Below, in pieces: positions 1-64,000 of a stretch of DNA of 64,000 bases. Origin of the DNA: Pristiophorus japonicus. Taxonomy: Eukaryota. The notes beneath the pieces are model-generated. The model saw nothing but the letters and a program-made list of their open reading frames with translations, did no database searches and was not told the DNA's origin. The position numbers and the translations under genes were made by a program. Where the stretch lies: the NCBI RefSeq assembly GCF_044704955.1, contig NC_091999.1:13950001-14014000 (forward strand). Direction: 5' to 3'. Each line of letters begins with the position of its first letter. The first letter of the stretch is position 1.

Positions 1-565
1 CGGTGGCTAGGCAACGGAGTTTGTGGCAATGACAATTACAAATATCAGAATACTTCACAGGCTATGACGTGCAAAAATTTGTGCATGAGTTTTTAAAATT
101 CAATCAGTTCCAAAAATTAGTTACAAATAGTAACGGATTTCAAACCTTATGCAAGACAGTTCAATAAAGGGGTGGTTCAAAGAATTTCAGCTGAGTTTAA
201 GGTGAGACACTGCAGTTAAGTCTGCAACAACCACAATCCATGTACTCAAATGGAACGAGTTTGGGGTTTGATAGAAAGCGAACTAGGTGAGAGGTGATTA
301 GATTAAGAAAAAGCACTAAAATGGAAGAGTCAGTAACAGAACATCAATTAGTCTCCTCTGATCATGGAGGAATCAAATATTCGACACGATGTGTTTGAAA
401 CAAAGATAATTTATTCAACATTTATACACATTATTAATCTCCACCTCAAGTATAGGGGTTATTAAGATAATCAGAAACAAACATTAGCTGCCAGAATGAA
501 CATGGTTCAGTGCCCAAAGCAATCACAGTAAATCCTGTTCTAGTCACAAATGCAGCCTTTTTCCT

Positions 566-843
566 CAGCCCATTTAAAACTGAGATGAGGAGGAATTTCT
601 TCTCTCAGAAGGTGGAAATCTGTGGAATTCTCTGCCCCAGAGAGCAGTGCAGGCTGGGTCATTGAATATATTTGAGGCGGAGAAAGCCAGATTTTTGAGC
701 GATAAGGGAGTAAACGGTTCCGGGGAGCGGGCAGAGAAGTGGAGCTGAGTCTATGATCAGACCAGCCATGATCTTATTGAATGGGAAGCAGACCCGGGAG
801 TCCGGGTGGCCCACTCCTGCTCCTTTTTCTCATGGTCTTATGT
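566..843 (+). mobile_element. CR1 LINE 3' end fragment
   Basis: Encodes the ORF2 C-terminal motif FKTEMRRNFFSQ, followed by the typical 3' tail (cagccatgatcttattgaatgg...tcctgctcct...ttatgt). Confidence 0.85.
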
Positions 844-1267
844 ACCCACCATTCCCGGCGGGGGAGAATGTGCCGCACCCAGAATACAGGAGCTCAGTGC
901 GCAGGCACGGGCCCTGGCTGTGTTTGGAGCATGTGTGGTGCATATAATGGCGGAGGGGATGCGTTTTGGACAGCCTCCTCAGAAGTGTCCTTTTCAGCGG
1001 AGTAATGGACCAGCGGGGAGCTGGGGAGGATTGATAAACAGCCGGTACCCTCCGCAAGCCCGGAATAATAACCGGAATATCGGCGGTTACAGCTTCGAGG
1101 CTTGCTTTCGGTCACAACGGCCGTATTGGTGCAGGAAGCAGGTTCAACGCTCCGCCATGTTGATGAAGTTAGTAGCACAGCGCATGCGCGGCTATCTTGG
1201 TGCAGGAACAAAGTGAATGATGTCATGTCTGGAACTGAACCCAGCGAGACTCAGTACCTTCAGGGGA
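844..1267 (+). promoter_or_regulatory. CpG-rich promoter / first-exon-like module, copy 1
   Basis: CpG-dense. NRF1 palindrome GCGCATGCGC at 1180-1189, YY1-type AATGGCGG at 946-953 and CCGCCATGTT at 1152-1161, CCGGAA ETS-like motifs. Runs into the 54-bp repeat. Alignable to 18813-19316. Confidence 0.55.
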
Positions 1268-3128
1268 AACATAGAAACATAGAAAATAGGTGCAGGAGTA
1301 GGCCACTCGGCCCTTGTAGCCTGCACCGCCATTCAATGAGTTCATGGCTGAACATGCAACTTCAGTACCCCATTCCTGCTTTCTCGCCATACCTCTTGAT
1401 CCCCCTAGTAGTAAGGACTTCATCAAACTCCTTTTTGAATATATTTAGTGAATTGGCCTCAACAACTTTCTGTGGTAGAGAATTCCACAGGTTCACCACT
1501 CTCTGGGTGAAGAAGTTTCTCCTCATCTCGGTCCTAAATGGCTTACCCCTTATCCTTAGACTGTGACCCCTGGTTCTGGACTTCCCCAACATCGGGAACA
1601 TTCTTCCTGCATCTAACCTGTCTAAACCCATCAGAATTTTAAACGTTTCTATGAGGTCCCCTCTCATTCTTCTGAACTCCAGTGAATACAAGCCCAGTTG
1701 ATCCAGTCTTTCTTGATAGGTCAGTCCCACCATCCCGGGAATCAGTCTGGTGAACCTTCGCTGCACTCCCTCAATAGCAAGAATGTCCTTCCTCAAGTTA
1801 GGAGACCAAAACTGTACACAATACTCCAGGTGTGGCCTCACCAAGGCCCTGCACAACTGTAGTAACACCTCCCTGCCCCTGTCCTCAAATCCCCTTGCTA
1901 TGAAGGCCAATATGCCATTTGCTTTCTAAACCGCCTGCTGTACCTGCATGCCAACCTTCAATGACTGATGTACCATGACACCCAGGTCTCTTTGCACCTC
2001 CCCTTTTCCTAATCTGTCACCATTCAGATAATAGTCTATCTCTCTGTTTTTACCACCAAAGTGGATAACCTCACATTTATCCACATTATACTTCATCTGC
2101 CATGCATTTGCACACTCACCTAACCTATCCAAGTCACTCTGTAGCCTCATAGCATCCTCTTCGCAGCTCACACTGCCACCCAACTTAGTGTCATCCGCAA
2201 ATTTGGAGATACTACATTTAATCCCCTCATCTAAATCATTAATGTACAATGTAAACAGCTGGGGCCCCAGCACAGCACCTTGCGGTACCCCACTAGTCAC
2301 TGCCTGCCATTCTGAAAAGTACCCATTTACTCCTACTCTTTGCTTTCTGTCTGACAACCAGTTCTCAATCCATATCAGCACACTACCCCAATCCCATGTG
2401 CTTTAACTTTGCACATTAATCTCTTGTGTGGGAGCTTGTCGAAAGCCTTCTGAAAGTCCAAATGCACTACATCAACTGGTTCTCTCTTGTCCATTCTACT
2501 GGAAACATCCTCAAAAAATTCCAGAAGATTTGTCAAGCATCATTTCCCTTTCACAAATCCATGCTGACTTGGACCTATCATGTCACCTCTTTCCAAATGC
2601 GCTGCTATGACATCTTTAATAATTGATTCCATCATTTTACCCACTACTGAGGTCAGGCTGACCGGTCTATAATTCCCTGTTTTCTCTCTCCCTGATTTTT
2701 TTAAAAGTGGGGTTACATTGGCTACCCTCCACGCGATAGGAACTGATCCAGAGTCAATGGAATGTTGGAAAATGACTGTCAATGCATCCGCTATTTCCAA
2801 GGTCACCTCCTTAAGTACTCTGGGATGCAGTCCATCAGGCGCTGGGGATTTATCGGCCTTTAATCCCATCAATTTCCCAACACAATTTCCCGACTGATAA
2901 GGATTTCCCTCAGTTCCTCCTTCTTACTAGACCCTCTGACCCCTTTAATATCTAGAAGGTTGTTTGTGTCCTCCTGAGTGAATACCGAACCAAAGTACTT
3001 GTTCAATTGGTCTGCTATTTCTTTGTTCCCCATTATGACTTCCCCTGATTCTGACTGCAGGGGACCTACGTTTGTCTTTACTAACCTTTTTCTCTTTACA
3101 TATCTATAGAAACTTTTGCAATCCATCT
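1268..3128 (-). mobile_element. CR1 LINE, 5'-truncated, disrupted ORF2 (RT region)
   Basis: Minus-strand ORFs contain GVPQGAVLGP, KFADDTKL, NYRPVSLTS and LEYCVQFWSP. The (aacatag)n 3' microsatellite is at the left end. Inserted inside a 54-bp repeat unit. Confidence 0.95.
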
Positions 3129-3495
3129 TAAGGGGAGGGGAAACAGTGTGTGTAGAACTGAACCCAGCCAGAGTCAGCACCTTCAGGGGATGGGAACCAG
3201 TGAGTGTAGAACTGAACCCAGCCGGAGTCAGTACCTTCAGGGGAAGGGAACCAGTGAGTGTAGAACTGAACCCAGCCAGAGTCAGCACCTTCAGGTGAGG
3301 GGATCAGTGAGTGTAGAACTGAACCCAGCCAGAGTCAGTACCTTCAGGGGAGGGGACCAGTGAGTGTAGAACTGAACCCAGCCAGAGTCAGTACCTTCAG
3401 GGGAGGGGAACCAGTGATTGTAGAACCGGACTCAGCCAGAGTCAGCACCATCAAGGGGGGAGGGGAGCCAATGAGTGTCAAACTGAACGCAGCCC
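3129..3495 (+). repeat. 54-bp tandem repeat (about 7 units), most with a GTGAGT splice-donor motif
   Basis: Unit gtagaactgaacccagccagagtcagcaccttcaggggaggggaaccagtgagt; period 54 (3152 to 3206). Confidence 0.9.
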
Positions 3496-3527
3496 AAATT
3501 GGTGGTGAAAATTGGGAGTGGAGGTGA

Positions 3528-6500
3528 AATAACATAAGAATATAAGAAATAGGAGCAGGAGTAGGTCATTTGGCCCCTCGAGCCTGCTCCCCATTGAATA
3601 AGATCATGGCTGATCTGATCATGGACTCAGCTCCACTTCCGTGCCCGCTCCCCATCACCCCTTACTCCTTTATCGCTGAAAAATGTGTCTATCTCCACCT
3701 TAAATATATTCAATTACCTAGCTTGCACAGCTCTTTGGGGCAGCTAATTCCATGGATTTACAAACCTCAGAGAAGAAATTCCTCCTCATCTCACTTTTAA
3801 ATGGGCGGCTCCTTATTCTGAGACTATGTCCCCTAATTTTAGTTTCCCCGATGAATGAAAATATCCTCTCTGCATCCACCTTGGCCAGCCCCCTCATTAT
3901 CATTGAGTTTCAATAAGATCACCTCTCATTCTTCTGAACTCCAATGTGTATAGGTCCAACCTACTCAACCTATCCTCAGAAGTCAACACCCTCATCTCCG
4001 GAATCAACCTAGTGAACCTTCTCTGAACAGCCTCCAATGCAAGTATATCCTTCCTTAAATACGGAGACCAAAACTGTACGCAGTACTCCCGGTGTGGCCT
4101 CACCAATATTCTGTACAGTGTAGCAGGACTTCTCTGCTTTTATACTCTATCCCCCTTGGAATAAAGGCCAACATTCCATTTACCTTCCTGATTACTTGCC
4201 GTACCTGCATACTAACTTTTTGTGTTTCATGCACAAGACCCCCAAGTCTCTCTATAATGCAGCCCTTTGTAATTTTTCTCCATTTAAATTATAATTTGCT
4301 TTTCTATTATTTCTGCTAAAGTGGATAACCTCACATTTTCCCACATTATATTTCATCTGCCAAATGTTTGCCCTCTCACTTAACCTGTCTATATCCCTTT
4401 GCAGATTTTTGTGTCTTCCGCACAATTTTGTAACAACTGCAAACTCGGTTCCTTCATCCAAGTCATTAATATGGATTGTATATAGTTGAGGACCCAGCAC
4501 CGATCCCTGCGGCACCCTACTAGTCATGTTTGCCAACTGGAAAATGACCCATTTATCCCGACCCTCTCTTTTCTGTTGGTTTGCCAATCCTCTATCCATG
4601 TTAATACATTACCTCCAACCCTGTGAGCTTTTATCTTGTGCAGTAACCTCTTCAGTGGCACCTTATCGAATGCCTTCTGGAAATCCAAATACACCACACC
4701 CACTGCTTCCCCCTTATCCACCCTGCTCCTTACATCCTCAAAGTACTCCAGCGAATTTGTAAACATGATTTCCCTTTCATAAAACCATATTGAATCTGCT
4801 TGATTGAATCATGCTTTTCCAAATGTCCTGCTACTGCTTCCTTAATAATGGATTCCAGCATTTTCCCAACGACAGATGTTAGGCTAACTGGTATATAGTG
4901 TCCTGCTTTTTGTCTGCCTCCTTTTCAAATAGGCACATTACATTTGCGGTTTTCCAATCTGTTGGGACCTCCACTAGAATCCAGGGAATTTTGGTAGATT
5001 ACCACCAATGCATCCACTATCTCTGCAGCCACTTCTCTTAAGACCCGAGGATGCAAGCCATCAGGTCCAGGGGACTTGTCTGCCTTTAGTCCTATTATTT
5101 TACCTTGCACTATGTCATTAGTGATAGTGATTGTATTGCGTTCCTCCCAACCTATAGCCCCTCGCTTATCCACTGCTGGGATGTTTTTAGTGTCTAATAC
5201 CATGAAGGACTCTTACTATCTGTTTTTGTATTTTGTGCAAGTTTACTTTCATAATCTATCTTCCCTCTCAATCATTTTTTTAGTCGTTCTCTACTGGCTT
5301 TTGAAAATGTCATAAACCTCTGACCTCCCACTAGTCTTGGCCACACTGTATGTCTTTGTTTTAATTTGATACCTCCCTTATTTCCTTAGGTAGTCATGGA
5401 TGGTTATCCCTTCTCTTAGTCTTTCCTTCTCACTGGGATATATTTTTGTTGCAGGTTGTGAAATATCTCATTAAATGTCTGCCGCTGCTCATCAACTGTC
5501 CCATTCTTTAATCTATTTTCCCAGTCCACTTTAGCCAACTTTGCCCTCCGAGTTTGAGAACCAACTTTCTCACCCTCCAGCTGAATTTGAAATTCAACCA
5601 TATTATGGTCACTCATTCCGAGAGGATCTTTTAGTACGAAATCATTTATTAATCCTGCCTCATTACACAGTACTAGATCTAAGACAGCCTGCTCCCTGGT
5701 TGGTTCCACAACATACTGTTCAAGGAAACTATCCCGGATACACTCTATGGACTCCTCCTCAAGGCCAATTCACTTTGTCCAATCAATATGAAGTTTAAAA
5801 ATCACCCATAATTATTGCCGTTCCTTTATTACAAGCCTCCATTATTTCTTGATTTATACTCCGTCCAACAGTGTAGCTACTGTTAGGGGGCCTATAGACT
5901 CTGCCCACCAGTGACATTCTCTTTATTATTCCCCATCTCCACGCAAACTGATTCAATATCTTGATCTTCTGAGCAAATATCGTTTCTCACTAGCACACTG
6001 ATCCCATCCTTTATTAACAGAGCTACCCCACCTCCTTTTCCTTTCTGTCTGTCCTTCCGAATTGTCAAATATCCCTGAATATTTAGTTCCTAGTCCTGGT
6101 CATCTTGCAACCACATCTCTGTAATGGCTATCAGATCATACCCATTTGTATCCATTTGTGCCGTCAACTCATCTATTTTGTTACGAATGTTGTGCATTTA
6201 GACAAAGAGCTTTTAAATGTGTTTTTTTTACCTGTTTTTCCTGCTTTTTTCTTCTGTCCTTCAAACTCACTTTCTACATTTTTGCTTTCTAATTCCAGCT
6301 TTACTTCCCCCCCCCCACCCCTCCCACTGAATCTATTCTCAGGTTCCCATCCCCCTGCCAAGCTAGTTTAAACCCTCCCCAACAGCACTGGCAACCGCCT
6401 CCCCCCGGCGAGGATATTAGTCTCGCTTCTGTTGAGGTGCAACCCGTCCAGCTTGCACATGTCCCACCTCCCTCAGAAGTGGTCCCAATGCCTCAGGAAT

Positions 6501-6590
6501 CTAAAGCCCTCCCTCCTGCACCATGTCTCCAGCCAGGCATTCATCTGCTCTATCTTCCTATTTCTGTACTCACTAGCTCGTGGCACCAGG
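3528..6590 (-). mobile_element. CR1 LINE, long degenerate copy (ORF1 3' end, endonuclease and RT remnants)
   Basis: Fragments EPTREQAVLDLVLCNE...SDHNMVEF, KSPGPDGLHPRVL, YLDFQKAFDKVP, VPQGSVLGP; aacataagaa tail at the left. Confidence 0.92.
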
Positions 6591-6735
6591 AGTCATTCTA
6601 AATATTACCCTAGACCATGTCACTGTTTATAATTACACATGACCCAGTCTCGGTTTATATTACATTCGACCCTGCCTCTGTTTATATTATACTAGACCCT
6701 GTCCCTGTTTATACTACACTTGACAGTATCTCTGT
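6590..6735. repeat. Short degenerate tandem repeat (tgtttatattacactagaccctgtc-like)
   Basis: About 5 imperfect units visible by eye. Confidence 0.55.
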
Positions 6736-6737
6736 TT

Positions 6738-7980
6738 ATAAATAGAAGTATAGAGTACAAACGCAGGGATATTATGATGAACCTGTACAAAACACTGGTT
6801 CGGCCTCAACTGGAGTATTATGCCCAATTGTGGGCAACACACTTTAGGAATAATGTGAAGGCCTTGGAGAGGGTGCAGAAAAGATTTACGAGAATGATTC
6901 CAGGGATGAGAGACTTCAGTTACCTGGACAACTGGAGCAGCTGGGGTTGCAAGGGGGATAGAGTATAAAAGCAGAGAAGTCCTGCTACAACTGTACAGGG
7001 TATTGGTGAGGCCACACCTGGAGTACTGCGTACAGTTTTGGTCTCTGTATTTAAGGAAGGATATACTTGCATTGGAGGCAGTTCAGAGAAGGTTCACTAA
7101 GTTGATTCCTGAGATGAGGGGATTGACTTGTGAAGAAAGGTTGAGTAGTTTGGGCCTATACTCATTGGAGTTCAGAATAATGAGAGGTGATCTTATTGAA
7201 ACATAAAAGATACTGGGGGGCTTGACAAGGTGGATGCAGAGAGGATATTTCCACTCATAGGAGAATCTAGAACTAGGGGGCATAGTTTCAGAATAAGGGG
7301 TTGCCCATTTAAAACTGAGATGAGTGGGAGGCTTCTAATTCTGTGGAATTCTCTGCCCCGGAGAGCTGTGGAGGCTGGGTCATTGAATATATTTAAGGCG
7401 GAGATAGACAGATTTTTTTGAGTGATATGAGAGTAAAGGTTTATGGGGAGTGAGCGGGGAAGTGGAGCTGAGTCCATGATCAGATCAGCCACGATTTTAT
7501 TGAATGATGGAGCAGGCTCGAGGGGCCAAATGGCCTACTCCCGCTCTTATTTCTTGTGTTCACCTCACAGCAGGGATGATTTGAGAGGAGATTTGATCGA
7601 GGTGTTCAAAATCCTGAGTGGTCTTGCCAGAGTAGATCGAGAGATACTGTTCCCATTGGCAGAAGGGTCGAGAACCAGAGAACCAGAGGACACAGATTTA
7701 AGGTGATTGGCAAAAGAACCAAAGGCGACACAAGAAAAAACCTTTTTGCGTAGCGAGTGGTTAATATCTGGATTGCACGGCCTGAAAGGGTGGTGGAGGC
7801 AGACTCAATCACAGCTTTCAAAAGGGAGTTGGATAAGTATCTGAAAGAAAAACATTTGCAGGGCTGTGGGGTAAGGGCAGGGGACTGGGACTAGCTGAGG
7901 TGCTCTTGCAGAGAGCTGGCATGGGCTCGACGGGCCGAATGGTCTTGTTCCGTGCTGTAACCATTCTCTGATTCTATGGT
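6738..7980 (+). mobile_element. CR1 3' fragment with a second CR1 3' fragment nested inside (about 6949-7558)
   Basis: The LVRPxLEY...LExVQxRFT motif occurs twice. The outer copy breaks at ctggggttg and resumes near 7560 (LRGDLIEVFKIL). Confidence 0.85.
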
Positions 7981-8364
7981 TCTAACTCTCTCAGCATAAG
8001 CCTCTATTCCCTTCTCCCTCATATGCTGATCTTCAGTGCATCGATACTGGAAACACAGAGCGACCAATCCAGAGCCGCTCTGTATCAGGGTGGGTGCTGG
8101 ATACGGAAGTCGCTCCCTGGCCTCCTGTGTGCGTCTGTTTGTTGCATCAGTTTGACCTGGATTGGAGAGGAGGGAGAAGCTGCTGGGTTTAACCCCCAGT
8201 ACCTCTGGGCCCAGTCGGGCCCAACAATTTCCGATGAGAGACTGTCAACAGCGGTCGATTCTCGGGGAGATTAGGTTGTGAAACGGATACTGCCTGCACA
8301 ATGTATAAGAGTATTGTTTTAGGAACAAGTATTTCTGTAGAGGCTTTCAATATACAGATTTGTT

Positions 8365-8802
8365 TTAATCCATTCTTGGGATGTGGGTGTCGCTAGTAGG
8401 GCCAGAATATATTTCCAATTTCCATTTGCCCCTTGGCAAGGTGATGGTGGGCCTTCTCGAACCACTGCAGTCCGTGTGGTGAAGGCCCTCCCACAATGCT
8501 GTTATGTGAGGAGTTCCAGGTTTTTCACCCAGTGACGATGTAGGAATGGCAATATATGCCCAAGTCAGGATGGTGTGAGACTTGGAGGGGAACTTGGAGG
8601 TGATGGATTTCCCATGCACCTGCCGTCCTGGTCCATCTGGGTGTGAGAGGTTGTGGGTTTGGGAGGTCCTGTCAAAGTTCTGGTCGAGTTGCAGATGTAT
8701 AAAGTCTCTCCCCTTCACCCCGCCCACCTCTCCCTCCTCCCATAGAGGCCAGAGTCTTGTGTAGGCCCAGACCGGGTGGTGGATTCCCATCCCTGAAGGA
8801 CA
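8365..8802 (-). mobile_element. Old LINE (CR1/L2-clade) 3' or SINE-like fragment; continues at 12439-12553
   Basis: KFPSKSHTILTW-type tail. The string ccctgaagGACA...GACAttagtgaccagttggg is split by the LTR insertion. Confidence 0.55.
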
Positions 8803-11800
8803 TGTGGTGGGTTTGTCAGCCTTTTCTGACCTTGACGGTTCGAATCGTCCCACTCCCTGGCTCTAGGGCTTGGAATTATTTAGGAGATGTGATCGATGTG
8901 GACAGACAACTGTTTGGTCCAAGAACAAATATTTTATTTAGAAAATAGCACACCACACTAATTACCTTAATAGCATATAACAAAATGTACAGAAAAAGGG
9001 GGAAAACATATACGCAATGGGTACAGAGGCTATGCAGTGAAAAAAACACTTCCCACCACTACACTAACTAAGCTAGGCTCTGAAATTGCAGGGACTATGC
9101 TCACCAAAGGATTTATCCACAGTTTAGACCAGTTGCACACTGCTTTCTCTCTCCAGCAGTTATCATGGGCAACTTTAATCGACATATTGATTGGGCTAAC
9201 CAAACTGGTAGCAATGCGGTGGAGGAGATTTCCTGGAGTGTATTAGGGATGGTTTTCTAGACCAATATGTCAAGGAACCAACTAGAGGGCTGGCCATCCT
9301 AGACTGGGTGATGTGTAATGAGAGAGGACTAATTAGCAATCTTGTTGTGCGAGGCCCCTTGGGGAAGAGTGACCATAATATGGTAGAATTCTTTATTAAG
9401 ATGGAGAGTGACACAGTTAATTCAGAGACTAGGGTCCTGAACTTAAAGAAAGGTAACTTTGATGGTATGAGACATGAATTGGCTAGAATAGTGATACTTA
9501 AAAGGTTGACGGTGGATAGGCAATGGCAAACATTTAAAGATCACATGGATGAACTTCAACAATTGTACATCCCCGTCTGGAGTAAAAATAAAACAGGGAA
9601 GGTGGCTCAACCGTGGCTAACAAGGGAAATTCAGGATAGTGTTAAATCCAAGGAAGAGGCTGATAAATTGGCCAGAAAAAGCAGCAAACCTGAGGACTGG
9701 GAGTATTTTGTAATAAAGCAGAGGAAGACAAAGGGTTTAATTAGGAGAGAGAAAATAGAGTATGAGAGAAAGCTTCTGGGAACATAAAAACTGACTGCAA
9801 GTGCTTCTATATATATATGTGTGTGTGTGTGTGAAAAGAAAAAGATTGGTGAAAACAAACGTAGGTCCCTTGCAGTCAGATTCAGGTGAATTTATATTGG
9901 GGAACAAAGAAATGGCAGACCAGTTAAACAAGTACTTTGGTTCTGTCTTCACAACGGAAGACACAAATCACCTTCCAGAAATACTAGGGGACCGAGGGTC
10001 TAGTGAGAAGGAGGAACTGAAGGAAATCCTCATTAGGTGGGAAATGGTGTTAGGGAAATTGATGGGATTGAAGGCCAATACATCCCTGGGGCCTGATCGT
10101 CTGCATCCCAGGGTACTTGAGGAAGTAGCCCTTGAAATAGTGGCTGCATTGGTGATCATTTTCCAACAGTCTATCGACTCTGGATCAGTTCCTATGGACT
10201 GGAGGGTAGCTAATGTAACACCACTTTTTAAGAAATGAGGGAAAGAGAAAACGGGTAATTATCGACCAGTTAGCCTGACATCAGTAGTGGGAAAATGTTG
10301 GAATCAATTATTACAGATGAAATAGCAGCGCATTTGGAAATTTGACAGGATCGGTCCAAGTCAGCATGGATTTATGAAAGGGAAATCATGCTTAATAAAT
10401 CTAGAATTTTTTGAGGATGTAACTAATAGAGTGGACAAGGAAGAACCAGTGGATGTGGTATATTTGGACTTTCAAAAGACTTTTGACAAGGTCCCACACG
10501 AGAGATTCGTGTGCAAAATTAAATCACATGGTACTGGGGGCAATGTATTGACGTGGATAGAGAACTAGTTGGCAGACAGGAAGCCGAGAGTCGGGATAAA
10601 CGAGTCCTTTTCAGAATGGCAAGCAGTGACTAGTGGGGTGCCGCAGGGCTCAGTGCTGGGACCCCAGCTATTTACAATATACATTAATGATTTAGATGAA
10701 GGAATTAAGTGTAATATCTCCAAGTTTGCAGATGACACTAAGCTGGGTGGCGGTGTGAGCTGTGGGGAGGACACTAAGAGGCTGCGGGGTGAATTGGACA
10801 GGTTAGGTGAGTGGGCAAACGCATGCCAGATGCAGTATAATGTGGATAAATGTGAGGTTAGGAAAAAGGGAGGTGCAACGAGACCTGGGTGTCATGGTAC
10901 ATCAGTCATTGAAAGTTGGCATGCAGGTTCAGCAGGCGGTGAAGAAGACAAATGGTATGTTGGCCTTCATAGCTAGAGGATTGGAATATAGGAGCAGGGA
11001 GGTCTTACTGCAATTGTACAGGGCCTCAGTGAGTCCTCACCTGGAATATTGTGTTCAGTTTTGGTCTCCTAATCTGAGGAAGGACATTCTTGCTATTGAG
11101 GGAGTGCAGCGAAGGTTCACCAGACTGATTCCCGGGATGGCAGGACTGACATATGAGGAGAAACTGGATCGACTGGGCCTATATTCACTGGATCTAGAAG
11201 GATGAGAGGGGATCTCATCGATACATCTAAAATTCTGATGGGACTGGACAGGTTAGATGCAGGAAGAATGTTCCCAATGTTGTGGAAGTCCAGAACCAGG
11301 GGACATAGTCCAAGGATAAGAGGTAGGCCATTTAGGACTGAGATGAGGAGAAACTTCTTCACTAGGAAAAACCTGTGAAATTCCCTACCGCAGAGAGTTG
11401 TTGATGCCAGTTCATTAGGTTTATACAAGAGGGAGTTAGATATGGCCCTTACAGCTAAAGGGATCAAGGGATATGGAGCGAAAGCAGGAAAGGGGCACTG
11501 AGGGAATGATCAGCCATGATCTTATTGAATGGTGGTGCATGCTCGAAGGGCCGAATGGCCTACTCCTGCACCTACTTTCTATGTTTCTATGTTTCCTCAA
11601 TCTTGTGGATTCTTTGGCTGGTTGTAGTGACTTCGGTATTAGCACTGGTTGACGGTTTGATGGTAAATAAGTTTTTATCCTTGAGTCAGCGCTGGATGAT
11701 TATTGGTTTTTCAGTGACTCCGAGGCTTCTTGTTAGGTTCTTCTTGTTGCGTTGCTGTAACCTCGTGGGGCAAGTTAGATGTTTCAAACCAGAGTCAATG

Positions 11801-12438
11801 AGCCCAGAGTCCAAGTGCTTTTCCAGAGTGTTCTCAGGTATGTTTCGTCAGAAGTGTTTCCTCAGCCCAAAAGTTACCACAGCCCAAAAGTCACCACCAA
11901 GGCCCACAGTTGTACCTGAGTGCACAATTGATTTCTGATGACTGCTTTTGTGCAATTTTGGCAGGCTGATCAACTCTATTGTGATCCCTTTGTGAGAAAT
12001 TTTGGTGGGCTGATTGAGCATTACCATGATACAAGATTACCAAAGGTGTTGATAGGGTTTTCGAATGGTGCCGTTAGAATGTAATCAGGTTTTGATACTG
12101 TCCATTGTGTGTTTTGCTGATGCCAGGGTTTTTCTGTATAGCCGTTTTAATAACTATTAAAATATGCATGTATCTGGGTCCCAGCTAAGTGGGCTTTTGT
12201 TAGACTGCTAATGTTTCCCTGGGGCCTGCCTCCCAGGTGGGGTAGCAGCCCTATGCAGACCCAGCATACAATTTAAAATGTCCAAACTCAATCTAAAAGG
12301 CCCTAGTTTAGTCCAAAGGCATCTAATAGTGAGATATTTCTATCCACATTTCTCCTCCAAAAGTCTAACACAGTTCCAATTCAAATTCCAGACACATGTC
12401 CATTGAGTAGGGGGTCCCAGAATTTTGTGAGTCCTACA
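8803..12438. mobile_element. Solo LTR (about 1.2 kb once the internal CR1 is removed) with 4-bp target-site duplication GACA
   Basis: Starts TGTGG and ends CCTACA. GACA at 8799-8802 and 12439-12442. The flanks rejoin into one continuous repeat. Confidence 0.7.
9162..11594 (+). mobile_element. CR1 LINE, 5'-truncated, disrupted ORF2, inserted in the solo LTR
   Basis: SDHNMVEF, GVPQGSVLGP, KFADDTKL, LEYCVQFWSP; ends in (ttctatgt)n. Confidence 0.95.
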
Positions 12439-12614
12439 GACATTAGTGACCAGTTGGGTTATTACGACAATCCGGCAGCTTTCAGGGTCACTTTTTTTCT
12501 GCTGGCGGCTGCACAAATAGCCAGGTTGATTCAGCTCAATTTCACAACCTGCCTTTGTGTTTTTGCGGGTTCTCTCTCACCCACCCTTTTTCCTGTTTGA
12601 AACTCACTTTACAG

Positions 12615-13089
12615 GGTATTAAAAGGGGAGGATTTGTCGGCCAGAGGCTCAAACCAAACATCACATTAAGATCTGATGGAGTCACTCGATTCATCGGGAA
12701 TGGAATATCATCGGCGTTTGACCATGGAAGCAAAAAGCACTGTTCACAGCAGGGAGAAACTGTACACGTGCTCTGTGTGTGGACAAGGCTTCAGCCGATA
12801 ATCCAACATGGTGAGACACAAGTGCAATCATACTGGGGAGAAACTGTGTAAATATGGGGACTGTGGGAAACGTTTCAACTACCCGTCCCAGCTGGAAACA
12901 CATTGGCGAATTCACACCGGGGAAAGGCCGCTCACCTGCTCCGAGTGTGGGGAGGGAATCACTCAGTCATCCAACCTGCTGACACACCAGCATGTTCACA
13001 CTGGGGAGTGGCCGTTCACCTGCTCTGAGTGTGGGAAGGGATTCAGTACGTTAGCCCACGTGTTGCGGCACCAGAGAGTTCACAAGTGA
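12615..13089 (+). pseudogene. C2H2 zinc-finger gene terminal exon (4 fingers), pseudogene
   Basis: Acceptor ctttacag ends at 12614. Reads [39 protein letters not shown]...[13 protein letters not shown]...HQRVHK. In-frame stops at 12667 and 12799. Finger 2 has lost its first Cys. Confidence 0.88.
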
Positions 13090-13479
13090 AAGCAGGTGTG
13101 GGATTCTGCTGTTACTGCTGCTATTAATCACATCCCGACTGAACCATGTTCATTCTGACAGTTGGGGTTTGTTTCCGCTGATGTTAATAACTCCTGTAAC
13201 TAGACTGGAGTTTAATATTTGGGATATTGACAAATAAATTCGTGTTGCCTTCAACACATTGCTGTAGATTTTTGTCTTTCCCACCCGTGTGTTTAGCATC
13301 TCCTGGCTGGAGCTCAGTGAGGACAATCTGGGGGAGGATCGTATGGAGGGAGGACTTCAGCCTGGACACAGTCCTTCAGGGTCACACTGAGGGGCAAACG
13401 GCACTTTGGTCTTTCTAATCTCTCTTCACTGACAGCAAAGTCACCGTGCGGGTTAACCTTGATGTGTAAGATGCGGATG

Positions 13480-13850
13480 ATATCCACCCAAGGGTGTTTA
13501 AAGAGTTGGGAAGGGTGCTCTGTCAGCCCCTTGCCCATATCTCCAACAGCTCAGTAGAGTCATGGGTTGTTCCCTGAGATTGGAAGGTAGCACATGTAGT
13601 TCCCATTTTGCAAATTGGGCACAAGTCAGAGCTCGGGAACTGAAAGCCCATCAACGTGACCTCGATCACTGGGAGGGTGCTTGAAGGGATCCTGAGAGAT
13701 GCTGTTTTCCATCATGGTGAAAAGGGAAGGGGCCATTCGAGATACTGAACACGGATTCCGGTAATCATGGTCACGTCTTACAAACTAGCTTGAGTTTGTA
13801 AAGAAGTTGTTCGGTTGGTGGAAGGGGGAATCCGGTTGACATTGTCTACC
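13480..13850 (+). mobile_element. Ancient CR1 RT fragment
   Basis: Degenerate HPRV...VVP.DWKVAHVVPI...HGF...VDIVYL pattern. Confidence 0.6.
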
Positions 13851-13985
13851 TCAAGGTGTCAAACTCATTTTCTATGATGGACCTGATCCAATATCCTGGC
13901 ACTTGGCATGGGCCACATTCAGCAAAAGCTATTAAAATAGGAATAAATGAAGATAAACTACATCGGAATTTACATTTAGATTTTA
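13851..13985. mobile_element. Possible hAT-type DNA transposon terminus
   Basis: caaggtgtcaaactca...gggccaca resembles the ends of hAT/Charlie-type MITEs. Only one end seen. Confidence 0.3.
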
Positions 13986-15639
13986 TTTACTGCCACTGCT
14001 CCTAATCCCTGGCACCTCTTAGCTTGAGCATTCATGAACTGACCCTGCTCAAACCATAAACTCAAGGATATCAGTGCATGGTTCTGCCTGTGACCACAAG
14101 GCTGTGTCACTGCCACACACAGATACCGTTTCCTTGTTTCACATCTCCATACAAACACCATCACTTCACACATCCTCTTTCTACACAATTGCAGCAGACA
14201 TGAGCAAGGACATGAGGCTTATTAAAAGACACATTTCATTACAGCAAAGGTTACACTGGGAGAAATGTTCAGTTATTTTCCATTACCGGCAAAATGCTGG
14301 ACAAACCAGCAGCACACTGGCACCTGAACAGTGTCTCATCGGCCTACAGGCTTTTCTCAAATAGATTTGCTGCCTGGATATAAACTTAAACCAGCTTTGC
14401 AGGCGTGATGCTCTATTCACACATTGAAGGTGAGAGAGATGCTGTGGGGCACACACTAAGTCCAGTAGCTGAAAGTGATTAACAGACTGGGTTTTGTGCT
14501 TCGTGATCCCAGTCGTGTTACCAATACCATCAAAGATGAAGCCCATGGAATAAAAGGGACAGTGGATACTGTCTCACTGTGAGCGAGTCAGAATGAGAAG
14601 CTTTAACAACAGCCGATGTTTCACAAAGGGAGACCTCACCAGACCAAAGGACATTGGTGGTGTTTAATGGGCTGTTTGTGTCACTGGGCTACAGGAGGCT
14701 ATTTGTGACAGAAGGAAAGCTGGTCACAGCAAACAAACAGTTTACCGGCCTGTCCAGGGCCCACTCTGACCCCCACCTTCTCTCTCTCACTATTGATGAA
14801 CACTGCTGCAGTAATTGCTCCTCTGACCTTTCCTCTCTTGTCCCTCCTACATCCCTAATACACGGCCCGACACAATCTCCCTCCCCCTACATCCTCACTG
14901 TGCTGGAATCCACACCAGTCTCCCCATCTGCTCCTTGTTCTCTCCCTGGATCCTGAAACTACAGAACTCGCTGATCCCTCCTGAAGTCTCCAGGCTCTAA
15001 AACTGAAGCTTGGTGGCCCTCAGTCCCCACTCCTAGATTTACCTCCCCTCCTCTTTCCCCCTTGGTTGTGTTCCACACTCTGGGCCTTGGGCCTTCCCTG
15101 GGGATTCTCAGTATGAAAAGTGTGTTGGGACAGAATGTCCCAATTCTCCTCCTTTAAAGGGACAAGGAGAGGACCAGCTGGGCTGAATGGCCCTGCTTTA
15201 TGACATCCTTGAGCCCTGCTCATTATGGGCTGGGTTGAGCTCAGTGCTGTTACAGGAAGGGAAACAGGAGCAGGATTCGACCCATGTGGAGCCCAGGATT
15301 AATGCGGAGAGGTACAGGATCAATTTATACCTTATTGCGTGAGAAATGTCAGTGACCCAGACACTCCCTGTCCCTCAGTATCTGTGTCGGGGAGTGACCG
15401 ATGGGTTCACTCTGTATCTAACCCATGCTGTGCCCGACTGGAGAGTGTTCGATGCTGGCATGAGCTGCTCAGCTCAATGAGCACAACATTTAACCCAAAG
15501 ATGATGAGATAAACCCATCAGCTTCTCCCCTGGACACAGGTCCTGTAGTCAGGAAGTGTCTCTATTAATTTGGCTAGTGTCCTTGATCAAATTTCAACAC
15601 TTCACATCTCTTTTTAAAAATTTGTTCATGGAATGTGTG

Positions 15640-16630
15640 AGTCACCTCTCACCTCTCATTCTTCTAACCGCTGGAGAATATCGGCCTGATCTACTCAATC
15701 TCTCATTGGACAATCCCCCCCCCCATATCCCAGCAATCAGTCTGGTGAACCTTCATTGCAGTCCCTCTGCAGCAAGTTTATCTTTCCTTAGGTAAGGAGA
15801 CCAAAACAGTACACAATACTCCAGGCGTGGTCTCACCAGGGCCCTGTATAATTGCAGTAAGATGTCTTTACTCTTATACTCAAATCCTCTTGTAATGAAG
15901 GCCAATATATCATTTGCTTTTTTAATTGCTTGCTGTACCTGCATATTAACTTTTGGCGATTTGTGTGCAAGAACACCCAGGTCCCTCTGAATACAATGTT
16001 TCCCAATCTCTCACCATTTAAAATAAATACTCTGCCTTTCTATTTTTACTGTCAGTGTCGAACTTAACATTTCTTCACATTATATTCCATTTACCATGTT
16101 CTTGCCCACTCACTGAGCCTGTATATATCCCTTTGAAACCTCTTTTCATCCTCCTCACACTTACATTCCCAACTAGCTTTGTATCCTCAGCAAACTTCAA
16201 TATATTACATTTGGTCCCCTCATCCATATTATTGATATAGATTGTGAATAGCTGGGGCCCAAGCACCGATCCTTGCAGCACCCCACCAGTTACAGCCTGC
16301 CAACCCGAAAATCACCCGTTTATTCCTACTCTCTGTTTTCTGTCTGTTAACCAATCCTTAATCCTTGTTCGTATATTGCGCCCAATCCCATGAGCCCTAA
16401 TTTTGTTTAATAATCTCTTGTGTGGCACCTCATCGAATGCCTTCTGTAAATCTAAATACACCACATCCAATGGTCCTGCTAGTTACAACCTCAAAAAACA
16501 CTAACAGATTTGTCAAGTTCAAGTTCCCTTTGCTAAATCCGTGTTGATTCTGCCCAATCCTGTTATTACTTACTACATGCTTAATAATAGATTTTTTAGC
16601 TTTTTCACAAGTACTTATGTCAGGACTACC
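15640..16630 (-). mobile_element. CR1 LINE RT fragment
   Basis: QGSVLGPQLFTIYIN, KFAEDTKL, LEYCVLFWSP. Confidence 0.88.
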
Positions 16631-18730
16631 AGTAATGCACGGGTTAGATACAATGTAAATCTCACTCAATTCTGTCCCAAACACTACCAGGGTTGGTACA
16701 GAGTAAATCTCAGTCTGCAATATCCCAAACACTCCCAGGGCCAATACAACACAGGTTAGACACAGAGTAAAGCTCAGTCTACACCATCCCACTACACATT
16801 CCCAGAGCAGGTAAAACACAGGTTAGACACAGAGTGCATCTCCTTCTACCCTGACCCAGCCATTCCATTGCAGATACAGCATTTGTTAGATATAAAGTAA
16901 ATCTCCCTCTGCACTGTCCAGATAAACATTCCAAGGGCAGGTACAGCATAATTTAGATACAGTGTAATTCTCTCTCTCATCTCTCACTACAATTGTACAG
17001 TGCCTTGATGAGACCACACCTGGAGTACTTTGCACAGTTTTCAGCTCCTTATCTAAGGAAGGATGTACTTGCCTTGCTTAGATACAGAGTAAAGCTCCCT
17101 AAACACTATCCCACCAGATATTCCAAGGGCAGGTACAACACAGGTTAGATATGGAGTAGATCTCCCCCTACCCTTTCCCAAACATTCCAGGGCAACTACA
17201 GCACCTGAAAGATACAGAATAAAGCTCCCTCTACACTGCAGCATCAAACATTCCCAGGGCAAGTACAGCATGGGATAGATACAGAATAAAGCTCCCTCTA
17301 CACTGTCCCATCAAATACTCCCAGGGTAGGTACAGCATGGGTTAGATACAGAATAAAGCTTCCTCTACACTGTCCCATCAAACACTCCCAGGGCAAGTAC
17401 AGCATGGGATAGATACAGAATAAAGCTCCATCTACACTGTCCCATCAAATACTCCCAGGGCAGGTCCAGCATGGATTAGATGCAGAATACAGCTCCATCT
17501 ACACTGTCCCATCAAATACTCCCAGGGCAGGTCCAGCATGGATTAGATGCAGAATACAGCTCCATCTGCACTGTCCCATCAAACACTCCCAGGGCAGGTA
17601 CAGCACAGATTAGGTACAGCATAAAGCTGTCTCGACACTGTCCCATCAAACACTCCCAGGCAGCTACAGCACGGGTTTGATACAAAGTAAAGCTCCATCT
17701 ACAATGTCCCATCAAACAATCCCAGGGCAGGTAAAGCTCACTCTACACTGTCCAATCAAACACGCCCAGAGCAGGTACTGCATTGGTTGGATACTAAGTA
17801 AAGCTCCCTCTATACTTTCCAAATAAACACTCAGAGGGCAGGTACAGTACAATTTAGATACTTCGCTCTACAATTGTAGAGGGTCTTGGTGAGACCAAGT
17901 GCACAGTTTTGGTCTCCTAATCTAAGGAAGAATATACTCACCTTGCTTAGATACAGAGTAAAGCTCCCTCGACACTGTCCCACCAGACATTCCAAGGGCA
18001 GGTACAACAAAGATTAAATATGGAGTATATCTCCCGCTACACTGTCCCAAGCATTCCAGAGTAGATACTGCATTGGTGAGATACAGAGTAAAGCTCCCTC
18101 TGCACTGTCCCATCAAACACTGCCTGGGCCGGTAAAGCACGGGGGTTTAAACACAGAGTAAATCTCTCTCTACACAGTCCCAGGGCAGGTACAGTACGGG
18201 TTATATACAGAGTAAAGCTCCTTCTGCACTGTCCTAAAGAATCCCAGGGCAGGTACAGCAAGGGTTCGTCACAATTTAAAGCTCCCTGAAGGCTGACCCA
18301 TTAAACACTCCCAGGGCAGGACAGCACAGGTTAAATACACAGTAAGGATCCTCTGCACTGTCCCACCAGACATTCCCAGCGCATGCACAGCACAGGTTAG
18401 ATGAAGAGTAAAGCCCCCTCAGCATTGTCCCATCAAACACTGCCAGGGCCAGTACAGCACAGGATAGACACGGTGTATATTTTCCCGAAACACTCCACGG
18501 CAGGAACAGAATGGTATAAATAGAGAGTAATTTCTCCGTCTTTACTTTCCCAACAATCCCTGGGAAGGTACAGGACCGGTTATCTAAAGATTTAATCTCT
18601 CTCCAACCTGTCCCAAACGCTCCCAGGTTAGGTACTGCATTGGTTAGATACAGAGTTAATCTCCCTGTACGCTGTCCCATCAAACACTGCAGAACAGGTA
18701 CAGAGTAAAGTTCCCCCTAGACTGTCCAGT
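16630..18730 (+). repeat. Degenerate 67-bp tandem repeat array with two small CR1 scraps inside
   Basis: Unit cccatcaaacactcccagggcaggtacagcacgggttagatacagagtaaagctccctctacactgt. Most units contain AGCT. Confidence 0.9.
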
Positions 18731-18734
18731 CAAA

Positions 18735-19316
18735 TGTTATTGAATGGGGAGCAGGCTCGAGGGGGTGGAGGAGTCCGAGTGGCCCACTCCTGCTCCTATT
18801 TCTCATGGTCTTCTGTACCCAGCATGCCCCGTGATGGAGAATGTGCCGCACCCAGACTGCAGGAGCTCAGTACGCAGGCGCGGGCCCTGGCTGTGTTTGG
18901 AGCATGCGCGGTGCGTGTAATGGCGGAGAAGACATGTTTTGGACAGGCTCCTCAGAAGTGCCCTTTTCAGTGGGACGGAGCGGAATAATGTACCAGCGGG
19001 GAGCCGGGAAGGCTTCATAAACAACCGGTGCCCGCCGCAAGCCCGGAATAATAACCGGAATATCGGCGGTTGCAGCTTCGGGGCTTTCTCCAGTCACAGG
19101 CCCAGGCTAACGGCGGCCATCTTGGTACAGGAAGGCAGGTTCAGCGCTCCGCCATTTTCCGCGGCCATCTTCGTACAGGAATAAAGTGAATGATGTCGGT
19201 GTCTGGAACTGAGCCGAGCCAGAGTCAGTACCTTCAGGGGAGGGGAACCAGTGAGTAGAACTGAACCCAGCCAGAGTCAGCACCTTCAGGGGAGGGGAAC
19301 CAGTGAGTGTAGAACT
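18735..19316 (+). promoter_or_regulatory. CpG-rich promoter / first-exon-like module, copy 2 (includes preceding CR1 tail and two 54-bp units)
   Basis: Paralogous to 773-1267. YY1-type GCCATCTT twice and CCGCCATTTT at 19149-19158; GCATGCGC at 18902-18909; ATGATG at 19190; GTGAGT donors at 19251 and 19303. Confidence 0.55.
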
Positions 19317-19342
19317 GATGTTATATCTGTAACTAACTGTTA

Positions 19343-21373
19343 CACACCCACCCCCCACACACACAACCTAACCGAGCCCCCCCCACATACACAACCTAAC
19401 CGAGACCCCCCCCCCACACACACACAACCTAACCGAGATCCCCCCCCATACACAACCTAACCGAGACCCCCCCACACACACACAACCTAACCGAGACCCC
19501 CCCCACACACACACAACCTAACCGAGACGCCCCCCACACACACAACCTAACCGAGCCCCCCCCACACACGTGACCCCCGCTCCACATACACAACCTAACC
19601 GAGACCCCGCCCCCACACACACAACCTAACCGAGATTCCCCCCATACACAACCTAACCGAGACCCCCCCACACACACACAACCTAACCGAGACCCCCCCA
19701 CACACACAACCTAACCGAGACCCCCCCACATACACAACCTAACCGAGACCCCCCCCCACACACACAACCTAACCGAGATTCCCCCCCATACACAACCTAA
19801 CCGAGACCCCCCCACACACACACAACCTAACCATGACCCCCGCCCCACACACACAACCTAACCGAGAACCCCCCACACACATAACCTAACCGAGACCCCC
19901 CGACACACACAACCTAACCGTGACCCCCCCCACACACACAACCGAACCGTAACCATCCCCCCCCACTCAACCGAACCGAGACCCCCCCACACACAACCTA
20001 ACCGAGACCCCACCCACACAACCTAACTGAGACCCCTCCCCCACACAACTTAACTGTGACCCTCCCCCACACAACCTAACCGAGACCCCCCCCACACACA
20101 CAACCGAACCGAGCCCCCCCCACACACACAACCTAACCGAGACCCCCACACCACACACAACCTAACTGTGACCCTTCCCCATACAACCTAACCGAGACCT
20201 CCCCCACAAACAACCAAACCGTGACCCCCCCACACAAACGTAACCGAGACCCCCACACAAACAAACCAACCGTGACCCCCTCACAAACAACCCAACCGTG
20301 ACCCCCCCACACACAACCTAACTGAGACCCCCCCAAAAACAACCTGAGAGCAGCCCCACAAACAACCTATCCATGACCCCCCCGCACACAAGCTAACCGA
20401 GACTCCCCCCATACACACACAACCTAACCGAGAACCCCCACACACAACCTAACCGAGACCCGCCCCCAAACACAACCTAACCGTGACCCCCCCCACATAC
20501 AACCTAACTGTGACCCCCCCCACACACAACCTAACCGTGACCCCCCCCACACACAACCTAACCGAGACCCCCCACACACACACAACGTAACCATGACCCC
20601 CCCCCACACACACAACCTAACCGAGACCCCCCACACACATACAACCTAACCGAGACCCCCCACACACATACAACCTAACCGAGACCCCCCACACACATAC
20701 AACCTAACCGAGACCCCCCACACACACACAACGTAACCATGACCCCCCCCCACACACACAACCTAACCGAGACCCCCCACACACATACAACCTAACCGTG
20801 ACCCCCCCCACACACACAACCTAACCGTGACCCCCCCAGACACACAACCTAACCGTGACCCCCCCCCACACACACAACCTAACCGTGACCCCCCCAGACA
20901 CACAACCTAACCATGACCCCCCCCCACACACACAACCTAACCGTGACCCCCCACACACAACCTAACCGTGACCCCCCCTACGCACACACAACCTAACCGA
21001 GACCCCCCCACACACAACATAACCGAGACCCCCCACACACACAACCTAACCAAGACCCCCCACACACAACCTAACCGTGACCCCCCACACACACAACCTA
21101 ACCGTGACCCCCCACACACAACCTAACCGTGACCCCCCTACGCACACACAACCTAACCGAGACCCCCCCCACACACAACATAACCGAGACCCCCCCACAC
21201 ACAATCTAACCGAGACCCCCCCACACTCAATCTAACCGAGACCCCCCCCCACACAACCTAACCGAGACCCCCACCCCTCCCCCCCACACACACAACCTAA
21301 CTGAGACCCCCCCCACACGCACACAACCTACATGAGACCCCCCCCCACACGCACACAACCGAACCGAGACCCC
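19343..21373. repeat. About 2-kb C-rich minisatellite (ACACAACCTAACCGAGACCCCCCC)n
   Basis: Dozens of units of roughly 25-32 bp with an invariant AACCTAACCG core and variable C and CA runs. Extreme C/G strand skew. Confidence 0.95.
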
Positions 21374-21470
21374 GCAGCAAGATGCAGTTGCACAAAAACA
21401 AAAATATATTTTTTTCAAAAAAATAAAATCGTCGATCCCAGCAAAACAAACGGCCCCAACAAACGGAGGT

Positions 21471-21676
21471 CATCATCACAAAAGTTCCTCGGAATCGAGG
21501 AAGACTTGCTTCCACTCTAAAAGTGAGTTCTCAGGTGACTGAGCTGTCCAATATGAGAACCACAGTCTCTGTCACAGGTGGGACAGGCAGTGGTTGAGGG
21601 AAAGGGTGGGTGGGACTGGTTTACCGCACGCTCCTCCCGCTGCCTGCGCTTGTTTTCTGCATGCTCTCGGCGATGA
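21471..21676 (-). mobile_element. RTE-clade LINE 3' end
   Basis: Minus strand reads ...KRRQREERAVNQSHPPFPSTTACPTCDRDCGSHIGQLSHLRTHF*, a C-terminal CCHH motif, followed by a (gat)n-like tail. Confidence 0.7.
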
Positions 21677-22019
21677 AACTGCAATTAAATAAAGGACCAG
21701 ATGTGCTGATTGAGAAATAAATGCTGGCCAAAATAACAGGAACAGGTCTCTGCTCTTCGATTGTATGATCCCATAAAGGATTCTTTATTGAGGAGATGTA
21801 TAAATGTTCTTGTTTTGTAATGTAATAGAGTTCGGGGATAGAGAGGTGTATTCCTGACCAGGGCATCGACAGGAACTGACGGAAGCTCAAATGCCCATGT
21901 AGTCATTCATGGGGAAATGGTGGAATTAGTTTATTCTGCTGTCAAATTTCGAGTTGTTTATTTCTTTTATAAGCACGGATTACAGAGTCTAACTTGTTCA
22001 CTGGGCCATTCTTTCCCAG

Positions 22020-22294
22020 TAACACCGTCTCACCCCACCCTCTACGCCCTGCTCTCCTCCTGTGAACAACCCAGTACGGCTGTTTGGCGATGGACTACTC
22101 CCCCGACATCACCAGCCTTTTCTGGAAGAAAGATAAAGAACCGATCATCACTGGATTGAAGACCTACCCGCCAGTGCTCAACAAGAAGGGAACCTACACC
22201 CTGAGCAGCCAGTTAACCGAGTCAGAGGTGGGGAGCAGCACAATCTACTGCGAGGTTCGACGTTGTGGGTCGTTGTGGAACATCAGAATGCCAG
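22020..22294 (+). pseudogene. ighm: IgM heavy chain CH1 exon (frameshifted)
   Basis: Acceptor tttcccag, donor gttagt. [19 protein letters not shown] / [46 protein letters not shown]...IYCEVRR matches horn-shark Cmu1 as I recall it. About 6 codons are missing with a net frameshift at 22077/22078. Confidence 0.93.
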
Positions 22295-22577
22295 GTTAGT
22301 GGTGTGGGATACAGGGCAAACTGAAAAGGTGAGAAATTATGTTCAACTTGTATGGAAACTTAGTTAGACCACACTTAGAATATTATGCACGGTTCTGGTC
22401 TCCATATCATACTTTGAATATTATGCACGGTTCTGGTCTGCATGTTACACTGTGGTCTCTGTAAATGCCAGGTTAGTGTTAGAATTACAGCAAAGAACCT
22501 GTTAAAACATAAGGACACTTTGCATTGTTTAATCATTTATTTTGCAAGCAATGGCAAGAATATGTCTTCTCTTGAAG

Positions 22578-22895
22578 ATCCTGAATGGGACATCGTTCCT
22601 CCAACTGTTCTCCTCACGCTGTGTTCCACTGAACAAATCACCAACAGCAGATATGCAAGCGCCGTGTGTTCAATCATCGATTTCCGGCCAAAGTCACTGA
22701 CCGTGAATTGGCTGAAGAGTGGACAACTCCTGGATTCGGGATTCATCACCTCTCCCGTCTTTGAGGTGAACGGGAACTTCTCGGCGTCCAGTCGGCTGAT
22801 AGTCCCCGCCGAGGAATGGTTCACCGGCTCAGTCTACACCTGCCAGGTCACTCATGTAGGGGTCATGCAAAGCCATAACTTCAGCAGATCTCAGA
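22578..22895 (+). pseudogene. ighm: IgM heavy chain CH2 exon (open frame)
   Basis: Acceptor cttgaag, donor gtaaga. C1-set domain IVPPTVLL...[18 protein letters not shown]...[15 protein letters not shown]. Confidence 0.93.
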
Positions 22896-22919
22896 GTAAG
22901 AGGCACAATCCCGGGAGGT

Positions 22920-23215
22920 TCATAAAAATATAGAAACATAGAAAATAGGTGCAGGAGTGGGCCATTCGTCCCTTCGAACCTGCACCACCATTCAATAAGA
23001 TCATGGCTGATCATTCACCTCAGTACCCCTTTCCTGCTTTCTCTCCATACCTCTTGATCCCTTTAGCCGCAAGGACCATATCTAACTCCCTCTTGAATAT
23101 GTCCAATGAACTGGCATCAACAACAACTCTGCGGCAGGGAATTCCACAGGTCAACAACTCTCTGAATGAAGAAGTTTCTCCTCATCTCAGTCCTAAATGG
23201 CTTACCCCTTATCCA
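22920..23215 (-). mobile_element. CR1 3' tail in the CH2-CH3 intron
   Basis: aacatagaaaataggtgcaggag tail, same subfamily as the element at 1268. Confidence 0.88.
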
Positions 23216-23320
23216 GACCATTCTGAGCGCTGATCTCAGTCAGGACTTTTATTGGAATTAGTAAAAAGCACAGAACTATTCCTAATTTCCAATCATGCAG
23301 TTTGTGTATTCTTGCGATAC

Positions 23321-23745
23321 AAACTTGCCTTTATACAGCGCTTTCAGCGACCACAGACTGAATCAAAGCGCTTTCCAGCCAATTAATTAAGTTGTGAAAT
23401 GTGGTCACAGTTGTAATGTACAAAGTACAGCAGTCATTTAGTGCACATAAGCTCTCACAAACAGCAGTGTGATAATGACCAGATTTTCTTTGTTTCGTGA
23501 TGTTTTTTGAGGGATTAATATTCCCAGGCCACCAGGGAGAACTCCTCTGCTTTTCATTGAAATAATTCCAGGGGATCTTTTACCTCCACCTGAGAGACCA
23601 GACGGATCCTCGGTTTAACACGTGATCTGACAGACGGTACCTCCGATAGTGCACCACACCCCCAGTACTGCACTGGGAGACTCAGCTTACATTTTGTGAT
23701 CAAGTATCTGGAGTGGGAATTCAACCCACGATCTTCTGGTTCAGG
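23321..23745 (-). mobile_element. DeuSINE / SacSINE1-like SINE
   Basis: Minus strand shows a tRNA-like B-box head (gggttgaattcccactccag), a Deu-domain-like core (cagtactg...ggaggtaccgtc...ttaaaccgagg...caggtgga...taaaagatccc) and the tail aaagcgctgtataaaggcaagt. Confidence 0.75.
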
Positions 23746-23924
23746 ATTCTTCATTGTTCAGGATTTATTAACCTCGCCAAAGAAGCTTTCCCCTGCTCTG
23801 ATGTCAGGCAGTGAGTGAAGTGTCCTTAGTCTCAGGTTTATCCTGAGTTGGCTAATCATATACAGAGCGGCAGTAGGAGTCTGGAACCCATTCCTGCTAA
23901 CTGTCCAGGAACCCTGCTAGAATG

Positions 23925-24450
23925 GGCATCTACCCTATTCAGAGCACTGAGCCCAATTCTGGGCTCCGCACCTCAGGAAGGATATACGTGGAGGCGCAAA
24001 ACTGCAGCTTTACCCGAATTAAACCGGGGCTAATAATGTAAAATGATCAGGAGACGAGTATAGAATGTTAAGAGGGGATCCAATTGACATGTTTAAGTTG
24101 AGAAATGACATTGATCGAGCAGATATAGAAAAAATGTATTTGTTTTGTTGGGAGAGTCCAGAACAAGTAGCATAACTTTAAAATTAGAGTTAGGCCGTGC
24201 AGAGGTGATATCAGGAAGGATTTCTTCACAGGAAGAATAATGCAAGTCGGGATTTCCCTCCCCAAAAGCTGCTGACCCTGGGTTTCATTTGAAAATTTAA
24301 AAGCAGAGAATGAGAGATTTTTGTTAGGCAAGATTATCAAGGGTTACATAACCAAGGCGGGAAGATGGTGTTGAGTGTTGATCAGCCATGATCTAACTGG
24401 ATGGTGGGACAGGATGGATGGGCTGAATGGCCTCCTCCTGTTCCTATGTT
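23925..24450 (+). mobile_element. Degenerate CR1 3' fragment
   Basis: caattctgggctccgcacctcaggaaggatata...cagccatgatctaactg...gggctgaatggcctcctcctgttcctatgtt. Confidence 0.75.
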
Positions 24451-25159
24451 GCTATTAATGCCCTGGGATCATATTTCATTCCGACTCTCTCTCACTAGAC
24501 ATGATAAATGTTCAGTAATTACAGAAATTAACAAACTACCTCACATCATTACAAATGATGCCCAACCACAAAAGACTCCTTGGAACTCCATTCTCCCGAC
24601 CTTGCACTTCTCCTCTGACGGGAGTTGTGACTGGTTCCTGCACATTTTCACCCCAACAAATGTCGCAGCAAGAGACCAGAAACTTAACTTTGTTTCCTGC
24701 AGCCCCAAAATTCCTGAAATGCATTTGACACTGGTTTTGAACCAGTATAATGCTGGTGTAGACCTCTTGAACTTCGGGCTATTCGGGCTTCAGCTATTAT
24801 AACCAGCAGAGATGCATTTGGGTGAAAGGAACTATAGACGGGCGTAAAGGAGCAAGGGATTTCAGGAAGAGCACTATTCAGTGCCTAACACAATTGCGCC
24901 CCAATGTATTCCCATTTTACACCAGGTCTTTGCTTCAGAGCCCATTACAGGTGGCTCTGGCTGCAAATACACAGGAAATGTTACAGATCTCCTGGAATTG
25001 TTTCCAATTCATTGCCCTTCCAATAACGACGGTGTTTAAGCAACAGCGGGAGGTAGATATCTCAAAAGTGATTTGTTCCCCTTGAAAGAGTTAAAGCTAA
25101 ATATTGGTGTCGTGATTCTGAAGATGTAGCTTTTCCTGACGTTCATTCCTGTTTCGCAG

Positions 25160-25468
25160 TGGATGTCCCATGCAGCGATTCAAAAATCACTCTTCGCCCA
25201 CCGTCACTGGAACAGGTCCTACTGGAGGCGACGGTGACCTTAACCTGCATCGTGTCTGATGCTCCTTATGGGCTCACCGTATCCTGGACCTGAGAAAAGG
25301 AGGCTTTGAAATCAGAGATTGCCGTTCAACCGGGAGAGGATCCCAACAGCGTGATCAGCAACTTAAACATCTCGACACAAGACTGGCTGAGTGGGGATAA
25401 GTTCTACTGCATGGTGAGCCATCAGGATATGCCGACTCCTCTCAGAGATTCCATCCACAAGGAAAAGG
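25160..25468 (+). pseudogene. ighm: IgM heavy chain CH3 exon (in-frame stop)
   Basis: Acceptor tttcgcag, donor gtgagc. [59 protein letters not shown]...[22 protein letters not shown], with TGA at 25291-25293. Confidence 0.93.
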
Positions 25469-26334
25469 GTGAGCAGGGAGATTGTTGCAATAAGTGAGAC
25501 ACTGCGATTATTTCCGGTGCATGTGCAAGGGCCAATTCATCATATAAAGTGTTTAATGGGCTACTCTGATCATTCAGTTTGGTAATTCCACGAACTCAGC
25601 ACTCTGGGACCTGACATTATGCATTTTAGGGGAAAATGGATAAGTCCATGAGCAAGATAGAAATAGCAGAGTATGTGAGCTCAGAGGAGGCGTGTGTGCA
25701 GCATAAACACCGGCATAGTTGGCTAAATCTCCTCGTTCTGTGCAGTAAATTCTATGTCATTTTCCAGTCCAACCCTTCAAGATTTCAGAGAGAAAGATTA
25801 CGTTCCCTCTGCTAAGGGATGGAAAACCAGAGAGGCCCCAGAGGGGAAAAGCAAAAGCGTTAAAATTGAATGCAGAGTCCATTTCTCTCACATCTAACCA
25901 CCTGAAATTGGCTGAATTTGAATGGGGAAGTCTCACAGGCCACCCGGGAGAACGGGAGGATTCGAAGCCGAGTGAGGAGGTCTCGGATCGCGGGGGGTGG
26001 GTTAGGTAGGGACCCTGGATCCAGGGGCAATTGCCACCTGGGTGAAGCAGTCCCCGCCTCGCTGTAACTGCTGGTATTTACACAGTGTGTCAAACCGGAC
26101 CAGCGACAGTTAAACACCAAATGGAGGTTAAAATAGAGGATTCCAGCCTCATTTAATTATATTACTCAAATATAATGTTACAACCGGGAGTGGGCGAGTT
26201 GAGGTCGGGATTCCGATTTTTAACAATTTAACCACCCTCTCGTCCACAACACACCCGCTGTATTCGATTGATATTCCCCCCCATTGTCTCTGGAACTGTC
26301 CAGTTCATTGGCCTTTATTGTAACTGTTCTACAG

Positions 26335-26726
26335 CGAAAGATCCACGGGAACTGGCCGTGTCTGTCCTCCTGCCTTCGGCAGAAGAAGTCTCCGCTCAGA
26401 GGTTGGTCAGCCTCACCTGCTTAGTGACAGGTTTCTCCCCCCGAGAGATCTTCGTCAAATGGACCGTCAATGACAAGCCGGTGGATTCCGGCAACTACAA
26501 GAACACCGAGGTGATGGCGGAGAACGGCAGCAGATCCTTCTTCATGTACAGCCTGCTATCCATTGCAGCCGAGGAGTGGGCCAGCGGCGCTTCTTATTCC
26601 TGTGTGGTGGGACATGAAGTGATTCCCTTGAAGATCATCAACAGAACCATCAATAAATCCAGTGGTAAACCCAGTTTTGTGAACATTTCCCTTGTTCTGA
26701 TGGACACCGTCAATTCTTGTCAATGA
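26335..26726 (+). pseudogene. ighm: IgM heavy chain CH4 plus secretory tailpiece exon (open frame)
   Basis: Acceptor ttctacag. [17 protein letters not shown]...[16 protein letters not shown]...NKSS then tailpiece [20 protein letters not shown] with an NIS sequon and penultimate Cys. Internal donor G|GTAAAC at 26664/26665 for the membrane form. Confidence 0.95.
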
Positions 26727-26754
26727 GAATCTCTCGATTGCATTTCAGTTCTTA

Positions 26755-26770
26755 AATAAAAACCAATAAA
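26755..26770 (+). terminator. Polyadenylation signals of secretory mu
   Basis: AATAAA at 26755-26760 and 26765-26770, just after the stop codon. Confidence 0.7.
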
Positions 26771-27519
26771 GTGCTTTTCTCCCGAACGTGAGTTAAACAC
26801 ACAGCCGCTCAATTAATTATATTTCCTATTTTTGCCAATGTGAGGGCTGTTTATCTGAAGTAGGGTGTTTGCGAGTCTCGGGTCCAAGGCTTATGCAGCC
26901 AGCGCTCCCAGCTCAGATACAGCATGGGTTAGAGACTGGGTGAATGAAGTTTTCTCATTACAGGATTCCTGAAAGTAACTTCAGCAGAGAGAGAGTAAAG
27001 GGTAATTTTAACTCACTGTACCTCTCACACCCACCAGCGAGAGGGGAACGGGAAATGTGTAATTCACGTAACCCCCACTGCCCCTCCCGCAGGGAGATGG
27101 GAAGTGAACCACGCTCTTTTAAATGGACTAAGTTGCCATCAGTACAATGTCACATTCTAACCCATGGTCTAAAGATTTTAAACTTGCCATATGAATATTA
27201 TATTCTGAAATAACTATTTATTCCGCGTAATATTTTTAAATAGTGTTGGGGGTGCAACAGTCCCTGTTAATTGTAAACTAACATGCTGAATTCAATGGGC
27301 CATATCTAAACTGGTGATTGTATCCTCTGTGGGTTTCTCACAGTTGTGTCCCTGATGTTTCTGACGCCCATCGGTTGAATTGTTGCAATCCTTCAGCTGA
27401 CGTCACATTGCGTCTCACACAGAACACATTTACACAGAGCAGGGAGAATACATGTGAAAGTGAGTTTATCTGTGTTCATATATAAGTGTGTTGAAGATTT
27501 TGTGTAAGTGTGTGTGTTT

Positions 27520-28750
27520 TTGTGTAAGTGCACAATTACACATAAACACTCATAGACTTACATATAAAGACACACTAACACTCTGGCACATAATATTAAA
27601 CATAACTAGAATATAATGGAAACCTTCATTGTCCAATCCAGTTATTGGTACTCTCTGAAACTTTGAACAATAGCAATAATACATGTCAATCCAAACACAC
27701 ACTTACACAACACATACTTACACACACTTACACACACATAGACACACACATCAATCCACACACATGTTTACAGAAAACACATTTACATACACTCACACAC
27801 ACACAAATACACACATAAATCCACACACACACTTACACAAAACACACTTACACACACATAAACATATACATCAATCTGCACAAACACACTTACACAAAAC
27901 ACATTTACACACATATCAACACATACAGCAATCCACACACACACTTACACAAAACACACTTACACACGCATAAACACTTACATCAATCCACACACACACT
28001 TACAAAACACACTTACACACACATAGACGCACACATCAATCCACACACACACAGTTACATAACACACTTACTCACACATACACACATACATCAATCCACA
28101 CACACACACACACACTTACAAAAACACACTTACACACACACACACATAATTACACACATCAATCCACACACACACTTACACAAAACAACACACACAATTT
28201 TACCTGCAAATCCATTGTTACACATAAACACACACACGCTTACACCTAAACATGAACAAACACTGAGACATAGCCATACACTTACAGTGAAGCACTCACC
28301 TGAACACACTTCCACAAGCATGAACACGCATATAAATCCAAACACACACTGACACAAAACACACACACACAAACTTACATGTAAACACACTGTTACACAA
28401 AAACTCACACACACACACACACACTTACACCTAAACATAAACAAACACTTAGACTTAACCATACACATACAGTTACAGGGAAACACACACATGAACACAC
28501 TTGCACACAAACATACACACACACATGCACACACAAACCCTTAGACATGAACATGCTTACACATAAATGTACACACACTCACCTGCACCAAATCGCACAC
28601 TCACAATTACATATAAACACAAACACTTACATATAAACACACGCACTCTTACACAAAACATAAACAAAGACTTACACACACATACACAATCTTACAAATA
28701 AACACACGTACAACCCCACAGATCAACACCCTCACAGGGAAACACAAACA
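27520..28750. repeat. CA-rich low-complexity / minisatellite tract in the CH4-TM intron
   Basis: Repeated acacacttacac and catcaatccacac motifs. Confidence 0.9.
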
Positions 28751-29416
28751 CGGACTAATCCAGAACAAGAGATATAGTGATATACAGTGATATAAACACT
28801 AAAGAGCACAAACAAAAACGAAGAACGTAGAACTAAATTGCAGTTTTTGGATGGACAATGTATCCAACGCTTGGCCTGAAAAATAATTCCTGATACCATA
28901 ACATCTCACATTTCACTATTCTGGCCTTTCACATACACTGGATCAATGTAGTTGTTGCAAACTGACACAAGTTATTTATGTTCAGAGCATTGCCGTAACA
29001 AATAAAAAAAAGGTTATAACTCACAACTGGTCTCTTACAAAGCCTCCTTGGCAGCCTCCAACTAAATAACTACCTTAACCTATCCAGCTGCAAACTTGCC
29101 TTGATGTTTCATCACATTATTCCTGAGTGATAGATCATAGCAAAGTCATTCAAAATCAATTAGCCTCTGACATGGAAGAAGAACTATCATATTTTCCAAA
29201 ACGGACTATAGCTGGATCATAAAGGAAGAGCGGCTGTGGAGTGAGGAACAGAGAGAGATTGCTGAGAGTGATTAACTTAACACAAGATATACATTGACAG
29301 TTAAATTAGAGAGCAAACTAATACCTTAAGGGAAAGAAAAGAGAACATAAAATAATAGTATGATACCCAGAATTAATAAACGATCTGAATATATTTCCTT
29401 CCCTACATCCCCGTAG

Positions 29417-29544
29417 ATTCCTCAGACCACATGTGGAGTGAAGAGTATGAGGACGAGAACAGCAACATCTGGACAACAGCTTCCACATTCATCATCCTGT
29501 TCTTCCTGAGCATTTCCTACAGCGCCGCCGTCACTCTGGTGAAG
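29417..29544 (+). pseudogene. ighm: IgM TM1 exon
   Basis: Acceptor ccccgtag, donor gtggga. [43 protein letters not shown]: acidic spacer plus the conserved antigen-receptor TM motif. Confidence 0.93.
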
Positions 29545-29684
29545 GTGGGAAGATTCAATCCGCTCACACTTCCATCTGACTGAAGCGGTTTGATAAATCT
29601 CTGGATGTTTCATTAATAAAAACCCTGAGATAAATGCCCCAGACCACTAAATCTTGGCTTCATTCTTTTATCCCACTTTTACAG

Positions 29685-29693
29685 CTCAAGTGA
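29685..29693 (+). pseudogene. ighm: IgM TM2 exon coding part (L-K-stop)
   Basis: Acceptor ttttacag then CTC AAG TGA. AATAAA at 29755 and 29785. The cytoplasmic tail is KLK instead of the usual KVK. Confidence 0.8.
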
Positions 29694-30047
29694 TGGTCTG
29701 AATTTCGGCCGCATTGGATTTTCTTCATCTGTTTATCATCTCTGTGCCCCTAAAAATAAACTATGTCCTTTTGGTGATTCTCAGAATAAAGTGCCTTTAA
29801 TTAATAGATCCGAATCGGTAGCTGAGAAATATATACCTGGGATTTCCGTCTTTCTGTTTGAAATGTGTGCGATAATTGTGGCTGTAATGTAACTGTGTCT
29901 CAGAGTTTCACTGTGCCTTGAATATTTCATGTGTAAATAAGTAACTTTTTTCATTCCTATTCACAATTGTTCCCTTCCCTTTATGCTGAGCCCCTGTTCT
30001 CTCTCTCTGGTGTCTGTCACAGTTGTGCAGATATCTGGCAGCTCCGC

Positions 30048-30465
30048 CATAAGAACATAAGAAATAGGAGCAGGAGTAGGCCCTATGGCCCCTTGGGTCT
30101 GCTCCACCATTCAATAAGATCACGGCTGATCATCGAACACAACTCCACTTTCCCGCCCGATAGCCATATCCCTTGCTTCTCCTAGAGTCCAAAAATCTAT
30201 CTATTTGAGCCTTGAATTTATTCAGAGACTTAGCATCCAAAGCCCTCTGGGGCAGGGAATTTCAAACATTAACAACCCTCTGAGTGAAGAAATTCCTCCT
30301 CATCTCTGTCTTAAATGGCCAATCCTTTATCCTCAGGGAGTGCTCCCGAGTTCTAGACTGTCCATCCAGGGGAAACAAAGTTTCAGCATTTACCTCAGAA
30401 TCTTATGTTTCAATCAGATCACCTCTCATTATTCTAAACTCCAGAGAGTACAGGCCCAATCCACC
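30048..30465 (-). mobile_element. CR1 3' fragment
   Basis: cataagaacataagaaataggagcagg tail and the antisense KKFLLISVLNG signature. Confidence 0.85.
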
Positions 30466-30879
30466 TGTGTTCGGTTCTCAATGTATTGCTCAGTTATATT
30501 CACTTTTGTTCACTTTTTTAAACTTCCCTGTAAATTGTTTTCTGTGAAATTGCTAATAAATCTGAAATGACAAATGAACTAACTTGGACTTTGCTGTAGT
30601 CCTTTCTCCACGGCTCCTCCACACCGCTCCATTTACCCTGTCACACTCTGTTTTATTTCTGACAGGTCTGTTTCACCAGTCCTGTCTGGGTTGTGATAGA
30701 AACCAGGTCCTGTTGGTGAAGGACCCACTGCGCCACCCAGTGTCCCATCGGAGTAAAGACATCTTTACCGCTGCCTTGTTGTATCCGGTCCCAGAGCAGT
30801 CTCCTCTAATATTATGGTCTGTCACAGTCACAAGGCAGGTTCTATTAAAAAGCAGTACTCTGCTCCATCACAGCTTGAT

Positions 30880-31197
30880 ATAGATCAGTATACGTCAGAG
30901 TAAGTCTTCCTCTACACTGTCCTGTCAAACTCTCCCAGGGCAGGTACAGCACGGGATAGATACAACGTAAATGTCCCAAAACAACCTCCCATCAAACACT
31001 CCCAGGGCAGGTACAGCACGGGTTAGGTATAGAGTAAAGCTCCCTCTGCACTGTCCCATCAAACACTCCCAGGGCAGGTACAGCACGGGTTAGATACAGA
31101 GTGAAGCTCCCTCTGCACTGTCCCATCAAACACTCCCAGGGCAGGTACAGCACGGGTTAGATACAGAGTAAAGCTCCCTCTGCACTGTCCCATCAAA
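30880..31197 (+). repeat. 67-bp tandem repeat (about 4-5 units), same family and orientation as 16630-18730
   Basis: Period 67 (cccatc at 31055 and 31122). Confidence 0.9.
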
Positions 31198-31699
31198 AGT
31201 CGCAGGACAGCGAAAGCACTGGTTTGAAAACTGACACAGACACCGAGCACAACCTTGGGGAATGATTCCCAGAGCCCGCTGCCAATCGGACACGCTCTCT
31301 CCGCTGTTTTCTGTTATACACCCCGACTCTCTATTTTCCAATTGAATACACAGAAAGGCTCCAGCTTTTCGACAATATTTCAGTGCCCGCGAGTATTATT
31401 GTGCTTTCTCCGCTGGTGGGCTCGGTTGGAGCAGGTTGTATGATCGCCGGGAAAAGTCCAATTCTGATCTGATACCATTTAATTTTGACCAGGCTAAGTA
31501 TGCGAGTGGAGCCCTCCTCTCGGGGAGGGCACTTGGACAAGGATTTTTGGTTTTGGATCAGCCTCTTTAAAGACTTCCGTGTCCAAACGTTTTAAATAGA
31601 CCGAGGAGCAAAGTAACCACCTTCAATCCTGCTCTAATCTCAGCAACACCCATTAACACTGACACTCTGTCTCCTGTTTCCAGATTACAGTTCGCCCTA

Positions 31700-33320
31700 C
31701 TGGAATTAACAATGGGGAAAGTGGAGATGGCAGAAACTCTGAACAAATATTTTGCATCAGTCTTTACGGTACAGGACACTAGCAATATTCCGACAGGGGA
31801 TGGTAGCAAAGGGGCTATAGCGCGGGAGGAAGTTAAGACAATCACAATCACTAAGGGGGTGTTAATCAGTAAGATAATGAGACTAAAGTCAGGACCTGAT
31901 GGCTTGCATCCCACGGTCTTAAAAGAAGTCACGGTAGGGATTGTAGATGCATCGGTTGTAATTTACCAAAATTCCCTGGATTCTGGGGAGGTCCCAGCAG
32001 ATTGGAAAATTGGAAATGTAACGCCCCTATTTAAAAAAGGAGGCAGACAAAATGCAGGAAATTTTGACCAGTTAGCCTAACATCTGTGGTTGGGAAAATG
32101 TTGGACTTCATTATTAAAGAAGCAGTAGCAGGACATTTGGAAAAGCAAAATTCGGTCAGGCAGAGTCAGTGTGAATTTATGAAGGGGAAGTCATGCTTGA
32201 CAAATTTGCTGGAGTTCTTTGAGGATGTAACGAACAGGGTGGATAAAGGGGAACCAGTGGATGTGGTGTATTTGGACTTCCAGTGGCATTTGTCAAGGTG
32301 CCACATAAAAAGTTACTGCACAAGATACATTTCACTGGATTGGTGGTCATATAGTAGCATGGTCACATAGAGGATTGGCTAACGAACAGAAAACAGAGAT
32401 TAGGGAAAAATGGTTCATTCTCTGGTTGGCAACGAGTAACTAGTGAGGTGCCGCAGGGATCAGTGCTCGGACCCAACTATTTACTATATATATTAACGAC
32501 TTGGAAGAAGGGACTGAGTGCAATGCAGCCAAGTTTGCTGATGTTGCAAAGATGGCCGGAAAAGCAATGTGTGAGGAGGATATAAAAAATCTGCAAAAGG
32601 ACACAGACAGGCTAAGTGAGTGGGCAAAAATTTGGCAGATGTTGGAATGTGTGACGTCATGCACTTTGGCAGAAAAACAATCGAAGAGCAAGTTATTATT
32701 GAAATGGAGAAAGATTGCCAAGTGCCGTAGTACAGCGGGACCTGAGGGTATTTGTACATGAAACAAAAGGATCGCATGCAGGTACAGCAAGTGATCAGGA
32801 AGGCCAATGGTATCTTGGCCTTTATTGCGAAGGTGATGGAGTATAAAAGCTGGAAAATCTTGCTAAAGCTATATAAGGTATTGGTGAGGCCATCACCTGG
32901 AAAACTGCGTGCAGTTTTGGGGTTTCCATATTTACGAAAGGATATACTTGCTTCGGGAGCAGTTCAGAGAAGGTTTACTAGATTGACTCCGGGGACGAGG
33001 GGGTTGACTTCTGAGGAAATGTTGAATGGGTTGGGCCTCTACTCATTGGAATTCAGAAGAATGAGAGGTGATCTTATCGAAACGTAATAAATCTGTGTAA
33101 TTTGCTGCCTCAGAGAATTATGGAAGATGGGTCATTGAATACATTTTAGGCAGAAATCGACAGTTTCTTAAATGATAAGTGTATGAGGGTTATGGGGAGC
33201 GAGCAGGGAAGTGGAGCTGAGTCCATGATCAGATCAGCCATGATCGTATTGAATGGCGGAGCAAGCTCAAGGGGCCGTATGTTCTACTCCTGTTCCTATT
33301 TCTTATGGTCTTATGTTCTT
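31700..33320 (+). mobile_element. CR1 LINE, 5'-truncated, degenerate
   Basis: GPDGLHP, DWKIGNVTPLFKKG, KSCLTNLLEFFE, AKFAD, YSLEFRRMRGDLIET; 3' tail present. Confidence 0.92.
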
Positions 33321-33327
33321 CTGTTTT

Positions 33328-33542
33328 ACTCTGCTACATTCCCTTTGATACCATCTCCCCGAGCTCACTGAACCCCACCCCAGGGATGCTGTCTCCCTGC
33401 TCTGCTACATTCCATCTGATACCATCTCCCTGAACTCCATGAACTCACTGAACATCACCCCAGGGATCCTGTCTCCCTGCTCTGCTACGTTCCCTCTGAT
33501 ATCATCTCCCTGAACTCACTGAAGATCACGCAGGGATCCACC
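33328..33542. repeat. Local tandem repeat, 3 units of about 70-80 bp
   Basis: ctctgctacattccc...tgataccatctccc...ctcactgaa...cagggat appears three times. Confidence 0.75.
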
Positions 33543-33831
33543 AGTGTCATTTGCTCCCTGTTTCGGTGAACGTTGGGAACCCTGCCCTTCACCATATGAT
33601 CTTTCATTTGGAGCCTCCCGACCACGGAACACCCCCAAGATTTCTGGTCACATCGGAGTATCTTCTGATTTTTTCCTTCTAATGCCGCGCTGCTCTTCCT
33701 CTAAACTCATGGGCTCCAGTCCTGAGGTCTTCTGTAGTAGAATAGCACTTCAGGTTGGCGGGAGGGAAGATTAATCGGCGCTGCTGAAGGGGCTTGGAGT
33801 GAGTTTGGGAATGGATGCAGTTGGTGACTAA

Positions 33832-35428
33832 TGTAATATATCTCCTGTTGACATATGTTAAAAGTTAGAATTAAGAAGCTTATTTTACATGTGTGTAATT
33901 AATGAATAATCTTTATGTTTGTAACTTCCTGTATATGCATTGATTGCCTGTAAAACTAGTGTATAAATGATAGAATATGGCCGAGTAACATAAAATTGTG
34001 TTTAAAATGGCCAAAGGCTGAGAAGCAAAGCATCATGCTAAATTGAGTCATTATTATGTTATCCATTTTTGTAACTGCTGATGAAGCTTCATTTAGAAAT
34101 AGAAAGGTCAAGGCCAAAATTATTAATCAATAAGATAAAGGTATGCAGCACCTATCAGTTCTTATCATAATTTTGTAAAGCCAAGCTCAGTAATGAATTC
34201 TGTGTGACATGTTCTGTATAATTGTTCTCAGAGAAGTGATTCCTGCCACAGAGAGGGAGGGGAGATAGAGATAACATAGTAGGCCAAAGGCAGTAGAAAA
34301 TATGATCTGTTGTTAGTCATCAACAGCTGTAGATTTTCACAGCATTTGAATGGGAAAAAATGGTATAAAGTAACAGCTCTTCTACTCAGAAGGCAGTGCG
34401 AATCAAGAGAATAGGAGATAAGGAGTCGGCACCACGGTCATCTCAAGAGGACACTATCGAGAATTAGGCTGTGACTATAATTTGTTAAGTATTACTTTTT
34501 GTAACAGAACCTAATTTTCTTGATAAAACTCTGTTTTTTACTCAATAAACTTCTATTAAAAGCATTTGTTATTACATGAACAAGGGTCTCCTAGTTTGAA
34601 TTAAATATAAACCCTAAGAATAGTTGAATTGCTATAGTTAGCAAAGCGGCAAAATGCTGGCGACCACGAAGAGACAAAACAAAGAGATATTGTACAAAAT
34701 ACAATATACTCATTAAACAAGTTAATTGGGGACTCTTCTAATTTTTTCTCTCCATTTGAAAACAGGTTGTTGTGTGTCACCAGCAGATGCAAGGCAGATC
34801 GTTTGATCACCGATCAACCCTTGTGTCGGGTTGATTTACGTCAACTGATAGTGACTATTATCTTTGTTGAGGAAGCTTACTTAAAAATAACTAACTTTCA
34901 GATGCCGGAGGTGTGTCTCTTGGAAGAGTATCAGAAAAAGTTAGAAAAAGATGTGACGAAACGCAAGTGCAGACACTGTTGGTAGACTGCCGAGGGAATA
35001 ATCCGAATGTATCCCTTAAGGATGCGGTCACTTTTATTGATGAACAGATTAAAGTAAGAAATGGAAGCTGGGTAAGGCGACGAGTCTAGTCACCTATACA
35101 GCTTCGTACTTCGCAGGACGTGAATCAAAGGTCAAGAAAGAATTAGAGTATAAAATATCAGAACTGGAAAAACAAAATTCGGCAAAGAATGAAGAATTGC
35201 AGAAAATAGATTCAGACATTAAATAGAAAATTGTGAATTTGCAGAGTCTATTTGCCTCAGCTACTGGAGTAATGCAACAGCAGAGTATCAATGCATTCAC
35301 GTATGGACTGCAATGTAAACAATTAGGAAATCTTGAGATTTAAAAAGATCGAAGCAGAGAGAATAACCGTCTCACCAAACAATTAAAAGTCTCATGGGGA
35401 GCAATGAGGGAGGATTTGCATCGACTCC
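33832..35428 (+). mobile_element. ERV-like element A: 5' LTR (about 33832-34651), PBS tRNA-Arg(TCG), degraded gag-like start
   Basis: TGTAA start, TATAAA near 34364, AATAAA near 34544. PBS TGGCGACCACGAAGAGAC at 34658-34675, one mismatch to the complement of the tRNA-Arg(TCG) 3' end as I recall it. Confidence 0.65.
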
Positions 35429-38400
35429 TGTAAGGGATAAATTGTAAGGTTGCAAATAGCGGCTCAGAATTATGATGAAGGTAGTGAACTTATAATTGCC
35501 TATGTAGGTAACACTGGCTTATGCAGGAACAGCACAAATGTATAACGCATTGAACTGAATCCGTAACCTCTGTAATACTTAAACAGCCGGTCAGCAGTTT
35601 TTTGTAAGTCCCTGAGGAAGAGATAAATAAGCAAGCACAACTACTTTAGATTAGTCATCAGATAGGCTGGGGTAGAGGGAAAAATGGAACAAAACAATGA
35701 TGAGATATGAACAGTTGCATTTACCACTCAGAGTCCGTCGGATAAGAGTCGACAAATCAATGTAACTTCGCTGATAACAATCGACCTATCGATGATTTTG
35801 CAGGATGATAGCTCCTCTCCAAAACCTGTATAAGTTGTGCTTGAAAACTCTTGTATTTCGGAGGTTCCACGACTGAACCTTCCCTTGCAATTGCTCATAA
35901 TAAAAGCCGGATGAACCTGGGATCTCGTGTGTTCACTTCCGTGGTCGTTATTCAGTGGGAGAAGGGCAAGGTGTCGATTAACTGTACCAGTTAGTCCACG
36001 TCGAAGGAGAGAAGCTTCCTTTTACCCCAACAGACGGGCAGGTGTCGACTAACTATATTAGTTAGTCCACCTTGAAGAAGAGAAGCCTCCTTTTTAACCC
36101 CTACATTTGGCGTCATGAACAGGATGCAGACCCTCTGACCTGGATGATGTGACAGCTAAATGGCAGTGAGCATGTTTTGTACCACCTGCAGCTGTAGCAT
36201 TGACGGGGAAGGAGCTTATCTGTATAAATAATTAGAAGGGGTAGCTGTAGGACAAGTTATAACAGAAGGCTGAAAACCAAGGGTGGAATAGGTGTATTGC
36301 CTGAAAAAGAAGGAATACAACCTAAGGAGGAGTGGACCCCAGCGATCGTTAGAGGAAATATAAGGTGTATGTCCTGAAGCATGACATGGTAATAACACAG
36401 TGAAGCTGGTATTGATTGTGCGCAGTGCAAACAAGAAGGAATTCAAGCTAAAAAGTGGGGTGGGACCCCAGGATCCTAGGAAAACTGGCCAGTGGGATAA
36501 AATGCTAGCTGAAATAAATGGAAAATTAATAAAAGAAAAGAAAAATGTTGGAAAAACAAATTGAATTTACAAAGGACAGTTTGTTTTTATCAAAAGATAC
36601 AAATGCGAACTTGAAAGCTGCAGCTGCTAGAAAGAGAAACAAAGATGTTGAGGAAAATGGACTGGAGAAAGATCAGCAAATTACAAAACCTAATTTAAAG
36701 AAACGAGATTTAAATTGGCTGTGAAACAGATATTGGTTTAATTATAAAAACTTATGAGTTAAATCCGACAAAGCTTTGTGTTGAGAAAGAGAAACAAAGA
36801 TGTTTAACTATGGACTGGAGTAAGGTCATCAAAAAATGATTAAGTTCGGATTCAAAAGTGGGAAATGTTCTAAGCTATACGAACTCAGCACAGAAAGAAA
36901 AAACTGGGAATTACAGAATTCTTAAAAAAGATGGACCAGCACCGAGATTTAGATTTTGTGAGGAGAGAAATAAAACATAAGATTTGCTCAGTGAACGGGA
37001 CCATAAAAAAACCAAACTGCTGGAATGTATATAGATTGCGTGGAAATTGGATTTCTGCAAACAGAATAGCTGTTAAAATGTGTGGTCTCGCTTTAAATCA
37101 ATGAAAAACTCGTTGGCAAGTATTTGAATTGGATGTGTAGAGAAATTGGAGTTTAATCGAAAATGCTGCCTTTCCCGATGAGGTTTTATTTTGACAACTT
37201 TACTAATGATTTCTGCTATTTTAATGGATTCCTAATTTCTTAGCAAGTTTTGAAAGCACAAAGAATTGGGGAAAAATTTTCAGATGAATACCCGAAGTCA
37301 AGCAATGACGTCAGACCTTCTTACAAACCTGTAAAGGAGTTAACCCTTTCCATTGACAGCTGTTTTATACTGGACATTATTAATTTGGATTTCTTAATAA
37401 AAGAAAGAAGACTCGCCTGACAGACAGAGGAAATGGTGAGATAGTCAGAATAAAAATAAAACAAAGAAAGCCTATGTAATAATACTCGCCTGCTACAGAG
37501 GACAGATAGATACTCAAACAAAACAAACTCAAGAGTTAATAGCTAAGATAAATAAGCTGGCTGAGATAAAGACAGGACCAGATGGATAGCACCATCACCT
37601 ACGGTAATAGAGACAATGTACCCCACGGTGGTAAGTGTAGTGCACAACCCCAACCTAACAGTCATCAGACAGGGATAATGAGTGCGGAGTAGAGGGGCCC
37701 CCGGCACAAGATTATGGCTATTTATCAGTGGCACCGATATGCACTACCACCATTCGCTCCAGCGGACGTAGAGCAGCCCACATTACCATACAGGAGATAC
37801 CCCTCAGCCCACAGGAAACAAATTCTATTGAATAAGTTGTCAACCGTGAAAGCAACATAGTAGAAACATAGAAACATAGAAACATAGAAAATAGGTGCAG
37901 GAGTAGGCCATTCGGCCCTTCTAGCCTGCACCGCCATTCATGGCTGAACATGCAACTTCAGTACCCCATTCCTGCTTTCTCGCCATACCCCTTGATTCCC
38001 CTAGTAGTAAGGACATCATCTAACTCATTTTTGAATATATTTAGTGAATTGGCCTCAGCAACTTTCTGTGGTAGAGAATTCCACAGGTTCACCACTCTCT
38101 GGGTGAAGAAGTTTCTCCTCATCTCGGTCCTAAATGGCTTACCCCTTATCCTTAGACTGTGACCCCTGGCTCTGGACTTCCCCAACATTGGGAACATTCT
38201 TCCTGCATCTAACCTATCTAAACCCATCAGAATTTTAAACGTTTCTATGAGGTCCCCTCTCATTCTTCTGAACTCCAGTGAATACAAGCCCAGTTGATCC
38301 AGTCTTTCTTGATAGGTCAGTCCCGCCATCCCGGGAATCAGTCTGGTGAACGTTCGCTGCACTCCCTCAATAGCAAGAATGTCCTTCCTCAAGTTAGGAG

Positions 38401-41400
38401 ACCAAAACTGTACACAATACTCCAGGTGTAGCCTCACCAAGGCCCTGTACAACTGTAGCAACACCTCCCTGCCCCTGTACTCAAATCCCCTCGCTATGAA
38501 GGCCAACATGCCAATTGCTTTCTTAACCGCCTGCTGCATCTGCATGCAAACCTTCAATAACTGATGTACTATGACACCCAGATCTCGTTACACCTCCCCT
38601 TTTCCTAATCTGTCACCATTCAGATAATAGTCTGTCTCTCTGTTTTTACCACCAAAGTCTGTCTCTCTCTTTTTACCACCAAAGTGGATAACCTCACATT
38701 TATCCACATTATACTTCATCTGCCATGCATTTACCCACTCACCTAACCTATCCAAGTCACTCTGCAGCCTCATATCATCCTCCTCGCAGCACACACTGCC
38801 GCCCAACGTAGTGTCATCCGCAAATTTGGAGAAACTACATTTAATCCCCTCGTCTAAATCATTAATGTACAGTGTGAACAGCTGGGGCACCAGCACAGAA
38901 CCTTGCGGTACCCCACTAGTCACTGCCTGCCATTCTGAAAAGTATCCATTTACTCCGACTCTTTGCTTCCTGTCTGACAACCAGTTCTCAATCCATGTCA
39001 GCACACTACACCCAATCCCATGTGCTTTAACTTTGCACATTATTCTCTTGTGTGGGACCTTGTCGAAAGCCTTCTGAAAGTCCAAATATACCACATCAAC
39101 TGGTTCTCCGTTGTCCACTCTACTAGAAACATCCTCAAAAAATTCCAGAAGGTTTGTCAGGCATAATTTCCCTTTCACAAATCCATGCTGACTTGGACCT
39201 ATCATGTCACCTCTTTCCAAATGCTCTGCTATGACATCCTTAATAATTGATTCCATCATTTTACCCACTACTGAGTTCAGGCTGACCGGTCTATAATTCC
39301 CTGTTTTCTCTCTCCCTCCTTTTTTAAAAAGTGGGGTTACATTGGCTACCCTCCACTCGATAGGAACTGATCCAGAGTCTATGGAATGTTGGAAAATGAC
39401 TGTCAATGCATCTGTTATTTCCAAGGCCACCTCCTCAAGTACTCTGGGATACAGTCCATCAGACCTTGGGGATTTATCGGCCTTCAATCCCATCAATTTC
39501 CCCAACACAATTTCCCAACTAATAAGGATTTCCCTCAGTTCCTCCTTCTTTTATATCCGGAAGGTTGTTTGTGTCCTCCTTAGTGAATACCGAACCAAAG
39601 TACTTGTTCAATTGGCTTGCCATATCTTTGTTCCCAGTTACGACTTCCTCTGATTCTCACTGCAGGGGACCTACGTTTGTCTTTACTAACCTTTTTCTCT
39701 TTACATATCTATCGAAACTTTTGCAGTCCGTCTTAATGTTCCCTGCAAAATGTTGCCGTACTCCATTTTCCCTGCCCTAATCAAACCCTTTGTCCTCCTC
39801 TGCTGAGTTCTAAATTTCTCCCAGTCCCCAGGTGCACTTATATTTCTGGCCAATTTGTATGCCACTTCCTTGGCTTTAATACTCTCCCTGATTTCCCTTG
39901 ATAGCCACGGTTAAGCCACCTTCCCTTTTTTATTTTTTACGCTGGACAGGAATGTACAATTGTTGTAGTTCATCCATGCGGTCTCTAAATGTCTGCCATT
40001 GCCCATCCACAGTCAACCCCTTATGTATCATTCGCCAATCTATCCAAGCCAATTCACGCCTCATACCTTCAAAGTTACCCTCCTTTAAGTTCTGGACCAT
40101 GGTCTCTGAATTAACTGTTTCATTCTCCATCCTAATGTAGTATTCCACCATAATATGGTCACTCTTCCCCAAGGGGCCTCGCACAACGAGATTGCTAATT
40201 AATCCTCTCTCATTGCACAACACCCAGTCTAAGATGGCCTCCCCCCTAGTTGGTTCCTCGACATATTGGTCGAGAAAACCATCCCTTATGCACTCCAGGA
40301 AATCCTCCTCCACCGTATTGCTTCCAGTTTGGTTAGCCCAATCTATATGCATATTAAAGTCACCCATTATAACTGCTGCACCTTTATTGCATGCACCCCT
40401 AATTTCCTGTTTGATGCCCTCCCCAACATCACTACTACTGTTTGGAGGTCTGTACACAACTCCCACTAACGTTTTTTGCCCTTTGGTTTTCTGCAGCTCT
40501 ACCCATATAGATTCCACATCATCCAAGCTAATGTCCTTCCTAACTATTGCATTAATCTCCTCTTTAAATAGCAATGCTACCCCTCCTCCTTTTCCTTTTA
40601 TTCTATCCTTCCTGAATGTTGAATACCCATGGATGTTGAGTTCCCAGCCCTGATCATCCTGGAGCCACGACTCTGTAATCCCAATCACATCATATCTGTT
40701 GACAACTATTTGCACAGTTAATTCATCCACCTTATTACGGATACTCCTTGAATTAAGACACAAAGCCTTCAGGCTTGTTTTTTTAACACCCTTTGTCCTT
40801 TTAGAATTTTGCTGTACAGTGGCCCTTTTTGTTTTTTGCCTTGGGTTTCTCTGCCCTCCACTTTTACTCATCTCCTTTCTGTCTTTTGCTTTTGTCTCCT
40901 TTTTGTTTCCCTCTGTCTCCCTGCATTGGTTCCCATCCCCCTGCCATATTAGTTTAACTCCTCCCCAACAGCACTAGCAAACACTCCCCCAGGTGCAGAC
41001 CATCCGATTTGTACTGGTCCCACCTCCCCCAGAACCGGTTCCAATGCCTCAGGAATTTGAATCCCTCCCTGCTGCACCACTGCTCAAGCCACGTATCCAT
41101 CTGCGCTATCCTGCGATTCAGATACAGAATTCTGACAAAAGATTGGAGTCGAATACTGTGACTCAAAAGGCAGGCAAAAGGGTTGGGGAGTATGGGGAAC
41201 GAAAGTGGATTGAATACAAAAACCACTCTGGGGCTGATGACCCCAACAACAGAAATGATGCAGCATTCTTGAAAATGTTGAAGAACGGACGAGGAAAGAC
41301 ACATCAAAATATAATTAAGTACGGATTTAAGATAGGAGATGATTATGATGAAACTTTGGAATGGGCAGATGTGTCGATTAACTATATCAGTTAGTCCATC

Positions 41401-41504
41401 CCGAGGGAGAGAAGCCTCCTTTTAGCGCAACGAGCGGGCAGGTATCGATTAACAACATCAGTTAGTCCACCTTGAAGGAGAGAAGCCTCCTTTTTACCCC
41501 AACA
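35429..41504 (+). mobile_element. ERV-like element B: 5' LTR 35429-36105, PBS tRNA-Ser(CGA), gag remnants, 3' LTR remnant about 41365-41504
   Basis: TGTAA...CCTACA LTR with TATAA and AATAAA. PBS TGGCGTCATGAACAGGAT at 36108-36125. The twin ~70-bp LTR-end repeat at 35965-36105 recurs at 41365-41504. Capsid MHR-like TQKAGKRVGEYGERKWIEYKNHSG near 41160-41230. Confidence 0.75.
37858..41118 (-). mobile_element. Longest-ORF CR1 LINE in the window (ORF1 esterase end, AP endonuclease, RT), frameshifted, inserted in ERV B
   Basis: ORF 39930-40871 is APE (GITESW, MGDFN, SDH). ORF 38588-39508 is RT (FADD). ORF 37958-38557 is the C-terminus. ORF1 SGNH-type ...FWGRWDQYKSDGLHL near 41000. Confidence 0.96.
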
Positions 41505-43460
41505 CCTCCCCTCCTCACATCTCTCCTCTGATCATCTCCTCTCTCCCCTACCTTCTCCCCTCCGCTACACTATTCTCTTCTCCTACCCTCACGTCTACCC
41601 TCTCCTCTTCTCTCCCCAGTCCTCTCCTCTAATCCCCTCCCCTCTTCACTCCGCTTTCCTCTCCTCTCCTCTCATCACATCCACTCTCCGTTCCACTACT
41701 CTCCCCTGCTCTGCTTTCTTCTCCCCTCTCCTCCCCTACACTCTCGACCCCCCTGCTCATCTCTACCCTCCTCTCTCCCCTCGTCTCTCTTTGCTTCCCC
41801 TCTCCACTACTCACCTCCTCTCGCCTCTCCTCTCCTCCACACTCCTCTCCTCTCCCCACTCCTCTGCTCACCTCCTTTTCCTTTCATCTTATCTCCTCCT
41901 CTCCCCTCTCCTCCCCACTCGGCTCGTCCCTTCTCCCCTCTCCTCTCCACTGCTCTTCTCACCTGTCTTCCCGTTCTCTCCTCTCCTCCCCTTTCAGCTG
42001 TTCTCCTCAACTCTCTTGTGTCCTCATTTTCTCCCCTCTCGCCTACCTTCTCCATGCTCTACTCCATTCTCCCATCTCCCCAACCCTCTTCTCCTCCCCT
42101 TTCCTCTCCTCCATTCTCCTCTCATCTCCTGTCCTCTGCTCTCTCATATCCACTCATCTCCTCTCCTCCCCTATCCTCTCCTCTTCTCTCCCGATTTTAA
42201 GTCGCTTCTCTCTCCACTCTTATCTCCACTCCAATCATCTCGAATCCTCTCCCCTAAATTCTCCCCTCCTCTCCTCTCCCCTCCTCCTCATCTCTTCTCC
42301 CCTTTCATTTTAAGTCCTCTCCTCACTTGTGCCCTCTGATTTTCTCCCCTCTCCCCTCCTACCCGCTCCTCTCCTTCCCTCTGCTCTCCTGAACCCTCTC
42401 CACTCCGCTCCGCCCCTCCTACCCTCTGCTCTCCTTTCCTCAACCCTCTTTTCACCTCCTCCTCTCATTCAGTCTTCTGCCTCCTCTCCTCTCCCCTAAC
42501 TTCACCACCCCTCTTTTCCATTCATCTCTACTCACCTATCCGCTACCCACTCCTCTCCTGCCCTCTCTTCTACTCTCCTCCCTTGTCCCCTCTCTTGTCC
42601 TCTCCTCTCCTCTCATCTACTACCCTCCTCTCTCCACTCTGCTTTCTTCTTTTCTCTCCTCTCTTCTCATCTCCTCTCTGTTGCTCGACTCTCCACAGCT
42701 CTTCTCTCCTCCACTCTCCTCTCCACTTCCCCGCTCTTCTCCCCTCCCTTCTCGCCTCTGCTCTCCCCGCCCTCTTCCTCTCCTCTGATGGACTCTCCTC
42801 TGCTCTCCCGCCGCCCTTCCCCTCTCCTCTACTCTCCTTCCCTCGCATCCTCTCTCCCCTCTCCACTTCTCTCCATGCCTCCCTTCTCCGCTCTGCTCCT
42901 CTCATCTCTCCCCTACCTTCTTCCCACCTCTACTCCACTCTCCTCTCCTCCCCTCTCCACTACATTCTCATCTCCACTCCCCTCGCCTCTCCACTCGTCT
43001 CATCCCTCTACTCTACCTTCTCCTCACCTCTATTCCACTCTCCTCTCCTTCCATCTCCCCTGCACTATCATCTCCATTCCCCCCCTCTCCTCTCTTCCCC
43101 TCTCGTATTTTCTCCTCTCCCCTCTTTTCTCCTCTCCTCTACTCATCTCTGCTCCCCTCTCTACTTCCTCTCTCATCTATCCTATCCTCCACTAACCTCT
43201 GCTCCCCTTCCTGCTCATCTTCTCTCTTTCCTTCTCCCACCCTCTCCTCTCACCTCCTATCCTCTACTCTGCTCTGCTGTCTTCTCCACTCCACTCATCT
43301 CCTCCCCTCACCTCTGCTCTCCTATTCCCTTCCTCTCCTCCACACTCATCTCCTCGCGTCTACTCCCCTCCCGCCTCCTGTTCTCTCTCTTCTCCCCTCC
43401 TCACCTCTCTGCTCCTTTCATCTCCATTCCTCACCTCCAGTCTCTCCATTCCCTGCACTG
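41505..43460. repeat. About 2-kb polypyrimidine/polypurine (CTCCT-like) tract
   Basis: Almost entirely C and T on the + strand. Confidence 0.95.
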
Positions 43461-43499
43461 AGGAAAATACATGATTTGATGGCGTGTGACTGTCAGTAT

Positions 43500-43880
43500 G
43501 GCATTGGTCTCCATGAATCCTTACTGACCATTGTAATAACAGCACACACGTATCCTTACTCACCAATATGTTATCTGTCCCCATGTGCCCTTACTGACCT
43601 CTGTATTATCTGTCCCCATGAACCGTTACTGACCAATATATTATCTGCCGCATGTACCCTTACTGACCATTGTATTATCAGTCCCATGTACCCTTACTGA
43701 CAATTGTATTATCAGTCCTCATGTACCCTTACTGACCATTATATTATCAGTCCTCATGTATCCTTGCTGGCCATTGTGTGATCAGTCGTCATATATCTTT
43801 ACTGACCATTGTATTATCAGTGCCCATGTATCCTTAATTAGCACTGTACTGTCAGTCCCCATGTATGTTACTGACCTTTA
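43500..43880. repeat. About 33-bp tandem repeat
   Basis: ccttactgaccattgtattatcagtcccatgta units, roughly 10 copies. Confidence 0.85.
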
Positions 43881-44233
43881 CTTAGAAATCTATCCTTCCA
43901 TTTGTTTTATTTCACTTGTGTTACCCCGAGAAGTGAATTGAAAATCTGAAATTACAGAGTTATTTTACATCTCAGTGATAATAGAAACTCCCTAAATGAA
44001 AGCTGCTCCCTTCACATGCATGCTGTGATTCTGTGGAATTAACTATTTCTGCTTTTACCAATAGTGCTTGGTTTTGGATAAAGTTATTTGATCTGAAAGC
44101 CACGTTGCTTTTAAGATATTTTGCAATTGAAAGTGATGCAAATAAAAGATTCGGACAACTTGTGTATTCAGTGACTGTGATTAATATCCTTCAGTGTGCA
44201 GTTTAATTGTCTCACTGGAGAGTTCCCTCAGGC

Positions 44234-44241
44234 TATAAATA
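44234..44241 (+). promoter_or_regulatory. TATA box upstream of the GPCR exon 1
   Basis: TATAAATA about 100 bp before the ATG at 44333. Confidence 0.45.
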
Positions 44242-44332
44242 GGGATTTTTTCCCCAGTCTGTACAGCAATGTTTGACTGAAGTTGTTGTCTAAAACGAAC
44301 AGCGCTCATTGGAGCTCACAGAAAGTCAAATC

Positions 44333-44429
44333 ATGTTCTGGGAGATTCCAACTCAACTTTGGATCCTGTGGGCACTTGTCAAAGTAGAACGTATTTATTA
44401 CCCGCTCCTCGCTCCTGTTGGTGTTCCTG
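44333..44429 (+). pseudogene. GPR139-like GPCR exon 1
   Basis: MFWEIPTQLWILWALVKVERIYYPLLAPVGVP plus a phase-1 G. The donor is GCGAGT (GC rather than GT). Confidence 0.75.
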
Positions 44430-46018
44430 GCGAGTCCTTCATCTGCAATTAATTATGTAACCCATGTTTCTAAGTATTTGCTGTCCTTGTCCTTTAGTTC
44501 CAGTTATTAATTGTATTCAATTTAAACCTTTTGTTCTGTGTCTGGCAATGCAAAGAAGTTTCTGTCATGTAATGTTTGATCATTTGCTGACTCGCTGCTC
44601 CCAGTTCAATAAACAGTGTGTTGTTTCCACAACTTGCTTCCAGTAATAGTGGTCTACAGGATTTGACAGAAATTTGATTTTATTGACACAAGACATGTTA
44701 GTGAACGATTATATTATTGAACAGCTTGCAGTCAGCTTTCTGCACTGATGCCCAGTGTTGCATCATAAATATGTGTTCAGCGGTAACAAGTGTTTTAAGG
44801 ACCGTTGGTTATTGTTAATGACACTGATCTGTGGAAATCAGCGTTGAGAGATCCTTCACAAATACACTGAGATATGAGAGATTATTCACTAATGATTCAG
44901 CTATAGATAGTTGTCGTAATTTCCACCACCTTGCGCTCTGCCTCACAGTCACTAATTCCAGATGATCAGGACAGGGTTAAAACTGCAATACGTCTTCCAG
45001 TAAAATGTTTATTCAGTTGTGTTTGAATTGATTTATTTCCCTTGTTCAGCCACAGTTCAGGAGATCTCGGTGTGGACCGCATGGTAGCAACTATTCAAAA
45101 TGGAGCAATATATTGTGAAATATTTTGATATTTCCAGTCTCAAACTTTCTCTGTCAACTGGAAGTCTGTAACTTTCTCACACCAGGTGAAAGGCAGTTGG
45201 TTGACACGGTTCCAGCTGTAAATAGACACGTTTGAAAATCTTCTGTGACATCTTACAACATGGGTCATCATCAGTCTATTGTAAAGCGACAGTCCCTTCT
45301 TTAAAGATTATTTGCAATATTGTTGAAAAGTCAGCTTAAGCCAGTTACAAAGTGTACTTTCAATACAATGGTTGGAAAGGTTCTGATTTCGACACATAAT
45401 ACAATTCAATTCATCTTCTTCAGCCTTCGACACAATCTCAGTAACCTCGCCAAAGACTCCATTCCCCTCCCTGTCACAGACTCCATTCCTTTCCTTGGCC
45501 ACAGACTCCATTCCCTCCTTTGGCCCCCAATTTCATTCTCCTCCCTGGACACAGATTTCATTCCCCTCGCTGTCCCCATGCTACATTCCCATCCCTGGAC
45601 AATGACTCTATTCCCCTCAATGGACGCAGGCTGTTCACAAACTTGCGGCTTCTTGTGCTGAATTATTGCTTCCTCTGACTTCGATATGGCGTTATATCAG
45701 AGTCTCATTCGGAGCTTTACCCACCTGGCAAAAGTCCAATACATTAATTCTTTCAGTCATGACCCAGCACCCACACATCACACCCACCGCTTCACTCACT
45801 CCCTGTCACAACACCCAAACATCCCATCCACTGGTACATTCAGTCCAGAGCCAACACCCACACGTCCCATTCACTGGTGTAATCAATCCTGACCCAAACA
45901 CCACAAGTCCTATTGGCTGGTTCATTTAATCCTGACTCATTTCACACATAATTCTTTGATGCAGCTGTTGTTGCTCTCAATCTGAAATATAAATTCCCTG
46001 TTTTTCTCTTTCTTGCAG

Positions 46019-46901
46019 TGAACTTAGTGATGATAATGATCCTGTCTCAAGGAAGGTGCGGTCTCTCCAAGTGTGTCAGCCGTTACCTGGTGGCAATGGC
46101 AGCGGCGGATCTACTGGTCCTTATCCTCGACCTGATATCCAGGCAGATTCCTATTCTTTATTGGACCGCGTTTGAGTTCATGTGGAAGATTAAAGTGTGT
46201 AATATCCATGCCATCCTGCTTTACGCAGTCACAGACTGTTCCGTCTGGTTCACACCTTTGATCGATGTATAGCCATTTGTTGTCAGAAGCTCAAAACCAA
46301 ATATTGCACCGAGAAAATGGCGACTGTGGCTGTGGGAACATTGAGTGCGCTGTTCTGTGTAAAGAACACTTTCTGGTACTTTATGTTTAGAGGTATGTAT
46401 CAGATTTCCAATGTTCCCTGGTTTTGTTTTGTTCGATGGGAAGTCTCTGAGTCATTAGCATGGGCAGTAATTGAATTCCTTCATTATATTATAACACCGT
46501 TTATTCCATTTGTTCTGATCCTTCTGCTCAATGTTTTAATTGTGAGACACGTTTTAGTGTCGAGCAGAGCCCGCAGGAGACTCCGGGCCCACAGCAGTGG
46601 CGAGAGTCCCAGTGACCCAGAGATGGAGAAGCGAAGGAAATCCACCATTTTACTGTTTGTTATATCCAGCAATTTTATCCTCTTATGGGCAGTGTTTCTG
46701 ATATATTCTGTGGGGAATCGATTGTCTTCGTTAAACTTTATTCCTGTACATCTACCTGAATATGTACAGGAAATGGGATTTATGCTTCAGCTCCTGAGTT
46801 GCTGCACATGTATTTATGCCGTGACCCAGACGAAATTCAGAGAGGAGTTGAAGAATGTGGTGAAATATCCCTTTACTGTAATTGTTAAATGCATTAAATA
46901 A
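46019..46901 (+). pseudogene. GPR139/GPR142-like class A GPCR exon 2 (frameshifted)
   Basis: Acceptor tcttgcag. VNLVMIMILSQGRCGLSKCVSRYLVAMAAADLLV...DCSVWFT / TFDRCIAICCQKLKTKYCTEK...LQLLSCCTCIYAVTQTKFREEL. Frameshift near 46253 just before the DRY-equivalent; TM7 looks two residues short. Confidence 0.88.
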
Positions 46902-47152
46902 TAAGAATTACACAATGTTTTGGGCGTGTATTCTGCCCAATCCGCTCATCTCTGTGATATACACACAGTGAGGCCTATTTTCATTTTTCACCGCGCGGAT
47001 TCGGCGACTAACAGAAATGAGAGGTGGGTAAGTCCACGGAGATCAGTCCCGCTGGACTCCTGCAGGTTTTATCCCCGCTAAGGCGTCTGCTGCGGCCTGG
47101 GACGGGTTTATAAAGCTCCCGACCGCCAAGATCGCATCGGATGTGTTTACCC

Positions 47153-47942
47153 AAAGGGAGCGGCGCGGGGAAGGTGGCTCTGTTACTTTTCAGTCCACGG
47201 GCGGGCCGCTCAGTCCCCAGCACTCCCAGGGAAAGCTGGGGGGAAATGGCCTGGGACCAAACAACAGCCAGAGAGGGAAGGTTTCAAAGGCTCAAAGGTC
47301 AGTGCTTTCATCCTTTTGCAGGCTCCTTGTGTTATTCTCCCAGCGCCTGGTGATAGCGACGTATCCTTGTTTCAGATAATCTACCTTTGGGATTAAAGGG
47401 TCTCCTGCAGACGGAGTATATCCCAGTGACATTCACCACTATAACGTTCCTTTGTAAGTTTGCTTGAACAATGCGGTGATCTGCAGGATGAAGTGTTCCC
47501 CGCACACACTCCACACACATTAAACTCAGCTCCTCCTCACTCTGTGTAAAATCGCCGAGCTAAACATAGCTCATAATATGCAGTGTTCAGGGAGGGTGGT
47601 AACTAGCTTTGTTGCTAGGTATTGCAGTATGAGTGATGTAATAAAGCGGGGAAACTCGCATGACACTGTGCCTGAGTATTGTGACATCACAGACCTGCCC
47701 TTCTGACCACGCCCTGGTCTGTGGTTGACCCAGAATCGCATTTCAGACATCCCATCTCCTTCACCAATCACTTCACATAGAGTTACTTAATGTCTGCAGC
47801 ACAGAAATAGGCCATTCGGTGCTCGCGGCTGCAAACTGGTCTGAGGTGGTTCCCCTGAGGTTTCCCTGGGGGTGCTGGGAGTTAGCAGCCCGTCTGCCTG
47901 TGGACTGCAAATTTAGAGCGACCTTCCCCACCCCGACCCTTT
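47153..47942. repeat. Degenerate inverted-repeat (MITE/foldback-like) element
   Basis: 47153-47269 aligns with the reverse complement of 47827-47942. Confidence 0.6.
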
Positions 47943-48399
47943 CGGCCCAGCAGAGCATGCCAGAGTTTACTCTATCACCACATCCTGATCTTAAACAGAG
48001 TGCACAAAGAGAGTGGTAAACTTGGGAACGTAGAGAAAGTGAGATTCAGTGGTAAGTCCATGGTGAGTCTGGCTGAGTATTAGCTGTAAGAAGGGAAATT
48101 TAGATTAACGTTTTGAATTGAACTTAGAACTTTAAAAACAGAAGTTAGCAGAAACTGCCTGTTAGTGGTAGTTAACTATGAGTCAGCTGTAAGTGTTAGT
48201 CTTAAATATGTGCTAATTACTGCGAGCAATGGGCATGGAGCTGAGACAGCACTTGTAACTTGTGTGTGGCTCCAAAGGTATAAAAGAAAACACGAACTGC
48301 TGATTCACAGTGTGTTCTGCAAAGTGATACCAAATTCCGTTTAATGAGAGTTTGAATGGGAACAGTGGTTGAAGGAGGTGCTGCTTTGGCCTCCAAAAT

Positions 48400-49570
48400 A
48401 CAGCAGGTAGATGAACGTTTGGTGAGTATTACCTTTTTTCTCGAAGCTTGATCTAAACTAAGACCTGGGAGCAATATCAATACTTAATTAAATTAATAAT
48501 TTAACTATAATTACTAATTAATTAATATAATTATAAATAAGCATTTGAATAAAAACTAAGTAATTAAATTAATTCAGTGTGTAAATAAGCAAATACATTT
48601 ATAAAAAATAACTAAAGATGGCAGGGTAGGCAATGAATCGAGACTGTAATGTGTGTGAGTTTGTGGACAGCAAATCTGTCCCACATTCCCACATCTGCAG
48701 GAAATGTCTATGCTTTGTTCGCTCTGGCTCAGGGTAATTGGGCTGGAGTGCGAGTTCGACACACTCTGAAACACACAGGATAAGTGATTTAATCCAGAAA
48801 ACAGTCACATCCCACAGAAAAGCGCAGGTTCAGGAAAGTCCGTGGCTGGTTGGGTGCCGTGTAGCGAGAACTGAGAGGCTGAGAATGAGACACTGCTCCT
48901 GCCCAACAGGTATGATATACTCGTTACCTTTAATGATAAGGATAAAGTTTGCGTGGAGGACATCCACAATACATACCAAGGTACGTGGCTCAGAAGGTTG
49001 TCCACAGGCAGAGATAGGAAGAAATATTAAACAATTACTTTGCATCAGTATTTATCAGGGAGACAGCACAGGTGGACATGACATTGGATGATATTAGAAA
49101 TGAAATAACTGCATTTAAAATAACAAGAGGAAAATATTATATAAACTAATCAAACCGAAAATGGATAAAATGCCGGCTTCGGACGAATTACATCTAGGGA
49201 AGAGATAGCAGAGGCATTAATAAACATATTTAATATTTTGTTAGAATAAAGTGCAGTGCCGGAGGATTGTCAGACACCTAATGTAATACCTATTTTTAAG
49301 AAGGGAGGTAGAACGTGTCTGAGGAACTATAGTCCAGTCAACTTAACGTCGTTGGTAGGAAATATAATGGATTCCCTACTAAAGGAGAAAGTGGAAGAAC
49401 AACTAGAAACCAAAAATGAATAGTCAGCATGGATTATAAAAGGGAAAGTCTTGAATTGACCAAATTTTTTGAATTTTTCGAAGAGGTAACAGATAGCGTA
49501 AACTAGCGTAATCTAATTTATCTAGATTTCCAAAGGCCTTCGATAAGATACCCCATAATAGACTGAAAGG
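48400..49570 (+). mobile_element. Old CR1 with 5' UTR/ORF1 start and a heavily deleted ORF2
   Basis: AT-rich leader, then ATGGCAGGG...HICRKC. Later NVIPIFKKG, NYSPVNLTS, SQHG and YLDF. Confidence 0.65.
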
Positions 49571-49609
49571 GCAGATCACAAATCGTAATTACAATTAATA
49601 ATAATAATT

Positions 49610-52600
49610 GGGATGTTTTAAAATGGAGTTAACAGATTTTTAAAATGGATCCCACAGCCTGTTTTTCAGACTGTGGGAAGCATGTGTGGGATGCCTTCCA
49701 CAGAGGGGCAGATGTTCCAATTCATAGACCAAAGGCCTTGGGAGCTGGGCACAGACACAGATAACATAGAATTTGAATTCTATAACAAGATACAAGTTAA
49801 ATAAAAAGAATCATAAGAACATGTATCCTGAATTACCAATTAAAGCATATAGAGGCCAGATTGGAGGAAGCAATCATGTATTAATCAATCAGCACGTATT
49901 AATTGTAACTTGCATAATTACATAATGCTATAATCTGAAACTGTATAAAATAAGATGTCTCTGGCAGTTTCTCTGAGCATTCCTTCAAGGATAGCTCCAC
50001 TGCCAGCTTGTATCTTTTATTAATAAAAACTGCATTTACTTTAAGGCTAACGGACTCCGAGTGGTGGTTTGAAGTTAACCCTAAGAACTTGGCACAGTCA
50101 GCAGGATCTACTGGACGGGCAGATTAGACTCAAAAAGCCAAACCAACCTAACAACGAGTGAGTAGAGAATTACCTTGAGAAAGTAACCAGAGATCAAATG
50201 AATCTGAGGCAGAGTCCATGCAGCCAGTAAATCCAGTTGAGGGGCGCATCAGGACACTTTAAATAAATACTGGAAGTGTCTGTAGAATAAGTACGTATAC
50301 GGGATATCGGGGAAAAAGCCTCGGTGTAAATAGTTCCGCATAAGTAAAGGCAGAAAAACAGCACTAGGTAAAAAGCCTTGGTGTAAAAAGTTCTGCTTAA
50401 GTAAAGATGGTAAAACAGGAACTGGGGAAAAGCCCCAATGTATGAAATGGCAAAGGAATCTGCCAAGGCCCTTGGAGGGCTGAGGTATAAACTACCAGAA
50501 GAGTTTCTGAGAGATAAATCTGAAAAGGTTAAGGCAGGATATGATGAAGGGAAAAAGATAATTTTAGCAGCCGGAAAGATGAATAGAAAGATACCCGAAG
50601 GTGAGATGGACAGAGAAAGTGACAAAAGACAACAGGATGTAAGTATAAAAATAGATATAGTTGACAGAAGGGAATGGACAGAGGAATTTGGCCCAAATTT
50701 GTATTCCCCACTAACAGGGTTATGATTAGGACCTGAGGAAAATAAAGGATTGATTGGGGGCCAGAAGGCTCGCTTAGTAGATATTTTTCGGAAGACCAAA
50801 ATAAAAACTGTTAGTGACTATCTTAGGTGAAGTATGGATCCAAAATAGAGCCAGCCAAACAATAAGCTGTGTTGAATAAAGAGAGACTTTTGTGAATGTC
50901 TGTCTTTGAATGGAAATGCTTGTGTGATTTTTGACTGCGGAATATTTGAGGTGGGAATTAATGAATTTTTCATGTGTCTGAAAACCTTCTTCAGAAAGTG
51001 GTAGAGCTGTCTGTTGTTATGACCCCACCCACTTTTTCAGACAGAGTGAATTTTTTTAACCCTTTGCAGTGTTGTCCTGTATGAAGGAAGTTTTAAGAAA
51101 GTGTGAACCTAGAATTGAATTACATTTTAAGTTAGAAACCCAGGTGTGAATTTATTCAGATGATATGTTATGGAGCTAGGAAATGCACAAAGGATAGGTT
51201 TGTTGAGCAAAAGATAAAAAATGCGTGGTCCCGATGGTTTTAAAAAACATTTTTTTGACACGCTCACTTGTCAAAAGAAAATATGTAATCATTGACTACA
51301 TTTGTTTGAAAGATAATACATTTAGTCTAGGAATGAGATAAAGAACGGAGCAGGGAAATTGTAATGTCTTTAAAAAAAGGAGCCTGCGTGGGTGTCTCGA
51401 GACTGCGGGCTGGGGAAGTACTCCCCCATATTCCTTCGTGTAAAATCTTGATGCGAAAGCTTCTAGCTCAGTAAAAAGATTTTTAAATAAAAGATTGGCA
51501 GTACAATATTTCAATTGGGATTTTGAGATATTTCTGTTGATTCTCCTTGATAAACATTTTGGTTGTATTGGAAAATCTTGGGTTTGGAAGACTTTTAATA
51601 AAAGTAAACATACTGCATCAGAAGCTGAAGCTTAAAAAGATGAAATTTATGAGATACTGTATCTCAAAATTGAAGTTACAGCGCAAAAGATTAGAGTTTG
51701 TGATGTTCAGCTTCTAAAACAGAAGTTAGGCACATAATTACAAAACAAGTACTTTGCATTCTGTGATCTGTGAATCACTATAAGCATAAATGATAAGTCT
51801 GATTAAAAAACTGTATTACCATATTTGATATTTCATAATCCAACAATAAATACAAATCCTACAAAAGGGGAGCAGAAATTAGGATGGGAGCAGTGAAGAG
51901 TTAATTTTGTTGTGAAGATTTCAAGTACCACTGTTTAACACAACAAAATGAGATACATTTAAAATAAAAAGTTAAATCTGATCTCTTTTTAAAAAAAAAT
52001 AAAACTATAATATTTGGAAACAATGTCGAAATATCTTCAGGTATCAGGTCAAACTCCTGGGCAAGTGGGGAGCTATCTGCGAAAGTGCAAAAGGAATTTT
52101 GAAAAAAATTAAATATTAAAACGGCAGGCTTTAGCAGTTTAGAACAAAGGAAAATATAAGTTGAACTTGTGACTTCAGATACGGTGGTTGAAGAACCACA
52201 GAAAGTGAGAAGTAAAGGCTTTGAAACTGGAACATTTGAGATAACGGAAAGCAGCTATCAAAGCCTACATGCTAGACTCTGTTCTAGTTATGGAAAAGAC
52301 ATTTGAGATAACAGAATGCAAGATTTAAAGTAAATCCCAAAAAGGCACAAATCGGGCAAGCTGTCGTACAGTACTTGGGACAAGAAATATCCCAAGGAAC
52401 TAGGACCATGTCCAATGACAGGAAGGAGGACATTAGGATTAAGCCCCGACCAAAACCAGTCTGAGGGGTGTGTAAGACACTGGGGTTCTTTAGCTATTGC
52501 AGGAATTTTGTGCCTAACCACAGCAATTGCAGAACGAATACAGCGGCTAGTGAAAGGAAAGTCCGGTTGAAATGGAAATGGTAAGACTCTAACTAAAACC

Positions 52601-53500
52601 TGGAATATCCAGGATGTGTTTTATCAACAGAATATAAACGTGATCATCACTGTCCTTCCGATTCTACAAGGATAAGCTACAATGCCGCCCCTAGAGGGCC
52701 CAGAAGCATTTACCCACACCGGAGGGTAAAACAACTATGTAAAGCAGCCTCTAGGGGGCGGCATCTAAGTGTCAGGAGCATTTGTCTTGAAGCCACAAGA
52801 TAAGTGTGCAAAAAATGTTACCTGAATATTGTAAACCAGGGGAATTAACCTTGGGAAATTGCGTGGTAGTTAAATCTGGAACAGAAGTAATGTTGTTATT
52901 TGACAATGTGCAGCATGAAATGTTACTTGTGAGCATAAATTAATCAGCTCTATACCTGCCAGAAAACAATGAGCCACAAGACTAAAGCGTTGTAAACACA
53001 ATTGCTAGATACAATCCTGAGAATAGCTAGTGACACATCAGGAGCAAGGGAGTAACACAAGCAGCTGAGACACAAAGAAGAAAGACAGAGGAGATCAACA
53101 GCGAATGACGTATTAACTTTACAGGGACATCTCTAGTCGATGCATCAGATATACAGGCGATCAAGGCAGGTGTAGCTAGTTTGAGGGGAACAACGGAGGT
53201 ACTAATCAGGAAACAGGCCAGGATTGGGATAGAATCTTCAGAGTTAGGATCTAAAACAGCCAAAAAAAATGCATATTGGAAGGCCATGCACGAACAATTA
53301 ACGAGCAAAATAAGCAGGAATTGAGAGGACGATGCCGAGGACAGGAAAAGAGACACATGTCATGCCTATGGGAGATGGATGATTGGTCAGGTGAGACACA
53401 ATATGGATCAGATACAAACCGGGCAAGTTACAGGTTCAATAAATAGCATCCAGTTGAAAGAAATGGCACAGCACACTGGGCCATTAGATGCCTGCACCCT
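49610..53500 (+). mobile_element. ERV-like element C: 5' LTR, PBS tRNA-Ser(AGA)-like, internally deleted pol and env remnants
   Basis: TATAAAA near 49944 and AATAAA near 50022. PBS TGGCACAGTCAGCAGGAT at 50090-50107. Donor GTGAGT near 50158. RT C-terminal KVNPKKAQIGQAVVQYLGQEISQGTR at about 52328-52405. Furin-like RQRR at 53083-53094 followed by a fusion-peptide/heptad-like sequence. Confidence 0.72.
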
Positions 53501-53501
53501 G

Positions 53502-56500
53502 AAATATAGAAACATAGAAACATAGAAAAAGGTTGCAGGAATAGGCCATTCGCCCCTTCGAGCCTGCACCAATGTTCAATAAGATCATGGCTGATCATTC
53601 ACCTCAGTACCCCTTTCCTGCTTTCGCTCCATACCCCTTGATCCCTTTACCTTAAGGGTCATATCCAACTCCCTCTTGAATATATCTGATGAACTGGCAT
53701 CAACAACGTTCTGCGGAAGAGAATTCCACAGGTTAACAACTCTGAGTGAAGAAGTTTCTCCTCATCTCGGTCCTAAATGGTTTACCCCTTGTCCTTAGAC
53801 TGGACTCCCCCAACATCGGGAACATTCTTCGTGCATCTAACCTGTCCAGTCCCGTCAGAATTGTATATGTTTCTGAGGTCGCCTCTCATTCTTCTAAACT
53901 CCAGTGAATACAGGCCCAGCCGATCCTATCTCTCCTCATATGTCAGTCCTGCCATCCCGGAAATCAGTCTGATGAACCTTCGCTGCACTCCCTCAATAGC
54001 AAGAACGTCCTTCCTCAGATTAGAACAAAACTGAACACAGTATTTCAGGTGAGGCCTCAGCAAACTGCCCTGCTGCTATATTCAAATCCCCAAGATATGG
54101 GGCCAACATGTTATTTGCCTTCTTCCTGTCTGCTGCACCTGCATGCCAATCTTCAATGACTGATGTGCCATGATACCCAGGTCTCGTTGCACTTCCCTTT
54201 TCCTAATCTGCCACCATTCAGATAATATTCTGCCTTCGTGTTTTTGCCACCAAAGTGCATAACCTCACATTTATCGATATTACACTACATCTGCCACGCA
54301 ATTGCCCACTCACCTAACCTGTCCAAGTCACCCTGCAGTCTCTTAGCATCCTCCTCACATTTCACACCGCCATCCAGCATAATGTCATCTGCAAACTTGG
54401 AGATATTATACACAATTCCTTCATATAAGTCATTGATGTAGATTGTAAATTGCTGGGGTCCCGGCACTGAGCCCTGCGGCACCCAACTAGTCACAGCCTG
54501 CCATTGTGAAAAGGACCCATTTATCCCGACTCTCTGTTTCCTGTCTATCAACCAGTTCTCTATCCACATCAATACATTACCTCCAATACCATGTGCTTTA
54601 ATATTGCACACCACCCTCTTGTGTGGGACCTTGTCAAAAGTCTTTTGAAAGTCCCACTGCACCACATCCACTGGTTCTCCCTTGTCCACTCTACTAGTTA
54701 CATCCTCACAAAATTCCAGAAGATTTGTCAAGCATGATTTCCCTTTCATAAATCCATGCTGATTTGGACTGATCCTGTCAGTGCTTTCCAATTGCGCTGC
54801 TATTTCATCTTTAATAATTGATTCCAACATTTTCCCCACCACTGATGTCAGGCTAACCGGTCTATAATTACCCGTTTTCTCTCTCCCTCCTTTTTCAAAA
54901 TGTGGTGTTACATTAGCTACCCTCCAGTCCATACGAACTGATCTCGAGTTGATGGACTGTTGGAAAATGATCTCCAATGCATCCACTATTTCTAGGGCCA
55001 CTTCCTTAAGTACTCTGGGATGCAGACCATCAGGCCCCGGGGATTTATCGGCCTTTAGTCCCATCAATTTCCCGAACATAATTTCCCACAAATAAGGATT
55101 TCCTTCAGTTCCTCCTTCTCACTAGCCCCTCGGTCACGTACTATTTCCAGAAGGTTATGCGTGAATGTGAATGCAGAACCAAAGTATTTGTTCAACTGGT
55201 CTACCATTTCTTTGTTCCCCATTATAAATTCACCTGAATCTGACTGCAAGGGACCTACGTTTGCCTTCACTAATCTTTTTCTCTTCACTTATCTATAGAA
55301 GTTTTTATGTTCCCAGCAAGCTTCCTCTCATACTCTATTTTCCCCCTCCGAATTAAACCCTTTGTCCTCCTCTGCTGAATTCTAAATTTCTACCCGTCCT
55401 CAGGTTAATGCTTTTTCTGACCAATTTATATGCCTCTTCCTTGGATTTAACACTATCCTTAATTTCCCTTGTTAGCCACGGTTGAGCCACCTTTCCCGTT
55501 TTATTTTTTACTCCAGACAGGGATGTCCAATTGTTGAAGTTCATCCATGTGATCTTTAAATTTTTTCCATTGCCTATCTGCCGTCAACCCTTTAAGTATC
55601 ATTTCCCAGTCTATTCTAGCCAATCCATGTCTCATACCATCGAAGTTACCTTTCCTTAAGTTCAGGACCCCAGTCTCAGAATTAATTGTTTCACTCTCCA
55701 CCTTAACAAACAATTCTACCTTATTATGGTTACTCTTTTCCAAGGGGCCTCACACAACAAGATTGCTAATTAGTCTTTTCTCATTACACATCAACCAGTC
55801 TAGGATGGCCAGCCCTCGAGATGGTTCCTCGACATATTGGTCGAGAAACCATCCTGAATACACTCCAGCAAATCCTCCTCCACCGTATTGCTACCAGTTT
55901 GGTTAGCCCAATCTATATGTAGATTAAAGTCGCCCATGATAACTTCTGTACCTTTATTGCACACATTCCTCCTTTCTTGTTTGATGCTGTCCCCAAACTC
56001 ACTACGATTGTTTGGTGGTACACAACTCTCACTAACGTTTTCTTCCCTTTGATATTCCGCAGCTCCACCCACACAGAATCCATGCGAATGTCCTTCCTTA
56101 CTATTGCGTTAATTTCCTCTTCAACCAGCAATGCCACCCCACCTCCTTTTCCTTTGTGTCTATCCTTCCTGAATGGTGAATATCCCTGGATGTTGCGTTC
56201 CCAGCCTTCGTCACCCTGGAGCCATTTCTCCGTGATGCCAATTACATCATATTCATTCATTGCTGCCTGTGCAGTTAATTTGTCCACTTTATTACGAATA
56301 CTCCTCGCATTGAGGCACAGAGCCTTCAGGCTTGTTATCTTAACACACCTTGTCCCTTTAGAATTTGGCTGCAATGTGGCCCTTTTTGATTTTTGCCTTG
56401 GGTTTCTCTGCCCTCCACCTTTACTATTCAGCCCCCATCTTACTTCCCTCTGTCTCCCTGCATAGGTTCCCATCCCACTGCCATATTAGTTTAACCCCTC

Positions 56501-56762
56501 CCCAACAACACGAGCAAACTCTCCCCTGTGGACATTGGTTCTGCCCAGGTGCAGAGCGTCTGGTTTGCACTGGTCCCAGCTCCCCCAGAACCGCTTCCAA
56601 TGTCCCAGGAAATTGAATCCCTCCCTTCTGCACCACACATTCATCTGAGCTATCCTGCGATTCCTACTCTGACTAGCAGGTGGCAGTGGTAGCTATTCTG
56701 AAATTGCTACCTTTGAGGTCCTATTTGTTAATTTAGTTCCCAGCTCCCTAAATTCAGCTTGT
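53502..56762 (-). mobile_element. Long CR1 LINE (ORF1 end, APE, RT), disrupted
   Basis: ORF 55913-56473 (CLNARSIRNK, GITEKW) and ORF 54285-55091 (RT, KFADD); aacatagaaa tail. Confidence 0.95.
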
Positions 56763-56969
56763 AATTCCTCAGACAGAGTGAGTCAGACTCAAACACAAAC
56801 ACGTAAAGAGCTCTCTTAAGACAGAGAGTGAGAGGCACAGAAACATTGCACAATCCCATTTCTTTGTCAGTTGAGAATGTTATAAAGTTATCGACATGTG
56901 CAGATTCAACAGAATACATTCGGGTACAACTGAGCAGGATGGGAGGAAATCGGTTTGAATTTAAAGATT

Positions 56970-57052
56970 TACCAGGAGTGGGGTTCAAACCCACACAGCT
57001 ATACACCCATTGGATTTTACGTCCAACGCCGAAACCACTCGGCCATCCTGGT
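56970..57052 (-). tRNA. tRNA-Leu(TAA), probable pseudogene
   Basis: ACCAGGATGGCCGAGTGGTTTCGGCGTTGGACGTAAAATCCAATGG...GGTTTGAACCCCACTCCTGGTA. U33 and B-box mutated. Confidence 0.85.
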
Positions 57053-57491
57053 TTTGTCAGTATTCGGATTTTGTCTCTGTGAGAATATGGGCTGCAGCTC
57101 CACTCTCACAGATATAGGTTTTCAATGACCATTTTCAAATATTTATCGTAATATTGACACAGGGGCAACTCTCCTATTCTTTTTCGAGTAATGCTCTGGG
57201 AACTTTTGCATCCACCCGAGGGTGCAGACGGAGCTTCAATTTAACATTTCATCTGAAAGTCAACAGCTTCAACAATGCAAAATTCCCCAAGTACTGCATT
57301 TGAGTGTCAGCCAAGATTACATGCTCAAGTCTCAGGAGTAGGACTTATACACACAACCTCCTGATTCAGTCGAGAATGCTGCCACTGAACCAAAGCCGAT
57401 ACCAAAGCTCACATCCGTATTACTTTCCCCAAGTCTTTTTATAAAGTTCCAGGACATATAGAAGTAATATTCAACATTTTGATAAAGCTCC

Positions 57492-57563
57492 ATCCTCATC
57501 GGGGAATTGAACCCCGACCTCGCGCGTGACAGGGAGGGATACTAACTACTACACTAACGAGGA
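57492..57563 (-). tRNA. tRNA-Asp(GTC), probable pseudogene
   Basis: TCCTCGTTAGTGTAGTAGTTAGTATCCCTCCCTGTCACGCGCGAGGTCGGGGTTCAATTCCCCGATGAGGAT; anticodon-stem mismatches. Confidence 0.85.
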
Positions 57564-58317
57564 ACTGACGGGTATTTGTTCTGTCAGAGCAGGAATCGAG
57601 CTGTGAACAGAACTGGACACCATGAGAAGTCGACAGGCACATTGAGAGACAGAGACAAACCGACAAACAGGGAGAGACAGACAGCGAGATAGAGACGTGA
57701 GACAGAAAGTATGAGACTGAGAAGGAGAGGCAGACTGAGTGAGAAAAAGACTCAAACACACACATATACAGAGATGTGTGTGTGTGTGTGCTCTATAAAG
57801 AGAGAGTGGGAAAGAGTGAGAGAAAGACAGTGACAAAGAGAGAGACAGAAAAAGAGTGAGCGACAGATAGAGAGATAGACAGAGATATAAACAGAAAATG
57901 ATGGAAATACTCAGCAGGTTAGAGACAGGAACTAACAGAGACAGGCAAAGAGAGAGACAGGTAGAGACATGGACAGACAGAGATGATGGGAATGAGAGAG
58001 ACAGTCAGACAGAGAGACTGAGAGAATCCCATTGGAACAGAACTAGACATCGTGAGAAAGAGACAGATAAGTTGAGAGACAGGGAAACAGGGAGAGACAG
58101 ACAGCGAGATAGAGACAAAGAAAGACAGAAACTTTGAGACTGAGAGGGAGGGTCAGACTGAATGACAGAAAGACTCAAACACATACATACACAGAGATGT
58201 GTTTGTGTGCTCCATAAAGAGAGGGAGGCAAATAGTGATGGAATGACAGAGACAAAGACAGGGACAAAGAGGGAGACAGATAGAGAGAAAGACAGATATA
58301 GAGAGAGATAGAGACAA

Positions 58318-60230
58318 TAATTCGGTTCTGTCTTTACAAAGGAAGATACAAAAAACCTTCCAAATGTACTCGGGGACTGTGAGTCTAGTGAGAATGAGGA
58401 ACTGAAAGATATCCTTACTGGCGGGTAATTGTGTTAGGGAAATTGATGGGATTAAAGGCCGATAAATCCCTGGGTCCTGATAGTCTGCATCCCAGAGTAC
58501 TTAAGGAAGTGGCCCTAGAAATAATGGATGCATTGGTGATCATTTTCCAACAATCTATCGACTCTGGATCAGTTCCTATGGACTGGAGGGTAGCTAATGT
58601 GATGGCACTTTTTTAAAAAGGAGGGAGAGAGAAAGCGGGTAATTCTAGACCGGTTAGCCTGACATCAGTAGTGGGGAAAATGTTGGAATCAATCATTAAG
58701 GATGAAATAGCAGCCCATTTGGAAAGCAGTGACAGGATCGGACCGAGTCAGCATAGATTTATGGAAGGGAAATCATGCTTGACAAATCTTCTGGAATTTT
58801 TTGAGGATGTAACGAGTAGAGTGGACAAGGGAGAACCAGTGGATGTGGTGTATTTGGATTTTCAATAGGCTTTTGACAAGGTCCCGCACAAGAGATTGGT
58901 GCACAAAATCCAAGCGCATGGTATTGGGATTAATGTACTGACGTGGATAGAGAACTGGTTGGCAGATAGGAAGCAGAGAATCGGGATAAACAGGTCCTTT
59001 TCAGAATGGCAGGGCTCAGTGCTGGGACCCCAGCTCTTTACAATATATATTAACGATTTGGTTGAAGGAATAGAGTGTAATATCTCCAAGTTTGCGGATG
59101 ACACTAAACTGGGTGGCGGTGCGAGCTGTGAGGAGGATGCTAAGAGGCTGCAGGGTGACTTGGACAGATTAGGTGAGTGGGAAAATATATGGCAGATGCA
59201 GTATAATGTGGATAAATGTGAGGTTATCCATTTTGGGGGCAAAAACACAAAGGCAGAATATTATCTGAAAGGGGAGGTGCAACGAGATCTGGTTTATCAG
59301 TCACTGAAAGTGGGCATGCAGGTACAGCAGGCGGTAAATAAGGCAAATGGTATGCTGGCCTTCATAGCTAGGGGATTTGAATATAGGAGCAGGGAGACCT
59401 TACTGCAGTTGTACAAGGCCTTAGTGAGGCCAGACCTGGTATATTGTGTTCAGTTTTGGTCTCCTAGTCTGAGGAAGGACATTCTTGCTATTGAGGGAGT
59501 GCAGCAAACCAGTTGCCAAACAGTTCTCTATTCACGTCAGTACATTAATCCCAATACCATGCGCTTGGACTTTGTACACCAATCTCTTGTGCGGGACCTT
59601 GTCAAAAGCCTATTGAAAGTCCAAATACACCACATCCACTGGTTCTCCCTTGTCCACTCTACTCGTTACACCCTCAAAAAATTCCAGAAGATTCATCAAG
59701 CATGATTTCCCTTTCATAAATCCATGCTGACTCGGTCCGATATTGTCAACAGACTGATTCCAGGGATGGCAGGACTGTCATATGAGGAGAGATTGGATCA
59801 ACTGGGCCTTTATTCACTGGCGTTTAGAATGATGAAAGGGGATCGCATAGAAATATATAAGCTTCTGACGGGACTGTACAGGTTAGATGCGGGAAGAATG
59901 TTCTCGATGTTGGGGAAATCCAGAACCAGGGGACATAGTCTTAGGATAATGGGTAGGCCATTTAGCACTGAGATGAGGAGAAACTTCTTCACTCACAGAG
60001 TTGTTGACCTGTGGAATTCCCTGCCGCAGAGAGTTGTTGATGCCAGTTCATTGGATATATTCAAGAGGGAGTTAGATATGGCCCTTACGGATAAGGGGGT
60101 GAAGGGGTATGGAGAGAAAGCAGAAAAGGGGAACTGAAGGAATGATCAGCCATGAACATATTGAATGGTGGCGCAGGCTCGAAGGGCCTAATGGCCTACT
60201 CCTGCAGCTATTTTCTATGTTTCTATGTTT
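58318..60230 (+). mobile_element. CR1 LINE inserted in the tRNA array, with an internal inverted duplication
   Basis: RT motifs KFADDTKL and YCVQFWSP; (ttctatgt)n tail. Flanks gagacaa / aaacagaaaa are contiguous in the next array unit. Confidence 0.93.
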
Positions 60231-60644
60231 GTAAAACAGAAAATGATGAAAATACTCATCAGGTTAGAGACAGGGACAAAGTGAGACAGGCAAAGACATG
60301 GGCAGAGATGATGGGAAAGAGAGAGACAGTCAGACAGAGAGTCTGAGAGAATCCCATTGGAACAGACGTGGGCACCGTGAGAAAGAGACAGATTGAGAGA
60401 CAGAGACAAACAGAGAAACAGGCACAAAAAGAGTGAGTCAGAGAGACTCAGACTCAAGCACACAAACACATGCACAGCTCTCCAAAGACAGAAAGGCAGA
60501 GACTGAGATACACAGATACATTTCACAATTTCATTTCATGATCGGCTCAGAGTGTCACAGAGTTACAGAAAATTGTTGATTCAACAGATGAAAATCGGGT
60601 ATCACTGATCAACATGGGAGGACATCAGTGATAAATTAAAGAGA

Positions 60645-60726
60645 TTCGAGGAGTGGGGTACGAACCCTCGTGGGAAAATCCCATTGAATTTTAAGGCCAA
60701 CGACTTGACCATTCGGCCATCCTGGT
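60645..60726 (-). tRNA. tRNA-Leu(TAA), probable pseudogene
   Basis: ACCAGGATGGCCGAATGGTCAAGTCGTTGGCCTTAAAATTCAATGG...GGTTCGTACCCCACTCCTCGAA; acceptor and anticodon stem mismatches. Confidence 0.82.
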
Positions 60727-61480
60727 CCTTCCAGTGTTTCGATTCTGTCTCTGTGAGAATCTGGGCTTCAACTCCACCCCACAGACACACACATACACAT
60801 CGGGTTTCAGTGAGCATTTAGGAACATTTTTAGTAATATTGAGAGTGGGGCAACTCTCCTATTCTTTTTCGAGTAATGTTGTGGGAACATTCACATCCAC
60901 CCGAGGGTGCAGACGGAGCTTTAATTTAACATTTCTTCCGAAAGTCAACAGCTTCAACAATGCAAAATTCCCCAAGTACTGCACTTGAGTGTCTGCCAAG
61001 ATTATCTGCTCAAGTCTCAGGAGTGGGACTTAAACACACAAACTCCTGATTCGAGAATGCTGCCACTGAACCAGAGCTGATACAAAAGTTCACAACCGTA
61101 TTATTTTCCCCAACGCTTTTGAAAAAGTTCCAGGACATACCAAATTCATGGTGATGATTTCCACAGACAGTTGCACAGACACAGAGACATATATACAGAT
61201 AGACAGTCACAGAGACACATACACACACATAACCAGAAATATACATGCACCAACGGACACACACAGATGCCTTCGACATATCGAGGGATAGACAGGCTGA
61301 GTCACTACTTTGGCTGATTTTTGCATTTTTCTATCCGTATGTATCGTGAATATTGCAGACTAATAGAAATGTGAAAAAAATATCAGTGTTGAAAGGTGTG
61401 GGATGTTATTCCATCTATCTCAGGATCAGTTTTGCCAAAACCTGGTTAAATTGTAAAATGGAATAAAAAATGCTGAGAAT

Positions 61481-61562
61481 CGTAGTCGGCAGGATTCTAA
61501 CCTACGCGCAGAAAACCCAAAGTGTTTCTAGTCCATCGCTTTAACCACTCGGCCACAATTAC
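61481..61562 (-). tRNA. tRNA-Ser(AGA), probable pseudogene
   Basis: GTAATTGTGGCCGAGTGGTTAAAGCGATGGACTAGAAACACTTTGG...GGTTAGAATCCTGCCGACTACG; T6 terminator at 61465-61470. Confidence 0.85.
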
Positions 61563-61779
61563 TGCGTCTCTGGCACTTTAAATGTTACTCAGAAAAAACT
61601 CAGTCGTCCATCTCTGTGCAGCAGACGGCCACAGAATCCTGAAAAAGTCTCCGTTTGAAAAAAATCTGGAAGAGGCAATCTCCTCTTGCTGTATTTTTAC
61701 TGTTCTATATTGCTCTGGAACTTTTTAATAAAATCTATACCAAGAAACAGAAGTAAAATTCGACATTTTGAAAAAACTG

Positions 61780-61852
61780 CTGCGCCCTCGGGGAATTGAA
61801 CCCGGTTCTCCCGCATAACAAGCGGGAATAATCACCACTATACGGACGAGGG
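61780..61852 (-). tRNA. tRNA-Asp-derived gene with anticodon GTT, probable pseudogene
   Basis: CCCTCGTCCGTATAGTGGTGATTATTCCCGCTTGTTATGCGGGAGAACCGGGTTCAATTCCCCGAGGGCGCAG; T-run terminator follows. Confidence 0.8.
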
Positions 61853-63022
61853 TACGGGTTGCGTTAGAGCAGTAATCGAGCTGTGAACAGAAGTCGACAG
61901 ACACATTGATCGACAGAGACAAACCGACAAACAGGGATAGACAGACAGCGAGAGAGAGAGACAACGAGAGACAGAAAGGATGAGACTGAAAAGTGAGGCA
62001 GACTCAGTGAGAAAAAGGACTCAAACACCTACATATACAGAGATGTGTGTGTGTGATCTATAAAGAGAGAGAGGGAAAGAGTGAGAGAAAGACAGTGATA
62101 AAGACGGTGACAAGGAGAGAGACAGATAGAGATAGAGCAACAGATAGAGAGAGAGACAAAGAGATAAACAGAAAATGATGGAAATACTCAGCAGGTTAGA
62201 GGTAGGAACTACCAGCGACAGGCAAAGAGAGACAGATAGGCAGAAACATAGACAGACAGAGATGATGGGAAAGAGTGAGACAGTCAGACAGAGAGACTGA
62301 GTGAATCCCATTCGAACAGAACTGGACACCGTGAGAAAGAGACAGACACATAGAGAACCAGAGACAAACAGGGAAACGGGGAGAGACAGACAGCAAGATA
62401 GAGACAAAGAGAGACAGAAAGTTTGAGACGGAAAGGGAGGATCAGACTGAATGAGAAAAAGACTCAAACATATAAATACGCAGAGATGTATTTGCGTGCT
62501 CCATAAAGAGAGGGGGGCAGATAGTGATGGAATGACAGAGAAAAGGACAGGGACAAAGAGAGAGACAAAGAGGGAGGCAGATAGAGAGAAAGACAGATCG
62601 AGAGAGAGAGACAGAGACAAAAACAGAAAATAATGGAAATATTTATTAGGTTAGAGTCGGGGACGAACAGAGACAGGCAAAGACATGGACAGACTGAGAT
62701 AATGGGACAGAGAGAGGCAGTCAGACAGAGAGTCTGAGAGAATCCCATTGCAACAGAACTAGACACCGTGAGAAAGAGACAGATTGAGAGACAGAGACAA
62801 ACAGAGAAACAGGGACAGACAGAGTGGGTCAGAGAGAGACAAAGACTCAAACACACAAACACATAAACAGCTCTCTAAAGAGAGAGAGCGGCAGAGACAT
62901 TTCACAATTTCATTTCATTATCGGCTCAGAGTGTCACGTAGTTACAGAAAACTGGAGATTCAGCTGATGAAAATCGGGTATCATTGAGCAGGATGGGAAA
63001 AATCTCTATTTAATTAAGGAAT

Positions 63023-63105
63023 TACCAGGAGTGGGGTTCGAACCAACGCGGGCATAAACCCATTAGATCTTAAGTCCAACGCCTTTATCACTCGGCCATC
63101 CTGGT
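63023..63105 (-). tRNA. tRNA-Leu(TAA), best-preserved copy
   Basis: ACCAGGATGGCCGAGTGATAAAGGCGTTGGACTTAAGATCTAATGG...TGGTTCGAACCCCACTCCTGGTA; D-loop G19 and T-stem mismatches. Confidence 0.88.
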
Positions 63106-63639
63106 CCTGATCCTGTCAGTGGTTGGACTCTGCCTCTGTGAGAATCTGGGCTTCAGCTCCAGCCATACAGCGACACACAGACACATCGGATTTCAGGGAG
63201 CATTTCGGAACATTTTTCGTTATATTGACACGGGCGCAGCTCTCCGATTCTTTTTCGACTATGGCTCTGGGAACTTTCACATCCACCCGAGGGGGCAGAT
63301 GGAGCTTCAATTTAAAATTTCAGCCGATGGTCAACAGCTTCAACAATGCAAAATTCCCCAAGTACTGCATTTGAGTGTCAGCCAAGATTATGGGTTCAAG
63401 TCTCAGGAGTGGGACTTACACACACAACCTCCTGATTCAGTCGAGAATGGAGCCACTGAACCAAAACCGATACCAAAGTTCACAACCGTATTATTTTCCC
63501 CAAGTTTTTTAAAAACATTCCAGGACGTACCAAATTCATGGTGATGATTTCCACAGACAGTTGCACATACACAGAGACATACATACAGATAGACATGCAC
63601 AGACACACGCACACACAATAACCAAAAATATACATGCAT

Positions 63640-64000
63640 CAACATAGAAACATAGAAATTAGGTGCAGGAATATGCCATTCGGCCCTTCGAGCCTGCACC
63701 ACCATTCAATAACATCATGGCTGATCATTCAACCTCAGTACCCCTCTCCATACCCCTTCATCCCTTTAGCCGTAAGGGCAATATCTAACTCCCTTTTGAA
63801 TATATCTAACGAACTGGCCTCAATGACTTTCTGCAGTAGAAAATTTCACAGGTTAACCACTCTCTGGGTGAAGACGTTTCTCCTCATCTCGTTTCTAAAT
63901 GGCTCACCCCTTACTCTTAGATTGTGATCCTTAGTCTCGAACTCCCCAGCAGCGAGAACATTCTTCCAGCCTCTAAGCTGTCCATCTCGTCAGATTTCTT
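63640..64000 (-). mobile_element. CR1 3' end, runs off the window
   Basis: aacatagaaacatagaaa tail and antisense ORF2 C-terminus. Confidence 0.9.

What the first reader, a model, noticed from the sequence alone, without database searches (positions are those of the whole stretch)
18735..29790. V(D)J-less IgM constant cassette downstream of a duplicated CpG promoter whose first-exon donor is in phase with the CH exons
Seen: a full Cmu1-4/secretory/TM1/TM2 set with every splice site and polyA signal present. I could not find a leader, VH, D, JH (WGxGT) or proper RSS in the 22 kb upstream. Instead, 2.8 kb upstream is a paralog of the CpG/YY1/NRF1 module at 844-1267. In this copy ATG 19190 opens MMSVSGTEPSQSQYLQGRGT+A and ends at a consensus GTGAGT donor (19251) in phase 1, the phase of all four CH acceptors. 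Known: shark IgH genes are V-D-D-J-C mini-clusters with J a few kb from Cmu1. Inference: a rearrangement placed Cmu where the zinc-finger coding exon of a duplicated ZNF unit would be, which could give non-lymphoid, leaderless, V-less mu transcripts. The phase match has a 1-in-3 chance by itself.
Basis: partly seen in the sequence, partly recalled or inferred. Interest (0 to 1): 0.7.

Follow-up and report, generated by a model that had tools for sequence, protein, structure and literature searches.

The report
Dead shark antibody gene, borrowed promoter
A shark antibody (IgM) constant-region gene has lost its variable part, carries a frameshift and a stop codon, and sits behind the front end of a zinc-finger-type gene; spliced copies of it appear in one public sequencing run, likely driven by that borrowed promoter, but it likely makes no useful protein.

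Summary
The V-less layout is real, but the cassette is a pseudogene. CH1 has a 19-nt frameshift deletion and CH3 an in-frame TGA. No VH or JH lies in 264 kb around it. Two germline joins built it. V-D-J was lost at ~21676, a join shared by 4 copies forming one clade. A zinc-finger-gene 5' unit (CpG module plus two 54-bp repeats) was attached at ~19318, seen before Cmu in 2 of those 4. Changes since V loss fit neutral decay (86 N: 33 S). The phase match is coincidental: the zinc-finger acceptor is phase 2 and the donor lies in a repeat. One public run, not on record as RNA, holds GT-AG spliced contigs and contigs identical to this copy across the frameshift and the stop, so it is likely transcribed. 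The 5' exon was not seen, so promoter use is inferred. The same 5' unit recurs 37 times in an adjacent satellite array. This scan noted ZNF-linked and V-less IgM copies elsewhere in this genome, not this join. Verdict: transcribed chimeric pseudogene, modest interest.

The parts
16620..18733 (.). 67-bp satellite stretch upstream of the module (also upstream of the paralogous modules at C23:14.03 and 24.34 Mb)
18734..19205 (+). CpG-rich zinc-finger-gene 5' module, likely promoter and first exon; YY1-like and NRF1-like motifs (motif consensus recalled)
   Evidence: 78% identity to 771-1267; CpG o/e 0.93 and motif scan; 2546 first-look candidates genome-wide; 9 of 20 dispersed paralogs have a ZNF exon within 10 kb
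19190..19250 (+). short ATG frame (20 codons + 1 nt) ending at a phase-1 GTGAGT; use as an exon not shown
19206..19318 (+). two units of the 54-bp repeat, each with a GTGAGT (19251, 19303); the ZNF unit breaks off here (join 2)
19345..21373 (.). 28-bp minisatellite, about 70 copies
21374..21675 (.). segment that follows this minisatellite at many other loci, ending in an antisense LINE 3' piece (RTE-like, label recalled); holds a donor-like site at 21523
21676..22019 (+). last 344 bp of the J-Cmu intron; its 5' end is join 1, where V-D-J and about 6 kb of intron were lost
22020..22294 (+). Cmu1 pseudo-exon: 19-nt deletion after 22073 (frameshift), 6-nt deletion after 22215
22578..22895 (+). 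Cmu2, open; base before the donor GT is A where the paralogs have G; skipped in one spliced contig
25160..25468 (+). Cmu3 pseudo-exon, in-frame TGA at 25291-25293
26335..26726 (+). Cmu4 plus secretory tail, open; polyA signals 26755 and 26765
29417..29544 (+). TM1 exon, open
29685..29790 (+). TM2 exon and 3' end, polyA signals 29755 and 29785

Best explanation
This is a V(D)J-less IgM constant-region pseudogene, with a frameshift and a stop codon, that is likely transcribed from a promoter captured from a zinc-finger gene and likely yields non-coding RNA. Shown: join 1 at ~21676 fused a minisatellite-plus-LINE segment to the last 344 bp of the J-Cmu intron and removed V-D-J; its 4 descendants (this copy B, A at C23:13.88 Mb, C at 14.35 Mb, D at 66.68 Mb) are all damaged. 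Shown: in A and B a ZNF 5' unit, cut in its second 54-bp repeat, precedes the minisatellite (join 2). Shown in one run: spliced contigs CH1-CH3, CH1-CH2 and CH3-CH4, and contigs identical to copy B. Inferred: the CpG module is the promoter and splices from 19250 or 19302 to CH1; translation from ATG 19190 would stop after 66 codons in CH1, so the RNA is likely a nonsense-mediated-decay target or inert. Inferred, weaker: B is the original chimera, A its duplicate (about 47 kb), and A's 5' unit seeded the neighbouring satellite array.
For: Lesions. Only 2 of 40 scored CH1 hits carry the 19-nt deletion, A and B. Junction-spanning search: 4 of 40 scored hits span join 1; these 4 form a 100/100 clade, ((A,B),C),D. 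After the common node 86 nonsynonymous and 33 synonymous changes, omega 0.79, p=0.28 against neutral; three pairs of VJ-bearing clusters give 0.34-0.41. Run X1: joints 22294-25160, 25468-26335 and 22294-22578 at GT..AG; exon bins far deeper than non-repeat intron bins; contigs with 0 differences across the 19-nt deletion (22040-22120) and the CH3 stop (25187-25396), and one (22091-22178) that differs from A at 5 sites. No JH upstream on the contig. A review states that shark Ig promoters appear associated only with V segments (PMC5192425, passages), so a V-less copy needs a foreign promoter; the module is the most CpG-rich 300-bp stretch of the window and lies 2.8 kb upstream in the same orientation as in ZNF units. 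Order of events: B's module is sister to A plus 24 array units (95/92).
Against: The 5' exon was not seen: at 98% likeness no contig covers 22020-22039 and no loose end lies before CH1. The evidence is one run of one study, kind '?', contigs only, no strand or tissue, and it may come from the assembled animal. The 6-nt-deletion contig has only 27 and 30 letters on its sides, under the tool's 31-letter rule. A better-matching donor lies at 21523 and an AATAAA at 19180. Clear cover of exons with premature stops is not what strong nonsense-mediated decay predicts. Only 9 of 20 dispersed modules showed a ZNF exon within 10 kb, and in those 9 the usual acceptor AG is altered. The array tree's bootstrap had not settled and its outgroup filled 48% of columns. 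CH4 on the A/B branches has 3 N: 3 S, too few to exclude constraint.
Confidence: 0.62

Rival explanations
1. Same dead cassette, but the RNA starts elsewhere: in the LINE-derived piece with the donor at 21523, or by read-through from the upstream ZNF pseudogene unit (module at 863), with the 18.8-kb module a bystander.
For: The 21523 site matches the donor consensus better than 19251. The upstream ZNF unit is on the same strand. The 5' exon was not observed.
Against: Copies C and D also hold the 21523 segment but lack the module, and the listed contigs match B, not C or D (only part of the contigs were listed). The upstream unit has its own exon and an intervening polyA region, and a LINE inserted in its first 54-bp repeat.
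Confidence: 0.22
2. The transcripts are made in B cells by shark inter-cluster switching or trans-splicing, which would put a rearranged VDJ from another cluster in front of these C exons.
For: Reviews report V regions of one cluster expressed with C regions of another (PMC4279169 and PMC5192425, passages). X1 also holds a more divergent mu contig (18 differences in 167 letters), so B-cell RNA may be present.
Against: Only 344 bp of J-C intron remain as a target; the product would be out of frame and counter-selected (inference). No JH loose end was seen, but none of any kind was.
Confidence: 0.07
3. A functional V-less, leaderless mu product is made by exon skipping (exon 1 to CH4, 150 codons; or exon 1-CH2-CH4, 256 codons) or by re-initiation late in CH3.
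For: CH2, CH4, tail and TM exons are open in B and these splice forms would be in frame. V-less IgW transcripts are known in sharks (PMC5192425, passage).
Against: The joints seen include CH1 and CH3, the broken exons. Neutral change counts. No signal peptide is evident in the 20-residue start (by eye), and Ig domains need the ER for their disulfides (general knowledge). Copy A has lost CH2 by frameshift and a dead donor.
Confidence: 0.05
4. The module-to-Cmu adjacency is a misassembly through the minisatellite.
For: The link runs through a 2-kb minisatellite shared with 37 array units and other loci. A and B are 98.8% alike over 42.8 kb and could be two haplotypes. No long reads were examined.
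Against: The adjacency is assembled twice with private differences (a 1.4-kb LINE, different indels, different upstream flanks). Both ends of the minisatellite recur at other loci.
Confidence: 0.04

Closest known systems
Elasmobranch IgM heavy-chain mini-cluster (VH-D1-D2-JH-Cmu) and its pseudogene copies (PMC5192425, PMC2435157; passages read)
   Same: Four Cmu exons, secretory tail and two TM exons with the same splice phases; 88-90% DNA identity to VJ-bearing clusters of this genome over the CH2-CH4 region.
   Different: No V, D, J or V promoter; frameshift and stop; a foreign CpG module upstream.
V-less IgW (IgW-deltaV) of spiny dogfish and nurse shark; V-less secreted IgD of catfish (PMC5192425, passages)
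   Same: Constant exons transcribed without a V domain.
   Different: Those splice a leader to intact C exons (IgW by alternative splicing). Here V is deleted in the genome, there is no leader, and the C exons are broken.
Transcribed unprocessed pseudogenes and chimeric genes formed by promoter capture in segmental duplications (recalled, no paper read)
   Same: Duplicated, decaying exons placed behind another gene's 5' unit and spliced.
   Different: Donor is a shark ZNF-family 5' unit; no report for a shark IgH cluster was found in my searches.
Sterile I-mu germline transcripts of mammals (recalled); sterile IgH/IgL transcripts of sharks (PMC5192425, passage)
   Same: Non-coding 5' exon spliced to Cmu1, if the inferred junction holds.
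   Different: No switch region and no upstream VDJ to serve; the promoter is ZNF-derived, not an Ig intronic one.
IgM1gj of nurse shark, which lacks Cmu2 (PMC4279169, passage)
   Same: A CH1-to-CH3 splice is seen in X1.
   Different: IgM1gj is a functional germline-joined VDJ gene; here CH2 is present and the frame is dead.

Membership tests
Functional elasmobranch IgM cluster | VH, D and JH with RSS a few kb upstream of Cmu1 | tested here: not met
   J lies 5.9-7.2 kb upstream of CH1 in 6 of 7 measured paralogs, 11.4 kb in one
Functional elasmobranch IgM cluster | Four C1-set Cmu exons, secretory tail, TM1 and TM2 with phase-1 splice sites | tested here: met
Functional elasmobranch IgM cluster | Open reading frame through CH1-CH4 | tested here: not met
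   19-nt deletion in CH1, TGA in CH3
Unprocessed IgM pseudogene | Introns retained and disabling lesions | tested here: met
Unprocessed IgM pseudogene | Loss of purifying selection | tested here: met
   omega 0.79, p=0.28 vs neutral; 0.34-0.41 in VJ-bearing pairs; small counts
Transcribed pseudogene | Copy-specific spliced RNA | tested here: met
   one run, kind not on record, contigs only; no assembled copy other than A and B carries the deletion among 40 scored
Promoter-capture chimera | 5' unit derived from another gene family and joined in the genome | tested here: met
Promoter-capture chimera | Transcript starts at the captured promoter and splices to the downstream exons | tested here: inconclusive
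V-less IgW/IgD-type isoform | Leader spliced to intact C exons | tested here: not met
   no leader-region hit in 264 kb; broken CH1 and CH3
V-less IgW/IgD-type isoform | Protein made | not testable with these tools
   needs proteomics or ribosome profiling

The most novel reading that the evidence does not exclude
A shark Cmu cassette has been captured by a housekeeping-type zinc-finger promoter and is expressed outside B cells, where it either makes a leaderless CH4 or CH2-CH4 protein by skipping the broken exons, or acts as a constitutive germline-like transcript that opens a V-less Cmu to AID-driven inter-cluster switching; and its 5' end seeded a satellite array of about 0.85 Mb holding at least 37 more copies of the promoter unit.
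Probability: 0.07. Interest if true: 0.7.

Novelty: new variant of a known kind. Interest (0 to 1): 0.32.

Why it matters
As a dead gene it shows how shark IgM clusters decay on a chromosome crowded with zinc-finger units: V-D-J is deleted, the constant exons are duplicated, and a neighbour's promoter likely turns one copy into spliced RNA. Practical point: mu-constant reads in shark transcriptomes can come from a V-less pseudogene and need not mark antibody expression. If the promoter link and non-B-cell expression hold, it is a natural test of whether transcription alone makes a Cmu a target for shark inter-cluster switching. Specialist surprise is modest, since the coding frame is dead and V-less copies arose more than once here.

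Tried and rejected
Run search: no RNA holder listed; one run of unknown kind returned. Uncovered stretches in X1, including 22020-22039, are not taken as evidence of absence. Contig depths were not used to rank this copy against working IgM genes. Protein search with the frameshifted CH1 peptide (45 aa, lengths 24-79): no candidate. Protein search with CH4 (lengths 70-226): 5 ordinary Ig hits, none from this window. RSS scan of the window: 2 loose matches (14574, 36402), neither near Cmu or a V/J. 'Join at the minisatellite' as the V-loss point: rejected, the minisatellite and its 3' neighbour are a native pair at 9 other loci of the 12 fetched, 8 of which continue into the LINE. 'Phase inherited from the ZNF exon': rejected. 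'Copy C is the ancestral state': rejected, C lacks the native minisatellite flank that A, B and D keep. Retrocopy as the source of spliced contigs: no assembled candidate among 40 scored hits. Primary papers of Lee 2008 and Zhu 2012 were not held, so what they say on V-less pseudogenes is unseen; no supplements were read. Literature searches listed no report of a ZNF-promoter/Cmu fusion; the library lacks most subscription papers. Look-ups of earlier findings near this place and by the module sequence were empty.
Full report
Setting. The window is G000:C23:13,950,001-14,014,000 in a 5.9-Gb genome. The genes are shark-type: CH4 is 63-88% identical to its five protein hits, two of which are named from cartilaginous fish. 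A CH4 search gave 140 first-look candidates, of which 40 were scored.

Observation check. They are not a full coding set. Against 10 fetched paralogs, CH1 lacks 19 nt after 22073, which shifts the frame to a stop at 22157, and 6 nt after 22215; CH3 has TGA at 25291-25293 where paralogs read Arg. V, D and J are absent: no blastn hit and no tblastn hit below E 0.04 in 264 kb, while the same queries found VH in 8 of 10 paralogous clusters. An exact JH pattern has 49 matches genome-wide, none on C23 before 15.30 Mb (exact matches only). The upstream module is real (78% identity to 771-1267; CpG o/e 0.93), as are ATG 19190 and the phase-1 GTGAGT at 19251.

What the module is. It has 2546 first-look candidates. 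I fetched 10 kb downstream of 20 of the 39 non-self hits of the window's other module: 20 of 20 continue into a 54-bp repeat array, 9 of 20 reach a zinc-finger exon within 10 kb, 0 of 20 reach Cmu or VH. The donor is one unit of that repeat and recurs at 19303. The zinc-finger coding exon in the window begins one base before its first full codon (12615; phase 2), and a second locus has the same register. A phase-1 donor from ATG 19190 would therefore be out of frame in the native unit.

Join 1, loss of V-D-J. Homology with VJ-bearing clusters stops 344 bp before CH1, at ~21676. Upstream lies a segment that follows the same 28-bp minisatellite at other loci and there continues into an antisense LINE 3' end (RTE-like is my recall). 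A few bases of imperfect microhomology sit at the join. A search across the join found 4 of 40 scored hits spanning it: B (window), A (C23:13.88 Mb), C (14.35 Mb) and D (66.69 Mb). On 3.6 kb of the CH2-CH4 region, 13 rows, these form one clade, ((A,B),C),D, 100/100. None has V or J in the 33-35 kb or more fetched upstream. All are damaged: the CH3 stop is shared by A, B and C; the 19-nt deletion by A and B; A adds a CH2 frameshift and a dead CH2 donor; C a CH2 frameshift; D a degraded CH3 donor and a stop in the tail. Changes after the common node are 86 nonsynonymous and 33 synonymous (omega 0.79, p=0.28 against neutral), against 0.34-0.41 for three pairs of VJ-bearing clusters. D supplies 68 of the 119 changes. 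A fifth V-less copy at 56.6 Mb belongs to another lineage, so V loss is not unique.

Join 2, the promoter. In A and B the ZNF unit breaks off in its second 54-bp repeat at ~19318 and runs, after a short spacer, into the minisatellite. D has the minisatellite but no module; C has lost the minisatellite and faces an antisense ZNF remnant. A and B are 98.8% identical over 42.8 kb. If join 2 happened on the A/B branch, Cmu already carried the CH3 stop; because C lost that flank, an earlier date cannot be excluded. The same 5' unit occurs 37 more times at 95-99% identity in C23:13.04-13.84 Mb (39 of 40 scored hits with A and B). In 24 of 24 units examined it is followed by the minisatellite and then a different 26-bp satellite; between 13.79 and 13.88 Mb that satellite fills 12-40 kb per unit and no ZNF exon was found. 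In a tree of 27 rows B is sister to A plus the array (95/92, bootstrap unsettled, outgroup 48% filled), which suggests that the chimera seeded the array rather than the reverse.

Expression. The run search listed one run, X1, kind not on record. Laid on 21400-27600 it shows exon-centred cover and GT..AG joints 22294-25160 (49 letters on the short side) and 25468-26335 (72); laid on 21900-22915 at 98% it shows 22294-22578 (37) and a loose end after 22294 that is the start of CH3. Contigs with no difference from the window span the 19-nt deletion (22040-22120, shared with A) and the CH3 stop (25187-25396, one difference from A); 22091-22178 differs from A at 5 sites and from each of the other 11 copies compared at 2 or more. 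An intronic contig at 21740-21897 also matches B exactly. Only A and B carry the deletion among 40 scored CH1 hits, so an assembled retrocopy is unlikely. I read X1 as RNA and copy B as transcribed and spliced. Limits: one run, one study, possibly the assembled animal, no strand, no tissue, part of the contigs unlisted. The 5' exon was not seen.

How it most likely works. Shark Ig promoters are reported to go with V segments only (PMC5192425, passage). The nearest plausible substitute is the CpG module 2.8 kb upstream. I infer that it fires, splices from a 54-bp-repeat donor to CH1 and then mostly to CH3 and CH4. From ATG 19190 the forms containing CH1 stop after 66 codons; forms starting at CH2 or CH3 stop in CH3 (170 and 64 codons); only exon1-CH4 and exon1-CH2-CH4 would reach the tail, and neither was seen. 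The likely product is non-coding. Rivals: another start site (0.22), B-cell inter-cluster switching as described in reviews (PMC4279169, passages; 0.07), a functional V-less product (0.05), misassembly (0.04).

Comparison and novelty. It fails membership as a functional IgM cluster and as a V-less IgW/IgD-type isoform, and passes as an unprocessed, transcribed IgM pseudogene; the promoter-capture test is met in DNA and open in RNA. Papers seen: passages of PMC5192425, PMC4279169, PMC2435157 and PMC12227049; search listings only for the rest; Lee 2008 and Zhu 2012 not held. Seven searches listed no ZNF-promoter/Cmu fusion. Earlier notes of this scan describe IgM clusters duplicated with ZNF pieces and another V-less IgM in this genome (not checked by me). 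I rate it a new variant of a known kind, interest 0.32.

Noticed in passing
G000:C23:13.04-13.88 Mb (L001-L010, L070-L071, L093-L112): Satellite array of about 0.85 Mb: a 26-bp satellite punctuated by at least 37 near-identical copies, in both orientations, of the ZNF-type promoter unit plus the 28-bp minisatellite, without a ZNF exon where examined.
   Followed up: partly
window 863-13260: Zinc-finger pseudogene: module, a LINE inserted in the first 54-bp repeat (1267-3126), and a coding exon from 12615 with in-frame stops; the 3' part matches Pfam zf-C2H2.
   Followed up: partly
window 46020-46901: Rhodopsin-family GPCR sequence split over two frames (Pfam 7tm_1 in the second), duplicated with the block at C23:13.9086 Mb (99.5%).
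   Followed up: no
L021-L040 (clusters at C23:16.1, 27.8, 34.6, 36.5, 46.5, 47.7, 63.3 Mb): V and J only about 400-900 bp apart, with layouts that look partly germline-joined (V fused to D with one 22-bp RSS; or free V with 23-bp RSS and a J with upstream extra codons).
   Followed up: no
L029-L030, L068-L069 (C23:56.61-56.65 Mb): A further Cmu cassette with no V or J in 35 kb upstream, from a different lineage than the four copies studied.
   Followed up: partly
L079, L084, L086-L092: Nine compact ZNF paralogs all have the usual coding-exon acceptor AG changed to AT, so this subfamily uses another acceptor or is dead.
   Followed up: no
window 56970-63105: Four tRNA-like genes on the minus strand (Leu, Asp, Asn, Leu) in a repeated unit with AG-rich spacers.
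   Followed up: no
window 33800-37800 and 49800-53500: AT-rich stretches that look like decayed LTR-element sequence (by eye, not tested).
   Followed up: no
window 22689-22855 and 26710-26926 in run X1: Contigs of a more divergent mu gene (18 differences in 167 letters; 16 in 216), so other IgM loci are present in the same run.
   Followed up: no
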